The notes: a model not told the origin generated them from the sequence alone. 64,000 nucleotides of DNA from Methanothrix sp. (GCA_040770465.1 JAXGJB010000007.1:629-64628), one strand, 5' to 3'; positions 1 to 64,000 are shown, counted from the stretch's first letter. Numbers and translations: made by a program.

Positions 1-65
1 GGCATCTCCGAAATCGTAACCAGTGCGCGTTCTTTCATGTTTGTAAGATTCTTAGGAGGGCAAAA

Positions 66-722
66 TTGAACATGACCACATTTCCCGGATCCCCGCGCCT
101 GATCAAGGGCGCCATAATCGGGCTCGATCCCGTGAACCCGCTGGCGAGCGTGATAGTATTTCAGTACAACCCGGACACCATGACCCGGCGTATCGAAGCG
201 CGCTCCATGGGAGGAGAGGGCGGAGAGAGATCCGAGGCCTTCCGCCTCACCGGTCCTCCCAAGGAGAACATCACTCTGAATATCGAGCTGGACGCGACAG
301 ATCAGCTGGAGGAGGCTCACCCCGTGGCTGTAGCTTCGGGGGTGAGTCCAGCTCTATCCGCTCTGGAGATGCTGATCTATCCCAAAAGCGCCGCCGTGAT
401 ATCCAATGCCGCTCTGGCTCAGATCGGCAACATCGAGATGATACCGCCAGAGGCACCTCTCACACTGTTCGTCTGGGGGCCCCGCGTCCTGCCGGTGAGA
501 ATAACCGGCGTCAGCATCACCGAGGAGGCGTATGACACTCTCTTGAACCCCATCCGAGCCAAGGTGGACCTGAGCCTTTACGTGCTCAGCTACGCAGACC
601 TGAAGCTGACCCACCCCGGCTACAGCCTCTTCCTCGCCTACCAGATCACAAAAGAGGTTATTGCCACTACAAATGTCTTCAACAGCGTCCAGAACATAGG
701 CGCATCCCTGAAGCTTTTCTGA
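66..722 (+). CDS. Contractile-tail tube-fold protein, tube-initiator-like (equivalent of Afp7/Pvc7 N-terminal domain)
   Basis: 218-aa ORF with GGAGG at 54-58. N-terminal LIKGAIIGLD..VFQYNPDTMTRRIEA resembles the F-x-[FY]-N-P-[DE] signature of CIS/phage tube-fold proteins. First gene of a tightly coupled + strand string. ATG at 72 is an alternative to the TTG at 66. Confidence 0.6.
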   Translation: MNMTTFPGSPRLIKGAIIGLDPVNPLASVIVFQYNPDTMTRRIEARSMGGEGGERSEAFRLTGPPKENITLNIELDATDQLEEAHPVAVASGVSPALSALEMLIYPKSAAVISNAALAQIGNIEMIPPEAPLTLFVWGPRVLPVRITGVSITEEAYDTLLNPIRAKVDLSLYVLSYADLKLTHPGYSLFLAYQITKEVIATTNVFNSVQNIGASLKLF

Positions 723-731
723 GGTGAAGAT

Positions 732-1028
732 ATGTTCTCCCCTACCAGTCGTTATTATGGAATCGAGACCGCCGTTCTCAAGACTTCAGACGGAAAGGAG
801 ATCGCCTACTTGCGGCGCCGTTTCCTCCCCCCGGCAGAGATCGTGACGGTCATGGCCGAGCATTTGGTAACTGAAGGAGAGAGGCTGGACAACATTACCG
901 CCCGTTATCTCGTCGATCCCGAGCAGTTCTGGAGGCTATGCGACGCCAACAACGCCATGCGACCCGATGAGCTGACCGAAGTCATAGGCAGACGACTGAT
1001 GATCCCGCTGCCCCAGGGAGGCCAATAG
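732..1028 (+). CDS. LysM-like domain protein (equivalent of the C-terminal LysM part of Afp7/Pvc7, encoded separately)
   Basis: 98 aa with GAGGTGA RBS at 721-727. ERLDNITARYLVDPEQFWRLCDANN resembles the LysM-type motif normally fused to CIS tube-initiator proteins. It lies 9 nt after the preceding stop. Confidence 0.5.
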   Translation: MFSPTSRYYGIETAVLKTSDGKEIAYLRRRFLPPAEIVTVMAEHLVTEGERLDNITARYLVDPEQFWRLCDANNAMRPDELTEVIGRRLMIPLPQGGQ

Positions 1029-2150
1029 GTGCCCGATCTTGGCGTGCGCCTTCAGATTCTTATCGGCCCTACTGTCCCTCTGCCAGCATCCTATTCCGTA
1101 GTGGATGCCCTGGTAGAGGTGGAGGTCGAGAACAATGACAGAGACTTCGACGGGTTCAAGCTCACCTTCAACCTGGGCAAGGACTCTCTTCTCGACTATG
1201 GCCTGCTGCAGAGGGGAGAACTCGATCCACCCAGCCGTGCGATAATAGTCGCCATAATCAACGGACTGCCCCAGGTGCTGATCGATGGATTCATCACCAG
1301 ACACGAGTTCGCTCCCAGCAACCAGCCTGGAGAGTCCAGGCTTTTGGTCTACGGCAAAGACATCACCATGAAGCTCGATCTGGAAGAGAAGAATGAGCCC
1401 TATCCCAACCAGTCCGACTCGCTCATCGCCAAAAGGATCCTGACCTCACCCCCATATGCCGCCCTTGGATTGATGCCCCAGGTCACCTCCACCACAGATG
1501 TGCCCGTAGAGGTGGAGCGGGTCCCATCGCAGCAGGGAACCGATCTCGCCTTCCTGCGAGAGCTGGCGAGCCGTAACGGCTTCGTCTTCTACATCGAGCC
1601 CACAACCGTTCCCGGAGTAAACACCGCCTACTGGGGGCCGGATAACCGGCTGGGCATCCCTCAACCTGCACTCACCATGAACATGGGCTCTGAAACGAAT
1701 GTGGACACCCCCATCAACTTCAGCTACGATGCCCTGGGACCAGAAGAGCCTCAGATAACCATCGTAGAACCATTGACGAAGCTTGCCATTCCCATCCCCC
1801 TGCCCGGGGGGCTTCGCCCGCCGCTGGCCAGAAATCCTGCCAGACCCCTGAGAAGGACTCTTCGCAGAGATACCGCCAACCTCAATCCTGCCCAGGCGGC
1901 CCTTCGAGGACTGGCTTCTCAGACCGGCTCATCCGATGCTGTCAATGCTAGCGGCGAGATCGATTCGCTGCGATACGGCCGGGCTCTGAAATCACGCCGG
2001 CTGGTGGGAGTGCGCGGCGTCGGCGAGAGCTATGACGGCAATTACTACGTGCAGACGGTCACCCATCGCATAAAGCAGGGCGAATACAGGCAGAGCTTCA
2101 CCCTGGCGCGTGAAGGGCTCGGCACTCTAGTTCCTCTGGTGGTGGCATGA
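1029..2150 (+). CDS. Phage late control gene D (gpD)/VgrG N-terminal-like baseplate hub protein
   Basis: 373 aa, GTG start preceded by GGAGG at 1017-1021. The C-terminal GNYYVQTVTHRIKQGEYRQSFTLAREG is typical of gpD/gp27-like hub proteins. Sits immediately before the gp5-like gene. Confidence 0.75.
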   Translation: MPDLGVRLQILIGPTVPLPASYSVVDALVEVEVENNDRDFDGFKLTFNLGKDSLLDYGLLQRGELDPPSRAIIVAIINGLPQVLIDGFITRHEFAPSNQPGESRLLVYGKDITMKLDLEEKNEPYPNQSDSLIAKRILTSPPYAALGLMPQVTSTTDVPVEVERVPSQQGTDLAFLRELASRNGFVFYIEPTTVPGVNTAYWGPDNRLGIPQPALTMNMGSETNVDTPINFSYDALGPEEPQITIVEPLTKLAIPIPLPGGLRPPLARNPARPLRRTLRRDTANLNPAQAALRGLASQTGSSDAVNASGEIDSLRYGRALKSRRLVGVRGVGESYDGNYYVQTVTHRIKQGEYRQSFTLAREGLGTLVPLVVA

Positions 2151-2635
2151 CCAGACAATTCTTCGGCAAGTTCAGGGGCGTGGTCACAGATAACCGTGAC
2201 CCACTCATGCTGGGCAGGATACGGGCCCGGGTGCAGGATGTCCTTGGTGAAAACGAGAGTGGTTGGGCACTTCCCAGCCTGCCCTATGCCGGCAACGGCG
2301 TGGGATTGTTCCTGGTCCCGCCTGTCGACGCCTCGGTCTGGATAGAGTTCGAGCACGGAGACCCGGACTATCCAATCTGGACGGGATGCTTCTGGTCTCA
2401 GGGAGAGCTTCCGGCAACTCCCGCCGTGGCGGAGATGAAAGTTCTCAAGACCGACGCCGGAACCATCACCATCAACGACCTTCCGGGAGCTGGCGGCATA
2501 ACCATAGAGACGACTGCGGGCATGAAGATCGTGATCGATATGACGGGTATTGAGATTAACAACGGCATGGGGGGGAGCATCAAGCTCAACGGACCCAAGG
2601 TATCCATAAACGAAGGCGCCCTGGAGGTTTTATGA
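2147..2635 (+). CDS. Baseplate spike protein, gp5/gpV OB-fold (VgrG C-terminal-like)
   Basis: 162 aa with ATGA overlap to the upstream gene. GKFRGVVTDNRDPLMLGRIRARV...WALPSLPYAG...VWIEFEHGDPDYPIWTGCFW is the classic gp5/gpV OB-fold motif set. Confidence 0.8.
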   Translation: MTRQFFGKFRGVVTDNRDPLMLGRIRARVQDVLGENESGWALPSLPYAGNGVGLFLVPPVDASVWIEFEHGDPDYPIWTGCFWSQGELPATPAVAEMKVLKTDAGTITINDLPGAGGITIETTAGMKIVIDMTGIEINNGMGGSIKLNGPKVSINEGALEVL

Positions 2636-2958
2636 TGCCCGGTTTTCTTCTTCACGAAGGAGCTGTGGTTTTATGTATGCATGCAGGTCAGGCGAAGCCG
2701 ATGGTGACAAACCCCAGAGTTAAGGTGAGTGGCAGGGCTACAGTAACCCAGACAAGTATTTACTCGGTGACAGGATGCACCCTTCCCCCGCCTTCAGTGG
2801 CCAATGGGCCGTGCGTCACCGCCCAGTGGATCAGTGCCGCAACAAGGGTCAGCTCCGGCGGGATTCCTTTACTTCTGCAGGATAGTCAGGCCATCTGTGC
2901 TCCCACGGGCACTGGACTGAATATAGTCATAACTCAGTTTCGCGTCAGGGGGATTTGA
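2632..2958 (+). CDS. PAAR-like spike-tip protein (DUF4280-like)
   Basis: 108 aa with ATGA overlap. Small Cys/Gly-rich beta protein (VLCMHAGQ..TGCTLPPP..GPCVTAQW..AICAPTG) in the position held by PAAR/Afp10-type tips, directly after the spike. Confidence 0.55.
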   Translation: MMPGFLLHEGAVVLCMHAGQAKPMVTNPRVKVSGRATVTQTSIYSVTGCTLPPPSVANGPCVTAQWISAATRVSSGGIPLLLQDSQAICAPTGTGLNIVITQFRVRGI

Positions 2959-3320
2959 TGAATATCGATTATCCATATCAGTTCTCCGGTCTGGGAAAAA
3001 CCGCCCTCACAGAAGACGAGGATCACATCCGCGACATGATAGAACAGTTCCTCTTCACCAGCCCCGGTGAACGGGTGAACCGACCGGATTTCGGCAGCGG
3101 ACTATTGCAGATGGTCTTCGCCCCCAACAGCCAGGAGCTGGCGGCCGCCCTTCAGTTCACCATCCAGGCCGGACTGCAAAGATGGCTCGGCGACCTGATC
3201 GAGGTCCACTCTGTACGGGTGGAGAGCGAGGATGCAACACTGCGAGTTCTTGTGCAGTATCTGGTCCGCAGAACCGGAGAGCAACGCACGGCGACACTGG
3301 AAAGAGGTGGCCTCCAATGA
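2955..3320 (+). CDS. Baseplate wedge protein, GPW/gp25 family
   Basis: 121 aa. IRDMIEQFLFTSPGERVNRPDFGSGL is the canonical gp25/gpW motif. The TTG at 2955 overlaps the upstream stop; ATG at 2958 is an equally good start. Confidence 0.85.
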   Translation: MMNIDYPYQFSGLGKTALTEDEDHIRDMIEQFLFTSPGERVNRPDFGSGLLQMVFAPNSQELAAALQFTIQAGLQRWLGDLIEVHSVRVESEDATLRVLVQYLVRRTGEQRTATLERGGLQ

Positions 3321-6316
3321 AAGTGCCGGAAATAAAGTGTCAGGAAGATATGCGCCGCAAATCTGTTCGCGCGATGCAGCTCAACGGCCTGGATCATCTG
3401 GATGAGAGCGAGAACCCCTTGAAGCTATACGTCTACTTCCTGGGAAAGCTGCCGCCGGATTTGACGGAAGAAAACGCCATGGACCACGTGATCATCGATG
3501 GCGGCAAGCGTATTCGAGATTTAAGGATCGCAGATATCGACCTCGTCCACAGAGATGAGCCGGATCTGGACGACTACATGGTGGTCCATCTGGATAAACG
3601 GGGAGATTTTTCCACCTACACCCTCCGTTTGGTTGATCTGGAGGGGATCGATCCGCGATACGATCATCTGGACTTCAGCTTTCTGGCAGGCTGCCCCAGC
3701 GACCTGGACTGCAAGGAGAAGAGAATCTGTCCGCCTCCGAAACGCTCCGAGCCGGAGATCAGCTATCTTGCCAAGGATTATTCGAGCTTCCGCCAGCTTA
3801 TCCTCGACCGCCTCTCCCTGATCATGCCCCAGTGGCAGGAACGGCATATTCCGGACATTGGAATAGCTCTGGCGGAGATTCTGGCCTATGCAGGAGACTA
3901 CCTCAGCTACTACCAGGATGCTGTAGCCTCTGAGGCTTATCTGGATACCGCCCGGCAGCGCATCTCCGTTCGCCGACATGTCCGTCTGGTGGACTATCTT
4001 ATGCACGAGGGCTGCAACTCCAGAACCTGGGTCTGTGTGGAGACCGAGGACCGCACCAGACTCGAGCCGGAAGACTATTTCTTGGCGCCGACCGGAACTG
4101 CTCTTCCGATCCCTGGCAATTCTCTGACCGAAGAAGAGCTCATGAGAGTTCCTCCTGACGAGTATCTAGTCTTTGAGCCGCTGGTAAAAGAGTCCAGGGA
4201 ATTTTATAAAGCTCACAACCGAATAGAGTTCTATACCTGGGGTGGAGAGGAATGCTGCCTGCTGAGAGGGGCGACTTCTGCCACCCTCAAGGACAGCTGG
4301 ATCCAGGATGAAGAGACTGAAGAAACTGAAGAGATTTTGCCTGAGGAACAACAGCAGATTGAGCAGAAGCATCCAACTCCAACCCCTCCATCTGAAAAAG
4401 AGAGATGTCTGCATCTCATGGCCGGAGACGTGCTCATCTTTGAGGAGGTCAGGGGACCCAGTACCGGCAATCGTGCGGACGCAAATCCCAACCACCGCCA
4501 TGCTGTGCGCCTGACCAGGGTTATGCCCGGCGTGGACGATCTGACCTGCCAGCCGATCGTGAACATAGAATGGGCTCCTGAAGATGCCCTGCCTTTCACG
4601 CTATGCATCTCGTCACTCGGCTCGCCCCCGAAATGCGAGCTTCTGGATGACGTCAGCGTGGCCAGGGGCAACGCGGTCCTGGTCGATTACGGCAAAACAA
4701 CGGATCCCGAATCCATCAACGTGCCAGAAGGCGAGGAGGTGTCAGCGGGCTGCAGGGGAATAGGAGAGCCGAACGAGAGCGTCATCAAGACGGAGATGTT
4801 CCGTCCCCGGCTCCAGTTATTCCCAGTTACGCATGCAGTTGCTTTTCCGGAGCCGTCAGATGCCAGCCAGGTCCAGGCCAGGACGCTGACCGGGCTTTTA
4901 GATCGGGTCCTGTCCGGGGCTGAAGAGCTCTGGAGGAAGGCCAGATCGGGGATCTGCCTCTCAGAAGAGGAGATCGCCCAGGTGAGACGCATCTTCGGAT
5001 CCAGGGCGCTTGATGATGTCGATCTTCGGATAGATAAGACGTACAAAAGGCTTGATGATGTCGATCTTCAGATAGATAAGACTTACAAAAGTAATGATCC
5101 AGCCTGCAAGAAGCAGGCACGGTCCCTGAAAAAGCTGCTTGATTCCGAGGAGACGTATCTCGCCGGGAAACGAAGGCGAGTGGATCTGCTGGCGAAAAGG
5201 GCCAGCTCCGGATATGTTATGGGAATCGCTGAGGCAAAAGAGATAGAAGCGATGTTCGGCGAAAGCTATGCCCTCGAGCTGGAACGCTCCTATAATCACA
5301 TATCCGCCAGGCTTTCCATCGGCCAGGATCCGAGATATGCCGGGCCCTGTATAAGCCTCAAGGAGAAGGAGACGGGAGCGGCATGGACGGCCGAACGCGA
5401 TCTTCTGGCAAGCGGGCCTTTAGATCGCCATTTTGTAGCTGAGATAGAGAATGATGGCCATGCTGTTCTTCGCTTTGGTGATGGCCATATGGGGGAGGCG
5501 CCCCTTCCAGGAGTTGAGATGGAGGCCGTTTACAGAGTGGGCAACGGCCCGAGGGGAAATGTGGGCCCGGAGGCGATATCATACCTGGTCTTCCATATCC
5601 CCGGCCGGGACGGAATCGAGAGGATCCGAAATCCTCTGCCTGCGGTGGGCGGCACAGATCCTGAGCCGCTTATCGATGTCAAGCTCCTTGCTCCGGGAGC
5701 CATCCGCAAGGATCTGCAACGAGCCATCACCGCCGATGATTATGCCCTGCTCGTGGAGAGAGACTTTGAGGACCGAGTTCAGAGAGCCGCCGCCCAGATG
5801 CGCTGGAATGGGAGCTGGTATGAGGTGCATGTGGCGGTCGATCCCCGGCAGACGACAGAAATAGACGAGGGACTGCTCGATGAAGTGGCAGGAAGGCTGC
5901 AGCGATACCGCCGCATCGGCCATAACCTGGCGGTAAGGCCGGCGGAGTATGTCCCTCTGGATATTGAGATGATCGTATGCGTCCAAGACGATCATCATCG
6001 TGGCCAGGTGAAAGCCGATCTTCTGGATGTGTTCAGCAATCGCACCCTGCCTGATGGGAGATTGGGTCTCTTCCACCCCGACAATCTGACTTTTTCCAAT
6101 GGCATACGCCTGAGCAATCTTGTGGCCACAGCCCAGGCGGTTTCTGGAGTAAAGACCGTTATGGTCACCAAACTTGAGAGGCTCTTCCAAGGGCCTGAAC
6201 ACGAGATTGAGAATGGGATCCTGCCCATAGGTCCTATGGAGGTGGCGAGGCTGGACAATGATCCCAGCTTCCCGGAGAATGGCAGACTGGCGTTGCTTAT
6301 GCGAGGTGGAATATGA
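3317..6316 (+). CDS. Baseplate J-like / gp6-like wedge protein (Afp11 equivalent, putative baseplate assembly protein)
   Basis: The six-frame ORF opens at 3182, but the ATG at 3317 forms an ATGA overlap with the gp25 stop, giving about 999 aa. YLAKDYSSFRQLILDRL..ALAEILAYAGDYLSYYQD and the C-terminal GGTDPE..RAITADDYALLV motifs are baseplate-J-like. Its position after gp25 is conserved in eCIS and P2-like baseplates. Confidence 0.75.
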   Translation: MKVPEIKCQEDMRRKSVRAMQLNGLDHLDESENPLKLYVYFLGKLPPDLTEENAMDHVIIDGGKRIRDLRIADIDLVHRDEPDLDDYMVVHLDKRGDFSTYTLRLVDLEGIDPRYDHLDFSFLAGCPSDLDCKEKRICPPPKRSEPEISYLAKDYSSFRQLILDRLSLIMPQWQERHIPDIGIALAEILAYAGDYLSYYQDAVASEAYLDTARQRISVRRHVRLVDYLMHEGCNSRTWVCVETEDRTRLEPEDYFLAPTGTALPIPGNSLTEEELMRVPPDEYLVFEPLVKESREFYKAHNRIEFYTWGGEECCLLRGATSATLKDSWIQDEETEETEEILPEEQQQIEQKHPTPTPPSEKERCLHLMAGDVLIFEEVRGPSTGNRADANPNHRHAVRLTRVMPGVDDLTCQPIVNIEWAPEDALPFTLCISSLGSPPKCELLDDVSVARGNAVLVDYGKTTDPESINVPEGEEVSAGCRGIGEPNESVIKTEMFRPRLQLFPVTHAVAFPEPSDASQVQARTLTGLLDRVLSGAEELWRKARSGICLSEEEIAQVRRIFGSRALDDVDLRIDKTYKRLDDVDLQIDKTYKSNDPACKKQARSLKKLLDSEETYLAGKRRRVDLLAKRASSGYVMGIAEAKEIEAMFGESYALELERSYNHISARLSIGQDPRYAGPCISLKEKETGAAWTAERDLLASGPLDRHFVAEIENDGHAVLRFGDGHMGEAPLPGVEMEAVYRVGNGPRGNVGPEAISYLVFHIPGRDGIERIRNPLPAVGGTDPEPLIDVKLLAPGAIRKDLQRAITADDYALLVERDFEDRVQRAAAQMRWNGSWYEVHVAVDPRQTTEIDEGLLDEVAGRLQRYRRIGHNLAVRPAEYVPLDIEMIVCVQDDHHRGQVKADLLDVFSNRTLPDGRLGLFHPDNLTFSNGIRLSNLVATAQAVSGVKTVMVTKLERLFQGPEHEIENGILPIGPMEVARLDNDPSFPENGRLALLMRGGI
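5008..5091 (+). repeat. In-frame 42-bp tandem duplication (2 copies, 2 mismatches) inside the baseplate J-like gene
   Basis: gcttgatgatgtcgatcttcGgatagataagacGtacaaaag at 5008-5049 is repeated at 5050-5091. It encodes LDDVDLRIDKTYKR / LDDVDLQIDKTYKS. Confidence 0.95.
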
Positions 6317-9300
6317 AAGACATTTGTGGATGCTGCGAGGGTCTGGAGAAGGCGGTCCCATTGAGCACTGCCAACAGACCGTATCTTGATGCCCTCTCCT
6401 ATCGGGTGGGCACGCACGCCACTTTCCTGGAGACGATGGTGGCCAATCTCACTGACCACAGCCTGGATATCCTTTCAAATACGGGAGAACGGATCCGACC
6501 TCTGCAAGAGCTGACCGTTCGCGGCTCAGATGATCCCTCTATTGCCATCCTGGATGCATGGGCGGTTGTGGCCGATGTGCTCACGTTCTATCAGGAAAGG
6601 ATAGCCAATGAAGGATACCTGCGCACGGCCACCGAACGCCGCTCCATTCTGGAGCTGGCAAAGCTCGTGGGCTACAGTCTGCGACCGGGAGTGTCGGCCA
6701 GCGTCTTTCTGGCCTTCAATCTGGAGAAGGGCTACAACCTGACGATAGATCCGGGGATGAGGGTCCAGACCCTGCCGGGTCCCGGAGAGCTGCCCCAGTC
6801 CTTTGAGACATCCGAGCCCCTGGAGGCAAGGGAGGTGTGGAATAGTCTTGGGGTGAGGACGACAAAACCTCAGTATATCAACCGGATCAACGCCGACCCT
6901 GAAGAAGCGGGTATGGAGGCCATCAACAAGGTCTTCCTGAGCGGGATATCTGCCAGCCTTAATCCTAACGATCCTCTCCTGATGGTCTTTGATCCGATCA
7001 TTCCTATTGCGGTCTTCAGGCAGGTCGAATCGGCGGAGCTGCAGCCGGCAAAGAACAGGACGATGGTCAAGCTCCAGACTCCTGCTGGCGAAGGGGAACA
7101 AAAGATATCTTCCGTAAGCCCGGACGATCTATCAGTCCCTCTATCCAAACCCGTATCGAGGCTCCAGACTCCTGCTGGCGAAGGGGAACAAGGGATATCT
7201 ATCGTAAGCCTGGATGATCTTGATCTATTGGCCTCTCTATCCAAACCCGCATCGAGGCCGCCTGCAACACCCAGGCGGCTCGCAAGAAGCATCGAGCAAT
7301 CATTTGGCTCTGCATCGGATATAGGACCCCAGCTCCTGACGGCGCTGAACCTCCCCCTGAAGCATAACCTTTACGCTGCCTGGGTGGGTGCCAAGGTCGT
7401 CGAAGATTCGGATATGAAGAGCCTGGATGCGTTAAGGGTAAAAGCCAGGCCCTTCGGCCACAATGCGCCTTTGAAGCCCATCTACGATGACGGGTGCGTC
7501 CCCATAGGCCATGAGGAGTGGCCTCTGACCGAGACCGTGACGGCCAGTGTGAGCATAACCGCATCCCAGATTGTCGTCGCTTCAAGTGGACTTGCAGCAA
7601 GAGCTGTTGCCAGCACCGTCAACATCGTCCCCGTCCCCGTCCTCTTCTCTGTCAAGCGGGGAGCTAAGATACAGAGCAGGCTCGTCTGGATGTCACCAGG
7701 AATGCTGCTGACAAATCCGACGATTAACCTTGGCGACGAAGTTGTCAGGATTACTCTGACCCCCGGCATTCGCTTCATCAATCTGCTGGAGGGCACATCC
7801 AACGTGGACGTCTATGCCAACGGGATCAAGGTCCTGGAGAACGTACCATTCGCCAGTGAGAAGATTGTGCTCCAATTCGTCCTGATGCCGCCCATTGATG
7901 GAACGGAATTAAAGCTTCAGGTAACGGAGGCAGGTGAATCGATCAAAAATTCGCTTATAACTCGAGATATAGCTATCGACGAGGGAAAAGCCTATACCAT
8001 TGTTGCGCTGGGCAAGGATAAGAAAAGACGTCTGACGGTGCTGGCCGATGAACTGCCAGCTTCGGCCGACGAGGCAACCGTTCACTTCGTCCATGCATCC
8101 ATTGGCACTCCTCAGGTTAATTTCTCCATAGACCGCGAGGGCAATGTGCTTGCGAGTGAAAAAGGGATATCTTTTGCCGGTTCTATAAGCATCATTACGT
8201 CGCCCGGCAAGGCCGATTGGACTATCGAAGAAACAAAAACGAAGGAGAATATTCACAATGGCAGTCTTGTTTTAGGCGCTGGAGGCATTTATATTGTTCT
8301 TCTAGCGCCAACGAGCGAAAATGATCATACTTCAGTCGCAATAAACGCTGACATCTCGCTCTCGGATAAGACTCCATTGCTGCTTAAATCCATCCTATCC
8401 ATCGACTTTACAGCGCTCGAGCGAAAATTCAAACTCTCGCTGGAAAAGGGCACGAATGATTATCCATTAGTGAACGTTCGAGTTCTCTCTGGCGGTGCTA
8501 CGATATTGAGGGACAGCCTCAGCGTCCAAGATATCCTGGAGAGATCGATCGGTGGCCACAGGATCAGGGTGGAGTATTATTCACCGAATTGTCTGATATC
8601 CGATGAGTCACCCATCCCCTTATCCCAGGATCAGAAGTATATCGTAGCTCTGGAATCAAAGTTTGATGAGATACTGCCCGGAAGCCTGGCGGTGATAGAA
8701 AAGGCAACGATCAGACCACCCGAAGTCGAACGAACCATAGCCAGGGTTCTGGAAGTCCAGACGGTATCAAAGGCAGATTTCGGCATCACCGGCGACGTGA
8801 CTCAGCTCATCCTCGATCGACCCTGGCTGACGGATTCGGACACAACCTTGGCCAGCCTTCGCAATACCGTTGTTTATGCCCAGAATGAACCCCTCGATAT
8901 TTCAGACGAAGAGATCGATCCCGTTGAAGGAGCAGTGTGCGGCGACGCTATCGAGCTTGACGGCCTCTACGACGGACTGAAGTCAGGCCGGTGGCTGATA
9001 GTCTCGGGAGAGAGGACGGATGTACCGGCCACCAGCGGCGTCATGGCGAGCGAGCTCGCCATGCTCGCATCTGTCACCCAAGGGGTGCAGAATTTGCCTG
9101 AAGATGAAGATGACGGAGAAGATCAGCGCTATCTTCCAGGCGACAAAACTCATACCTTCATTAAGTTGGCAGAGAAGCTGGCTTACTGCTACAAGCTGGA
9201 CACCGTCAAAATCTATGCTAATGTGGCCAAGGCCACCCACGGCGAGACGCGAAACGAAGTGCTGGGAAGCGGAGATGCGAGCCGTGATTTCCAGAAGTTC

Positions 9301-10374
9301 CAGCTCCGTCAGTCTCCATTGACCTATCTTGCAGCTGCCACTCCTGCAGGAGCGGAGAGCACTCTGCAGGTGAGGGTGGATGACTTGCTCTGGCACGAGA
9401 TAGATAGCCTGGCGGAATCGGAGCCGACCGACCGAAGCTACATCACAGCTTCAGATGATGAGAGCAAGACAAAAGTCATTTTCGGCAACGGCGAGCGTGG
9501 ATCTCGACTGCCTACCAGAGCCGAGAACGTCAGGGCAGTATATCGATCGGGCATAGGCAAACCCGGCAACGCCAGAGCAGGACAGATCAGCCTTCTGGCA
9601 ACCCGCCCTCTGGGAGTGAAGAGCGTGATCAATCCCCTGCCCGCAACGGGCGGAGCCGATCGAGAGGATAGAGATCAGGCGCGGCGCAACGTGCCTCTGG
9701 CCGTCCTGGCACTCGACCGCCTGGTCTCGGTGCAGGACTATGCTGATTTTTCCCGTACCTTCGCGGGCATAGGAAAGGCGATGGCTGCCGAGCTCTCAGA
9801 CGAGAGAAGACGGGTCGTCTTCATAACCATAGCTGGAACGGAGGATATACCCATCGATTATCATTCCGATCTGTACGTCAACCTCCTTTCGGCACTGCAT
9901 AAGTTGGGGGACCCGCATCTTCAGATCCGGGTCGAGACAAGAGAGCTACTGCTGCTGGTCATTAGCGCCAAGGTTCGAGTGAAATCCGACTACCTCTGGG
10001 ATAAGGTCGAGCCTTTGATCAAGGCCGAGCTATTGGATACTTTCAGCTTCGAGCGCCGCGATCTGGGACAGGATGTCCTCCCCAGCGAGGTTATCGGCGC
10101 CATTCAAGGAGTCAAGGGCGTGGACTACGTGGATGTGGATGTGATCGCCGGGATACCTGAGAAGAAACTGGACGACGGGGTGAGAAGGATTCTGACGCCG
10201 GAAGAGATGCTGAGTGAGGTCAAAAAGGCGCTCGAAGAAGGCACAGGACCCCTGCACAGGGTTTCTGTGAACCTGGCTGGCAAAGAAGAGGATGGTCTTT
10301 TCCGGCCAGATCAGATCGCCTACCTCACACCTGACGTTCCTGATACATTGATTCTCACGGAGTTGAAAGAATGA
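6313..10374 (+). CDS. Giant baseplate wedge protein (Afp12/gp7-like, putative baseplate assembly protein) with inserted beta-sandwich domains
   Basis: 1353 aa with ATGA overlap. The N-terminus (YRVGTHATFLETM..ILDAWAVVADVLTFYQERIANEGYLRTATERRSILELAKLVGY) and C-terminus (GGADREDRDQARRNVPLAVLALDRLVSVQDYADF) resemble the paired baseplate assembly proteins of tail-like clusters. The central part is not conserved-looking. Confidence 0.65.
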   Translation: MKDICGCCEGLEKAVPLSTANRPYLDALSYRVGTHATFLETMVANLTDHSLDILSNTGERIRPLQELTVRGSDDPSIAILDAWAVVADVLTFYQERIANEGYLRTATERRSILELAKLVGYSLRPGVSASVFLAFNLEKGYNLTIDPGMRVQTLPGPGELPQSFETSEPLEAREVWNSLGVRTTKPQYINRINADPEEAGMEAINKVFLSGISASLNPNDPLLMVFDPIIPIAVFRQVESAELQPAKNRTMVKLQTPAGEGEQKISSVSPDDLSVPLSKPVSRLQTPAGEGEQGISIVSLDDLDLLASLSKPASRPPATPRRLARSIEQSFGSASDIGPQLLTALNLPLKHNLYAAWVGAKVVEDSDMKSLDALRVKARPFGHNAPLKPIYDDGCVPIGHEEWPLTETVTASVSITASQIVVASSGLAARAVASTVNIVPVPVLFSVKRGAKIQSRLVWMSPGMLLTNPTINLGDEVVRITLTPGIRFINLLEGTSNVDVYANGIKVLENVPFASEKIVLQFVLMPPIDGTELKLQVTEAGESIKNSLITRDIAIDEGKAYTIVALGKDKKRRLTVLADELPASADEATVHFVHASIGTPQVNFSIDREGNVLASEKGISFAGSISIITSPGKADWTIEETKTKENIHNGSLVLGAGGIYIVLLAPTSENDHTSVAINADISLSDKTPLLLKSILSIDFTALERKFKLSLEKGTNDYPLVNVRVLSGGATILRDSLSVQDILERSIGGHRIRVEYYSPNCLISDESPIPLSQDQKYIVALESKFDEILPGSLAVIEKATIRPPEVERTIARVLEVQTVSKADFGITGDVTQLILDRPWLTDSDTTLASLRNTVVYAQNEPLDISDEEIDPVEGAVCGDAIELDGLYDGLKSGRWLIVSGERTDVPATSGVMASELAMLASVTQGVQNLPEDEDDGEDQRYLPGDKTHTFIKLAEKLAYCYKLDTVKIYANVAKATHGETRNEVLGSGDASRDFQKFQLRQSPLTYLAAATPAGAESTLQVRVDDLLWHEIDSLAESEPTDRSYITASDDESKTKVIFGNGERGSRLPTRAENVRAVYRSGIGKPGNARAGQISLLATRPLGVKSVINPLPATGGADREDRDQARRNVPLAVLALDRLVSVQDYADFSRTFAGIGKAMAAELSDERRRVVFITIAGTEDIPIDYHSDLYVNLLSALHKLGDPHLQIRVETRELLLLVISAKVRVKSDYLWDKVEPLIKAELLDTFSFERRDLGQDVLPSEVIGAIQGVKGVDYVDVDVIAGIPEKKLDDGVRRILTPEEMLSEVKKALEEGTGPLHRVSVNLAGKEEDGLFRPDQIAYLTPDVPDTLILTELKE
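7071..7256 (+). repeat. In-frame ~90-bp tandem duplication (90 + 96 bp) inside the giant baseplate gene
   Basis: gctccagactcctgctggcgaaggggaaca occurs at 7071 and again at 7161. It encodes LQTPAGEGEQKISSVSPDDLSVPLSKPVSR / LQTPAGEGEQGISIVSLDDLDLLASLSKPASR. The second copy has a 6-bp insertion. Confidence 0.95.
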
Positions 10375-12620
10375 GCCAATCCAAGGACCGTCTATATGAT
10401 CTGCTTCCCGCGGTCTACCGTCAGCGAGATGCAGATCAGGGCTATCCCCTGAAGGCACTCCTCGAGGTGATCTCAGATCAGGTGAAGGTCGTGGAGGACG
10501 ACATCACCGGCCTCTACGAAAACTGGTTCATCGAGACGTGTCAGGACTGGGCCGTACCCTATCTGGGGGATCTGATCGGCTATCGGCCGGTATCTCATGC
10601 CGGCGGGCCAGGAGATGCGACAAAGCCCGAAGGCGTCGAGCTCAACAGGATAATCTTTCCCAGAAGCGAGATCGCAAATACCATAAGATACCGGCGAAGA
10701 AAGGGCACTCTGGCTCTGCTAGAAGAGCTGGCCAAGAGCGCTTCTGGTTGGCCGGCCAGGGCGGTGGAGTTTTATCGGCTCCTCCGTGTAGCTCAGCATA
10801 TCAACCACCAGCATCTGGATAGAGGCAGAACTGTTGACATGCGCTCAGGAGATGCCCTGGAACGTCTGGGGGGCCCCTTCGATGAGCTGGCTCATACTGT
10901 GGACGTGCGCCGAATAAAATCGCATCGTACACGCGGGAGGCACAACATCCCCAGCGTCGGAGTCTTCGTATGGAGGCTGAAGTCCTACCCCATCACGCAG
11001 GCTCCGGCGTACTACATGGATAGGGACCTGAACCACTTCACTTTCAGCGTTCTGGGGCTCGACACCAACCTCTTCACAAAGCCCGTCGAGGAGCCGAACC
11101 CCGTTCATATCGCCGATGAGACGAACGTCCCCACCATCATCAGGCGACGGGCCTTCGAGGAGAGGATGGAGGATTTCTATGGTGAGGGCAAGAGCCTCTG
11201 CATCTGGCGAGCCGATCTGGATCATCCGATTCCAATTGAGAACATAATTGCTGCTGATCTCAGCGATTGGTCTTATGCACCCCTGGGGGATGGTGTTGCC
11301 GTAGATCCCGAGCTCGGGCGAATAGCCCTATCCAGTTCTTTTTCTCAGGAAAATTCCGATGCTGGGATCTGGGTATCCTATCACTACGGATTCAGCGCCG
11401 ATATGGGTGGCGGAGAGTATCCGAGAAAGCTGAGAAGGACTACCGGCCGGGAGATCTACCGGGTGGGCCCGTTTGAGAGCTTCCAGAAGATAAGCGATGC
11501 TCTGAATCAGTGGAAAGACGATAAAATTGAAGACGGGAAAAAGCGCGACGCCATCATAGAAATTGAGGATAGCGGCGCTTATGCGGAGAAGATCAAGATC
11601 ACACTGGAATCAGGCGACCGGTTGGAGCTGAGGGCCGCCAACGGCAAAAGACCGGTCATCCGCCTATTGAACTGGGAGACAAATCGACCGGATTCTCTGA
11701 AGATCATCGGCACTGGCGGAGATGGAGGCCCCGCGTCCATAGTTCTGGATGGACTGGTCGTTACAGGAAGGGGCATAAAAGTAGCAGGAGAGCTTACAGA
11801 GGTCAAGATCCGTCATTGTACACTGGTTCCCGGCTGGATGCAGGAAGACGAACGTCAATCGCATAAGAGCGCGGCCCCGAGTCTTCGGCTAAAAAACACC
11901 ACTGCCCGTCTATCAATCGAGAGCAGTATCCTTGGACCCGTATTGATCAATCAGGATGAGGTGCAGACAGATCCGCTTTCTGTCTCCATCACCGATAGCA
12001 TACTGGACGCGACTGGTCCGGAAAAGAAGGCACTGGACGCTTCAGGATGTCCTGTGGCCTTTGCAAAGCTGACAGTCTTGAGGAGCACCATCTATGGCGA
12101 GACCCAGGTCAATTCCATCGATCTTGCTGAGAACTGCATATTCTTTGGCAAAGTAACAGTATGTCGCCGTCAGGAAGGATGTATGCGCTTCTGTTACCTC
12201 AGGCCCGGTTCCAGGACGCCGCGACGATATAACTGCCAGCCAGACCTCCTGGAGAATGCAGCAGAAGAGGAGATAAGAATCGACGCCGGAGAGCTGGGAT
12301 CTGCCCTTTCGACCTTATCCGATGTCGAGCTGAAAGAAGAGATAAAGGCTGCAAAAGAGCGGGAGAGACGACGGGTTGTTCCCCAGTTCAACAGCACCCA
12401 TTACGGCAGGCATGACTACTTCCAGCTGGCCGATTCCTTTGCTGAAGAGATAAAGAGGGGCGCAGACGACCAGTCAGAGATGGGAGCCTTCCACGACCTT
12501 TATCAACCCCAGAGGGAGGCGAACCTCTTGACCCGCATTGAAGAGTACACACCGGCAGGGGCAGATGTAGGAATCATTTTCGTGAACTTCTTGGAGGAGA
12601 AATATGAAAGGCGAGTTTAG
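10371..12620 (+). CDS. Phage tail protein, P2 gpI-like N-terminus fused to a probable right-handed beta-helix
   Basis: 749 aa with ATGA overlap. The N-terminal RLYDLLPAVYRQRDADQGYPLKALLEVI..NWFIETCQDWAVPYLGDLIG matches the gpI/tail-protein signature. The middle region has repetitive short beta-strand segments (IIEIEDSG..KITLESG..LELRAANG..) suggestive of a beta-helix. Confidence 0.7.
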   Translation: MSQSKDRLYDLLPAVYRQRDADQGYPLKALLEVISDQVKVVEDDITGLYENWFIETCQDWAVPYLGDLIGYRPVSHAGGPGDATKPEGVELNRIIFPRSEIANTIRYRRRKGTLALLEELAKSASGWPARAVEFYRLLRVAQHINHQHLDRGRTVDMRSGDALERLGGPFDELAHTVDVRRIKSHRTRGRHNIPSVGVFVWRLKSYPITQAPAYYMDRDLNHFTFSVLGLDTNLFTKPVEEPNPVHIADETNVPTIIRRRAFEERMEDFYGEGKSLCIWRADLDHPIPIENIIAADLSDWSYAPLGDGVAVDPELGRIALSSSFSQENSDAGIWVSYHYGFSADMGGGEYPRKLRRTTGREIYRVGPFESFQKISDALNQWKDDKIEDGKKRDAIIEIEDSGAYAEKIKITLESGDRLELRAANGKRPVIRLLNWETNRPDSLKIIGTGGDGGPASIVLDGLVVTGRGIKVAGELTEVKIRHCTLVPGWMQEDERQSHKSAAPSLRLKNTTARLSIESSILGPVLINQDEVQTDPLSVSITDSILDATGPEKKALDASGCPVAFAKLTVLRSTIYGETQVNSIDLAENCIFFGKVTVCRRQEGCMRFCYLRPGSRTPRRYNCQPDLLENAAEEEIRIDAGELGSALSTLSDVELKEEIKAAKERERRRVVPQFNSTHYGRHDYFQLADSFAEEIKRGADDQSEMGAFHDLYQPQREANLLTRIEEYTPAGADVGIIFVNFLEEKYERRV

Positions 12621-14136
12621 GGGAGATTTTTCACGAGACACCTTCGATCCGAGCAGGCACTTTTTGCGGGTGCTGATGCAGCAGGGAAGGGTCAGCCTGG
12701 ACGCAGACTGGAACGAGCAGACTGACATACTGCTGCATTATATGCAGACTCTGGCTGAGGATCTCATAGGGCCGTTTGCAGGACCTGAAGACGAAGTAGA
12801 ACGGGGATTCGGCATAACTGCAACCCCATCCAAGAGCTTCACCATCAGTCAAGGCCGATATTACGTCGACGGCATCCTCTGTGAGAACGAACCGGGAGAC
12901 GACTCATGCAACTCGGGGGACAAAGCCGAAATCGAATACTACAGCCAGCCGTACTTTCCTCGATCGGGCGAAAAGAGCGATTTCGAGACCAGCGATCTGC
13001 CCTTGCTGGTTTACCTTGACGTCTGGGAGCGGCATATCAGCTTCATCGAGGACGACCACATAAGGGAGAAGGCTCTGGGAGTGGCGGATACGGCGAGCAG
13101 GTCCAAGGTGGTCTGGCAGGTCAAAGCGCTGAAGTTAGCCAGCGACGAGATACTGAGCAAATTTATTAAGATATCTAGAGCGAAGACGCATTGTGAATCC
13201 ATCAGGCAAAATTGGAGCGTGATTGTGGAGAATCTGCTGCAAAATCCCCATCGAGGCTGTCTCAGGGCGAAGGCAAAGGAGACGGACGAGGTGCCAACTG
13301 ATCCCTGCATAGCTCCTCCCGGATCGAGTTACAGGGGAGAAGAGAACCAGCTATACCGGGTGGAGGTTCACCGAGGCGGATTTGCCCGGAATGCAGACAT
13401 CAAGGATGATTCCAAACAGTCTGCCACATTCAAGTGGTCTCGCGACAACGGCACCGTTGCCTTCCCCATCATCTCCAAGTTGGGCAATAAAGTGATGCTT
13501 GAGCACCTGGGGAGAGACGACCGGCTGAGCCTGAAGAAGGACGACTGGGTGGAGGTGCTCGATGACGACTATACGCTGCAGATCCTATCCAGGCCTTCTC
13601 CGTTGTCCAAAGCTCGGCCTCTGGTCCAGATTGATAATGTGGACAGGACGGAGATGACGGTGACCCTCAGGCTGCAGGACAGCTCAAAATTGCCTGACTA
13701 TGCGGAAGACGACCCAAAAATTCATCCGCTGCTCCGCCGCTGGGATCATGAGAGGGGCGATCCAGCAGAGCAAGATGAGCCTGTGCTGGCAGAAGACGAT
13801 GGAGCTCTCTATGTTGATGAAGGCAAATGGCTCACGCTGGAGGACGGGGTCCAGATCCTGTTCGAATCAAGCGAGTCCGTTCAAAGCTATCAGAGGGGCG
13901 ACTTTTGGCTGATCCCAGCGCGAACTGCCATCGGAGATGTAGAATGGCCGAAAGATTCGGAAGGGGCGGCATCAGCTCTTCCTCCTCGAGGAATCGATCA
14001 TCACTATGCTCCTCTGGCGGTCATTGATAAAGACAGTTCCGAGAAGGAAAATTGGGTGGTGCAGGAGGACTGCCGCTGTTCAATAGTCAGAGCATTATCC
14101 TGCGGAAGCGTAGCGAAGGAGAAAAAAGCCAGGTAG
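12604..14136 (+). CDS. Conserved distal tail-cluster protein (resembles the DUF6519-type partner of gpI-like genes); candidate fibre/receptor-binding component
   Basis: 510 aa with GGAGGAG RBS at 12593-12599 and a 17-nt overlap with the upstream gene. Motifs FSRDTFDPSRHF..MQQGRVSLDADWNEQ, ENQLYRVEVHRGG, FKWSRDNG, RRWD and GDFWLIPARTAIGDVEWP look like a family I have seen downstream of gpI-like genes. The family name is from memory and unverified. Confidence 0.5.
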   Translation: MKGEFRGDFSRDTFDPSRHFLRVLMQQGRVSLDADWNEQTDILLHYMQTLAEDLIGPFAGPEDEVERGFGITATPSKSFTISQGRYYVDGILCENEPGDDSCNSGDKAEIEYYSQPYFPRSGEKSDFETSDLPLLVYLDVWERHISFIEDDHIREKALGVADTASRSKVVWQVKALKLASDEILSKFIKISRAKTHCESIRQNWSVIVENLLQNPHRGCLRAKAKETDEVPTDPCIAPPGSSYRGEENQLYRVEVHRGGFARNADIKDDSKQSATFKWSRDNGTVAFPIISKLGNKVMLEHLGRDDRLSLKKDDWVEVLDDDYTLQILSRPSPLSKARPLVQIDNVDRTEMTVTLRLQDSSKLPDYAEDDPKIHPLLRRWDHERGDPAEQDEPVLAEDDGALYVDEGKWLTLEDGVQILFESSESVQSYQRGDFWLIPARTAIGDVEWPKDSEGAASALPPRGIDHHYAPLAVIDKDSSEKENWVVQEDCRCSIVRALSCGSVAKEKKAR

Positions 14137-14185
14137 CATCATAGAATAGCCATCGCCCGAGATTGAGAATCCCGGGCTCCATCCC

Positions 14186-14209
14186 TTTTTCCAAACCCAG
14201 CTTTTTTTC
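14186..14209 (+). terminator. T-tract (archaeal-type) terminator after the tail-like operon
   Basis: T5 at 14186-14190 and T7 at 14203-14209, 50-70 nt after the last stop codon of the coupled gene string. Confidence 0.45.
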
Positions 14210-14407
14210 ATCGGAATAAAGATGATGAGGAAAGGCGAGGAGAAGGTGGAGAGTAGTGAGGGGGAAGAGGGTGAGAGAGGAGGAAACGGAGACATATTGC
14301 GCCCCTGGATACCATCGAAAAATTTATTTGGGTTTGAACTCGAATAATAGATGGTTATTATCGCAAGCCATCTAATCGGAAGACGTTTACATCGAGGTGG
14401 ATTGAAT

Positions 14408-14842
14408 ATGATAAAAAATATTCGGGCGTTATCAGTATTGGCGCTGATGCTGATACCACTGGCGACGCTGCCCACAGCCTGCTGCGTAGGAGGGGACGGG
14501 GACCCGGAAATGGAGTTCGGCCAGACATATGAAGGAGAGATGGCCTATCTAGAGCTCGATTTTTGGAACCTTTATGTAGCCGGGCCGGGAACTGTGACGA
14601 TAGATATGGACGTCCAACCTGGATTAAAGGGTTTAATAGTGCTCTATCCTCCAGGTTATCTGATCACCGTTCCAGCTCCAACATTCGCCGAAGCGCCAAT
14701 GGGTGCCGACGTCACCCTGACGACGTACATATCCGAGCCGGGATGGTGTGATATTACGTTGCAGTACATCGACTATGACGAAGATATTATAGACAGGTCC
14801 TCCGAATATCCGTACACCATAAGGCCCATGTTTGCCGCTTAG
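14408..14842 (+). CDS. Small secreted protein (signal peptide; pre-peptidase-C-terminal-like beta domain?)
   Basis: The ATG at 14408 is preceded by GGTGG. N-terminal MIKNIRALSVLALMLIPLATLPTACC is signal/lipobox-like. No recognisable catalytic motif. Confidence 0.45.
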   Translation: MIKNIRALSVLALMLIPLATLPTACCVGGDGDPEMEFGQTYEGEMAYLELDFWNLYVAGPGTVTIDMDVQPGLKGLIVLYPPGYLITVPAPTFAEAPMGADVTLTTYISEPGWCDITLQYIDYDEDIIDRSSEYPYTIRPMFAA

Positions 14843-14948
14843 TGAAAAGTCGAACCTCCGATCCCCAAGTCTGAGTTCAACGTTCTGGTGAGCTCGCCGT
14901 GATTCACCGAAAACATACATATCCACCATCCACAAACCTGAGTAGATA

Positions 14949-15326
14949 ATGACGAACTTCAAGGTCCTTCTGGAGGGCGCCTGGCTGGTCAAGGACGTCA
15001 AATCCACCGATGACGCCATCGGGGTCGCGATATCGGAGGCCGGAAAGAGGCTGAACAATAAGAAGCTCGACTTCGTGGAGGTGGAGGTGGGCCAGACGAT
15101 CTGTCCCGCCTGCGGCGAGTCCCTCGACGGCGTCTTCATGGTGGCAGGAACGGCCCTCGTCGGCCTCCTCTTCGAGATCAAGGTCTACGATGCCGAGAAC
15201 GAGGAGCACGCCTTCCGGATCGCGAAGTCGACGGTCGGAAGGGCTCTGGGCGCCGTCCCCCTCAGGTTCGTGGAGGCGGAGGAGATCGAGGGTGGCCGGA
15301 CCGGAAAGCCGGTGAGGTCGCGGTGA
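14949..15326 (+). CDS. UPF0212/DUF555 family archaeal protein
   Basis: 125 aa. LLEGAWLVKDVKSTDDAIGVAISEAGKRLN..VEVEVGQTICPACGE..FEIKVYDAENEEHAFRIAK closely follows the archaea-specific UPF0212 pattern. Confidence 0.75.
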   Translation: MTNFKVLLEGAWLVKDVKSTDDAIGVAISEAGKRLNNKKLDFVEVEVGQTICPACGESLDGVFMVAGTALVGLLFEIKVYDAENEEHAFRIAKSTVGRALGAVPLRFVEAEEIEGGRTGKPVRSR

Positions 15327-15375
15327 CTCCAGAATAGAAACCCGGGCTTGAAATTGAGGGCGAAGATTCTGAGCT

Positions 15376-17505
15376 TCAGCTCCGAAGCTTCTCCCACTTC
15401 GCCACCTTGCCCCTGATTATCTCTCTGCTCTTTTGGGCGTCGGTGACGATCAGCTCGTCCTGTATCCATCTCGGGAGGAAGGAGAGAACGCCGCCCCGGC
15501 CCCCCTCTCTGAACCGCCGGTCGCAGAAGAGGATCACCCCCCGCTCCGAGGCGTCCCTGATCACCCTTCCTGCGGCCTGCAGACCCCGATTTATCGCCGG
15601 GAGGGTGTAGGCGATGAGCATCCCTCTATTCTGGCCGTACTTCCTGACGTAGTACTGATTTACCTCCCTCTGGATCTCGTTATAGAAGCCCAGGGGCAGG
15701 CCGACGACGGCGACGCCGTTCAGAGCCTCGCCCTTGTAGTCGATCCCCTCGGCGAGCTTCCCTCCGGAGACGCCGAGGAGGACCGCCCCCCTCCTCTTTC
15801 CCGCCCTGAAAAAGTCGTCCAGAAGGGCGGGGACGTCCTCGGCGGTTCTCGGCTCGGAGTAGAGCATCTTTCCCGCCCTCCTCGCCGCCGCCTTGCAGGT
15901 CGCCTCATACTGGTTCATCATCGAGTATGAGGTGAAGAAGACGGCGACGTTTCCGGGAACCTCCTCGATTATCGCCTCGATGTGCTCTGTGATCTCCCTT
16001 CTGTTCCCAGCCTCGTCCCTCTTCTCAAGCTGGGTTGTGGCGGTCTTGGCCACCATCAAAAGCCTGTTCTCCGCAGGAAAGGGGTTTGGAAGGCTGATCT
16101 TCTTCGCCCGGTCCTCCTCGCCCAGGATGTAGAGCTCGTAGGCGTCCAGGGGCGAGAGGGTGCCGCTGAGCATCACCGTCGCGTTGATGTTGTCGACGAC
16201 CCTCCTCACCAGAGGGGCCGGGTCGATGTTGTTCACCTCAAGCCACGCCCTCTTCTTGTCGCCGGTTCCGGTGACGGTGATCTTCCTCTGGTAAGAGTCG
16301 TCTTTCTCTGCCATCTCCGCGTCGCCGAGAAAGAGAAGGACCTGAGCTAGGCTCGGCTCGATGTCGCCCTGCAGATTTTCGCGATCTCCCTCCGCCAGCT
16401 CCAGCTCCGCCACCATCACCGCCACCTCCGTCGCCGCCGAGAGGATCTCCTCCACGTCGTCGTACCCCCGATAGAGAAAACTGCGGAAGAGGTCGGCGTC
16501 AAGGAGCTCTTCGCCCTCCTGCATCCGGGACTGCCGGCTCTGGATGTACTTTCGAAGCCTCGGGAGGAGGGTCTTTATCACCTCCACCCCTTTCAGCCGC
16601 GAAGAGGCGTCGAAGGTGGACTCCTCGAGCCTCGACTGGCCCATCGACTCCTGATACTTCTCCACCTCCTTCTCGGCGAGGTCGATCATCCTCAAAGAGA
16701 GTACCCTCGAATTGAGGGCCCTGACGGCGTCGCCGAGGTTGTGGGCCTCGTCGACGAAGAGGGTCAACGACTCCCGGTCCAGCTCCAGCCAGTCGAAGAT
16801 GATCTCCTGGAACTCGGGGCTGAATAGGTGAGAGTAGTTGAGGATCACGACGTCGCTCCCCTTGGCACAGAGGCTCATCACCTCGTAGGGGCAGACCTCC
16901 TTGCACTCCTTCTGGAACCGGTCGGGGGACCTGATCCCCCCCCTAAGCTCGTCCACCAGGTCCAGGACGAGCCCGGAGTGTCTGAAATGAGGCTTTCCGG
17001 AGAGCTCGAAGACCTCCCTTGTCATCATGTAGTAGGGGCAGAATGTCCTGTAGCCGGGAACGCTCTGGGGGAAGTTTCTGTCCTGAGAGGGGTCGTAGAA
17101 CTTCCCACCCACCTCCCCAAGCCTCGATATCATCTTCCTCTTCGTCCATTCCCGGAGCCTCGCGCAGCCGGCGTAGACGCTCTCCCCGGCGAACTCGTCG
17201 GCGATGGGGCACATCTTCTGTTTGCCCACCATGTAGGTTATGGTGGGTCGGTGCCTGGTCTTGGACCAGATCTTCTCGATCTCGTCCAGGTAGACGTCTA
17301 TCTGGCTTACCGTCCTCACCGCCACCGCTATCTTGGCGGGAGCTGCTGCCAGGGCCGCGGAGATGCAGCTGGTCTTGCCGCTGCCGGTGGGGGCGTCGAT
17401 CATCAGGACCGCGTGATCCCCATCTCTCACCGTCCCGTAAACGTCGTCGAGCATGGCGTCCTGGTAGGGCCTCAGCGACTCGTAAGGGAAATAGTCCAGA
17501 TACAC
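15376..17505 (-). CDS. xpd: XPD/Rad3-family 5'-3' DNA helicase with Fe-S cluster domain
   Basis: 709 aa with Walker A DAPTGSGKT, DEAH box FVDEAHNL and Fe-S Cys ligands (MCP..GC..FCPYY..CKEVCPYE). Helicase motifs V-VI are in the C-terminus. The GTG start lies ~25 nt after a TATA-like element. Confidence 0.9.
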   Translation of the reverse strand: MYLDYFPYESLRPYQDAMLDDVYGTVRDGDHAVLMIDAPTGSGKTSCISAALAAAPAKIAVAVRTVSQIDVYLDEIEKIWSKTRHRPTITYMVGKQKMCPIADEFAGESVYAGCARLREWTKRKMISRLGEVGGKFYDPSQDRNFPQSVPGYRTFCPYYMMTREVFELSGKPHFRHSGLVLDLVDELRGGIRSPDRFQKECKEVCPYEVMSLCAKGSDVVILNYSHLFSPEFQEIIFDWLELDRESLTLFVDEAHNLGDAVRALNSRVLSLRMIDLAEKEVEKYQESMGQSRLEESTFDASSRLKGVEVIKTLLPRLRKYIQSRQSRMQEGEELLDADLFRSFLYRGYDDVEEILSAATEVAVMVAELELAEGDRENLQGDIEPSLAQVLLFLGDAEMAEKDDSYQRKITVTGTGDKKRAWLEVNNIDPAPLVRRVVDNINATVMLSGTLSPLDAYELYILGEEDRAKKISLPNPFPAENRLLMVAKTATTQLEKRDEAGNRREITEHIEAIIEEVPGNVAVFFTSYSMMNQYEATCKAAARRAGKMLYSEPRTAEDVPALLDDFFRAGKRRGAVLLGVSGGKLAEGIDYKGEALNGVAVVGLPLGFYNEIQREVNQYYVRKYGQNRGMLIAYTLPAINRGLQAAGRVIRDASERGVILFCDRRFREGGRGGVLSFLPRWIQDELIVTDAQKSREIIRGKVAKWEKLRS

Positions 17506-17637
17506 GGGAGCTTGGTTTCAGCTTAAAGGTTTTAAATGCTATCCATCTCACCCTGGGCTCAGTCTGCGGCTCGTCAGAGGGGTCATCGACGAAAAAGGTT
17601 TAAATATAATAGCATTATATGATATTATGAGAGTAAC

Positions 17638-18189
17638 ATGAAACGTGCGATCGCCCTTTTGCTCGTTCTGATCACCGTCGTAGCCGTCCTGGCGACGGCC
17701 GGCTCAGCCTCGCCGACGTTCCAGGACGGGTTTGTCACCGGATTTCTCAACGTCAGCGGGGAAGGGGAGACCGAGATCGTGAACACGAATATGGATCGGG
17801 TGAAGGGGTTCACGAATACCGAGGTTCTCTACGGCAAGGGCATAATAGACTATTTCGCGACCGGTCGACTAAACCAGTCGGAAGGGGTTTCTCAGATAGA
17901 CCGGAAGATTGAGTTTCCCAAGGGGCTTCTTGTAAACGTCCAGCATTTCGACTCTTCCCGGATCTTCAACGGGACGGGCCTGGACATATCCAACGTCAAC
18001 GTCGTCTCGTCTTACTCCGGCATCGACCGCATGGTCATCGCCCCCAACTGCACCACCTTCGACGTCAAGAGCGAGTTCAACGGGATGTGGGACCTGGAGG
18101 CTTTCAGGTCGGATTTATATCGGAAGATCGATACCAAGACGATGCTGGACGGAAAGTTCGAGGTTGACAAGCAGCTGGTCTTCAACTGA
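17638..18189 (+). CDS. Hypothetical secreted protein
   Basis: 183 aa with signal-peptide-like MKRAIALLLVLITVVAVLATAGSASP. TTTAAATA box at 17599-17606, about 30 nt upstream. No recognisable domain. Confidence 0.5.
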   Translation: MKRAIALLLVLITVVAVLATAGSASPTFQDGFVTGFLNVSGEGETEIVNTNMDRVKGFTNTEVLYGKGIIDYFATGRLNQSEGVSQIDRKIEFPKGLLVNVQHFDSSRIFNGTGLDISNVNVVSSYSGIDRMVIAPNCTTFDVKSEFNGMWDLEAFRSDLYRKIDTKTMLDGKFEVDKQLVFN

Positions 18190-18283
18190 CCTCGACGTCG
18201 GGCCTGAGGAAGCTTCAAGGTCGCTTTTGCCCTCGCCCGGATGAGTTTTGAAGTTATGCTATCGGATGAAAGGGAGAATAATC

Positions 18284-18979
18284 ATGGGATTGCTTAACCG
18301 CATGAGTACCGTTGTCAAGGCAAAGATGAACACCGTGATGGATAGGGTGGAAGATCCCAACGAGACCCTCGACTACTCTTACCAGAAGCAGCTGGAGCTT
18401 CTTCAGAACGTGAAACGAGGCGTTGCTGAGGTGACCACCTCCAAGAAGAGGCTGGAGCTTCAGAAGGCGAAGCTTGCCCAGAAGATGGATCAGCTCGACG
18501 TTCAGGCAAGAGAGGCGATAAAGTCCGACCGGGAGGACCTAGCCCGCCAGGCCCTCGAGCGGAAGGCCGCCCTGGCCGCCGAGGCTCAGAGCCTGGACCA
18601 GCAGATTGCAGACCTGGAAGGGGAACAGGCGAAGCTGGAGGCGACCGAGAGGAGGCTCTCCGCCAAGGTCGAGTCGTTCAGGGTGAAGAAGGAGACGATC
18701 AAGGCTCAGTACTCTGCCGCCGAGGCCCAGGTGAAGGTGACCGAGTCGTTGACCGGGATCAGCGAGGAGATGGCCGACGTCGGCCTTGCGGTCCAGAGGT
18801 CCGAGGACAAGATCGAGACGATGAAGGCGAGATCTCTGGCCCTCGACGAGCTGGTGGAGAAGGGGACCCTGGAGGAGTTCTCAGGCACCGACGACGTAGA
18901 GAAGGAGCTTGCCAAGATCCGGGCCAAGAGCGACGTTGAGGAGGACCTCGCTCGATTGAAGGAGGAGGAAGGGAGATGA
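18284..18979 (+). CDS. pspA: PspA/IM30 (phage shock protein A / Vipp1 family) membrane-remodelling protein
   Basis: MGLLNRMSTVVKAKMNTVMDRVEDPNETLDYSYQKQLELLQNVKRG followed by long coiled coil is canonical PspA. The ATG at 18284 is preferred over the TTG-type start at 18248. Confidence 0.85.
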   Translation: MGLLNRMSTVVKAKMNTVMDRVEDPNETLDYSYQKQLELLQNVKRGVAEVTTSKKRLELQKAKLAQKMDQLDVQAREAIKSDREDLARQALERKAALAAEAQSLDQQIADLEGEQAKLEATERRLSAKVESFRVKKETIKAQYSAAEAQVKVTESLTGISEEMADVGLAVQRSEDKIETMKARSLALDELVEKGTLEEFSGTDDVEKELAKIRAKSDVEEDLARLKEEEGR

Positions 18980-19254
18980 TAATCAGGATCATGGGCGAGG
19001 GGCAGTACAGGGTCTCAAGCTCCATCCTCGACGATCTGAACGTCATCGACAACAGGATCGTAGACCAGGTCACAAAAAACGACGAGGCGGGGTTCAAAGA
19101 AGAGCTGTCGAAGCTCATCTCAACGATCAAGGCAGAAGGCGAGCCCCTGGACCCGGCGGAGATCGTCGAGTCGGACATCATCGTGCCTCCGGGAGATCTG
19201 ACCCTCGATGAGGCGAAGAGGGTCTTCAGCGGATGCGGCCTGATCGAGGATTAG
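18976..19254 (+). CDS. Small PspA-associated protein (PspAA-like)
   Basis: 92 aa with ATGA overlap to pspA. MIIRIMGEGQYRVSSSILDDLNVIDNRIV resembles the small partner found after archaeal/actinobacterial pspA. The family name is from memory. Confidence 0.55.
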   Translation: MIIRIMGEGQYRVSSSILDDLNVIDNRIVDQVTKNDEAGFKEELSKLISTIKAEGEPLDPAEIVESDIIVPPGDLTLDEAKRVFSGCGLIED

Positions 19255-19259
19255 GATTT

Positions 19260-19341
19260 GGATAGGATTAAAATCAATCGATTGATCTGATTGAGGATTC
19301 GGATAGGATTAGAGTCAACCGATTGATCTGATTGAGGATTC
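19260..19341. repeat. 41-bp direct repeat x2, each containing a palindrome, between convergent genes
   Basis: ggataggattaaaatcaatcgattgatctgattgaggattc at 19260-19300 is followed by ggataggattagagtcaaccgattgatctgattgaggattc at 19301-19341. The first copy holds the perfect palindrome ATCAATCGATTGAT. Confidence 0.9.
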
Positions 19342-19381
19342 GATTCGGGATCGATTGGTCGGATTCGTCAAAATGTGAATG

Positions 19382-19954
19382 TCAGAGTGGTATCCCCCAG
19401 AGGGGGTACCACTTCTCCACGTCCTTCTCGATTGATAGCTCCGGCTCCATCACCGATCTGAGCTTGAACTCCAGAGAATTGTCTCTGTTATGCCCCTCGG
19501 CTGGAGCGAAGGGGTAGTAGGCGCCGCCCTTGAAGCTGTAGATCCAGTAGACGCGGCTTTCCTTTCCCCGGAACCGGTATATTGCGCAGAGGAGCTGCTC
19601 TCCAAAGCCGTGTTCGGCCATAGTCGTGCTCACCAGATGGACGTTTGCCACAAGGTCGTCGAAGTCGGGGTCTTCCAGGACCACCCAGAGGTAGCGGTAC
19701 TCGTCCTTCTCGACCCTGTACCTCGTCCCCGTCTCCCGGGCGCTGTACTTGAGGAGCTCCTCGATCTCGGAGCGGGCGGCCTCGTACTTTGAGGACTCGA
19801 TGGGCTTGAAGCAGATCCCGGCCGCGCCGTCGGGCGAGAGGCCGAGGTTCGCCTCCATGGTGATGCTGGCGGTGGATATGGCGAAGAGCCGGTCGAGCTT
19901 GGCCGTCGGAAGCTCGCTTTTTCCCAGGATCGAGTCAAGGATCTTAAGCTTCAT
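19382..19954 (-). CDS. Conserved hypothetical protein co-transcribed with htpX (possibly PspAB-like)
   Basis: 190 aa, 26 nt downstream of htpX on the same strand and convergent with pspA-pspAA. No catalytic motif recognised. Confidence 0.5.
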   Translation of the reverse strand: MKLKILDSILGKSELPTAKLDRLFAISTASITMEANLGLSPDGAAGICFKPIESSKYEAARSEIEELLKYSARETGTRYRVEKDEYRYLWVVLEDPDFDDLVANVHLVSTTMAEHGFGEQLLCAIYRFRGKESRVYWIYSFKGGAYYPFAPAEGHNRDNSLEFKLRSVMEPELSIEKDVEKWYPLWGIPL

Positions 19955-19980
19955 TTAAGCCTCAATTCTAAATCTCAAAC

Positions 19981-20865
19981 TCACGCCTTCTCCAGCTCCA
20001 GTTCGATCCTCTGGAGGGCTGCAATCCTCTTCTCCGTCGGTGGGTGAGTTGAGAGGAGGTTCATTATCGGCGAGCCCGAGATCGCCGGGATGATGAAGAA
20101 GGCGTTCATCCCCTCGGCCCTCCGCAGATCCTCCTTTGGTATCCTTGGCATCACCCCGCTGATCTTCATCAATGCCGACGCCAAATTCGATGGCTGGCCC
20201 GTGATCACCGCCGATCCCCTATCGGCAGCATACTCCCGGTACCGGGAGAGAGCCCTGATCAACAGGCTGCTGGCGATCCATACGACGACCGAGGCGAAGA
20301 AGGCGACCCATACGCTCCCCTTCTGCCTGTCGGATCCCCCGCCGCCGAAGTAAAGGGAGTATCGGACAATGTAGAAGGCGACCGTAGAAAGGAAGCTCGC
20401 GATCGTCATCACCATCACGTCCCTGTTCTTGACGTGGGTCAGCTCGTGGGCGAGGACCGCCTCCAGTTCCCCCTGGTTGAGCTGATGCCTGATACCCGTC
20501 GTCACCGCCACAACGGCGTTTCCGGGGTTTCTGCCGGTGGCGAAGGCGTTGGGCATCGGCGTGTTAACCACGGCTATCTTCGGCTTTGGAAGGTCGGCCA
20601 TGGCGCAGAGCCTGGAGATCATCTGGTGGAGCTCCGGCTCCTCGCTCTCGGAGACGATCTTGGCCCTCATGCTCATGAGGACGAGCCTGTCGGAGAAGAA
20701 GTACTGGATGAGCATGAATATGCTGATGAAGGCGATCATCGCCGTCGGTCCCGCGCCCTGGCTTGCGAGTATCGCCAGAAATGCCAGGTAGACCAGGGCC
20801 AAGAGGAACATGGTGAAGAGCATCCTCGCCTCCAACCCCCTATCGTGCTGCCATCTTCTTTTCAT
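19981..20865 (-). CDS. htpX: Zn-dependent membrane protease HtpX (peptidase M48)
   Basis: 294 aa with HELTHV zinc motif, multiple TM segments and a C-terminal LSTHPPTEKRIAAL motif. Confidence 0.9.
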   Translation of the reverse strand: MKRRWQHDRGLEARMLFTMFLLALVYLAFLAILASQGAGPTAMIAFISIFMLIQYFFSDRLVLMSMRAKIVSESEEPELHQMISRLCAMADLPKPKIAVVNTPMPNAFATGRNPGNAVVAVTTGIRHQLNQGELEAVLAHELTHVKNRDVMVMTIASFLSTVAFYIVRYSLYFGGGGSDRQKGSVWVAFFASVVVWIASSLLIRALSRYREYAADRGSAVITGQPSNLASALMKISGVMPRIPKEDLRRAEGMNAFFIIPAISGSPIMNLLSTHPPTEKRIAALQRIELELEKA

Positions 20866-21043
20866 GATCTATTGACACCTTGAGAGAAGCTTGATTTTGG
20901 GTTATATTGCTCTTCTGGGATTTAAGGGGTTTGTTGGGGCCTCGCCCGGGCGCTTGGGCCGGCCGCTCGGGAGAGAAGGATCGCCTTCTTTACTCTGATC
21001 AGAGCAGAAATCGGCTTCATGAGCCTCTGCGAAGAATCCCGCT

Positions 21044-21748
21044 TCACCCGCCGAGATATAGCCCCCGGACGTCGGCGTCCTCTAAGAGCGTCCTTCCGGG
21101 CCCTTCGTAGCGGTTCCGCCCCATCTCCAGGACGTATCCCCGGTCGCTTATGGCCAGCGCCTTCTTGGCGTTCTGCTCCACCATCATGATGGCGGTCCCC
21201 ATCTCGTTGATCTCAACGACCTTCCCGAATACCTGATCCATCAGCTTCGGGGAGAGGGCGCTGGAGGGCTCGTCCAAAAGGAGGAGGGCGGGCTCGGCGA
21301 TGAGGGCCCGGCCGATGGCCACCATCTTCTGCTCGCCGCCGCTCATCGTCCCCACCTTCTGGTCCATCCTGACCTCGATCTCCGGAAAGATCCGCAGGAC
21401 CTCGTCCAGGTTCTTGTCCAGGAGATCCCCGTTCGTGAAAGCCCCCATCTCGAAGTTCTCCCGGGCGGTGAGGCTCGGGAATATGTTCCTCTCCTGGGGG
21501 ACGTAGCCGATGCCCTTTCGGACGATCAGGTCGGGCCTCATCCCCGAGATCTCCTCGCCCCGAAAGACGACCCTCCCGCCCCGAAGCTTTGTGAGGCCGA
21601 AGACCGTCTTCATCAGGGTGCTCTTCCCCGCGCCGTTGGGGCCGATGACGGTCACAATCTCCCCCTCATCTATCCTCATAGAGACATTCTCCAGGATGTT
21701 GACGTCGGTGTACCCTGCAGATACGCTCTCAACCTCGAGAATATCCAT
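21044..21748 (-). CDS. livF: Branched-chain amino acid ABC transporter ATP-binding protein LivF
   Basis: 234 aa with Walker A GPNGAGKST, signature MSGGEQKM and Walker B LLLLDEPS. LivF-type N-terminus. Confidence 0.85.
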   Translation of the reverse strand: MDILEVESVSAGYTDVNILENVSMRIDEGEIVTVIGPNGAGKSTLMKTVFGLTKLRGGRVVFRGEEISGMRPDLIVRKGIGYVPQERNIFPSLTARENFEMGAFTNGDLLDKNLDEVLRIFPEIEVRMDQKVGTMSGGEQKMVAIGRALIAEPALLLLDEPSSALSPKLMDQVFGKVVEINEMGTAIMMVEQNAKKALAISDRGYVLEMGRNRYEGPGRTLLEDADVRGLYLGG

Positions 21749-21805
21749 CCCCCCTGCGGGCCGAACTTGCTCGGGCTGAAACCGAAGATGAGGATGAGAT
21801 TAAAA

Positions 21806-21889
21806 ATGATATTGAGGATGATATTGAGGATGATATTGAGGATGATATTGAGGATGATATTGAGGATGATATTGAGGATGATATTGAGG
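21806..21889. repeat. Perfect 12-bp tandem repeat x7 (atgatattgagg) in the livG-livF spacer
   Basis: Seven identical units from 21806 to 21889, flanked by degenerate copies (21790-21805, 21890-21901). Lies inside the 185-nt gap between the livG stop (21934) and the livF start (21748). Confidence 0.97.
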
Positions 21890-21933
21890 ATGAGAGTAAG
21901 GATGAAATTGAGACCTCTTCAATGAGCATCGAT

Positions 21934-22710
21934 TTATTGGGCATCGATCCCGCCTCCCAGATAAGCCTCCAATACCCGCTCGTCGGCCGTGACCTCCTCT
22001 GGGGTGCCAAAGGTCATGATCTCCCCCTTGTTCATGACGTAGACGGTGTCGCAGAGCTCCTTGACGTAGGGGATCCCGTGCTCGATGACCAGGAAGGTGA
22101 CCCCTCCATCCCGGAGCTCTTTGATGTGGCCGAGGAGCTTCTTCGAGAGGGTGGGGTTGACCCCGGCGAAGGGCTCGTCGAGGAGGAGCATCTTCGGATC
22201 GGCCATCAGAGTCCTCGCCATGGCGAGAAGCTTCTTCTGGCCGCCTGAGAGGGCGCCGGCGTACTCGTCGGCCATCGTCCCCAGGCTGAAGAACTCCAGG
22301 AGATCGAGCGCCCGATCCCTCGTCTTCTCCTCCTCGGTCCGGACAGCCCCCCGGCGAAAAAAGACGTTCCATATCTTCTCACCCCTCTGGTTCTGAGAGG
22401 CGAGCATCATGTTATCGAGGACGGTCATCTTGTTCAGAGCTCTTGGGATCTGAAAGGTCCTGACAAGCCCCTTCCTCGCGATCCTGAAGCTTGGAACGCC
22501 AGCGATGCTCTTTCCCTGAAAGTGGACGTTTCCCGAATCGGGGACGAGGTCCCCTGTGATCATCTCAAATAGGGTGCTCTTGCCCGCCCCGTTGGGGCCG
22601 ATGAGCCCCGATATCTCCCCCACTCCAACCGCAAGGCTGCAGTCGGCTACGGCCGTCATCCCGCCGAAGCTCTTGCTCACCCTTCCGACCTTCAGGATCT
22701 CAGCTCTCAA
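21934..22710 (-). CDS. livG: Branched-chain amino acid ABC transporter ATP-binding protein LivG
   Basis: 258 aa with Walker A GPNGAGKST, signature LSGGQKKLL and Walker B MLLLDEPFAG. LivG-type C-terminal extension. Confidence 0.85.
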   Translation of the reverse strand: MRAEILKVGRVSKSFGGMTAVADCSLAVGVGEISGLIGPNGAGKSTLFEMITGDLVPDSGNVHFQGKSIAGVPSFRIARKGLVRTFQIPRALNKMTVLDNMMLASQNQRGEKIWNVFFRRGAVRTEEEKTRDRALDLLEFFSLGTMADEYAGALSGGQKKLLAMARTLMADPKMLLLDEPFAGVNPTLSKKLLGHIKELRDGGVTFLVIEHGIPYVKELCDTVYVMNKGEIMTFGTPEEVTADERVLEAYLGGGIDAQ

Positions 22711-23596
22711 GGCTCAACTCCTCTTTTCTCCCCAGAATTCCCTGGGGTCGGCGGATCATCAGAAGAATCAGGGCGAGGCCGATGACCACCACCCTGAGGG
22801 CGCCCACCTGGGTCGGCTCCAGGGGGAGGTACCCCTGGATGAACCTCGTCCCGCTGAAGAAGAGCTGGAAGAGGATCGCTCCGAGAAGGACGCCCCTGTT
22901 GCTTCCGCTCCCCCCCACCATGATTATGATCCAGGCGTAGAAGGTCTCGATCGGCATGAAGGTGGTGGGGTTTATGAACTGCATGTAGAAGGCGAGGATC
23001 GATCCCGCGGCCGCCGCCATCATCGATCCCAGGACGAGGGACTGGACTTTGTAGCTGAAGACGTTCTTTCCCAGGGACGCCGAGACTCCTTCGTCATCCC
23101 TGATCGATTTCAGGGCCCGGCCCCAGGGCGACCCGATGAGATGCTCCTGGAAAAGATAGAGGCCAAAGACAACGATCAGCACCACCACCATCAGGAATAG
23201 CTCGTAATCCCTGGCTCCGATGAGGTCATCGAAGGGCCGAGGAAACCCGCCGATGCCTATGGACCCGTTGGTGAGCCACGCTTCATTGTGGAGGATGAAC
23301 CTCACGATCTCCGAGAAGCCGATGGTGGTGATGGCGAGGTAGTCCTCCCGGAGCCTGAGGGTAGGAACCCCCAGAAGGGCGCCCATGACTCCGGCGAGGA
23401 AGATTCCCGCCAGGACCGAGATGAAGAGAGGAACGCCGCTTGTGCAGAGGAGGACCGTGGTGTAGGCCCCGATGGCCATGAACCCCACATGGCCGAAGTT
23501 TAAAAGGCCCGTATACCCCCATTCCAGCTGGAGGCCGAAGGAGAAGATGGCGTATATCCCCGCCATCAGGATTATGGTGACCAGGTAGTCGATCAT
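22700..23596 (-). CDS. livM: Branched-chain amino acid ABC transporter permease LivM
   Basis: 298-aa polytopic membrane protein with GLLNFGHVGFMAIGAY motif. Overlaps livG by 11 nt. Confidence 0.85.
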   Translation of the reverse strand: MIDYLVTIILMAGIYAIFSFGLQLEWGYTGLLNFGHVGFMAIGAYTTVLLCTSGVPLFISVLAGIFLAGVMGALLGVPTLRLREDYLAITTIGFSEIVRFILHNEAWLTNGSIGIGGFPRPFDDLIGARDYELFLMVVVLIVVFGLYLFQEHLIGSPWGRALKSIRDDEGVSASLGKNVFSYKVQSLVLGSMMAAAAGSILAFYMQFINPTTFMPIETFYAWIIIMVGGSGSNRGVLLGAILFQLFFSGTRFIQGYLPLEPTQVGALRVVVIGLALILLMIRRPQGILGRKEELSLES

Positions 23597-24457
23597 TCAT
23601 CGCCCTCCCATGATCCCCTGGGGCCGGCGGAGGAGGACGGCGATCATGATGAAGAAGCTGACCGCGATCTTGTACTCCGAGGGCAAAACCAAAGTCGAGA
23701 GCTCCTGGGAGAGGCCGATCACCATCCCCCCCAGCATGGCGCCGTAGGGGTTTCCTATCCCCCCCAGGATGGCGGCGGAGAAGATGGGGATCACCATGAA
23801 CCATCCCATGGTCGGGTTGATGTTCGTTATGAGGCCGTAGAGGACCCCAGCGGCGGCGGCTAGGGCCATCCCTATCGCCCAGGTGAGCCTTATCACCCTG
23901 TCCACGTCTATCCCCGAGACCCGGGCGAGGTCGGCGTTGTCGGAGAGGGCCCTCATCGCCTTCCCCATGGTGGTCTTTGTTAGAAGTCGGTGGATCGCGA
24001 GCATCAGAACCAGGGCTACGGCCACCACCGCCAGCTGGTAGCCGGTGACGACGACGCCTCCGATGCTGATACCCTCCTTCAGGGGCATGGGGTACCTCTT
24101 GATGTTGGGGCCGAAGCTGAAGACGAGAAGGTTTCGAAGGGAGATGGCAAGGCCTATGGAGAGGATCATGAGGGCCGTCCTGTTGGCCCCCTTCGAGCGC
24201 ATCCGCCTCCATATGACGACGTCAAGGAGTACGGAGAATAGGGAGGTTGCGGCTATGGCGAGGATGAAGGCCAGGAGAAAGTTGACGCCCCAGAGGGCGG
24301 AGAATAGAAACGCGGCGTAGGCTCCAAAGGTGACGAAGTCACCGTGGGCGAGGTTTGCGAAGTTGAGGATTCGATAGGTCATGGAGAGGCCGATCGCCGA
24401 TAGGGCGATTATGCAGCCCAGGACCACGCCGTTGACCACCAGCTGTTCTGCCGACAT
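23597..24457 (-). CDS. livH: Branched-chain amino acid ABC transporter permease LivH
   Basis: 286 aa with ILNFANLAHGDFVTFGAY motif. Abuts livM with no gap. Confidence 0.85.
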   Translation of the reverse strand: MSAEQLVVNGVVLGCIIALSAIGLSMTYRILNFANLAHGDFVTFGAYAAFLFSALWGVNFLLAFILAIAATSLFSVLLDVVIWRRMRSKGANRTALMILSIGLAISLRNLLVFSFGPNIKRYPMPLKEGISIGGVVVTGYQLAVVAVALVLMLAIHRLLTKTTMGKAMRALSDNADLARVSGIDVDRVIRLTWAIGMALAAAAGVLYGLITNINPTMGWFMVIPIFSAAILGGIGNPYGAMLGGMVIGLSQELSTLVLPSEYKIAVSFFIMIAVLLRRPQGIMGGR

Positions 24458-24676
24458 TTCAAATCTCCGGGTGATTAATCCTCAGGGCGGCCGGGCCCTC
24501 CATCATTCAGACCAACCTTCGCCCTCATCCCTTACTTTCCATAACATAAACATTTCGTCGATATCGATTTCTATAATAGATTGATGATGTGAGTTGCCAA
24601 AATCGATATATACCGAAAAAGCTTCAGATGCCGATATAGGAGTTCCCAGTTTGAAGATATTTCGGAGGAATCTCTG

Positions 24677-25921
24677 GTGAGAAGACACCAATACGCAATA
24701 GGAATAATATTGATCATTGCGGTGGCATTTTCGGGATGTGTTGACGAAAAAGGCCAAGAGGGGACCAAGACCGTCAAGATAGCAGCTCTTCAATCCCTCA
24801 CCGGCGATCTGGGCACATACGGCAGCCCCATGACCGATGCCATGAATCTCGCGGTGAAAGAGGCGAACGAGAACGGTGGCGTCCTCGGGGCCGAGATCGA
24901 TCTTCTGGTGGAAGACGACCAGACCTCTGAGATCCCTGCGGTGGATGCCGCCAACAAGCTAGTCAAGGTGGACAGGGTTCCGGCGATCATAGGTGGGACG
25001 GGAAGCGGTCCAAGCTCTGCGATCATCAGCATAACCACCGGAAGCGGGGTCCTTCAGATATCCTCCTCCAACACCGGGGTCGAGTTCACCAACTACCCCG
25101 ACAACGACTTCTACTTCAGAACCTGCCCATCGGACGCCCTCCAGGGGAAGGCGATGGCGAAAATGGCTCTTGACAACGGTTACAGGACAGCTTCGACCCT
25201 GGTTCTGAACAACCCCTACGGAACAGGCTTTGAGGAGGTCTTCGTGGGAGCCTTCGAGGACGGGGGTGGCGAGGTGATCGAGTCGGTGAGGTACGACCCG
25301 GCCCAGACGATCTTCGATTCCGAGGTCAGCCGGGTGACCGAGGACGATCCGGACGTGGTCATGCTCGTCGCCTACCCGCAGACGGGGAGCATCATCCTCA
25401 GGACGGCCTACGAGAAGGGCGCGTTTGGGGACGAGGTCGCCTGGCTCCTCTCGGAGGGGCTCACCGATGAGAACCTGGCGGAGATGACCGGAAAGGACGA
25501 AGCTGGTCGGTACATCGTGGCGGGATTGACGGGAACAAGGCCCGACCCGACGGTGGCAGGACCAGCCGATGAGGACTTCAACCGCAAATACGCCGAGGAG
25601 TATGGTATGGAGCCTTCGATCTACTGCTCCAACAGCTACGACGCCGCAGCCCTGGTGATCCTGGCGATGGAGCAGGGCGGCGAGGTTTCGGGAACTGCCA
25701 TCAGGGACAACATAAGGTCGGTCGCAAATCCGCCCGGAACGGAGGTTACGGATATCGGCGAAGCCCTCGATCTGATCCGCGAGGGCGAGGAGATCAACTA
25801 TCAGGGCGCCTCCGGCGAACTCACCTTCGACGATAAGGGGGACGTATGCGGCAGGTACGCCACCTGGTCCATCGCCGAGGACGGCAGCATCCAGGCTGGC
25901 GAGCCGATAGAGACGGAGTGA
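24677..25921 (+). CDS. livK: ABC transporter substrate-binding lipoprotein, Leu/Ile/Val-binding (LivK-like) family
   Basis: 414 aa, GTG start, lipobox AFSGC. Type-I periplasmic binding fold motifs (IAALQSLTGDLGTYG, PAIIGGTGSG). Divergent from livHMGF. Confidence 0.85.
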   Translation: MRRHQYAIGIILIIAVAFSGCVDEKGQEGTKTVKIAALQSLTGDLGTYGSPMTDAMNLAVKEANENGGVLGAEIDLLVEDDQTSEIPAVDAANKLVKVDRVPAIIGGTGSGPSSAIISITTGSGVLQISSSNTGVEFTNYPDNDFYFRTCPSDALQGKAMAKMALDNGYRTASTLVLNNPYGTGFEEVFVGAFEDGGGEVIESVRYDPAQTIFDSEVSRVTEDDPDVVMLVAYPQTGSIILRTAYEKGAFGDEVAWLLSEGLTDENLAEMTGKDEAGRYIVAGLTGTRPDPTVAGPADEDFNRKYAEEYGMEPSIYCSNSYDAAALVILAMEQGGEVSGTAIRDNIRSVANPPGTEVTDIGEALDLIREGEEINYQGASGELTFDDKGDVCGRYATWSIAEDGSIQAGEPIETE

Positions 25922-25934
25922 GCAACTGCTCGCT

Positions 25935-25958
25935 CCTTTTCCTCTTTTTTTTCTTTGC
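25935..25958 (+). terminator. T-tract terminator after livK
   Basis: ccttttcctcttttttttcttt with a T8 run at 25945-25952, 15-35 nt after the stop. Confidence 0.45.
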
Positions 25959-26135
25959 TCGCATTATTAACATCTGCAACTTCGATTCCTTCGATAGGTT
26001 CACCGAATTGCCTATGTTCCTCAAGGCGATACAACTTGAGGTCTGCCCAATTGATTCTCAGGTTCAGAGACTACCGAACCGACAAAGCCTAAATAGGACA
26101 TTATCAATGCCTTTCCCCGTTGTTGGAGGACTAGG

Positions 26136-37100: not shown

Positions 37101-37265
37101 GAGGAGGTCGGCCTGGATCTGACCCTGGAGGAGATGGACCTCGAATTCGAGAGCTTGAAGCTGGACCCGGGGTTCGAAGATATCGATCAAGAGTTTGATG
37201 ATATGGATTTTGAGTTCCGTGATTGGGGAACGGGTATCGAGCCAGGGCGACGGGGTGTGAAGTGA
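34101..37265 (+). CDS. Secreted peptidase C25 (gingipain-like cysteine protease) with CARDB-like and additional C-terminal domains
   Basis: 1054 aa with a signal peptide. C25 hallmarks: YVIITNRAL, YVLLGGDADG, YYACLDGNYDYNGNG, catalytic His context INHLGHANV and Cys context GYSQGCYAGSFDN. Acidic C-terminal tail. Confidence 0.8.
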   Translation: MRSHVTICLTCMLLVLSVSFVLSFSSATAQSYGQGETVIKWQYRPEEPIIQVGFGGEILPTGAQNATQSIRIPGLENRIIPGEPVIPFRTARILIPFGEEIQEIKVLPGEKKNLGKILIEPGQDPLPISFPGNLTITPLNETTYSSMEPYPRDVYSVVGIQEKQGYNILYINLYPIMYIPKTKDTYYFGTFDLEVKTAPSETLDRGLFRGAPEDRSQIERLVENPGEAATYSGDIEPMGSSPLLNGNYDYVIITNRALRDAPGPYNFTALVETKRAKGLNATMVAVEDIYETYPGVDDQEKIRSFIKDAYLNNGISYVLLGGDADGSVSGGDDWDRIVPARGLWAWDYETSPPNIPSDLYYACLDGNYDYNGNGVYGEPDDGPGGGEVDLMAEVYVGRAPVDSYAELSNFVRKTIFYESVTTDPYLGEVLMVGEYLGFGGVSDWGGNSLDEIKDGSVASGYNTAGFPDDYQKSTLYDRDREWNKTELVAKIDGNVHAINHLGHANVASAMKMNADDVALLKNDRYFFGYSQGCYAGSFDNRDPDSIYMPDDCILEQFVTEPHGAFAVIGNSRFGWGRRATTDGPSQRYNRQFWDAVFGEGIRNIGRALQDAKEDNVGSVDSSSDGNVMRFCYYEINLLGDPETPFHQPFTAAHDLEVVEMDIPSYTKPERSVEARVVIKNKGAEDEKDVAVQLLEAGVVVGTEIVPDLPSGGSAEVALPWSEDVEGKYTLEARVLPVEGEEFTRDNSKDGSIEVYENRSLILLVDDDEEAEYETYYERALVANGYGYSKVDEPPSKSELSSFDCVIWFTGRDFTTALTAEDQANLAAYLDAGGSLFLSGQDIGYNIQASDFYRDYLQVEYVKDSTGIYVLDGVEGDPISDGITIGISGGDGADSQYWPSEINPITAYATPIFNYQNGGCAAVRVDTGTYRLVYFAFGFEAINSTSDRDEIMRRVVSEITKPRGDGSSLSASGEAKTGDGAGYEMLNETAEEANALSATGGEEVGLDLTLEEMDLEFESLKLDPGFEDIDQEFDDMDFEFRDWGTGIEPGRRGVK

Positions 37266-37266
37266 T

Positions 37267-38031
37267 ATGGGGAAAGATTTGGGTATGGGCGTATTGAGAC
37301 GAAGACTCATTTCAGCTCTGATCGTGATGGCGATATCGATGACCGCGATCCAAGCGGCCACCATCACCGTCGGGCCTGATGGCGACTACGCCACCATCCA
37401 GGCGGCCGTCGACGGGGCGAACTCGGGAGATACCATCAGAGTCGAGAGCGGGACGTTCCGAGAGAACGTTATCATCAACAAGAGCGTCGTCCTCCGGGGT
37501 ACGGACACAGGGGATGGAAGGCCGGTCGTTGACGGAAAAGGGGTGGGAAGCGCCATTGTCCTCTCTGCAGATCGGATCACGGTGGAGGGGCTAGTCGTCA
37601 AGAACTCCGGGTTCGGAAAGTCGGGGATCGAAGTGAAGTCCGACGACAACGCCATCAGAAACAACCTCGTCACCGCCAACAAGTGGTACGGGATTTCCTT
37701 ATCGGACTCCGACGATGGCGTCATTTCAGGAAACGCCGTCAGCGGCAACAAGTACGGGATCTGGATTTCGGCGGGGTCTGACGGCAGCAGAATAACCAAA
37801 AACGAGCTGAAAGATAACGCCAACGGAAACGCCGTCGACGCCGGATCAAACGACTGGGACGGCAACGCTTACGACGACCTGGGAGAGGATGAGACGACTT
37901 ACCCGATCCCCGGAGGGTCGAACGTCGACGAGAACCCAAGATCCATCGAGGCCGAGTCGGGGAACGGGGACTCGGAGACCTCTACGATCACGGTGACCAT
38001 CACCATACCGACGCCGATAATCGAGTCGTAG
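37267..38031 (+). CDS. Secreted right-handed beta-helix (NosD/PbH1 repeat) protein
   Basis: 254 aa starting 1 nt after the C25 stop, with a signal peptide. ITVGPDGDYATIQAAVDGANSGDTIRVESGTFRENV followed by repeated N-x-I/V-x-G-N beta-helix rungs. Confidence 0.7.
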   Translation: MGKDLGMGVLRRRLISALIVMAISMTAIQAATITVGPDGDYATIQAAVDGANSGDTIRVESGTFRENVIINKSVVLRGTDTGDGRPVVDGKGVGSAIVLSADRITVEGLVVKNSGFGKSGIEVKSDDNAIRNNLVTANKWYGISLSDSDDGVISGNAVSGNKYGIWISAGSDGSRITKNELKDNANGNAVDAGSNDWDGNAYDDLGEDETTYPIPGGSNVDENPRSIEAESGNGDSETSTITVTITIPTPIIES

Positions 38032-38212
38032 ATAGGAATCGTAGATGGAAGCGGAAAGGCGGGTCTATCCCTCGGACGGTCCCGCCAAAACTTCCCCTCT
38101 CCGGCTGCGACCTGTTTTTTCCTCCAGAAGTCCTCTGTTTATTGCGAAGCGGCCCCACGCCCGCACACCTTTTTATACACCCCCCGCCAAGAGCTTCGAC
38201 CCTGAGCTGGAG

Positions 38213-39142
38213 ATGATGCGAAGGATGCTTACTGTGACCTTTCTCGGGACGGCGGGCTCTCTTCCCACCCCCGAGAGGAGCCCATCGGCGGTCCTGATCA
38301 ACCGGGAGGGGGAGCTCGTCCTCTTCGACTGCGGCGAGGGGACCCAGCGGCAGATGATGCGGGCGAAGACCGGGATGATGAGCCTCGACTACATCTTCAT
38401 AACCCACCATCACGCCGACCACATCCTGGGGATACCGGGGCTTTTAGAGACGATGGCCTTCCAGGGGAGAAAGGACCCCGTCACCATCGCCGGGCCCGTC
38501 AGGACCTCTGAGGTGGTGGGACTATTCGACCGGCTCTGCTACTACTCTCGAAAGTTTCAGGTCCGGGCTCTGGAGCTTCTTCCGGGCGACGTCGTCCGGA
38601 TGGACGGGTACGAGGTGGAGGCGGTCAGGACCAGCCACAGCATCCCAAGCCTCGGGTACGTCCTCAGAGAGGACGCCAGGCCCGGAAGGTTCAACCGCAC
38701 AAGAGCCATCGAGCTTGGAGTTCCGTCCGGCCCTTTATTCGGACGGCTCCAGCGGGGGGAGACGGTGGAGGTCGAGGGGAGGCTTGTAGGGCCCGATGAG
38801 GTGATGGGCACCCCAAGGCCCGGAAGAAAGGTGGTCTACACCGGCGATTCGAGGCCCACTCCGGAGATCGAGGAGGCGAGCAGAGATGCTGACCTTCTCA
38901 TCCACGATGGGTCCCTCGACGACGAGATGATCGACTGGGCAGTCGAGACGATGCACAGCACCGCCGGCGAGGCGGCGGAGCTTGCCAGGAGGGCTGGCGT
39001 GAAAAAGCTCGTTCTCACCCACATCAGCTCCCGGTACTCCGACGACGTCGGCCCACTCCTCGCCGACGCCCGCCGCCACTTCGCCGACGTCCTGGTGGCT
39101 GACGACCTTATGAAGGTCGAGGTGAAGCTGAGAGATCACTGA
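38213..39142 (+). CDS. rnz: Ribonuclease Z (tRNA 3' endonuclease)
   Basis: The conserved start region is MMRRMLTVTFLGTAGSLPTPERSPSA. The metallo-beta-lactamase motif HHHADH is present. The upstream part of the long ORF (38045-38212) is Pro/Arg-rich and unlikely to be coding. Confidence 0.9.
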   Translation: MMRRMLTVTFLGTAGSLPTPERSPSAVLINREGELVLFDCGEGTQRQMMRAKTGMMSLDYIFITHHHADHILGIPGLLETMAFQGRKDPVTIAGPVRTSEVVGLFDRLCYYSRKFQVRALELLPGDVVRMDGYEVEAVRTSHSIPSLGYVLREDARPGRFNRTRAIELGVPSGPLFGRLQRGETVEVEGRLVGPDEVMGTPRPGRKVVYTGDSRPTPEIEEASRDADLLIHDGSLDDEMIDWAVETMHSTAGEAAELARRAGVKKLVLTHISSRYSDDVGPLLADARRHFADVLVADDLMKVEVKLRDH

Positions 39143-39222
39143 CTGGCGGGCGAGCTAGCGATTCAAGAACGCTTGCTCACGGACCGCCTGCGCTCGCCCC
39201 CTTTATCCCTCTTTATCCCCCC

Positions 39223-39822
39223 TCATTCCATCTTTCGTTCTTCTTGATCCTCGGAGGCCCCACGCCTCGATATCCTCTCCCTCTCCTCTTCCATCGCCTT
39301 CCTGAGGTCATCGGCCATCTCATCGTCCCTGCCGATGAGGGCGTTCTCGAGGGAGAGGGCGACGGTCTCCAGGGCGTAGCCGATCCGGCCGGTGTCCATC
39401 TTCCTCCTCTCGGCGTTCATCCCGGCCTCGAAGAGGTGGTCGATCTGCTCCTGGGGCAGCCCCAGGGCCCGGCCGGCGCTGATGGCCCGGCCGTACATCT
39501 CTTCGGAGACGTAGTAAGCGAGCCCTTCTTCGTAGAGCCTCTTCGCCTCATCCTCCCTCCCGGCCTTCTTGGCGATGAGGGCGGCCCAGAGGTAGTCCCC
39601 CTCGCCCGCGGCGATCTCAACAGCCCGATCTACCCGGCCCGAGTCTTTCGCGAGAGCGATGGCAAGCTCCGTCTCCCCCGCGCCGATGAGGAGGTCTATC
39701 CCCGGGTCCACCAGCTCGTCGTCGAGGTCTCTCAGGTTCTCGGTCAGGTAGAGGACCTGGTCGTCCCGGCTCATCTTCTCGAAATCTGCCATCGATATCT
39801 TGGTCTTGGTCAAAGTCATCAC
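39223..39822 (-). CDS. Hypothetical helical-repeat protein
   Basis: 199 aa, 10 nt downstream of surE on the same strand. Ala/Glu-rich helical repeats with an acidic C-terminus. No assignable family. Confidence 0.5.
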   Translation of the reverse strand: MMTLTKTKISMADFEKMSRDDQVLYLTENLRDLDDELVDPGIDLLIGAGETELAIALAKDSGRVDRAVEIAAGEGDYLWAALIAKKAGREDEAKRLYEEGLAYYVSEEMYGRAISAGRALGLPQEQIDHLFEAGMNAERRKMDTGRIGYALETVALSLENALIGRDDEMADDLRKAMEEERERISRRGASEDQEERKME

Positions 39823-39832
39823 CTTTGGGGTT

Positions 39833-40624
39833 TCAGCCGAGGAGCCTGGAGATCTCCGAGAAGTCGACCCTTGCGGTGTTGTCGATGGTCAGGGGGGTGA
39901 TGGAGATCTTCCCCTCCTGGTAGACGGCCCGGACGTCGGTCCCCTCCCGCTCGGTGCAGACGAGGTCGCCGTCGATCCAGTAGTAGGGCCTGCCCCGAGG
40001 ATCGGCCCGCTCCTGGACCGCGGTATTGAAGATCTTCCGGGCGAGCCTTGTGACCACCACCTCCGTATCCTCGGTGGCGTTGACGGGGATGTTGAGGTTG
40101 AGGATGTCCACCCCTGCCGGAAGGCCCTTCTCCAGGACGTTTTTCGCCACCCGCCGGACGAGGCTGCTGGCGACGTCGAACTGGTAGGCCTGATCGTTGA
40201 CGTTGTCGAACTTGTCTCCCTGGTCGACGACCTGGATCGAGGCGGTTATCGCGGGAACCCCGTAGCTTGCCGCCTCCAGGGCCGCGCCGATCGTCCCGCT
40301 GGTGGTGACGGTGTCGGTGCTGATGTTCTCCCCGATGTTTATCCCCGAGACGGCGAGGTCAGGAAGCTTCCCCTTCATCAGCCAGAATATTCCCATGATG
40401 ACGGAGTCGGTGGGGGTGCCGGAGACCTCGTACGCCTCTACGCCGTCGAGGCTGACCCGATTATACCTCAACGGCTCGAAGATGGAGATCGACCTTCCGA
40501 CGCCTGACCTCTGGCCGGAGGGGGCCGCCACCAGAAGCTCGCCGAGGCCCGCCACCCCCCGGACCGCCGCCTTGATCCCCGCGGAGTAGACACCATCGTC
40601 GTTGGTAACCAGTATACGGTACAT
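39833..40624 (-). CDS. surE: 5'/3'-nucleotidase SurE
   Basis: 263 aa with the canonical N-terminus MYRILVTNDDGVYSAGI and SGINIGEN motif. Confidence 0.92.
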   Translation of the reverse strand: MYRILVTNDDGVYSAGIKAAVRGVAGLGELLVAAPSGQRSGVGRSISIFEPLRYNRVSLDGVEAYEVSGTPTDSVIMGIFWLMKGKLPDLAVSGINIGENISTDTVTTSGTIGAALEAASYGVPAITASIQVVDQGDKFDNVNDQAYQFDVASSLVRRVAKNVLEKGLPAGVDILNLNIPVNATEDTEVVVTRLARKIFNTAVQERADPRGRPYYWIDGDLVCTEREGTDVRAVYQEGKISITPLTIDNTARVDFSEISRLLG

Positions 40625-40736
40625 CGCTTATCTTATCGGGGATGGGGGTATAAAAATGGAGCGACGTTGCGATTCGCGAGATCTTTCTTTCAGATTAAAA
40701 AGGCCGCCGTGAGCGCCGCCAGAAGACGAAGTCCAG

Positions 40737-41501
40737 CTAGGAGTCCAGGTTCAGCTTCGCATAGATCTCGGCGATCCCCATAAGCGCCCGGTATCCCTTC
40801 TCGGTGATCATGTAGTCCCCCCTCTCGTGCCGCTGGAGGATCATCCCCGAGCCGAGGAGCTTTTCGAGGTGAAAGAGGAGGTTTCCGCCCCGAAGCCCTG
40901 TCAGCTCCGAGAGGGACGAGAAGGACTTCGTCTCGCTCGCGAGGCTCTTCAGGATCTGGAGCCTCTGCCTGCTATTCAGAGGCTCCAGGATCTCTTTGAC
41001 GACCGCCTCCACCGGCAGGTCCTGAGACTCCTGCATCTTTTCGTCCTTCGTCTCGTATATCCGCATCGACCGGAGAAGCTCGATCTGCTTCTCCTGGAGC
41101 TTTGACGCCTCAGAAAAGCACCTCTCGCACCGGTCGTAGGGAGCTTTGGACCGCAGATCCGAGAGGCGCGACCTCAGCTCCTCTATCGTCAGCTCTCCGG
41201 CTTCGGAGTCCGAGTTCCTGATGAGGCCCGCGCTCTCCTTCAGAAGTCCCTGAAATCGGGTCTTGCAGGCCTTTTTCATCTCGCAGCCCTCGACCATATT
41301 CTCCTCCAGCCCCTCCTCGGCCTCCTCCTCCACGTGGTGGATCAGGACCTCCGAGAAGCTCTTCCTGAAGTCGGCGAGGATCGACTCCATATGCTCTCGG
41401 TTCGAGCGCTCCATGAACCGCTTCAGGTCGGCGTGCATCTCCCGCAGCTCCGACCTGATCTCGGAGAGCTCCCTCTGAACGGGCTCTTTCAGGGCTTCCA
41501 T
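40737..41501 (-). CDS. ArsR-type winged-helix transcriptional regulator with N-terminal coiled-coil/Cys-containing domain
   Basis: 254 aa. The C-terminal LNSRQRLQILKSLASETKSFSSLSELTGLRGGNLLFHLEKLLGSGMI is an ArsR-like HTH. Confidence 0.6.
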   Translation of the reverse strand: MEALKEPVQRELSEIRSELREMHADLKRFMERSNREHMESILADFRKSFSEVLIHHVEEEAEEGLEENMVEGCEMKKACKTRFQGLLKESAGLIRNSDSEAGELTIEELRSRLSDLRSKAPYDRCERCFSEASKLQEKQIELLRSMRIYETKDEKMQESQDLPVEAVVKEILEPLNSRQRLQILKSLASETKSFSSLSELTGLRGGNLLFHLEKLLGSGMILQRHERGDYMITEKGYRALMGIAEIYAKLNLDS

Positions 41502-41645
41502 GGCCGGGATTTATGGCCTCGATCGGCTAAAAGGTTTCCCCCATATATCTAAAGGTTATTTTTGTGTATCAAGCCGGAATTAGTACATTTCGATGACGCT
41601 AAAGTATATATTCATACCTGTACTATTAGGTTATGAGGTGAAAAA

Positions 41646-41885
41646 ATGAGCGTCAAAGATGAGATACACGCGCAGATCACAGGAGCCCTGAAGGGAGCAA
41701 AGTTTCCGATAAAAACCCCTGAGGAGCTTCTGGCGGCGATGCCCGCGGGCGCCGCGACGAAATGCAAGGCAGGCGACGTGGAGCTGACGGCAGGGGACGC
41801 CGGCAAAGTCCTTAAGGGCAGCGATTTTCCTTTCAAGAGCGCAAAAGAGGTGGCCGACGTCATCGTAGAGAGGGCGGGGCTTTAG
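41646..41885 (+). CDS. MTH865-like family small protein
   Basis: 79 aa. GALKGAKFPIKTPEELLAAMPAGAATKCKAGDVELTAGDAGKVL..DFPFKSAKEVADVIVERAGL closely follows the MTH865 pattern as I remember it. Confidence 0.7.
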   Translation: MSVKDEIHAQITGALKGAKFPIKTPEELLAAMPAGAATKCKAGDVELTAGDAGKVLKGSDFPFKSAKEVADVIVERAGL

Positions 41886-41950
41886 GCTCCAACCCTTTCT
41901 TTCTCTTATTTATATTTTATAATTAATTACATATTTGAGATATATCCTTT

Positions 41951-43693
41951 TCATCTCTGCACGCCAGTCTCGTAGGCCCGGATGACGTCGGTCCTGGTTA
42001 TTATCCCGACCAGCTTTTGCGGATCGTCGGCGTTCACCACCGGCAGCCTCCCGATCTTGTTCTCGTACATCAGGTCCATGGCGTACTTTGCGGACTGGTC
42101 TGGGCGGACGGTGATCACCTCCTTCACGGCAACGTCGCCGACGGTGGTGCTGTCCTGCTCGGCGATCGGGACCTTCCTCAGATCGTCGAAGGTGACGATG
42201 CCAGCGAGACGCCCATCCTCCACCACCGGAAATCCGTTGTGATTGAGCCTGAAGATCAGCTCTCGAAGCTCTCTCAGCGGCATCTCGGGACCGGCGACGA
42301 CGACCTCCGGCTCCATCGCCTCTCCGATGGCGATGCTCTTCAATACGGGCTGGGGCTGGTCGATGAATATCCCCTTCTTCATCAGCTTGATGGAGTAGAT
42401 GGACATCCCCTTCATCAGGATCTGGGCCGTGGCGTAGCTGAGAACGCAGGCGATGATGATGGGGGGAAGCCTGCTGTAGCTGCTGGCCATCTCTGGGATC
42501 ATGACGATGCAGGTGAGTGGCGCCCGGGCAGCCCCGGCGAAGAGGGCGGCCATCCCAAGAAGGCCGTATACCGTCGGCGACGCCGTGTTCAGGCCCGGTA
42601 GAAACGCATCGGCGAAGAGGCCGAAGGCGACGCCGAACATGAACCCGATGTAAAGGGACGGCGCGAATATGCCGCCGCTACCGCCAGACCCCACGGTGAA
42701 GGACGTGGCCAGGATCTTCAAGAGGCCGAGGGCGATCAGAAGTAGCACCGCATCAGAGAAGACGGGAAACGACTCCATCTCGAAGATCCTGGTTATGCCG
42801 TCGTATCCGACGCCCATAATCCCGTATCCGAAGAGGTAGTACCCGCTGACCCCCGCCACGATTCCGCCCGCTGCGGGCTTTAGCATCTTCGGGATATTGA
42901 GGGCCTCGAAGGCGTCCTCTACAAGATAGAAGAACTTCACCCAGGCGAAGGCGAGAGCACCGAAGATCGGGCCGAGGAGAAAGCAGAGGGCGAGGTCTGT
43001 GGTGCTGAAGACGAACTCGGGATTGAAGAAGGCCGGGGTGGGGGCGGTGAGGGCGGCCGCCACCGCCGCGCCGACGACCGCAGACATCAGGATCGGGACC
43101 GAGTCGAACGGTGAGAACCTCCTCGCCACCACCTCCATGCTGAATATGGCGCCACCCATGGGGGCGTTGAAGGTCCCGGCGATCCCGGCGGCGACGCCGC
43201 AGACCGTCAGGAGTTTCAGGTCTCCCGATCGTAGCCTGAAGATCTGGCCTATGAGGGACCCGAAGGAGGCCCCAATCTGGGCTATGGGCCCCTCCCTTCC
43301 GGCGCTACCGCCGCTGCCGATGATGACGGCGGAGGAGAGGATGAGAAGAAAGCCCACCCTCTTTCGGATCTGCCCCCCGCTCACCAGGAGGCTCTCGATG
43401 ATCTGGGGGACGCCGTGCCCCTTCGCCTCAGGGGCCAGGATGCTGACGATGGGACCGACGATCAGCCCTCCAATGATGGGAAAGAGGATCACATAGTGGC
43501 TGGGCCCGATGCCCTCCTGATAGACCCCTGAGAAGAATATGCCGTGGACGAACTCAATGGCATCTCGAAATGCTATGGCGCCAGCTCCTCCCGCCAAGCC
43601 GATGAGAATGGCCAGAAAGTCGATGTAGGCCCATCGGTACGTTTCAGATAATTTCTTGATGAAGCCTTCTCCGACGTTTCGATCTCGATTCAA
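41951..43693 (-). CDS. ClC-family voltage-gated chloride channel/antiporter with C-terminal CBS pair (paralog 1)
   Basis: 580 aa, TTG start. GSGGSAGREGP, GTFNAPMGG and GGSGGIFAPSLYIG selectivity-filter motifs, with two CBS domains at the C-terminus. Confidence 0.9.
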   Translation of the reverse strand: MNRDRNVGEGFIKKLSETYRWAYIDFLAILIGLAGGAGAIAFRDAIEFVHGIFFSGVYQEGIGPSHYVILFPIIGGLIVGPIVSILAPEAKGHGVPQIIESLLVSGGQIRKRVGFLLILSSAVIIGSGGSAGREGPIAQIGASFGSLIGQIFRLRSGDLKLLTVCGVAAGIAGTFNAPMGGAIFSMEVVARRFSPFDSVPILMSAVVGAAVAAALTAPTPAFFNPEFVFSTTDLALCFLLGPIFGALAFAWVKFFYLVEDAFEALNIPKMLKPAAGGIVAGVSGYYLFGYGIMGVGYDGITRIFEMESFPVFSDAVLLLIALGLLKILATSFTVGSGGSGGIFAPSLYIGFMFGVAFGLFADAFLPGLNTASPTVYGLLGMAALFAGAARAPLTCIVMIPEMASSYSRLPPIIIACVLSYATAQILMKGMSIYSIKLMKKGIFIDQPQPVLKSIAIGEAMEPEVVVAGPEMPLRELRELIFRLNHNGFPVVEDGRLAGIVTFDDLRKVPIAEQDSTTVGDVAVKEVITVRPDQSAKYAMDLMYENKIGRLPVVNADDPQKLVGIITRTDVIRAYETGVQR

Positions 43694-43716
43694 GACAGCA
43701 TATTAATGTTCATCTC

Positions 43717-43729
43717 AATATAAACCCTT
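43717..43729 (-). promoter_or_regulatory. TATA-box element of ClC paralog 1 (AAGGGTTTATATT on the coding strand)
   Basis: The 13-mer is identical to the one upstream of paralog 2 (45554-45566). It ends 23 nt before the TTG start at 43693, implying a leaderless or very short-leader mRNA. Confidence 0.5.
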
Positions 43730-43814
43730 AACTCACCGTCTCTAATCCTCCCTTTTAACGCTGCCAAATGTCGAGAGGAACAAGAACTGTGGATCGGAGA
43801 ATCGGAGGTTCGGT

Positions 43815-45539
43815 CTACTGCTCGGCTTCCTTTTCGTAAACCTGGATAGCGTCGGAGCGGGTAATTATCCCGACCACCTCCATCGATCCGTCGTCTTTCA
43901 CCACCGGAAGCCGGCCGATCCCGTTCTGGTGCATCAGGTCCATGGCGTACTTAACAGACTGGTCAGGAGAGACGAATATTACATCCTCGGTCGCCACCTC
44001 TTCGACGAGGGCGTCGTCCTGGGCGTTGAGAGGAATCCCCCTCAGATCGTCGAAGGTGATCATCCCGGCGAGCCTGCCATCGTCGACGACGGGAAAACCG
44101 GTGTAGTTTAACCGGTCGATGAGACCGCGGACCTCGGATAAGGGCGTCTTCGAGCTGACGGTGACGACATCCGTTTTCATCGCCTCTCCCACCGGCACGA
44201 CCTTCAGGAGCGGCTGGTTAGGATCGAGGTAGACTCCCCGCCTCATCAGCTTTATCGAGTAGATCGACCCGCCCCCCAGGAGGATCTGGGCCGTGGCGTA
44301 GCTCAAGATGCAGGATATTATCAGGGGTGGAAGCCTGCTGTAGCTGCTGGCCATCTCCGGGATCATCACTATGCAGGTCAACGGTGCCCGGGCAGCGCCC
44401 GCGAAGAAGGCGCCCATCCCCAAAAGGCCGTAGGCCGAGGGTTCGGTCAGAGTTCCTGGAAAGGATCTTGATGCCAGGACCCCGAAGAGAGCTCCGAGCA
44501 TTGATCCGATGTAGAGGGTGGGGGCGAAGAGGCCGCCGCTTCCGCCCGATCCGACGGTGGAGGCTGTGGCCAAGACCTTGAGCACCGCGAGAGCCAGGAG
44601 GAGAAGGAGGAGGGCGGTGGAGGGGTTGGATGAGATCATCTTGAAGACCAGGTTTATCCCCTCGTACCCCACCCCCATGATCCCGAAGTCGAGGAAGTAG
44701 AGGCCGATTATGCCTGCTGCAAAGCCGCCAAACGCTGGCTTCAGCTTCTCGGATATCGGAATCCTGCCGAAGAAGTCCTCGGCTTTGTAGTAACTTTTGA
44801 CCCAGAGGAAGGCCAGAAATCCGAATAAGGGGCCAAGAATGAAGCAGAGGGCGAGGTCGGAGGACTTGAAGACGAAGACCGGGTTTATGAAGTCGGGAAC
44901 GGGGTTTATCAGCTCTGAAGCCACCGCCTTTCCCACCACCGACGAGATGAGGATCGGCACCGCATCGTAGGAGGAGAACCTTCTGGAGATCACTTCCATG
45001 CTGAAGACGGCGCCGCCCATGGGGGCATTGAAGGTGCCGGCGATCCCGGCGGCGACGCCGCAGGCGGTGAGAAGCCTCATCTCCCTGGGCCCCAGCCTCG
45101 CGGCCTGGCCGATGAGAGATCCAAAGGAAGCACCTATCTGAACGATGGGCCCCTCTCTTCCTGCGCTGCCGCCGCTTCCCACGGTGACGGCCGAGGCGCA
45201 TATGATTATGAAGCCCACCCTCTTTCTGATCTGCCCTCCACGCCTCTGAAGGGCCTCCATGACGGTGGGGATCCCGTCGCCCCTCGCCTCGGGGGCGAGA
45301 CAGCAGACCACCGGCCCCACAATCAGCCCGCCGATCACCGGCAGGAGGATTATGAAATGATCATTGGGCAGGCAAGGCAGGAGATGGTTGAAGAAGAGGT
45401 CATGGACGGCGAAGATGGATTCGCGAAAGATAACAGCCCCAAGACCCCCGGCCACCCCCACAAACACTGCCAGAAGGTCTATGAAAGCCCCTCTGTGATC
45501 CTCTGAAAATCGCCTGATAAGCTCCGCCTCAGGGGCGCT
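43815..45539 (-). CDS. ClC-family chloride channel with CBS pair (paralog 2); start codon unresolved
   Basis: Same motif set as paralog 1. The first canonical start is the GTG at 45467. However, the open frame continues to 45539 and encodes ELIRRFSEDHRGAFIDLL, homologous to FIKKLSETYRWAYIDFL of paralog 1. An ATG at 45550 is out of frame. Confidence 0.85.
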   Translation of the reverse strand, partial: SAPEAELIRRFSEDHRGAFIDLLAVFVGVAGGLGAVIFRESIFAVHDLFFNHLLPCLPNDHFIILLPVIGGLIVGPVVCCLAPEARGDGIPTVMEALQRRGGQIRKRVGFIIICASAVTVGSGGSAGREGPIVQIGASFGSLIGQAARLGPREMRLLTACGVAAGIAGTFNAPMGGAVFSMEVISRRFSSYDAVPILISSVVGKAVASELINPVPDFINPVFVFKSSDLALCFILGPLFGFLAFLWVKSYYKAEDFFGRIPISEKLKPAFGGFAAGIIGLYFLDFGIMGVGYEGINLVFKMISSNPSTALLLLLLALAVLKVLATASTVGSGGSGGLFAPTLYIGSMLGALFGVLASRSFPGTLTEPSAYGLLGMGAFFAGAARAPLTCIVMIPEMASSYSRLPPLIISCILSYATAQILLGGGSIYSIKLMRRGVYLDPNQPLLKVVPVGEAMKTDVVTVSSKTPLSEVRGLIDRLNYTGFPVVDDGRLAGMITFDDLRGIPLNAQDDALVEEVATEDVIFVSPDQSVKYAMDLMHQNGIGRLPVVKDDGSMEVVGIITRSDAIQVYEKEAEQ

Positions 45540-45553
45540 TTAATGCCCATTGG

Positions 45554-45566
45554 AATATAAACCCTT
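45554..45566 (-). promoter_or_regulatory. TATA-box element of ClC paralog 2
   Basis: Identical 13-mer aatataaaccctt (+ strand) as at 43717-43729. Confidence 0.5.
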
Positions 45567-45639
45567 TATGCCAGCGGCCAGCAGCCTTCGAAGTCGGCTC
45601 AGCGAGCACATCCTGAACGATGAAAGACGATATTATCAT

Positions 45640-46560
45640 CATCTCCGTTTCAAGTCTCACCTTCTGATCGGAAGCTAATATATAATAATATTATATATAG
45701 TTATCAATATAGATTAAACCATCCATCTAAATAAAGGAAATTAAGTTAAAGTATAAAATTTGGAGTTTACTTTATGTAAAATCAAATACGATTTAATAGT
45801 GATGATATGTTATATATCAATATAAATGTATTAAAAATAAAATTTATATATAAGAAGCTAAAATTAAAATGCTGATACCAACAGTAATTTAAATATTGTT
45901 ACTGATTTTAAAGTTCTATAATTAATTGCGCTTAATTTTATAAACATAACTTGTGATGATAATAGTAAGGATTTGGAGGCCAAAACATATTCTATAAAAA
46001 TAGCCAAATTTTTGATGGGCCGGATTATCTATTCTTATAGTATATGTGCATCAGCTGTGTTGTGGGGGTTGGATATGCTTCAAGAGCACTTTTCAGCCCA
46101 ATAACCATCATGGTATGCGACGAGAGACTTAAATTCGTATAGACTATGGAACGGCCTTGTTTCCAAAATTGGGTCGAATCAAGTGGTAAGAAGTTTATAC
46201 TTAGAGCATATAAGAATGAATTTGAGCACAACGGCATATACAACTAATTTGATCTAGCTGACCGCTTTATAGGTTCCTATCTCAATTATAGCTCACTAAT
46301 TCCATTGAAAATAAGTAAAAATTAATAAATTCAATATTTTTTATATAACTATAACTTAGTAATTTAATAAATAAACTTTAAATAAGTCGTTTACTTAATT
46401 GTACATAGTTTAATTACATTATATAATAAATTTATGTTTATTTAGCATTAGATAAATAAGTTGAATACTATGTCGATAATAAATGATTATTATTGCAATA
46501 ATTAGAATAGTATATGTATTATCATTAGACGTTAATAGTTATAAGTTGCAGATAGAAAGT
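45640..46560. other. Extremely A+T-rich, ORF-free block in an otherwise G+C-rich chromosome
   Basis: About 0.9 kb dominated by A/T runs and TATA-like strings. Only one weak 72-aa ORF (46025-46243, -) falls in a slightly less A+T-rich core (46010-46300). Lies between divergent ClC paralog 2 and the DOMON-like gene. Confidence 0.9.
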
Positions 46561-46904
46561 GAGACTTAGATAATTCAAATTCTGGAACGGAGACTGTATC
46601 TCGACGTCGATTGGCCCCCCCCCATGTATTACCGATTCATGAACGCTTTTGCCGGGTTCGATTCTCGACCTCCAACCGGGACGGACAATCACTTGAAGGT
46701 CGTCAAGTCGGAGCCTGTGCCGCTGCGCCTCGAAGAGATAACAAATCTCCGAGATCTCGACCAAAATTAAGAGCCGGGATAGCATTCATCGGCAAGCCGA
46801 CGCGTACACCAAGAAGCCATGCCGATAGCGTCTCTGAGGGGCTCACCAACCTGAATTATGATATATTTCGACAAATTGATATCCCTTAAAAACTCAAGTG
46901 ATAA

Positions 46905-48059
46905 ATGGTGTTATTGATGAAGTCCTTCTACGCGACGCTGCTAATTGGATCTCTCCTCGTCCTATCAGGATGTGTCGAGCCTCCTGAGGAGCAAATCATC
47001 TCTGAGAAAGTTGCCTCAGAAGAATGGGTTGCCGATGGGGTCGTCGGTGAGAACGAGTACTCCAGATCGATGGTCCTGGTGGGGCCCGCAAAGTCGGGGT
47101 ATTCAGGAGGCGAGATGGAGATATCCTGGAGAAACGACCAGGAGAACCTCTACATGGCCTTGAAAGGCGAGACCTCTGGCTGGATGGCGATAGGTTTCGA
47201 CCCGTTGGAGTGGATGAAGGATGCTGACATGATCCTGGCAACGGTCGAGGATGGCAAGGCCGTCGTCCTCGACGAGTACTCCTCCGGCAACTACGGGCCC
47301 CACGAGGACGACACAACCCTCGGCGGCACCTACGACATCCTTGAGTCGGGCGGGTCTGAGATTGATGGTTACACCGTCGTCGAGTTCAAGAGAAAGCTCG
47401 ATACAGGCGACGAGTTCGACAAAGCCCTGGCGCTCGGCCAGCCCGTCTCGATCATCTGGGCCATGGCCGATTCAACGTCAAGATATCAAAAGCACAATGT
47501 CGCCTATGGCGAGGGAATCCTGACCCTCGCCCAGGATCAGACTTCAGGCGTCAAGGCAGCATCTCTCAGCCCGAGGGAGGAAGAGGGGGTCCTTTTCATT
47601 TGGGAAGAGGAGAAGGTGGCTCGCGACCTCTATACCGCCCTTTACCAGGAGACGAATCTCAGCGTATTCGTGGACCTGGCAGACTCCGAGCAGAACCACA
47701 TGGACCGGGCAAAGACCCTCATAGATGAGCACGGTCTTGAAGTTCCCGTCGGAGACGATCCGGGGGTTTTCAGCAATCAGACCCTAATCGGCCTGTACAA
47801 CGACCTTCTCGCCCAGGGCAGCATATCTCAGGAGGACGCCCTGAAGGTTGCGGCAACCTTCGAGGAGATCAGCATAATCGACCTCGAGAAGGAGCTGGAG
47901 GTTTCCGATAACGAAGATGTGAGGGCCGTCTATGAGGGGTTATTGGCGGGCTCCAGAAAGCATCTCCGTTCTTATGTGAGAGACCTGGATGATATGGATA
48001 TATCATACACGCCTCAGTACTTGAGCGAGAAGGAGTTTGATGAGGTCGTAAAAGCCTGA
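46905..48059 (+). CDS. Secreted lipoprotein with DOMON-like domain and C-terminal ferritin-like DUF2202-type domain
   Basis: 384 aa with lipobox LVLSGC. EMEISWRNDQENLYMALKGETSGWMAIGFDP..DADMI..EFKRKLDTGD is DOMON-like. The C-terminal EEEKVARDLYTALYQ..SEQNHM..EEISIIDLEKEL..GSRKHLRSY is DUF2202-like. Confidence 0.6.
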   Translation: MVLLMKSFYATLLIGSLLVLSGCVEPPEEQIISEKVASEEWVADGVVGENEYSRSMVLVGPAKSGYSGGEMEISWRNDQENLYMALKGETSGWMAIGFDPLEWMKDADMILATVEDGKAVVLDEYSSGNYGPHEDDTTLGGTYDILESGGSEIDGYTVVEFKRKLDTGDEFDKALALGQPVSIIWAMADSTSRYQKHNVAYGEGILTLAQDQTSGVKAASLSPREEEGVLFIWEEEKVARDLYTALYQETNLSVFVDLADSEQNHMDRAKTLIDEHGLEVPVGDDPGVFSNQTLIGLYNDLLAQGSISQEDALKVAATFEEISIIDLEKELEVSDNEDVRAVYEGLLAGSRKHLRSYVRDLDDMDISYTPQYLSEKEFDEVVKA

Positions 48060-48397
48060 TATCTTCAATTTTTACTTCATCCAATTTCCTTTTTTAATTC
48101 GCTTATCGTTACTCCAAAAAATGTCCCTCCACTTTAGGACATGCACCATCCTGAACTTGATTTAAACGCAACTATTCAGGCTTTTAAGGGCTGGATTAGA
48201 ATCTGAAAGGATCTGAGCGATCTCGCTAGATGGATCGGTTTTGTTCAGGAAAAAGCTGCAGTATATGAATGACTCAGAGAATATTTGATACCAAATTACG
48301 AGAAGATAAGCGGAGATATGGCAGATTACTCTCGCAACCTATATATATTGACTGAAAGAGAAATAGAGGCACATTTGTTCTGGAGGTGAGGTTAAAA

Positions 48398-48685
48398 ATG
48401 GCAGACGAAGCGTACAAGAGAGCGTTTAGAACCGCCATGCAGGCACGCATGAAGAAGCTGTTCATGACACACCTCGTGATCTACCTGGTGGTCAACATCG
48501 TGTGGCTTGCTATCAACTACATGATGGTGATACCAGATATAAAAGCCGCTGGTGCAACTCTGCCCTTCTGGCAGCCATGGTTTTCGCCCATAGGCTGGGG
48601 CATATGCATAGTCATCCATTACATGACTTACGTCAGCGGCGGAGAGAGGATGATCATGGAGGTCGAGGCGGAGGCAGAGCATTAG
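48398..48685 (+). CDS. 2TM-domain small membrane protein
   Basis: GGAGGTGA RBS at 48382-48389 and ATG at 48398. Amphipathic N-terminus followed by two TM helices (LVIYLVVNIVWLAINYMM; GWGICIVIHYMTYV). Confidence 0.55.
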   Translation: MADEAYKRAFRTAMQARMKKLFMTHLVIYLVVNIVWLAINYMMVIPDIKAAGATLPFWQPWFSPIGWGICIVIHYMTYVSGGERMIMEVEAEAEH

Positions 48686-48900
48686 TAGGTTCTGCATCTC
48701 TTGATTTATCGCGCAGCTAAATGTGGCGAGGGGGGCCGTTGCCGGGAAGCAGCGGCTCATATTCGCCCATCTACTCTTTTTATCAGCATGCGTCCCGAAT
48801 TTCATGCGAGGCTATCCTGCACGACCTATCGATTTTCATGATCGCATCGCCATGAGGAAGAAGAAGGGGTGGTTGACAAGCACAAGCTCCTCGGAATTTC

Positions 48901-49185
48901 GTGAGCTTCCGTCGCCGTCTCTGGAATGCTTATGGCCGTCTATATGATCTCGGCCGCCTCCCAGGAGCACTTAAAGAGGAGCTCTTCAAGGTACCTCATG
49001 CCCACTTAGGCGCTTTGGTGATCCTTATGCTTGTTCTCACTCCAGCTTCAGGTATTCTCCAGCTCAGAGCGGCGAGGGAGAAAAAGGCGAAGATCAGAAG
49101 GGTTCACAGAACCTTCGGCAGGACCGCCCTTCTGCTGATGGCCCTGAACATGCTGTTTTTGATGCTAATCGCAAGCTTGGCCTGA
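48901..49185 (+). CDS. Hypothetical small membrane protein
   Basis: 94 aa, GTG start, two hydrophobic segments. No homology recognised. Weak call. Confidence 0.3.
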   Translation: MSFRRRLWNAYGRLYDLGRLPGALKEELFKVPHAHLGALVILMLVLTPASGILQLRAAREKKAKIRRVHRTFGRTALLLMALNMLFLMLIASLA

Positions 49186-49207
49186 TGAAAAAAGGGGTGT
49201 GGAGGTG

Positions 49208-49594
49208 TCACTCCACCTTTATATCTTGTTTTGCTGACCAGAGTCCGTGGACGTTGCAGTACTCCATGGCCATGATCGATCCGGACTTGGAAAGCCTCAC
49301 CTTCAGCTTCGCCTCGGGCTCTGAGCTGACGGGGGCGAATTCAACCCTCGCCAGCATTATGGGGTTGAAGGCCCTTCCATCCTCCCGGAAGTACACCTCG
49401 ATCCACCTGATGGAGTGCTCCACTTTATTTGGATGGTTTTGTACCGAGACCTTCACCTCGAAGGGCTCATCTGCTCCTACGGCCTTCGGCGCCTCAATCC
49501 TGGGGGTGTGGCCCTCCCGTTTTCCCAGAGCCTCGCCAGCCGCCGCATCGAAGGTGTTTATAATCTCGCCCAGATTTTTCGTATCTTCGGCCAT
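49208..49594 (-). CDS. Superoxide reductase (neelaredoxin/desulfoferrodoxin ferrous-iron-binding domain)
   Basis: 128 aa. Iron ligand contexts are EGHTPRIE, HPNKVEHSIRWIEVY and CNVHGLW. Confidence 0.85.
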   Translation of the reverse strand: MAEDTKNLGEIINTFDAAAGEALGKREGHTPRIEAPKAVGADEPFEVKVSVQNHPNKVEHSIRWIEVYFREDGRAFNPIMLARVEFAPVSSEPEAKLKVRLSKSGSIMAMEYCNVHGLWSAKQDIKVE

Positions 49595-49708
49595 TCATAT
49601 CACCTGGTTCCATAGAGGGCTTCTGACATTAAAATGTTTTTGGTGAAACAATTTTGAAAAACCGATCGCCATCCAGCAGACCGACTCAACAAAGCTCAGC
49701 CTCGCAGA

Positions 49709-50188
49709 TCACGGGTTCAGCCTCCAGATCTCAAAGTTCAGAGCCGCCGCAAAGCTCACCCAGATTATGTAAGGGAGAAGAAGAGCCGCCGCCGTCTCGG
49801 AAACCCCCTTGAACTTCTGGATATTCAGGGCTATCAGAGCCCAGAGGAGGGCGATGACCGCAAGTCCCGCCAGGGGGGACCGGAGGCCGAAGAAGGCCGC
49901 CGACCACGTAACGTTGACAGCGAGCTGGAACGCGAATACCATCAGGCCGACCTTGACCCTGGGATCGTTCGTCCCCTCTCGCCAGACGAGGTAGGCCGAG
50001 ATCCCCATCAGGGTGAAGATGGCGGTCCAGACCGGGGCGAAGACCCAGTCGGGTGGGGCGAAGGATGGCCTGGCCAGCGTGGCGTACCAGGTGGGGACGT
50101 TCGGTGTTGTGAACATCGAGCCGATGAAGGCCGCCAGATAGCAGCAGCCCAGGGATGCTGCCAGCTTGAAAAGGTCGATTCGTCTCAT
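49709..50188 (-). CDS. tspO: TspO/MBR tryptophan-rich sensory protein
   Basis: WYATLARPSFAPPDWVFAPVWTAIFTLMGISAYLVW is canonical. The ATG at 50188 (MRRIDLFKLAA) is preferred; the longer ORF to 50323 would translate a 13-bp tandem repeat. Confidence 0.85.
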   Translation of the reverse strand: MRRIDLFKLAASLGCCYLAAFIGSMFTTPNVPTWYATLARPSFAPPDWVFAPVWTAIFTLMGISAYLVWREGTNDPRVKVGLMVFAFQLAVNVTWSAAFFGLRSPLAGLAVIALLWALIALNIQKFKGVSETAAALLLPYIIWVSFAAALNFEIWRLNP

Positions 50189-50228
50189 GTTATCCCATCC
50201 ATATCCATCAGCTTCGTCGTTGAGACCT

Positions 50229-50293
50229 GCAGATACGATCGGCAGATACGATCGGCAGATACGATCGGCAGATACGATCGGCAGATACGATCG
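50229..50293. repeat. 13-bp tandem repeat x5 (gcagatacgatcg) in the tspO/MFS divergent intergenic region
   Basis: Five perfect head-to-tail units from 50229 to 50293, 40 nt upstream of the tspO ATG and just upstream of the MFS gene. Confidence 0.97.
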
Positions 50294-50323
50294 TTGATGC
50301 TGCGTCGATGCTATTTTTACCAT

Positions 50324-51574
50324 ATGTTTAAACTTGGAATATATAAAAGAGCTTCGGACCGAAAACCTTGTTGCCTCCTACCAGCCTACAGAGTACCCTT
50401 GACCGAACCACCCCAGGGCAACGACGGAAAGAGGAACATATACCTCCTCGGCCTTGTGAGCCTCTTAAACGACGCCAGCAGCGAGATCATCCAGCCAATT
50501 CTGCCGCTTTTCTTAGCGTCTTTGGGCGCTGGCGGGCTTGCCGTCGGTCTGATCGGCGGGCTTGCCGACGGCCTTCCAAGCCTCCTCAAGCTTCTATCGG
50601 GATATTGGTCGGACAGGCTCAGAAGAAGAAAGCCCCTCGTCGCTGCTGGATACGCCATCTCTGCCGTCGGAAAGCTCCTTTTGACTATGGCTTTTTCCTG
50701 GCAGCACGTCTTCATCCTCAAGACGATTGAGCGGTCGGGGAAGGGGGTGAGGTCGGCGCCTCGGGATGCCATCATCGCCGAGTCGGCGCCCCGTGAGGGG
50801 CGGGGGAGGGGCTTTGGCGTCCATCGGGCCCTCGACTCTCTGGGCGCCGTCGTCGGGTCGCTTTTGGCCTACCTCCTCTGGCAGGGCGGGATGGACTATA
50901 GAACGATCTTTCTCGTGGCTGGGTCCGTCGCCTTCGTAGCCCTCATCCCCCTCATCCCCGTCAAGGAGGTGAGCAGGTCCCCGGTCGGCCCTCTACGGCC
51001 GGCCCTCTCCAACATCCCGCCCGGCCTCGGCCCCTTCGTCGCCATCGCCTCCCTCTTCGCCCTGGGAAATACAAGCTACATGTTCTTCATCCTGAGGGCC
51101 CAGGAGTTCTTCTCCGGGAGTATGGCCGTCGGCGCTCCCCTCCTCCTCTACGTCCTCTTCAACCTGGTCTACGCCATCTTCTCGATCCCCTGCGGGTCCT
51201 GGTCGGACCGGGTCGGAAGAAAGAGGGTTCTCACCATCGGCTACCTGCTATTCGCCCTCGTCTCCGTCGGCTTTGCTCTCGTAGCTTCAGCTCCGGGGCT
51301 GGTCCTGCTGTTCGCATTGTACGGCCTCGTCTTCGCCATAGTCGACGGCGCCGAGCGGGCCTTCGTCTCGGATCTCTGCCACCAAGATGTCAGGGGGACG
51401 GGCCTTGGGGTCTACTACGGCGCCGTCGGAGTCTCGGCCATCGCCTCGGGGCTTGTGGCAGGAGCCCTCTGGCAGGGGTTCGGGCACGAGGCGACCTTCC
51501 TCTTCGGGGCGGCGGCAGCCTTTTCGGCAACGATCCTCCTCGCCGAGATGAGAGCCCCAAAAGAGATCTCCTGA
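50324..51574 (+). CDS. MFS transporter
   Basis: Twelve-TM-type profile with NIYLLGLVSLLNDASSEIIQPILPLFL and GYWSDRLRRRKP loop motifs. The start is uncertain: ATG at 50324, or TTG at 50399 downstream of an ATATAAAA box at 50341-50348. Confidence 0.8.
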   Translation: MFKLGIYKRASDRKPCCLLPAYRVPLTEPPQGNDGKRNIYLLGLVSLLNDASSEIIQPILPLFLASLGAGGLAVGLIGGLADGLPSLLKLLSGYWSDRLRRRKPLVAAGYAISAVGKLLLTMAFSWQHVFILKTIERSGKGVRSAPRDAIIAESAPREGRGRGFGVHRALDSLGAVVGSLLAYLLWQGGMDYRTIFLVAGSVAFVALIPLIPVKEVSRSPVGPLRPALSNIPPGLGPFVAIASLFALGNTSYMFFILRAQEFFSGSMAVGAPLLLYVLFNLVYAIFSIPCGSWSDRVGRKRVLTIGYLLFALVSVGFALVASAPGLVLLFALYGLVFAIVDGAERAFVSDLCHQDVRGTGLGVYYGAVGVSAIASGLVAGALWQGFGHEATFLFGAAAAFSATILLAEMRAPKEIS

Positions 51575-51656
51575 CCCTCATAAATGATCAGCTTAAAAGC
51601 GGATGAAATGATTGCAATGATGGCCTGAACAATAGATCTGGACGGAGGAAACCTGA

Positions 51657-53213
51657 TCACTTGCCGAGGATCTTCCGGAGAAAGCCGCCGCCCGTCTCCC
51701 TCTTCTCGATCTTCGATCCCGAATCCCCACCCGCCTCCGCACCTCTCGGCCGGGGGGTCACGGGTTTTGCTCCTCTCTCGGACCCTGCAGCGGCCTTCGC
51801 CTTGCCTCCTCCTACGATCGGCGTGCTCACCCCACCGTGCCTGCTCTTCCTCGGCCTGATCTTGACGGTGACGGGGTGCTCGATCTCGCTGCTCACCAGC
51901 ATCGCCGTCCCCGGCGGGAGCCTCTTTATCTCCTCCTCAAGCTCGGAGCTCATCCCCTCGATCCCCTTGCTCAGGGCCCGGAGGTCGTTGGGGTTTGTGA
52001 CCCGGAGGATGATCTGGGTGTTGCACTGGGAGATGACGTTTTTGTCGACCCTCGCCGGCCTCTGGCTGATGACCAGAAGGCCGAGGCCGAACTTTCGCCC
52101 TTCGGCAGCGATCGTCCGGATGACGGTGGTGCTTGCGGCCTTGCCGCTCCCCCTCTCGGGGATGTAGTTATGGGCCTCCTCGACGACGACCATGCCGGGG
52201 TTTACAAGCCCCCTCTTCCTCGCTTCGAAGAGATCCGAGAGGAGCTTGGCGACGATCATCCCCTGGAGGTCGGGGGGAACGCCGGTCATGTCGATGACCG
52301 AGGCCTTCCCCCTCTGGAGGAGGGCTCCGAGGTCGGTGGCCTTTCCCGAGAATATCCCCAGCTCCTCCAGGGCCTCGAGATGGCCGACGAGCCCCCACTT
52401 GGCCTTGCTCGTGTCCTTCTCGGCCTGGGAGATGACGTCCTCGAGCTCGTAATTGCCGCCGTCGGAAGCGAGGATCTTTATCGCCTCGTAGAGGACACCT
52501 CTCTGGCTGTTGGTCACGTCCTCGGGGAGCATAGCCGAGATCTCCCGGGCGGTCAGGTTCTTGCCGTTGAAGCGGAAGAACCGGTCGGCGGTGGGGGCTG
52601 CCATCTGGCTTGCGGGAGAGTAGACCGTCACGTCGTACCCCCTCGGCTTTACGTCGAACTTGACGAAGTCCCCTTTGGCGTTCTTCTGCTTCATCGAGGC
52701 GTACTCGCCATGGGGATCGATTATCAGAAGGGCGACCCCCTTCTCCAGGAGTTCCTCAAGAACCACCGCCGCGGTGTACGATTTTCCGCTCCCTGTCTTG
52801 GCGAGGATGCTGCAGTGCTTCTGGACGAAGGAGTCGGCGTCAAGCCTCACCTTCAGGTCGTGCCCGTCGAGGAGGCCGATGTAGAGGTTCCCCTTCGAGA
52901 GGCCGAGAGCCCTCTCCATCAGATCGGCGTCGGCCCTCAGGACCGGATCTCCGGGCTTTGGTGGTATGGTGGGCATGGCGAGCTTTCCGCCTGAGGCGAC
53001 ACCGATCACCCGGGCGAAGCCCACCAACCGCTCTTTGGCCTCGCGGTTCTCCTCGTCGATGGAGTTTAGGCTGTAGGCGACGTTGGACCTTGTGACCTCC
53101 ACCACCTGGGCGAAGATCCAGTCTTTTGAGCCGTCTTTGACCTTGACGTAGCTGCCCCTGCTCGCCTCGTCAGCCATCAAAAACTTGAACTCCAGGGGGC
53201 TTGTCTCCCCCAC
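51657..53213 (-). CDS. HerA-like (DUF87) hexameric ATPase/translocase
   Basis: 518 aa with Walker A AKTGSGKSYT, Walker B VVVEEAHNY and a HAS-barrel-like N-terminus. Gly/Lys/Arg-rich C-terminal tail. The open frame upstream of the GTG (GDEIGII) may add a few residues. Confidence 0.8.
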   Translation of the reverse strand: MGETSPLEFKFLMADEASRGSYVKVKDGSKDWIFAQVVEVTRSNVAYSLNSIDEENREAKERLVGFARVIGVASGGKLAMPTIPPKPGDPVLRADADLMERALGLSKGNLYIGLLDGHDLKVRLDADSFVQKHCSILAKTGSGKSYTAAVVLEELLEKGVALLIIDPHGEYASMKQKNAKGDFVKFDVKPRGYDVTVYSPASQMAAPTADRFFRFNGKNLTAREISAMLPEDVTNSQRGVLYEAIKILASDGGNYELEDVISQAEKDTSKAKWGLVGHLEALEELGIFSGKATDLGALLQRGKASVIDMTGVPPDLQGMIVAKLLSDLFEARKRGLVNPGMVVVEEAHNYIPERGSGKAASTTVIRTIAAEGRKFGLGLLVISQRPARVDKNVISQCNTQIILRVTNPNDLRALSKGIEGMSSELEEEIKRLPPGTAMLVSSEIEHPVTVKIRPRKSRHGGVSTPIVGGGKAKAAAGSERGAKPVTPRPRGAEAGGDSGSKIEKRETGGGFLRKILGK

Positions 53214-53348
53214 GATGATCCCGATCTCGTCTCCCAGATTACCACCACATTCTCAAGAGGAAAAGCCTCACAAATCACTACCTCACAACCGCCGCCTCAC
53301 TAACCGCCGGGCCGATGAAGTTCAGCTTTTCGCCCACCCCACAAGAGC

Positions 53349-54068
53349 TTAACGGTACCTGTAGCGATATCGGTCTTTCAGCATCCCGCCGTAGACAAGC
53401 CCAGCGAGAAGGCCCGCTATGTGGGCCATGTGACCTATGCCGTCAGCAGATCCCATCATGGCGAAGTCGATGACCGCAAAGAGGACCACCGCCGTCCTGA
53501 TGCTCAATGGTATAACGAAGTATATCAATACCGTAATCTCCGGGGCGATGACGGCGAGGCAGCCCATCACCCCGTAAAGAGCGCCGCTCGCCCCCACCAT
53601 GTATCCGGTAGGAACCGCCAACATCTGGCCGATGGCTCCGACAAGCCCCGAGATTATGAATATCTGAAGAAACCTCGACTCGCCGACCCTCCGCTCCAGC
53701 TCCGTCCCGAAGAAGAACAGGACGATCATGTTGACCAGAAGGTGAGTGATATCTCCGTGAACGAACATGTGGGTGATGAGGGTCCAGGGTCTGGCTGCAA
53801 CGAAGGCCGGGTTTAAGGCCAGGTAGTTGAAGGTGAAGGCAGGGGCCAAAACCCTCACGAAGAAGAATAGAACGCATATGACCAGGATCATCCCCGAGTA
53901 GGTCAGAGGGAGCCTGAGTCCCCCCGATGGGGAGTATCGGTCCTCGTCCCAGGGGTCGGGGTCGTTCCAGCGATCGTCACGGCCGCCGCTGCTCTGCCAT
54001 CCGGCCTGAAGCAAGAGCCTTCTGGCCAGGATCGATCCACCCTCCCCGAAGATACCCTTCACCCCCAT
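53349..54068 (-). CDS. Rhomboid-family intramembrane serine protease
   Basis: 239 aa with HMFVHGDITHLLVNM, catalytic GASGALYG and HIAGLLAG motifs. Confidence 0.85.
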   Translation of the reverse strand: MGVKGIFGEGGSILARRLLLQAGWQSSGGRDDRWNDPDPWDEDRYSPSGGLRLPLTYSGMILVICVLFFFVRVLAPAFTFNYLALNPAFVAARPWTLITHMFVHGDITHLLVNMIVLFFFGTELERRVGESRFLQIFIISGLVGAIGQMLAVPTGYMVGASGALYGVMGCLAVIAPEITVLIYFVIPLSIRTAVVLFAVIDFAMMGSADGIGHMAHIAGLLAGLVYGGMLKDRYRYRYR

Positions 54069-54126
54069 CTTTCACCACCAGAGCTTCTGCCTTATCAGGC
54101 TATCATCTCGAAGAGGAGATACAAAT

Positions 54127-54196
54127 AGATGGTGGCAAGGAGGTGGCGGAAAGGAGATGGTGGCAGGAAAACGGTGAAAAAGAGACGGTGGAACGC
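54127..54196. repeat. Degenerate 14-bp tandem repeat x5 (consensus agaNggtggcaagg)
   Basis: The five units are agatggtggcaagg / aggtggcggaaagg / agatggtggcagga / aaacggtgaaaaag / agacggtggaacgc. They lie between the NYN gene stop and the rhomboid start. Confidence 0.8.
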
Positions 54197-54227
54197 TGGA
54201 TCGAATGAAAGCAGATGATGGACCGGA

Positions 54228-54713
54228 TCACTCCACCACGTACTCTCCGTCCCGGAGGACGATGACGTAGTCGGCGGAGTTTCTCAAAGCCACGGAGAAG
54301 CCGGGCTCCGCCCCGAAGATGATAGTCTCCTTGCCGTGCTCCATCGCCTTCAGCAGGACGGGCTTGAAGTCGGCGTCTCTGGTGATGAGGGCGATGGTGT
54401 CGATCACGGGGCTGTAGATCAAATCCATCGCCTCCACCGCCAGCTTCACGTCGACGTCGCTCGTGCAGATCACCGGCTCAAACCCCTGGTTTTCGACGGC
54501 CTCCACCAGCTTCTCCGATGCGTACTGGTTGAGGAAGACACGGCCGATCTTTATGTCGCCGTAGTCCTTCAGGATGTCTCTGATCTCCTCCAGGTCGATC
54601 TGGAACTCCTTTCGGAGCATGTTGGGCCCGTCCACCAACAGGCCAATCTTCTTCCTCCCCTTCTCCTTCTTGGAGCCCAGGTACTTCATGATGTGTTCGA
54701 AGTGTATCGGCAT
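54228..54713 (-). CDS. NYN-domain (LabA-like) putative ribonuclease
   Basis: 161 aa. KIGLLVDGPNM..FLNQYAS..CTSDVDVKLAVEAMDL..DTIALITRDADF is the archaeal NYN/LabA pattern. Confidence 0.8.
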   Translation of the reverse strand: MPIHFEHIMKYLGSKKEKGRKKIGLLVDGPNMLRKEFQIDLEEIRDILKDYGDIKIGRVFLNQYASEKLVEAVENQGFEPVICTSDVDVKLAVEAMDLIYSPVIDTIALITRDADFKPVLLKAMEHGKETIIFGAEPGFSVALRNSADYVIVLRDGEYVVE

Positions 54714-54886
54714 CGGATCACTGGTCCATCTCGCGTGATTATTGATTTTCTCATCGATAAGATATATTTTTCCGTCTTAATCCGACCCGAAAGCCGAAAG
54801 ATGCGAGATGAGTATTCGGCGGATCCGCAAAGCCTCCGGGGTTCGAAGGATGGAAAATCCAGGTGAGCGGTCATAAAATAGACCGC

Positions 54887-55654
54887 TCAGAGGTTGAATA
54901 TCTTCTTCGCGTTGGCAGTGGTCGCCTCTGCCACATCCTCAGGGGGTAGACCCTTGATTTTGGCGATGAGGTTGAGGCTGTCAAGGACGCGGACCGGCTC
55001 GTTTCTCCCCCCCCTCGGCGAGAGGAAGGGACTGTCGGTCTCGATCAAAAGCCTATCCAGGGGGACCTGTCTAGCCAGAACCTGGTGCTGGGCGGACTTG
55101 CAGACGACGGTGGCAAGGGATATGTAAAACCCCCGGTCGACGGCCTCTTTCATCGTCCCCGCCATCCCGCTGTAGCAGTGAAATACGACCTTGTTCAGGT
55201 CTTTGACCATATCGAAGGCCTCGTCCTCGGCGAGCCTCGCGTGGATCACCTGGGGGAGGTCGAGCTCTTCCGCGAGAAGGACGACCTTTCCGAAGACCGT
55301 TCGCTGTCGGTCTCTTCCCTTCTGGTCGGGGCAGCGGTAGTAGTCGAGCCCCGCCTCGCCGACTCCGACGATCTCCCGAGCGTGAGATCTGATCTGATCG
55401 AGGGTGGCGTCCACCTCCTCGTCGGTCATCTCGCCGAGGCCGTTTGGGTTGAGGCCAAAAGTCATCCGAACGCAATCGTACTTTTTTGCAAGATCGAGGG
55501 TTTTTCTGTTGGTCTTGAGGTCGATCCCTGAGTTGATCATGGTGGTCACCCCGGCATCCAGGGCCCTCTTGATCACCTCGTCTCTATCCTTGTTGAAGTT
55601 TTTGAAGTCGAGGTGACAGTGAGTGTCTATCACCTCGAATTTTGCTCCGCTCAA
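54887..55654 (-). CDS. tatD: TatD-family metal-dependent hydrolase/DNase
   Basis: 255 aa with VIDTHCHLDF, GEAGLDY, VIHAR and ETDSPFL motifs. Confidence 0.9.
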   Translation of the reverse strand: MSGAKFEVIDTHCHLDFKNFNKDRDEVIKRALDAGVTTMINSGIDLKTNRKTLDLAKKYDCVRMTFGLNPNGLGEMTDEEVDATLDQIRSHAREIVGVGEAGLDYYRCPDQKGRDRQRTVFGKVVLLAEELDLPQVIHARLAEDEAFDMVKDLNKVVFHCYSGMAGTMKEAVDRGFYISLATVVCKSAQHQVLARQVPLDRLLIETDSPFLSPRGGRNEPVRVLDSLNLIAKIKGLPPEDVAEATTANAKKIFNL

Positions 55655-57213
55655 ATCGAGTCTTCCTCCAATAACATCAGTCTATTAATGGCGTTGATCA
55701 GCGCCTCCACCGAGGCCATCACTATATCCTCGCGGGCGGACCGGGCCGTAACCCTCTTTCCGAGGCGGCTGTTCTCGACGCCGATCACCACCTCAGCGAG
55801 GGCGTCGGACCCTCCGGTTATCGCCTCGATCCGAAAGTCGCTGATCTTGACGGCGGTCTCATCCCCCAGGATCCCCCGGACCGCGTTCAAAGCGGCGTCG
55901 ACGGGGCCGACCCCGGTGTCGGCGAGGACCCGCTCCTCGCCCCGGACCAGAGCCCTGACGGTGGCCGTCGATGTGAGGGTGTTTCCTGTCATCACCGCCA
56001 GCTCCTTCAGGATGACGGCCTGCTTCTCCCTGGCCAGCTCTCCGATGACAACCTCGGCTATGGTCATGAGGTCGGCGTTGGTCACGCATTTGCCCTTGTC
56101 GCCCAGGTCCTTGACCCTCTCCAGGATCTCCTGGAGCTGGTTCTCGTTTGGTCCGTACCCCATCTCTTCGAGGGACTGCTTGACGGCGTGCCGTCCGGTA
56201 TGCTTTCCGAGGACGATCCTCCTCCTGTGCCCCACCATCTCCGGCGTCATGATGCCCGGCTCGAAGGTGTCGGTCCTCTCCAGGACCCCGTGGCTGTGGA
56301 TCCCGCTCTCGTGGGCGAAGGCGTTATCGCCGACCACCGGCGCGGTCCGGGATATCCTCACGTCCGAGAGCCGCTCGACGAGCTTTGCGGTCTCGAAGAG
56401 GTAGGGAGTCTTGATGGAGGTTTTCGCCCCGTACATGGAGTGGAGGCACATCACCGTCTCGGCGAGGTTCGCGTTGCCCGCCCTCTCTCCAAGGCCGTTC
56501 GCCGAGACCTGGACCTCTCTTGCTCCAGCCTCGAAGGCGGCGAGGTTGTTGGCGACGGCGAGGCCGAAGTCGTTGTGGCAGTGGACGTCGACGACCATCC
56601 TTTTTGTCGAGTCGCAGATCTCCTTTACCAGGTGGTAGAAGGTGGTGGGGATGGCGACCCCGACGGTGTCGGGGATGTTGATGATGTCGCAGCCAGCCTC
56701 CTCCACAGCCCCGAAGATCTCCTTGAGGAAGGGGATGGGAGTCCGGGTGGCGTCCATCGCCGAGAAGAGGCAGATCCTCCCGTGCTCTTTGACGTACTCC
56801 ACCGCCTCCACCGACTGGGCGACTATCTCCGCGCGGCTTTTTTTGATGGTGTGCTGGATCTGGATCTCCGAAGTCGAGACGAAGACGTGGACCATATCGA
56901 CGCCGGCGTCGAGAGATGCGTCGATGTCCTTTCTTATGATCCGAGAGAGGCCGCAGACCTGGGCTTCGAGCCCCTCGGCTGCGATCATCCTGACGGCTTC
57001 AAAATCGCCCCGAGACGATACGGGAAAACCGGCCTCGATGACGTTCACACCGAGCTTGTCGAGCTGCCGAGCGATAACGATCTTCTCCTCCGGGGTCAGG
57101 GAGACGCCGGGGGTCTGTTCACCATCGCGGAGGGTGGTGTCGAAGATCCGAACTTCTTCTCCACGAAGCGCTTCGATGTTATAGAAAACGATCCCACGCA
57201 GATTGCTCTTGCG
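55651..57213 (-). CDS. 2-isopropylmalate synthase / (R)-citramalate synthase family enzyme (LeuA/CimA) with LeuA-dimer C-terminal domain; start codon unresolved
   Basis: HCHNDFGLAVAN, GERAGNA and the C-terminal regulatory domain are present. The essential N-terminal VRIFDTTLRDGEQTPGVSLTPEEK is encoded at 57049-57153, upstream of the first canonical start (GTG 57048). The frame is open to 57213 with no ATG/GTG/TTG. An ATG at 57217 is out of frame. Confidence 0.85.
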   Translation of the reverse strand, partial: RKSNLRGIVFYNIEALRGEEVRIFDTTLRDGEQTPGVSLTPEEKIVIARQLDKLGVNVIEAGFPVSSRGDFEAVRMIAAEGLEAQVCGLSRIIRKDIDASLDAGVDMVHVFVSTSEIQIQHTIKKSRAEIVAQSVEAVEYVKEHGRICLFSAMDATRTPIPFLKEIFGAVEEAGCDIINIPDTVGVAIPTTFYHLVKEICDSTKRMVVDVHCHNDFGLAVANNLAAFEAGAREVQVSANGLGERAGNANLAETVMCLHSMYGAKTSIKTPYLFETAKLVERLSDVRISRTAPVVGDNAFAHESGIHSHGVLERTDTFEPGIMTPEMVGHRRRIVLGKHTGRHAVKQSLEEMGYGPNENQLQEILERVKDLGDKGKCVTNADLMTIAEVVIGELAREKQAVILKELAVMTGNTLTSTATVRALVRGEERVLADTGVGPVDAALNAVRGILGDETAVKISDFRIEAITGGSDALAEVVIGVENSRLGKRVTARSAREDIVMASVEALINAINRLMLLEEDSI

Positions 57214-57242
57214 TCATGATCCTCTGGTTAGCGGCCTCGCCC

Positions 57243-57250
57243 TATAAAAC
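57243..57250 (-). promoter_or_regulatory. TATA box upstream of the LeuA/CimA-family gene
   Basis: The coding strand reads aaaaagTTTTATAGGgc, with 25 nt between the box and the ATG at 57217. Confidence 0.45.
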
Positions 57251-57375
57251 TTTTTGCACGAAATGAGCTTCAGCCCGCGACTCGGAGAGTCGGGCGATAG
57301 ATTCCATGATCGAGACGAAGCGACAGTCACCGTCCTGAAATGGAAATGTAGCACCGGATACCAGCTCTGATATTT

Positions 57376-57435
57376 GAGCTGATATGTGAGCTGATGATAG
57401 AGCTGATATTCGGTGCTGAATGTTGGAGCTGGTAT
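57376..57435. repeat. Degenerate 12-bp tandem repeat (gagctgatatgt-like) x4-5
   Basis: The units are gagctgatatgt / gagctgatgata / gagctgatattc / ggtgctgaatgt / tggagctggtat. They lie between the FKBP stop (57466) and the LeuA/CimA promoter. Confidence 0.75.
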
Positions 57436-57465
57436 TCTGTAGCGATTTTCAGAAGAATCTCCCGT

Positions 57466-58236
57466 CTATTCGGACGGTGCGCCTTCGGCTGGTGGCTCGG
57501 CCCCAACTTCTGCCCCACCTTCCGCGGCCTCTTCGGCCTTCTCGGGAGGCGATACGAGCTGCGAGGTTACGGTGGGGGTGAGCTTGTGGCTCTCTATGTA
57601 GCGGACCTCTTTGAGGTCGAGGAGCCTCATCGCCATCTCGGCGACGCCCCGCCTCATCATCGGCCACTCCCTGTAGTAGCTCATCTCCCAGGGAGAATCG
57701 ATCTCGGCGACGTCTCCATCCAGGATCTCGGCTTTCAGGTCGATCTTGGCGAAGATACTGACAAGGTTATTCAGCTTCTCCTGCCTGTCCTCGATCCTCT
57801 CGACGATGGTATAATCGTACTTCACCGTCTTGTCGGCAAGGACGTGGTTGTAGTCGATCCTCGCCTTCCTCCCGATGATCCGGGTGAGGGTCCCCATCTT
57901 GCCGTCTACCGAGACCCTCATGCCGATCTCGGGCCTTTCTTTCTTGAACTTGGTGAGGGATATGAGCTCGACGTTATTGGGGTCGCGAACTCCGTAGGCC
58001 TCCTCGGGGGGGACCTCGACGCTTCCTGATGCGCCGATCTCCTTATCCAAGAGCTCGCCATTGAACCCTGCCACCACATCGCCGGACCCGACTATGATGA
58101 GAGCCGGACCGTACTCGACACCATCCTCGTAGATGTCGTTATTCATGGCCAAATCCCGATCCGTGGTGGATATCACCCGTCCGTCGACGCTCTCGGTGTA
58201 ATCTACCCTGATGAAATCGCCGTCTTTTACCGTCAT
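57466..58236 (-). CDS. Long-type archaeal FKBP peptidyl-prolyl cis-trans isomerase
   Basis: 256 aa with an FKBP core (GDFIRVDYT..GPALIIVGSGDVVAGFNGELL), an IF insert and a C-terminal domain. Ala/Glu/Pro-rich tail. Confidence 0.85.
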   Translation of the reverse strand: MTVKDGDFIRVDYTESVDGRVISTTDRDLAMNNDIYEDGVEYGPALIIVGSGDVVAGFNGELLDKEIGASGSVEVPPEEAYGVRDPNNVELISLTKFKKERPEIGMRVSVDGKMGTLTRIIGRKARIDYNHVLADKTVKYDYTIVERIEDRQEKLNNLVSIFAKIDLKAEILDGDVAEIDSPWEMSYYREWPMMRRGVAEMAMRLLDLKEVRYIESHKLTPTVTSQLVSPPEKAEEAAEGGAEVGAEPPAEGAPSE

Positions 58237-58285
58237 CTTGAACTCCGTCCTTGAAAGGATAACTAGCGTTCCAGCCTTTCCCCTT

Positions 58286-58756
58286 CTATATTAAGTAGTC
58301 TGCTATCTTCTCGGTGATGGGCTGCTCGCAGTAGGCGCACCTCAAGGTCACTGGGTTTTTGCTCTTGACGATGAGCTGGGACTTGATCGGCTCGCTCGTG
58401 TTGGATATGCAGGATGGGTTTGGGCACCTCAATACGCCCACGATCAGGTCGGGCATATCGACGGTGTACTTCTCGACGACCCGGCGGTCTCTTATGATGT
58501 TGATCGTCGCCCCGGGGGCGATGAGGGAGATCTTGTTCACCTCCTCCTCTTCCAGCTCCCGGTCCTCCACCTTGACGATGTCCTTTTTGCCCGACCGTTT
58601 GCTGGTCACGTTCATCAGGACGCTTATCGTCGCCTCTGTCGTCCGATCTATCCCCAGGATCTTGAGGACGTTCAGGGCCTGGCCTGCGGGGATGTGGTCG
58701 ATGACCGTCCCGTTCCCGATGGGGGTCACCCTCAGCTTCATCTCGGTCTCAGTCAA
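58286..58756 (-). CDS. pyrI: Aspartate carbamoyltransferase regulatory subunit
   Basis: 156 aa with LRVTPIGNGTVIDHI and the Zn-binding CPNPSC..CAYC. Overlaps pyrB by 4 nt. Confidence 0.92.
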   Translation of the reverse strand: MTETEMKLRVTPIGNGTVIDHIPAGQALNVLKILGIDRTTEATISVLMNVTSKRSGKKDIVKVEDRELEEEEVNKISLIAPGATINIIRDRRVVEKYTVDMPDLIVGVLRCPNPSCISNTSEPIKSQLIVKSKNPVTLRCAYCEQPITEKIADYLI

Positions 58757-59679
58757 TGCGATTCCCCCATAAGCATCTTCAGAAGAGCCATCCTCACCGG
58801 CACCCCGTAGAAGGACTGCTTGAAGTAGACGGCGTGGCGGGTCGCGTCCACCTCGGGGGAGATCTCGTCCACCCTCGGGAGAGGATGCATTATGATCAGG
58901 CCATCTCTGACACCGTCAAGAGTTTTAGGATCTATCCTGTAGCTTTTTGCCACCTTCGAGTACTCGTAAGGGTCGGGAAACCTCTCCCTCTGGATCCTGG
59001 TCATGTAGAGGACGTCCACCTCCCGGATCACCTCGTCCAGATCCCGGGTCTCGCGGACCATCGTCCCCTTCCCCGCCAGGTCCGACTTGATCGGGGCCGG
59101 CATATCGAGGGTCGGGGGCGAGACGAGAGTGATGTCGGCGCCGTAGAGGGCGAGGGCGTAGGCGAGGGAGTGGACGGTTCTGCCGTACTTCAGGTCGCCG
59201 ACGAGGGCGATCTTGAGGTCCTCGAGGCTGCTCTCCTTCCTTATGGTGTAGAGGTCCAGGAGGGTCTGGGTGGGGTGGTGGCCAGCGCCGTCCCCGGCGT
59301 TGAGGACGGGGACGGGCGAGAACTGGGATGCTAGCCTGGCAGAGCCCTCCTTGGGGTGGCGGATGACCAGGGCGTCGGCGTATCCCCCGATCACCCGGAT
59401 GGTGTCGGCAAGGGACTCGCCCTTGGCGATGGCAGACCCCTCGGCGGGGCCGAGGTTGAGGGTCTTGCCGCCAAGGCGCATCATAGCCGTCTCAAAAGAG
59501 AGCCGCGTCCTGGTGCTCGGCTCGAAGAAGAGGAGGGCCAGGATCTTCCCGGAGAGGGCATCACACCTCCCGCCCCGGGCGTAGGGCTCCAGGGATTCGG
59601 CCAGGTCGAGGACGGAGTCGATCTCCTCGCGCGAGAACTCCCGCATCGAGAGGACGTGCCTCTTCTCAAACATGTTCAA
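58753..59679 (-). CDS. pyrB: Aspartate carbamoyltransferase catalytic subunit
   Basis: 308 aa with the STRTR, HPTQ and HPLPR motifs. Confidence 0.95.
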   Translation of the reverse strand: MNMFEKRHVLSMREFSREEIDSVLDLAESLEPYARGGRCDALSGKILALLFFEPSTRTRLSFETAMMRLGGKTLNLGPAEGSAIAKGESLADTIRVIGGYADALVIRHPKEGSARLASQFSPVPVLNAGDGAGHHPTQTLLDLYTIRKESSLEDLKIALVGDLKYGRTVHSLAYALALYGADITLVSPPTLDMPAPIKSDLAGKGTMVRETRDLDEVIREVDVLYMTRIQRERFPDPYEYSKVAKSYRIDPKTLDGVRDGLIIMHPLPRVDEISPEVDATRHAVYFKQSFYGVPVRMALLKMLMGESH

Positions 59680-59712
59680 ACCAACCGCTGCCTGGGATAT
59701 AACGCTTCTGGA

Positions 59713-60486
59713 TCAGAAGAACTTGGAGGCGAGGGTATGCCTCGTCTCACAAGAATCGAGGACGGGGCACCGATCGCAGGGGGCATCCCGCGGCCGGTCG
59801 GGAAGCTTTCCGCCGTTGATCGACCTGACGCGGTCCCTGATCCGCAGGACGCGCCTGCGGTCGGAAGATCTTATCTCCACCTCCCGGACCTCGCCAACCC
59901 TGGGGTACTCGACGATCCCGAAATCGACCCTCCTCTTCGATTCATCTTCGAGGAGGATGGCGTATCCGGTCAGGCGGAGCCGGTCGCTCTTCCAGACCCC
60001 GGTCTCCGGGGGACGGTCGTTTCTTATAATCGAAGGGATCGATACCTCGCCCATCGTCCCATCCCCGGACCCCCTTGATACGATCCGATCGATCCTTCCG
60101 GAGAGGCCGAGCCGATCGGACCTGAGGTCCACCTCCACGGTGCTGGGGGTCAAAAGGTCGAGCCTGGTCGAGAGCTTTGGGGCGATCTCCGGCAGAATCT
60201 CGCGGATCTCCTCGGCGGCGGCCCGGAGGTCGTGCTGGTTGACGTCTTCCCCGTAGATGACGGGAAGTTCGGACTCGGCTCTGTCGAGGGACTCCAGCAG
60301 CCAGGCTTCAAGATCGATCTCGGCGGCCGGATCAAGCTCGGAGAGGGATAGCGCCACCTCCCTCATGAGAAGATTGGTCGGGCTTTCGGTCTCCGGCCAT
60401 ACCTTCCGGCCCATCGCCTGGAAGTAGACGAGCCGTGGGCATCGGAGGTAGAGGGAGATATCGGAGATCCTCACCGTCGGCGGCAT
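59713..60486 (-). CDS. Stand-alone Cas4-like/RecB-family PD-(D/E)XK nuclease with 4-Cys cluster
   Basis: 257 aa with N-terminal YLRCPRLVYF and C-terminal CDRCPVLDSC (1+3 Cys pattern of Cas4/DUF83). No cas genes or CRISPR array in the window. Confidence 0.7.
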   Translation of the reverse strand: MPPTVRISDISLYLRCPRLVYFQAMGRKVWPETESPTNLLMREVALSLSELDPAAEIDLEAWLLESLDRAESELPVIYGEDVNQHDLRAAAEEIREILPEIAPKLSTRLDLLTPSTVEVDLRSDRLGLSGRIDRIVSRGSGDGTMGEVSIPSIIRNDRPPETGVWKSDRLRLTGYAILLEDESKRRVDFGIVEYPRVGEVREVEIRSSDRRRVLRIRDRVRSINGGKLPDRPRDAPCDRCPVLDSCETRHTLASKFF

Positions 60487-60647
60487 AAAGATATCAATTG
60501 TGCTCCATATTTAAAAAGATATTGAAAGGATTAGACAGGTCCAGGCTTGAGCCCTCAGTCGAGCATCACTTCACTCTCTCGTTTAATCCGATCGGCTTCG
60601 TTGTCCTCAAATACCTTCATATATTTTGGAATATAAGTTTCAGACAA

Positions 60648-63338
60648 ATGGGGGTTATCATGCTCACTCAGGTCATCGACAGTCGAGCCTATCGAATCTG
60701 GTTTGCGATCGCGATCGCATCAATATCGATCATCGGGATATCTATGGGAGGTGGTGAAGCCGTGGAGCAGGACGCTTCCGATAGCAAGCTTCCTCTATCA
60801 ATTGACGATATCGACAATTACGAAACTTTTACATCAAGGGTGCCGCTCGGCCCGGAGGCCCTCGAACGGCTGGAGGAGAACAGGTTCGTGGTGGTAACTG
60901 ACCCCTTCTCTCCGAACCGGGATGAGATCACATCCACCTACAAGATCCTGAAGAACCTGGAGGTTCCCATCTTCGTATCCTCGGACTCCCTCCTCCACGT
61001 CTACCACATCCAGTTCGACGAGACTCTCAGGGAGATCGAAGAAGACCACTTTTACGACGACCTCTGGATGATCAGCGAGGCGATGCTCGCAAAGTCCGAG
61101 GCCGACTACGAAGCATCCTCAGGGGAGGCAAAGGAGGCGGCGAGGAGGAACGTCGCCTTCTTCTCTGTGGCCTTGAGCCTTCTGTCTCCATCGGAAGACC
61201 AGCTCTGCTCTGGAAGCAGCCGGGAGTGCGACGAGGGAAGCTTCGAGGGGGCGTTTCCCTACTTCACCGCCGAGGAGCTTGAGGATAAGAGCTTCGAGAT
61301 CCCCCCCCTGGTGAAGGACGAGGCGGAGGCGGAGCTTGCCCTCATCGAGGGCGGGGCAGGGTTTGCGAAGTCGCCGATATTCGGCTACGATGAAGACTAC
61401 TCCCAGTACCGACCAAGGGGCCACTACACCCGGTCCGAACGGCTGAAGAACTACTTCCAGGCGATGATCTGGTACGGGAGGATGAGCTTCCTCCTCAAGG
61501 GCTGCGACGGCGACTGCATCATCTCTGAGGGGGAGGCCCGGATCCAGACCCTTGGGGCGAGCATGATCGCTCAAAACCTTCTCGACGATCCTGACTCGAA
61601 AGATAAGTGGGACCGGATCTACAACGTCACCTCATTTTACGTCGGCTACTCCGACGACCTCGGCCCATACGAGTACAACGAAGCCATCGACGCCCTCTTC
61701 GACGGAGAGGTCTCGGCTCGGGACCTTTCGGGCGATGATCTCGACCTTCTGAAGGCGAGGCTCGCAGAGGAGAGGCCTCCCCGGATCTACGGCGGAACCG
61801 GCGTCGATTCTGCGGCCTGCGCCTCCGAGCCGCCCCTCTCGCCCGACCAGGCGGACGAGTGTCTTTCGGCCACGGCCGGGTTTCGGTTCATGGGGCAGAG
61901 GTTTGTCCCCGACTCCTACGTATTCCAGACCCTGGTGACGCCGAGCGTCGGCGAGTTTTTCGGCGAGGGGGATCCCTTCACCCTGGGGCCCAGCGGCCGC
62001 CACTTCCCCCGAGGCCTCGACGTGATGGCCATCCTCGGCTCGGAGAGGGCCGACGAGATCCTGGCGGCCACCAGCGACTCAAGCTACGTCGACTACTCGA
62101 CGAGGCGGGCCGAGCTTGAAGAGGAGTTATCGCCCCTAGGCGAGGAGGACTGGCAGAAGAACCTCTACTGGTCGTGGCTCTTCGCCCTCAAGCCCCTCCT
62201 GGTGGAGCCAGGTCCAGAAAGCCCCGCCTTCATGCAGACGGTCGCCTGGCAGGACAAAGAGCTGACGACGAGCCTCGCCTCCTGGGCAGAGCTTCGCCAC
62301 GACACCATCCTCTATGCGAAACAGAGCTACACCCTCAGGGCCGTCGCCCTCCCGCCCCAGGAGGTTGAAGCGGTCCCAGGATACGTCGAGCCGGTCCCCG
62401 AGTTCTACGGGCGGCTCCTCGTCCTCGCTCGGATGAACCGGGAAGGGCTCGAAGAGGCCGGCCTCCTGGACGAATCCTCAAAAAGCCGGCTTGAGAGCTT
62501 TGAGGCCGTTCTTTCGAGGCTGGAAGAGATATCGACGGCGGAGCTTGAGGGCGTAGAGCTTTCGGCCGACGATATCGAGTTCATAAACGACTTCGGCGAG
62601 AGGCTGAACGGGGCGATTGAGGGCGTTGATGACAGGTCGAAGAAGACGACGATCGTCGCCGACGTCCACACCGACCCGAACTCGGGACAGGTCCTGGAGG
62701 AGGGGGTGGGCTACGTGAGGCTCATCATCATTGCCTACGAGCTTCCCGAGGGCGGCCTTCGTCTTGCCGCGGGGCCGGCATTCAGCTACTACGAGTTCAA
62801 GCAGCCCATGGATGACCGGCTCACCGACGAGGCCTGGCGCGATATGCTGGTGGACAGCCCACCCGCTGAGCCCGAGTGGACCGGAAGCTTCGCCGACTGG
62901 CTCCCTCGGTCGGTCCTGGAGGCCGAGCCGGAGGACGATTTGGGCGGCGGCAGAGGAGGCGGGTCTCTGGCCGAGGAGGCGACCAAAGAGGCGGCGGCAG
63001 AGGAGATGGAGATAGAAGGAGGGATGGATGCCGGGATCGGATCCCTCCCCGTATCCACCGATTCCGACTCCGGTCGGGGCGCAGATATCCGTTTGGAGGA
63101 CTTCCAGGTGAAGATCGGCTGGAACCTGCGAGAGGGCTGGTACGCCGACTGCAACATCACCCTCACAAACTATGGGGACTCCGAGGGGACCGCCAGAGTG
63201 ATCCTGGAAGACGGTGAAGGGAGGGTCCTCCGGGAGCTGGAGATCCTGGTCCCTCCGAACTCCACCGTCACCGAGGAGGCGTCAGTCGACATCTCAGGGG
63301 CGAGCCGGAGGGTGAGCTCGAAGCTGGTGGAGGGATGA
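60648..63338 (+). CDS. Large membrane-anchored/secreted protein, DUF3160-like, with C-terminal CARDB-like domain
   Basis: ATG at 60648 or 60660 followed by a TM/signal segment IWFAIAIASISIIGISMGG. YSQYRPRGHYTRSE resembles the DUF3160 motif as I remember it. The C-terminal ~110 aa look like a CARDB/Ig-like fold. Confidence 0.55.
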   Translation: MGVIMLTQVIDSRAYRIWFAIAIASISIIGISMGGGEAVEQDASDSKLPLSIDDIDNYETFTSRVPLGPEALERLEENRFVVVTDPFSPNRDEITSTYKILKNLEVPIFVSSDSLLHVYHIQFDETLREIEEDHFYDDLWMISEAMLAKSEADYEASSGEAKEAARRNVAFFSVALSLLSPSEDQLCSGSSRECDEGSFEGAFPYFTAEELEDKSFEIPPLVKDEAEAELALIEGGAGFAKSPIFGYDEDYSQYRPRGHYTRSERLKNYFQAMIWYGRMSFLLKGCDGDCIISEGEARIQTLGASMIAQNLLDDPDSKDKWDRIYNVTSFYVGYSDDLGPYEYNEAIDALFDGEVSARDLSGDDLDLLKARLAEERPPRIYGGTGVDSAACASEPPLSPDQADECLSATAGFRFMGQRFVPDSYVFQTLVTPSVGEFFGEGDPFTLGPSGRHFPRGLDVMAILGSERADEILAATSDSSYVDYSTRRAELEEELSPLGEEDWQKNLYWSWLFALKPLLVEPGPESPAFMQTVAWQDKELTTSLASWAELRHDTILYAKQSYTLRAVALPPQEVEAVPGYVEPVPEFYGRLLVLARMNREGLEEAGLLDESSKSRLESFEAVLSRLEEISTAELEGVELSADDIEFINDFGERLNGAIEGVDDRSKKTTIVADVHTDPNSGQVLEEGVGYVRLIIIAYELPEGGLRLAAGPAFSYYEFKQPMDDRLTDEAWRDMLVDSPPAEPEWTGSFADWLPRSVLEAEPEDDLGGGRGGGSLAEEATKEAAAEEMEIEGGMDAGIGSLPVSTDSDSGRGADIRLEDFQVKIGWNLREGWYADCNITLTNYGDSEGTARVILEDGEGRVLRELEILVPPNSTVTEEASVDISGASRRVSSKLVEG

Positions 63339-63356
63339 GCGGCTCTGCGGGGCGTC

Positions 63357-64000: not shown

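Follow-up and report, generated by a model that had tools for sequence, protein, structure and literature searches.

A predicted chromosomal phage-tail-like contractile injection system of an uncultured Methanothrix methanogen

Ten chained genes of the baseplate half

At the left edge of the window (the whole 64,000-nucleotide stretch of DNA analysed here), ten consecutive plus-strand genes spanning 72..14136 form the distal half, comprising baseplate, spike and fibre, of a contractile injection system (CIS) (Table 1). ORF listing and reading of the junctions bear out the gene chain described in the original prediction: ATGA overlaps occur at 2147, 2632, 3317, 6313 and 10371, TTGA(TG) at 2955 and a 17-nt overlap at 12604, with gaps of 0 nt at 1028/1029 and 9 nt at 722/732 and a coding fraction of 0.999. 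The window starts 19 nt past the stop codon of an upstream 255-aa gene. At the other end, where a T-tract terminator had been proposed, T5 (near 14187) and T7 (near 14202) sit 50–70 nt past the last stop codon (14136); they fit the archaeal oligo-T type and are the probable operon terminator, a scan for bacterial hairpin terminators after the last gene giving no match. Two ORFs after the cluster are without a Pfam match, and the downstream neighbours include XPD, PspA and HtpX. No tRNA gene or Rfam family was found in the window, which therefore offers no attachment-site lead.

Table 1. Cluster genes and other features of the window, with positions counted from its first nucleotide
Feature	Position	Strand	Description
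Gene 1	72..722	+	216 aa, tube-initiator-like; alternative TTG start at 66
Gene 2	732..1028	+	98 aa, conserved, fold not assigned
Gene 3	1029..2150	+	373 aa, gp27/gpD-like baseplate hub
Gene 4	2147..2635	+	162 aa, gp5/gpV-type OB-fold spike
Gene 5	2632..2958	+	107-108 aa, PAAR-like spike tip (DUF4280)
Gene 6	2955..3320	+	120-121 aa, gp25/gpW baseplate wedge, Afp9/Cis9 class
Gene 7	3317..6316	+	999 aa from ATGA start, first baseplate J / gp6-like wedge, Afp11/Cis11 class
Gene 8	6313..10374	+	1353 aa, second Cis11-class baseplate protein
Gene 9	10371..12620	+	749 aa, conserved baseplate protein, Afp12/Cis12 position
Gene 10	12604..14136	+	510 aa, DUF6519 (eBAP5)
T tracts T5 + T7	14185..14210	+	Sequence read; probable archaeal oligo-T terminator
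rve-family IS transposase	32701..33690	-	18 kb from cluster; not a phage integrase

Profile searches support the spike through Pfam Phage_base_V (E = 5e-25) and the PAAR-like tip through Pfam DUF4280 (E = 4e-6; bit score 27.8, cut-off 26.3). The hub call is upheld, although more weakly than that of the spike: NCBIfam VgrG_rel matches residues 303–360 (E = 9e-7), the PDB search gives VgrG 9rce_F (E = 3.6e-4), and its 4,416 homologues carry the source name ‘phage late control D family protein’, some with PF05954. Matches of the spike to NCBIfam vgr_GE and VgrG_rel cover the model region that follows the hub match, and on this pattern we read the hub as the N-terminal and the spike as the C-terminal part of a split VgrG. 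Of the two genes that precede the hub, the first had been predicted to be tube-initiator-like. Its position is kept, at 60–86% identity, in all related loci that include this gene; its family match, to Pfam CIS_tube, falls under the gathering cut-off (E = 1.4e-4), and the sole PDB match, to the 217-aa CIS ‘peptidoglycan-binding protein’ 9rce_H, is not significant (E = 0.95). The LysM-like label given to the 98-aa protein finds no support, with no Pfam match at E ≤ 1 and no meaningful PDB match at E ≤ 10; the gene is present at the same place in every related locus covering the position (53–88% identity). Between them, the sub-cut-off CIS_tube match of the first protein and the LysM-less second one make the Afp7-class LysM tube initiator a tentative assignment.

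The wedge follows. Gene 6 matches Pfam GPW_gp25 (E = 6e-19), and both giant proteins belong, as predicted, to the baseplate J/TIGR02243 class (2e-91 and 1e-71 for the 999-aa and 1353-aa proteins). Each has a PDB match to S. coelicolor Cis11 (9gtp_1K; E = 2.4e-7 and 3.6e-7, respectively). Among related loci, the 999-aa protein is conserved at its ends and divergent in the middle; the 1353-aa protein, which matches Pfam Baseplate_J (9e-7) and DUF4397 (1e-15), is conserved only over residues ~770–1353, the variable N-terminal ~770 aa holding DUF4397. For the 749-aa protein, the gpI-like reading stands at the level of the family, by weak matches, and not for the protein itself, which alone has no Pfam, NCBIfam or PDB match. 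The family has 4,725 representatives at E ≤ 0.001; in a sample of 46 members, Phage_Mu_Gp48 matches eight weakly and Tail_P2_I four, and a PDB search with the 46-member profile gave nothing. Synteny of the gene is kept in every related locus extending this far, and the C-terminal half of the protein is variable; a single-sequence AlphaFold model (pLDDT 33.5) was left out of the analysis. It is probably a wedge component of the gp7/P2 gpI/Mu gp48 class.

The last gene encodes a protein of the peripheral baseplate, short-fibre or crown class. It matches Pfam DUF6519 (E = 1e-95), described as eBAP5, an eCIS baseplate-anchor domain of tail-fibre candidates that is related to the tCIS crown domain (eBAP4) (Nachmias et al. 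2026), and its gene occupies the place where eCIS loci carry tail-fibre genes. The best folds for its AlphaFold model (pLDDT 80.6), all with low TM-scores, are the phage phi812 DUF4815 baseplate protein, Anabaena tCIS chains 7b5h_AA/AB and phage RBP/tail-fibre proteins; the N-terminal 90 aa match the DUF4815 protein ORF65. The protein is short, without an obvious receptor-binding extension, and includes an insert of 200 aa.

Left half, effector candidates and genomic setting

The cluster was predicted to continue to the left of the window, and it does so in conspecific contigs that share 99.07% nucleotide identity with window positions 1..12150 and come from a different assembly. Exact matching brought up a single short Logan contig for the first gene of the window, and none for its hub. 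The conspecific contigs add 11.5 kb leftwards, in which, outside the window itself, lie the sheath (Phage_sheath_1 and Phage_sheath_1C), the tube (Phage_T4_gp19), the cap (Pvc16_N, DUF4255; 1.7e-50), an AAA+ ATPase (WHD and AAA; 8e-27) and an intact PF12322 Zn-ribbon gene, whose apparent length variation between contigs is a difference in start-codon calling only, the DNA being identical. A disordered 421-aa protein is the putative tape measure, an assignment that is weak or positional. Beyond the sheath lie a 167-aa gene with no match and then a left flank of Tex and peptidases, with the genes Tex, M50, HD and M24. The whole cluster measures about 25.7 kb and has 22 genes; all eight ‘core backbone’ eCIS components (Chen et al. 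2019) are present, the Afp7 class tentatively, and in 11 related archaeal and bacterial loci the order from cap through DUF6519 is kept wherever it is covered.

Candidate payload genes, likewise expected to the left, are there in the form of three effector candidates of 354, 466 and 255 aa that share an N-terminal DUF4157 leader and have variable C-termini, the pattern described for effectors by Geller 2021. The eCIS_core (DUF4157) model gives two matches (3e-35 and 4e-28), the third leader being degenerate, and two of the three genes are each preceded by a small, translationally coupled paralogous protein. None of the DUF4157 proteins has a Pfam match in its C-terminal part, and the 255-, 83-, 421- and 167-aa proteins gave none either; a search of contigs with the truncated DUF4157 protein gave no match, and the remaining 50 kb of the window hold no further DUF4157 genes.

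The host chromosome is that of an uncultured Methanothrix (Methanotrichaceae) methanogen. The archaeal character ascribed to the flanking genes is borne out by nine of ten flank proteins looked up, IleRS included: each has an exact match within a 90% cluster in which the members that carry a name are Methanothrix sp. The left junction recurs in independent ENA, JGI and NCBI assemblies. The compositional contrast first judged by eye also holds when measured: mean GC is 0.563 in the CIS genes against 0.587 in 20 flank genes (Mann–Whitney p = 0.005), and GC3, reflecting more A/T-ending codons, is 0.652 against 0.780 (p = 0.0006). The concatenated core proteins are 68–70% identical to those of Chloroflexia and another bacterium, and the hub shares 70–72% identity with proteins of Nitrospira, Nitrosospira and Janthinobacterium. 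Such closeness to bacterial proteins argues for inter-domain transfer and, together with the GC3 gap, sustains the earlier proposal of horizontal acquisition. A neighbour-joining tree of four core proteins left the grouping of archaeal clades unresolved and had bootstrap values calculated from trees with different roots, and relatedness is therefore given as an identity matrix in place of a tree. Values of dN/dS are 0.08–0.14 against an orthologous cluster at 86% identity and 0.19 within the species; the former indicate that the genes are maintained under purifying selection.

Identity and mode of action

Read from its gene content, the cluster very probably encodes a complete phage-tail-like contractile injection system working by the generic mechanism. 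A hub–spike–PAAR complex would nucleate a wedge ring of gp25, the two Cis11 paralogues and the Cis12-like protein; tube and sheath would polymerise on this baseplate, with the tape measure setting their length and the cap closing them, and the ATPase and DUF4157 leaders may load toxins with variable C-termini. Contraction of the sheath, pushing tube, spike and cargo across a target membrane, would then be set off by a signal that the peripheral DUF6519 protein picks up. The system falls within the Afp/PVC-related ‘eCIS’ superfamily, with a resemblance to lineage II, the one that includes Streptomyces loci. The PAAR-like gene, reported as absent from dbeCIS subtype IIb only (Chen et al. 2019), is present here, and archaeal eCIS loci have been reported in subtypes IIa and IIc. 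The eCIS reading of the original prediction thus stands as far as the core genes and the markers DUF4157 and DUF6519 go; ‘extracellular’ refers to a class defined on genomes and should not be taken as a proven mode of action.

On the mode itself we lean, tentatively, towards one that is independent of the producer's envelope, most likely the extracellular release of free particles. This preference draws on the lack of a transmembrane anchor in any cluster protein (a crude hydropathy scan of cluster proteins and neighbours showed at most a marginal hydrophobic segment), on the conservation of a fibre-class protein and on the occurrence of the same core, at 68–70% identity, in diderm bacteria, Chloroflexia and several archaeal orders. 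Against extracellular action stand the two closest solved sheaths, one from a system bound to the membrane (Halogeometricum borinquense), the other from one in the cytoplasm (Streptomyces). Lysis genes that might free the particles were not seen, and Methanothrix filaments have a tough protein sheath around them, which makes release and firing both difficult to envisage.

The H. borinquense system points to another possibility, an archaeal T6SS-like machine assembled on, and fired in a contact-dependent manner from, the cytoplasmic membrane of the producer. This is the sole archaeal system with a known mode; its Cis2 is the best solved match to the sheath (9ezm, 9e-77), and both clusters have two Cis11 genes and an internal DUF4157 block, which in H. 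borinquense includes toxins. We nevertheless consider such a mode unlikely in Methanothrix: in haloarchaea it correlates with the six-helix membrane protein Hbor_38620, whereas the cluster and its adjoining genes encode no multi-helix protein by the hydropathy scan, obvious immunity partners were not found, and the core is common to organisms with quite different envelopes.

Free or internally anchored particles could instead fire inside the cell on stress, leading to regulated cell death or ghost cells as in S. coelicolor and Anabaena. The full-length alignment with the S. coelicolor sheath (8bky/9gtp, 5e-76), the matches of both Cis11-class proteins to S. coelicolor Cis11, and the likeness of the DUF6519 model to Anabaena tCIS baseplate chains, with the tie that the literature makes between DUF6519 and the tCIS crown domain, are consistent with this, and Methanothrix is filamentous, like both of these bacteria. 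Intracellular firing is nonetheless improbable given that the cluster has neither a CisA-like bitopic membrane protein nor a Cis13-like protein with a transmembrane helix and that it retains a fibre gene, which Streptomyces does without; moreover, related clusters occur in genomes of Methanoregula and Methanomassiliicoccales, which to our knowledge are not filamentous. A further reading we hold to be doubtful: the core could be an envelope-independent mobile module, passed between domains, that in the sheathed, filamentous Methanothrix is no free extracellular weapon but fires from inside, either for stress-triggered cell death or fragmentation within the filament, as in Streptomyces and Anabaena, or against bacterial partners in methanogenic aggregates.

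Two readings deny that there is a dedicated archaeal system at all, and both are rejected. A myovirus prophage, prophage remnant or R-type tailocin is highly improbable: every structural part is homologous to contractile phage tails and an IS transposase lies within the window at 32.7 kb, but capsid, portal, terminase, integrase and lysis genes are absent for up to 7 kb upstream of the sheath and downstream of the last gene, so that no head or integrase gene is linked to the tail genes. The earlier claim that the window holds none of these five is accurate apart from that one rve-family transposase, which makes ‘no integrase’ slightly wrong. Upstream, where head or integration genes would have marked a prophage, the conspecific extension carries sheath, tube, cap, ATPase and DUF4157 genes instead; Pvc16_N, the AAA+ ATPase, DUF4157 and DUF6519 are eCIS markers foreign to phages and tailocins, and identity to the sheath is 34% for the best phage relative, whereas CIS loci reach 85–92% over its C-terminus.

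A bacterial cluster falsely joined to archaeal DNA in assembly or binning is just as remote, even with core proteins unusually close to bacterial ones (about 70%) and codon usage unlike that of the flanks, because the cluster runs on, within the window, into 50 kb of Methanothrix genes, recurs with its left junction (Tex, M50, HD, M24) across the independent assemblies, has orthologous clusters in other Methanothrix/Methanosarcinales MAGs, where the contigs are as long as 331 kb, and, in a closed 2.56-Mb Methanomassiliicoccales chromosome, a relative at greater distance, and has genes whose still high GC3 (0.65) speaks for partial amelioration.

Significance and comparison with known systems

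Methanothrix is a major acetate-consuming methane producer of wetlands, sediments and digesters, where it lives in dense mixed aggregates, and we know of no work on its means of fighting, or signalling to, the organisms around it. The system, intact, maintained by purifying selection and equipped with three effector candidates that are polymorphic, offers a handle on such interactions and presents a phage-tail machine able to pass between bacteria and several archaeal orders with a core about 70% identical. A function of this sort would be new for methanogens, should firing from inside prove true. The cluster is a good find, but its kind is already known from methanogen surveys and a characterised haloarchaeal system exists; as surveys had previously listed clusters of this type, a Methanothrix sheath gene among them, knowledge of this kind of system is unchanged.

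The original prediction held that no archaeal system had been characterised, a view outdated by the work on H. borinquense (Zachs et al. 2024, PMC11566945), whose authors name the methanogen systems as an unexplored next step. Among solved structures, H. borinquense Cis2 (9ezm) leads the sheath relatives, followed by S. coelicolor (8bky/9gtp) and then Pvc2, Afp2, AlgoCIS and tCIS. Besides an archaeal host and this top sheath match, H. borinquense shares with our cluster a pair of Cis11 genes with Cis12 and a Cis13-position gene after them, the lack of a trans-envelope complex, and an internal DUF4157 block, several members of which are secreted or toxic there. It differs in its six-helix putative anchor Hbor_38620, for which the hydropathy scan shows no homologue or analogue here; H. 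borinquense is an S-layer halophile, whereas Methanothrix is a sheathed methanogen with DUF6519 as its distal gene and a system known from its genes alone.

The cytoplasmic CIS of Streptomyces coelicolor (Casu et al. 2023, 2025) resembles ours in a sheath that aligns over its full length and in Cis11, the sole solved relative of both giant baseplate proteins, and both hosts are filamentous. In contrast, it has no fibre gene and requires CisA, a membrane protein whose gene lies downstream of those for the baseplate; that position is taken here by DUF6519, without a membrane protein. The thylakoid-anchored CIS of Anabaena (Weiss et al. 2022; 7b5h) has a related sheath (1.9e-40), large extra domains in its baseplate proteins, as here, and three baseplate chains of about 700–730 residues that the DUF6519 model weakly matches; our cluster departs from it in having no Cis13 with a transmembrane helix, a split hub and spike, and two Cis11 paralogues.

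With Afp/PVC (lineage I) the Methanothrix cluster shares the eight core components, the Afp7 class tentatively, the order of sheath and tube, then hub, spike, gp25, J-like protein and fibre, and the AAA+ ATPase and Pvc16-type cap. Afp/PVC, however, has three sheath genes where there is one here and an unsplit VgrG, places ATPase, cap and tape measure at the end and not mid-cluster, and carries an adenovirus-like Afp13 fibre in place of DUF6519, the DUF4157-leader effectors standing mid-cluster in Methanothrix. Alike in setting are the PLTS/CIS clusters of ANME archaea and methanogens (Sarris 2014; Chadwick 2022; PMC12180501, on ANME-3), which by their description share with ours hosts among the methane-cycling Halobacteriota and an inferred horizontal acquisition; a survey already lists a Methanothrix sheath protein.

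Baseplate half of the cluster

The ORF listing of window 1..14136 comprises ten consecutive plus-strand ORFs (genes 1–10), the junctions of which match exactly the chain originally predicted: ATGA at 2147, 2632, 3317, 6313 and 10371, TTGA(TG) at 2955 and a 17-nt overlap at 12604. Cluster coding density is 99.9%. Two T tracts after the last stop codon fit archaeal termination, and a scan for bacterial hairpin terminators after the cluster found none. Directly after the T tracts lies a GA-rich, purine-rich tract of ~80 nt (GAGGAGAAGGTGGAGAGTAGTGAGGGGGAAGAGGGTGAGAGAGGAGGAAACGGAGAC) and, past it, a 163-aa ORF with an N terminus resembling a signal peptide.

Profile searches against Pfam and NCBIfam bore out the predicted spike, PAAR-like, gp25 and baseplate J proteins and, weakly, the hub; no LysM match was obtained, leaving the 'LysM-like' label of gene 2 unsupported. 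Homologues of gene 3 carry the source name 'phage late control D', some with PF05954, and genes 3 and 4 together make up a split VgrG. For either giant protein the only solved relative is Cis11 from the Streptomyces coelicolor system, which both match. Gene 9 belongs to a very large family (4725 representatives), with no solved relative found; among 46 members, Mu Gp48 is matched weakly in 8 and P2 gpI in 4, making the proposed gpI-like identity plausible and its support weak.

DUF6519, the domain of gene 10, was recently defined (Nachmias et al. 2026) as eBAP5, one of five domains that anchor candidate eCIS tail fibres to the baseplate. The gene 10 model is confident (pLDDT 80.6) and matches, in every case at a low TM-score, the DUF4815 baseplate protein of phage phi812, baseplate chains of the Anabaena tCIS, and receptor-binding and fibre proteins of phages. 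Some homologues (P0266, P0286 and P0318) are 550–775 aa long with added LysM, beta-helix (Beta_helix/NosD) or DUF4815 domains, whereas that of Methanothrix, at 510 aa, has none of these additions. Given these varied extra domains in longer members, the family resembles a fibre or receptor-binding protein built from modules.

Features of the cluster and of the window (window coordinates unless stated; left-half genes in order)
Feature	Coordinates	Strand	Assignment
Sheath, first upstream gene			Phage_sheath_1 + 1C
Tube			Phage_T4_gp19
Zinc-ribbon protein			PF12322
Disordered protein, 421 aa			conserved at C terminus only
Cap			Pvc16_N
ATPase			WHD+AAA
Effector block			83 aa, DUF4157 (354 aa), 45 aa, 56 aa, DUF4157 (466 aa), 255 aa
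Effector module	L013 14694..18685		small protein + DUF4157 protein, duplicated
Gene 1	66/72..722	+	CIS_tube E = 1.4e-4, under cut-off
Gene 2, 98 aa	732..1028	+	no Pfam/NCBIfam match
Gene 3	1029..2150	+	VgrG_rel, weak
Gene 4	2147..2635	+	Phage_base_V 5e-25
Gene 5	2632..2958	+	DUF4280 4e-6
Gene 6	2955..3320	+	GPW_gp25 6e-19
Gene 7, giant	3317..6316	+	TIGR02243 'baseplate assembly protein' 2e-91
Gene 8, giant	6313..10374	+	TIGR02243 1e-71; Baseplate_J, DUF4397
Gene 9, 749 aa	10371..12620	+	no Pfam/NCBIfam match
Gene 10	12604..14136	+	DUF6519 1e-95
GA-rich tract	14210..14300
163-aa ORF	14351..14842		no family match
PspA/IM30 gene	18248..18979		membrane stress
Low-GC island (~31–34 kb)	29897..33690	-	G+C 0.42–0.47
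IS transposase	32701..33690		rve family
Peptidase_C25 + CARDB region	34101..38031		1054 aa, PorU-like by NCBIfam
ClC-type chloride channels	41951..45467	-	two tandem paralogues, each with C-terminal CBS domains
Second low-GC stretch	~45000..48000		G+C 0.42–0.47
DUF2202 protein	46905..48059

Left half and effector block

Contigs from other assemblies that are 99.07% identical to window 1..12150 continue leftwards and carry the sheath, tube, cap and AAA+ ATPase genes where the original prediction had placed them; the tape measure, also expected there, we take to be the 421-aa protein from its position and composition. The whole cluster spans ~25.7 kb and contains the full set of eight core components (Chen et al. 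2019), Afp7 only tentatively.

The effector module lies on one such contig, L013. Its 83- and 56-aa proteins are paralogous, and the gene of each runs 4 nt into the beginning of a DUF4157 gene. The 354-, 466- and 255-aa proteins have a common N-terminal leader (a degenerate DUF4157 leader in the last) and different C termini, and across related loci the leaders alone are conserved; a second HExxH motif occurs towards the C terminus of the 354-aa protein. Judged by sequence, this pattern is the polymorphic-toxin architecture described for eCIS (Geller 2021) and for a haloarchaeal system (Zachs et al. 2024, PMC11566945). Being conserved throughout the lineage, the small protein is more likely to be an adaptor than an immunity protein.

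Genomic setting, relatives and transfer

The check proposed for an ordinary prophage was the presence of head or integration genes upstream. Left of the sheath on the conspecific contigs, genes for capsid, portal, terminase and integrase are all missing; the flank there comprises a 167-aa gene followed by Tex and the genes of an M50 peptidase, an HD protein and an M24 peptidase. The original reading thus withstood both of its refutation checks, this one and that of the profile searches. Among phage sheaths, the best match shares 34% identity with that of the cluster. Ten flank proteins were queried against the protein collection, and nine, among them isoleucine-tRNA ligase, RNase Z and a rhomboid protease, have an exact match there; eight of the nine lie on one 84.8-kb NCBI contig, and named members of their 90% clusters are 'Methanothrix sp.', with one IleRS member 'Methanothrix harundinacea'. 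Further flank genes encode an XPD/Rad3 helicase, HtpX and HerA. Mis-assembly is very unlikely, since both halves occur in one NCBI MAG labelled Methanothrix soehngenii and the cluster junctions are found again in assemblies from ENA and JGI.

The lower G+C and greater use of A/T-ending codons originally noted for the cluster were confirmed against 20 flank genes (GC3 0.65 versus 0.78, p = 0.0006). Elsewhere in the window, the low-GC island at ~31–34 kb is probably a second foreign insertion; its transposase, adjoined by a 772-aa protein (GC3 0.55) lacking a family match, trivially contradicts the statement that the window holds no integrase. In the second low-GC stretch, the 1.4 kb preceding the DUF2202 gene contains no ORF of at least 180 aa. 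Directly after the Peptidase_C25 gene is that of a 254-aa protein, the cluster relatives of which bear the name right-handed beta-helix repeat protein, and the two possibly serve cell-surface processing.

In a scan that covered each species by one genome and required exact 8-residue matches, three Methanothrix/Methanosarcinales MAGs proved to have orthologous clusters (hub identity 84–86%); more distant archaeal ones occur in Methanoregula and a closed Methanomassiliicoccales chromosome, and distant bacterial ones in Chloroflexia, Thermoanaerobaculia, Trichocoleus, Thiococcus and other bacteria. Cap-to-DUF6519 gene order is identical wherever covered. In an alignment of four core proteins (894 positions), identity of the Methanothrix clade is 68–70% to bacterial loci and 69–70% to the other archaeal clade. 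The Methanoregula (L024) and Methanomassiliicoccales (L025) core proteins, from hosts of different phyla, are 85% identical, and the L025 tube is 90% identical to that of Methanothrix, which suggests that methanogens exchanged such clusters recently. For the hub, homologues from Nitrospira, Nitrosospira and Janthinobacterium are 68–71% identical. Together with the codon bias, these identities show transfer of the cluster between domains and between archaeal orders, in one direction or the other.

None of the clusters found by this exact-match scan is from a cultured type strain, suggesting that the island is accessory. Purifying selection (dN/dS 0.08–0.14 in the Methanothrix lineage, 0.19 within species) argues that the lineage uses the injection system.

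Mode of action and comparison with known systems

The term eCIS names a genomic class, members of which work in at least four known modes: release as particles (Afp, PVC), contact-dependent action at the membrane to which they are bound (H. borinquense; Zachs et al. 2024, PMC11566945), cytoplasmic action with stress-induced cell death (Streptomyces) and anchoring to thylakoids (Anabaena). The Methanothrix cluster lacks counterparts of the accessory proteins by which such systems are attached to a membrane, namely the six-helix Hbor_38620 of H. borinquense, the bitopic CisA and a Cis13 with a transmembrane helix, and no more than marginal hydrophobic segments were found in cluster proteins or neighbours. 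The operon ends with the gene of a conserved fibre-class protein, and the core is common to hosts with very different envelopes. These observations favour an envelope-independent mode, most likely the release of particles, which we put forward tentatively at somewhat less than an even chance. The closest sheaths are those of H. borinquense and Streptomyces. The former would suit a membrane-bound machine, a reading made unlikely by the missing Hbor_38620; the latter would suit intracellular action, similarly improbable when neither CisA nor a transmembrane Cis13 is matched. Firing of the Streptomyces system is triggered by stress; the PspA/IM30 gene 4 kb downstream of the Methanothrix cluster is probably a coincidence.

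Archaeal clusters of this kind, including those of methanogens and ANME, have appeared in surveys since 2014, and a Methanothrix sheath protein is already in one survey table. The original view that no archaeal system had been characterised is outdated by the description of that of H. borinquense, which explicitly left methanogen systems unexplored (Zachs et al. 2024, PMC11566945). The Methanothrix cluster is a well-preserved example of an already known type of system, notable for a VgrG split over two genes, a pair of Cis11 paralogues that carry large variable inserts, a minimal DUF6519 distal protein, a duplicated small-protein-plus-DUF4157 module and unusually high identity to bacterial counterparts.
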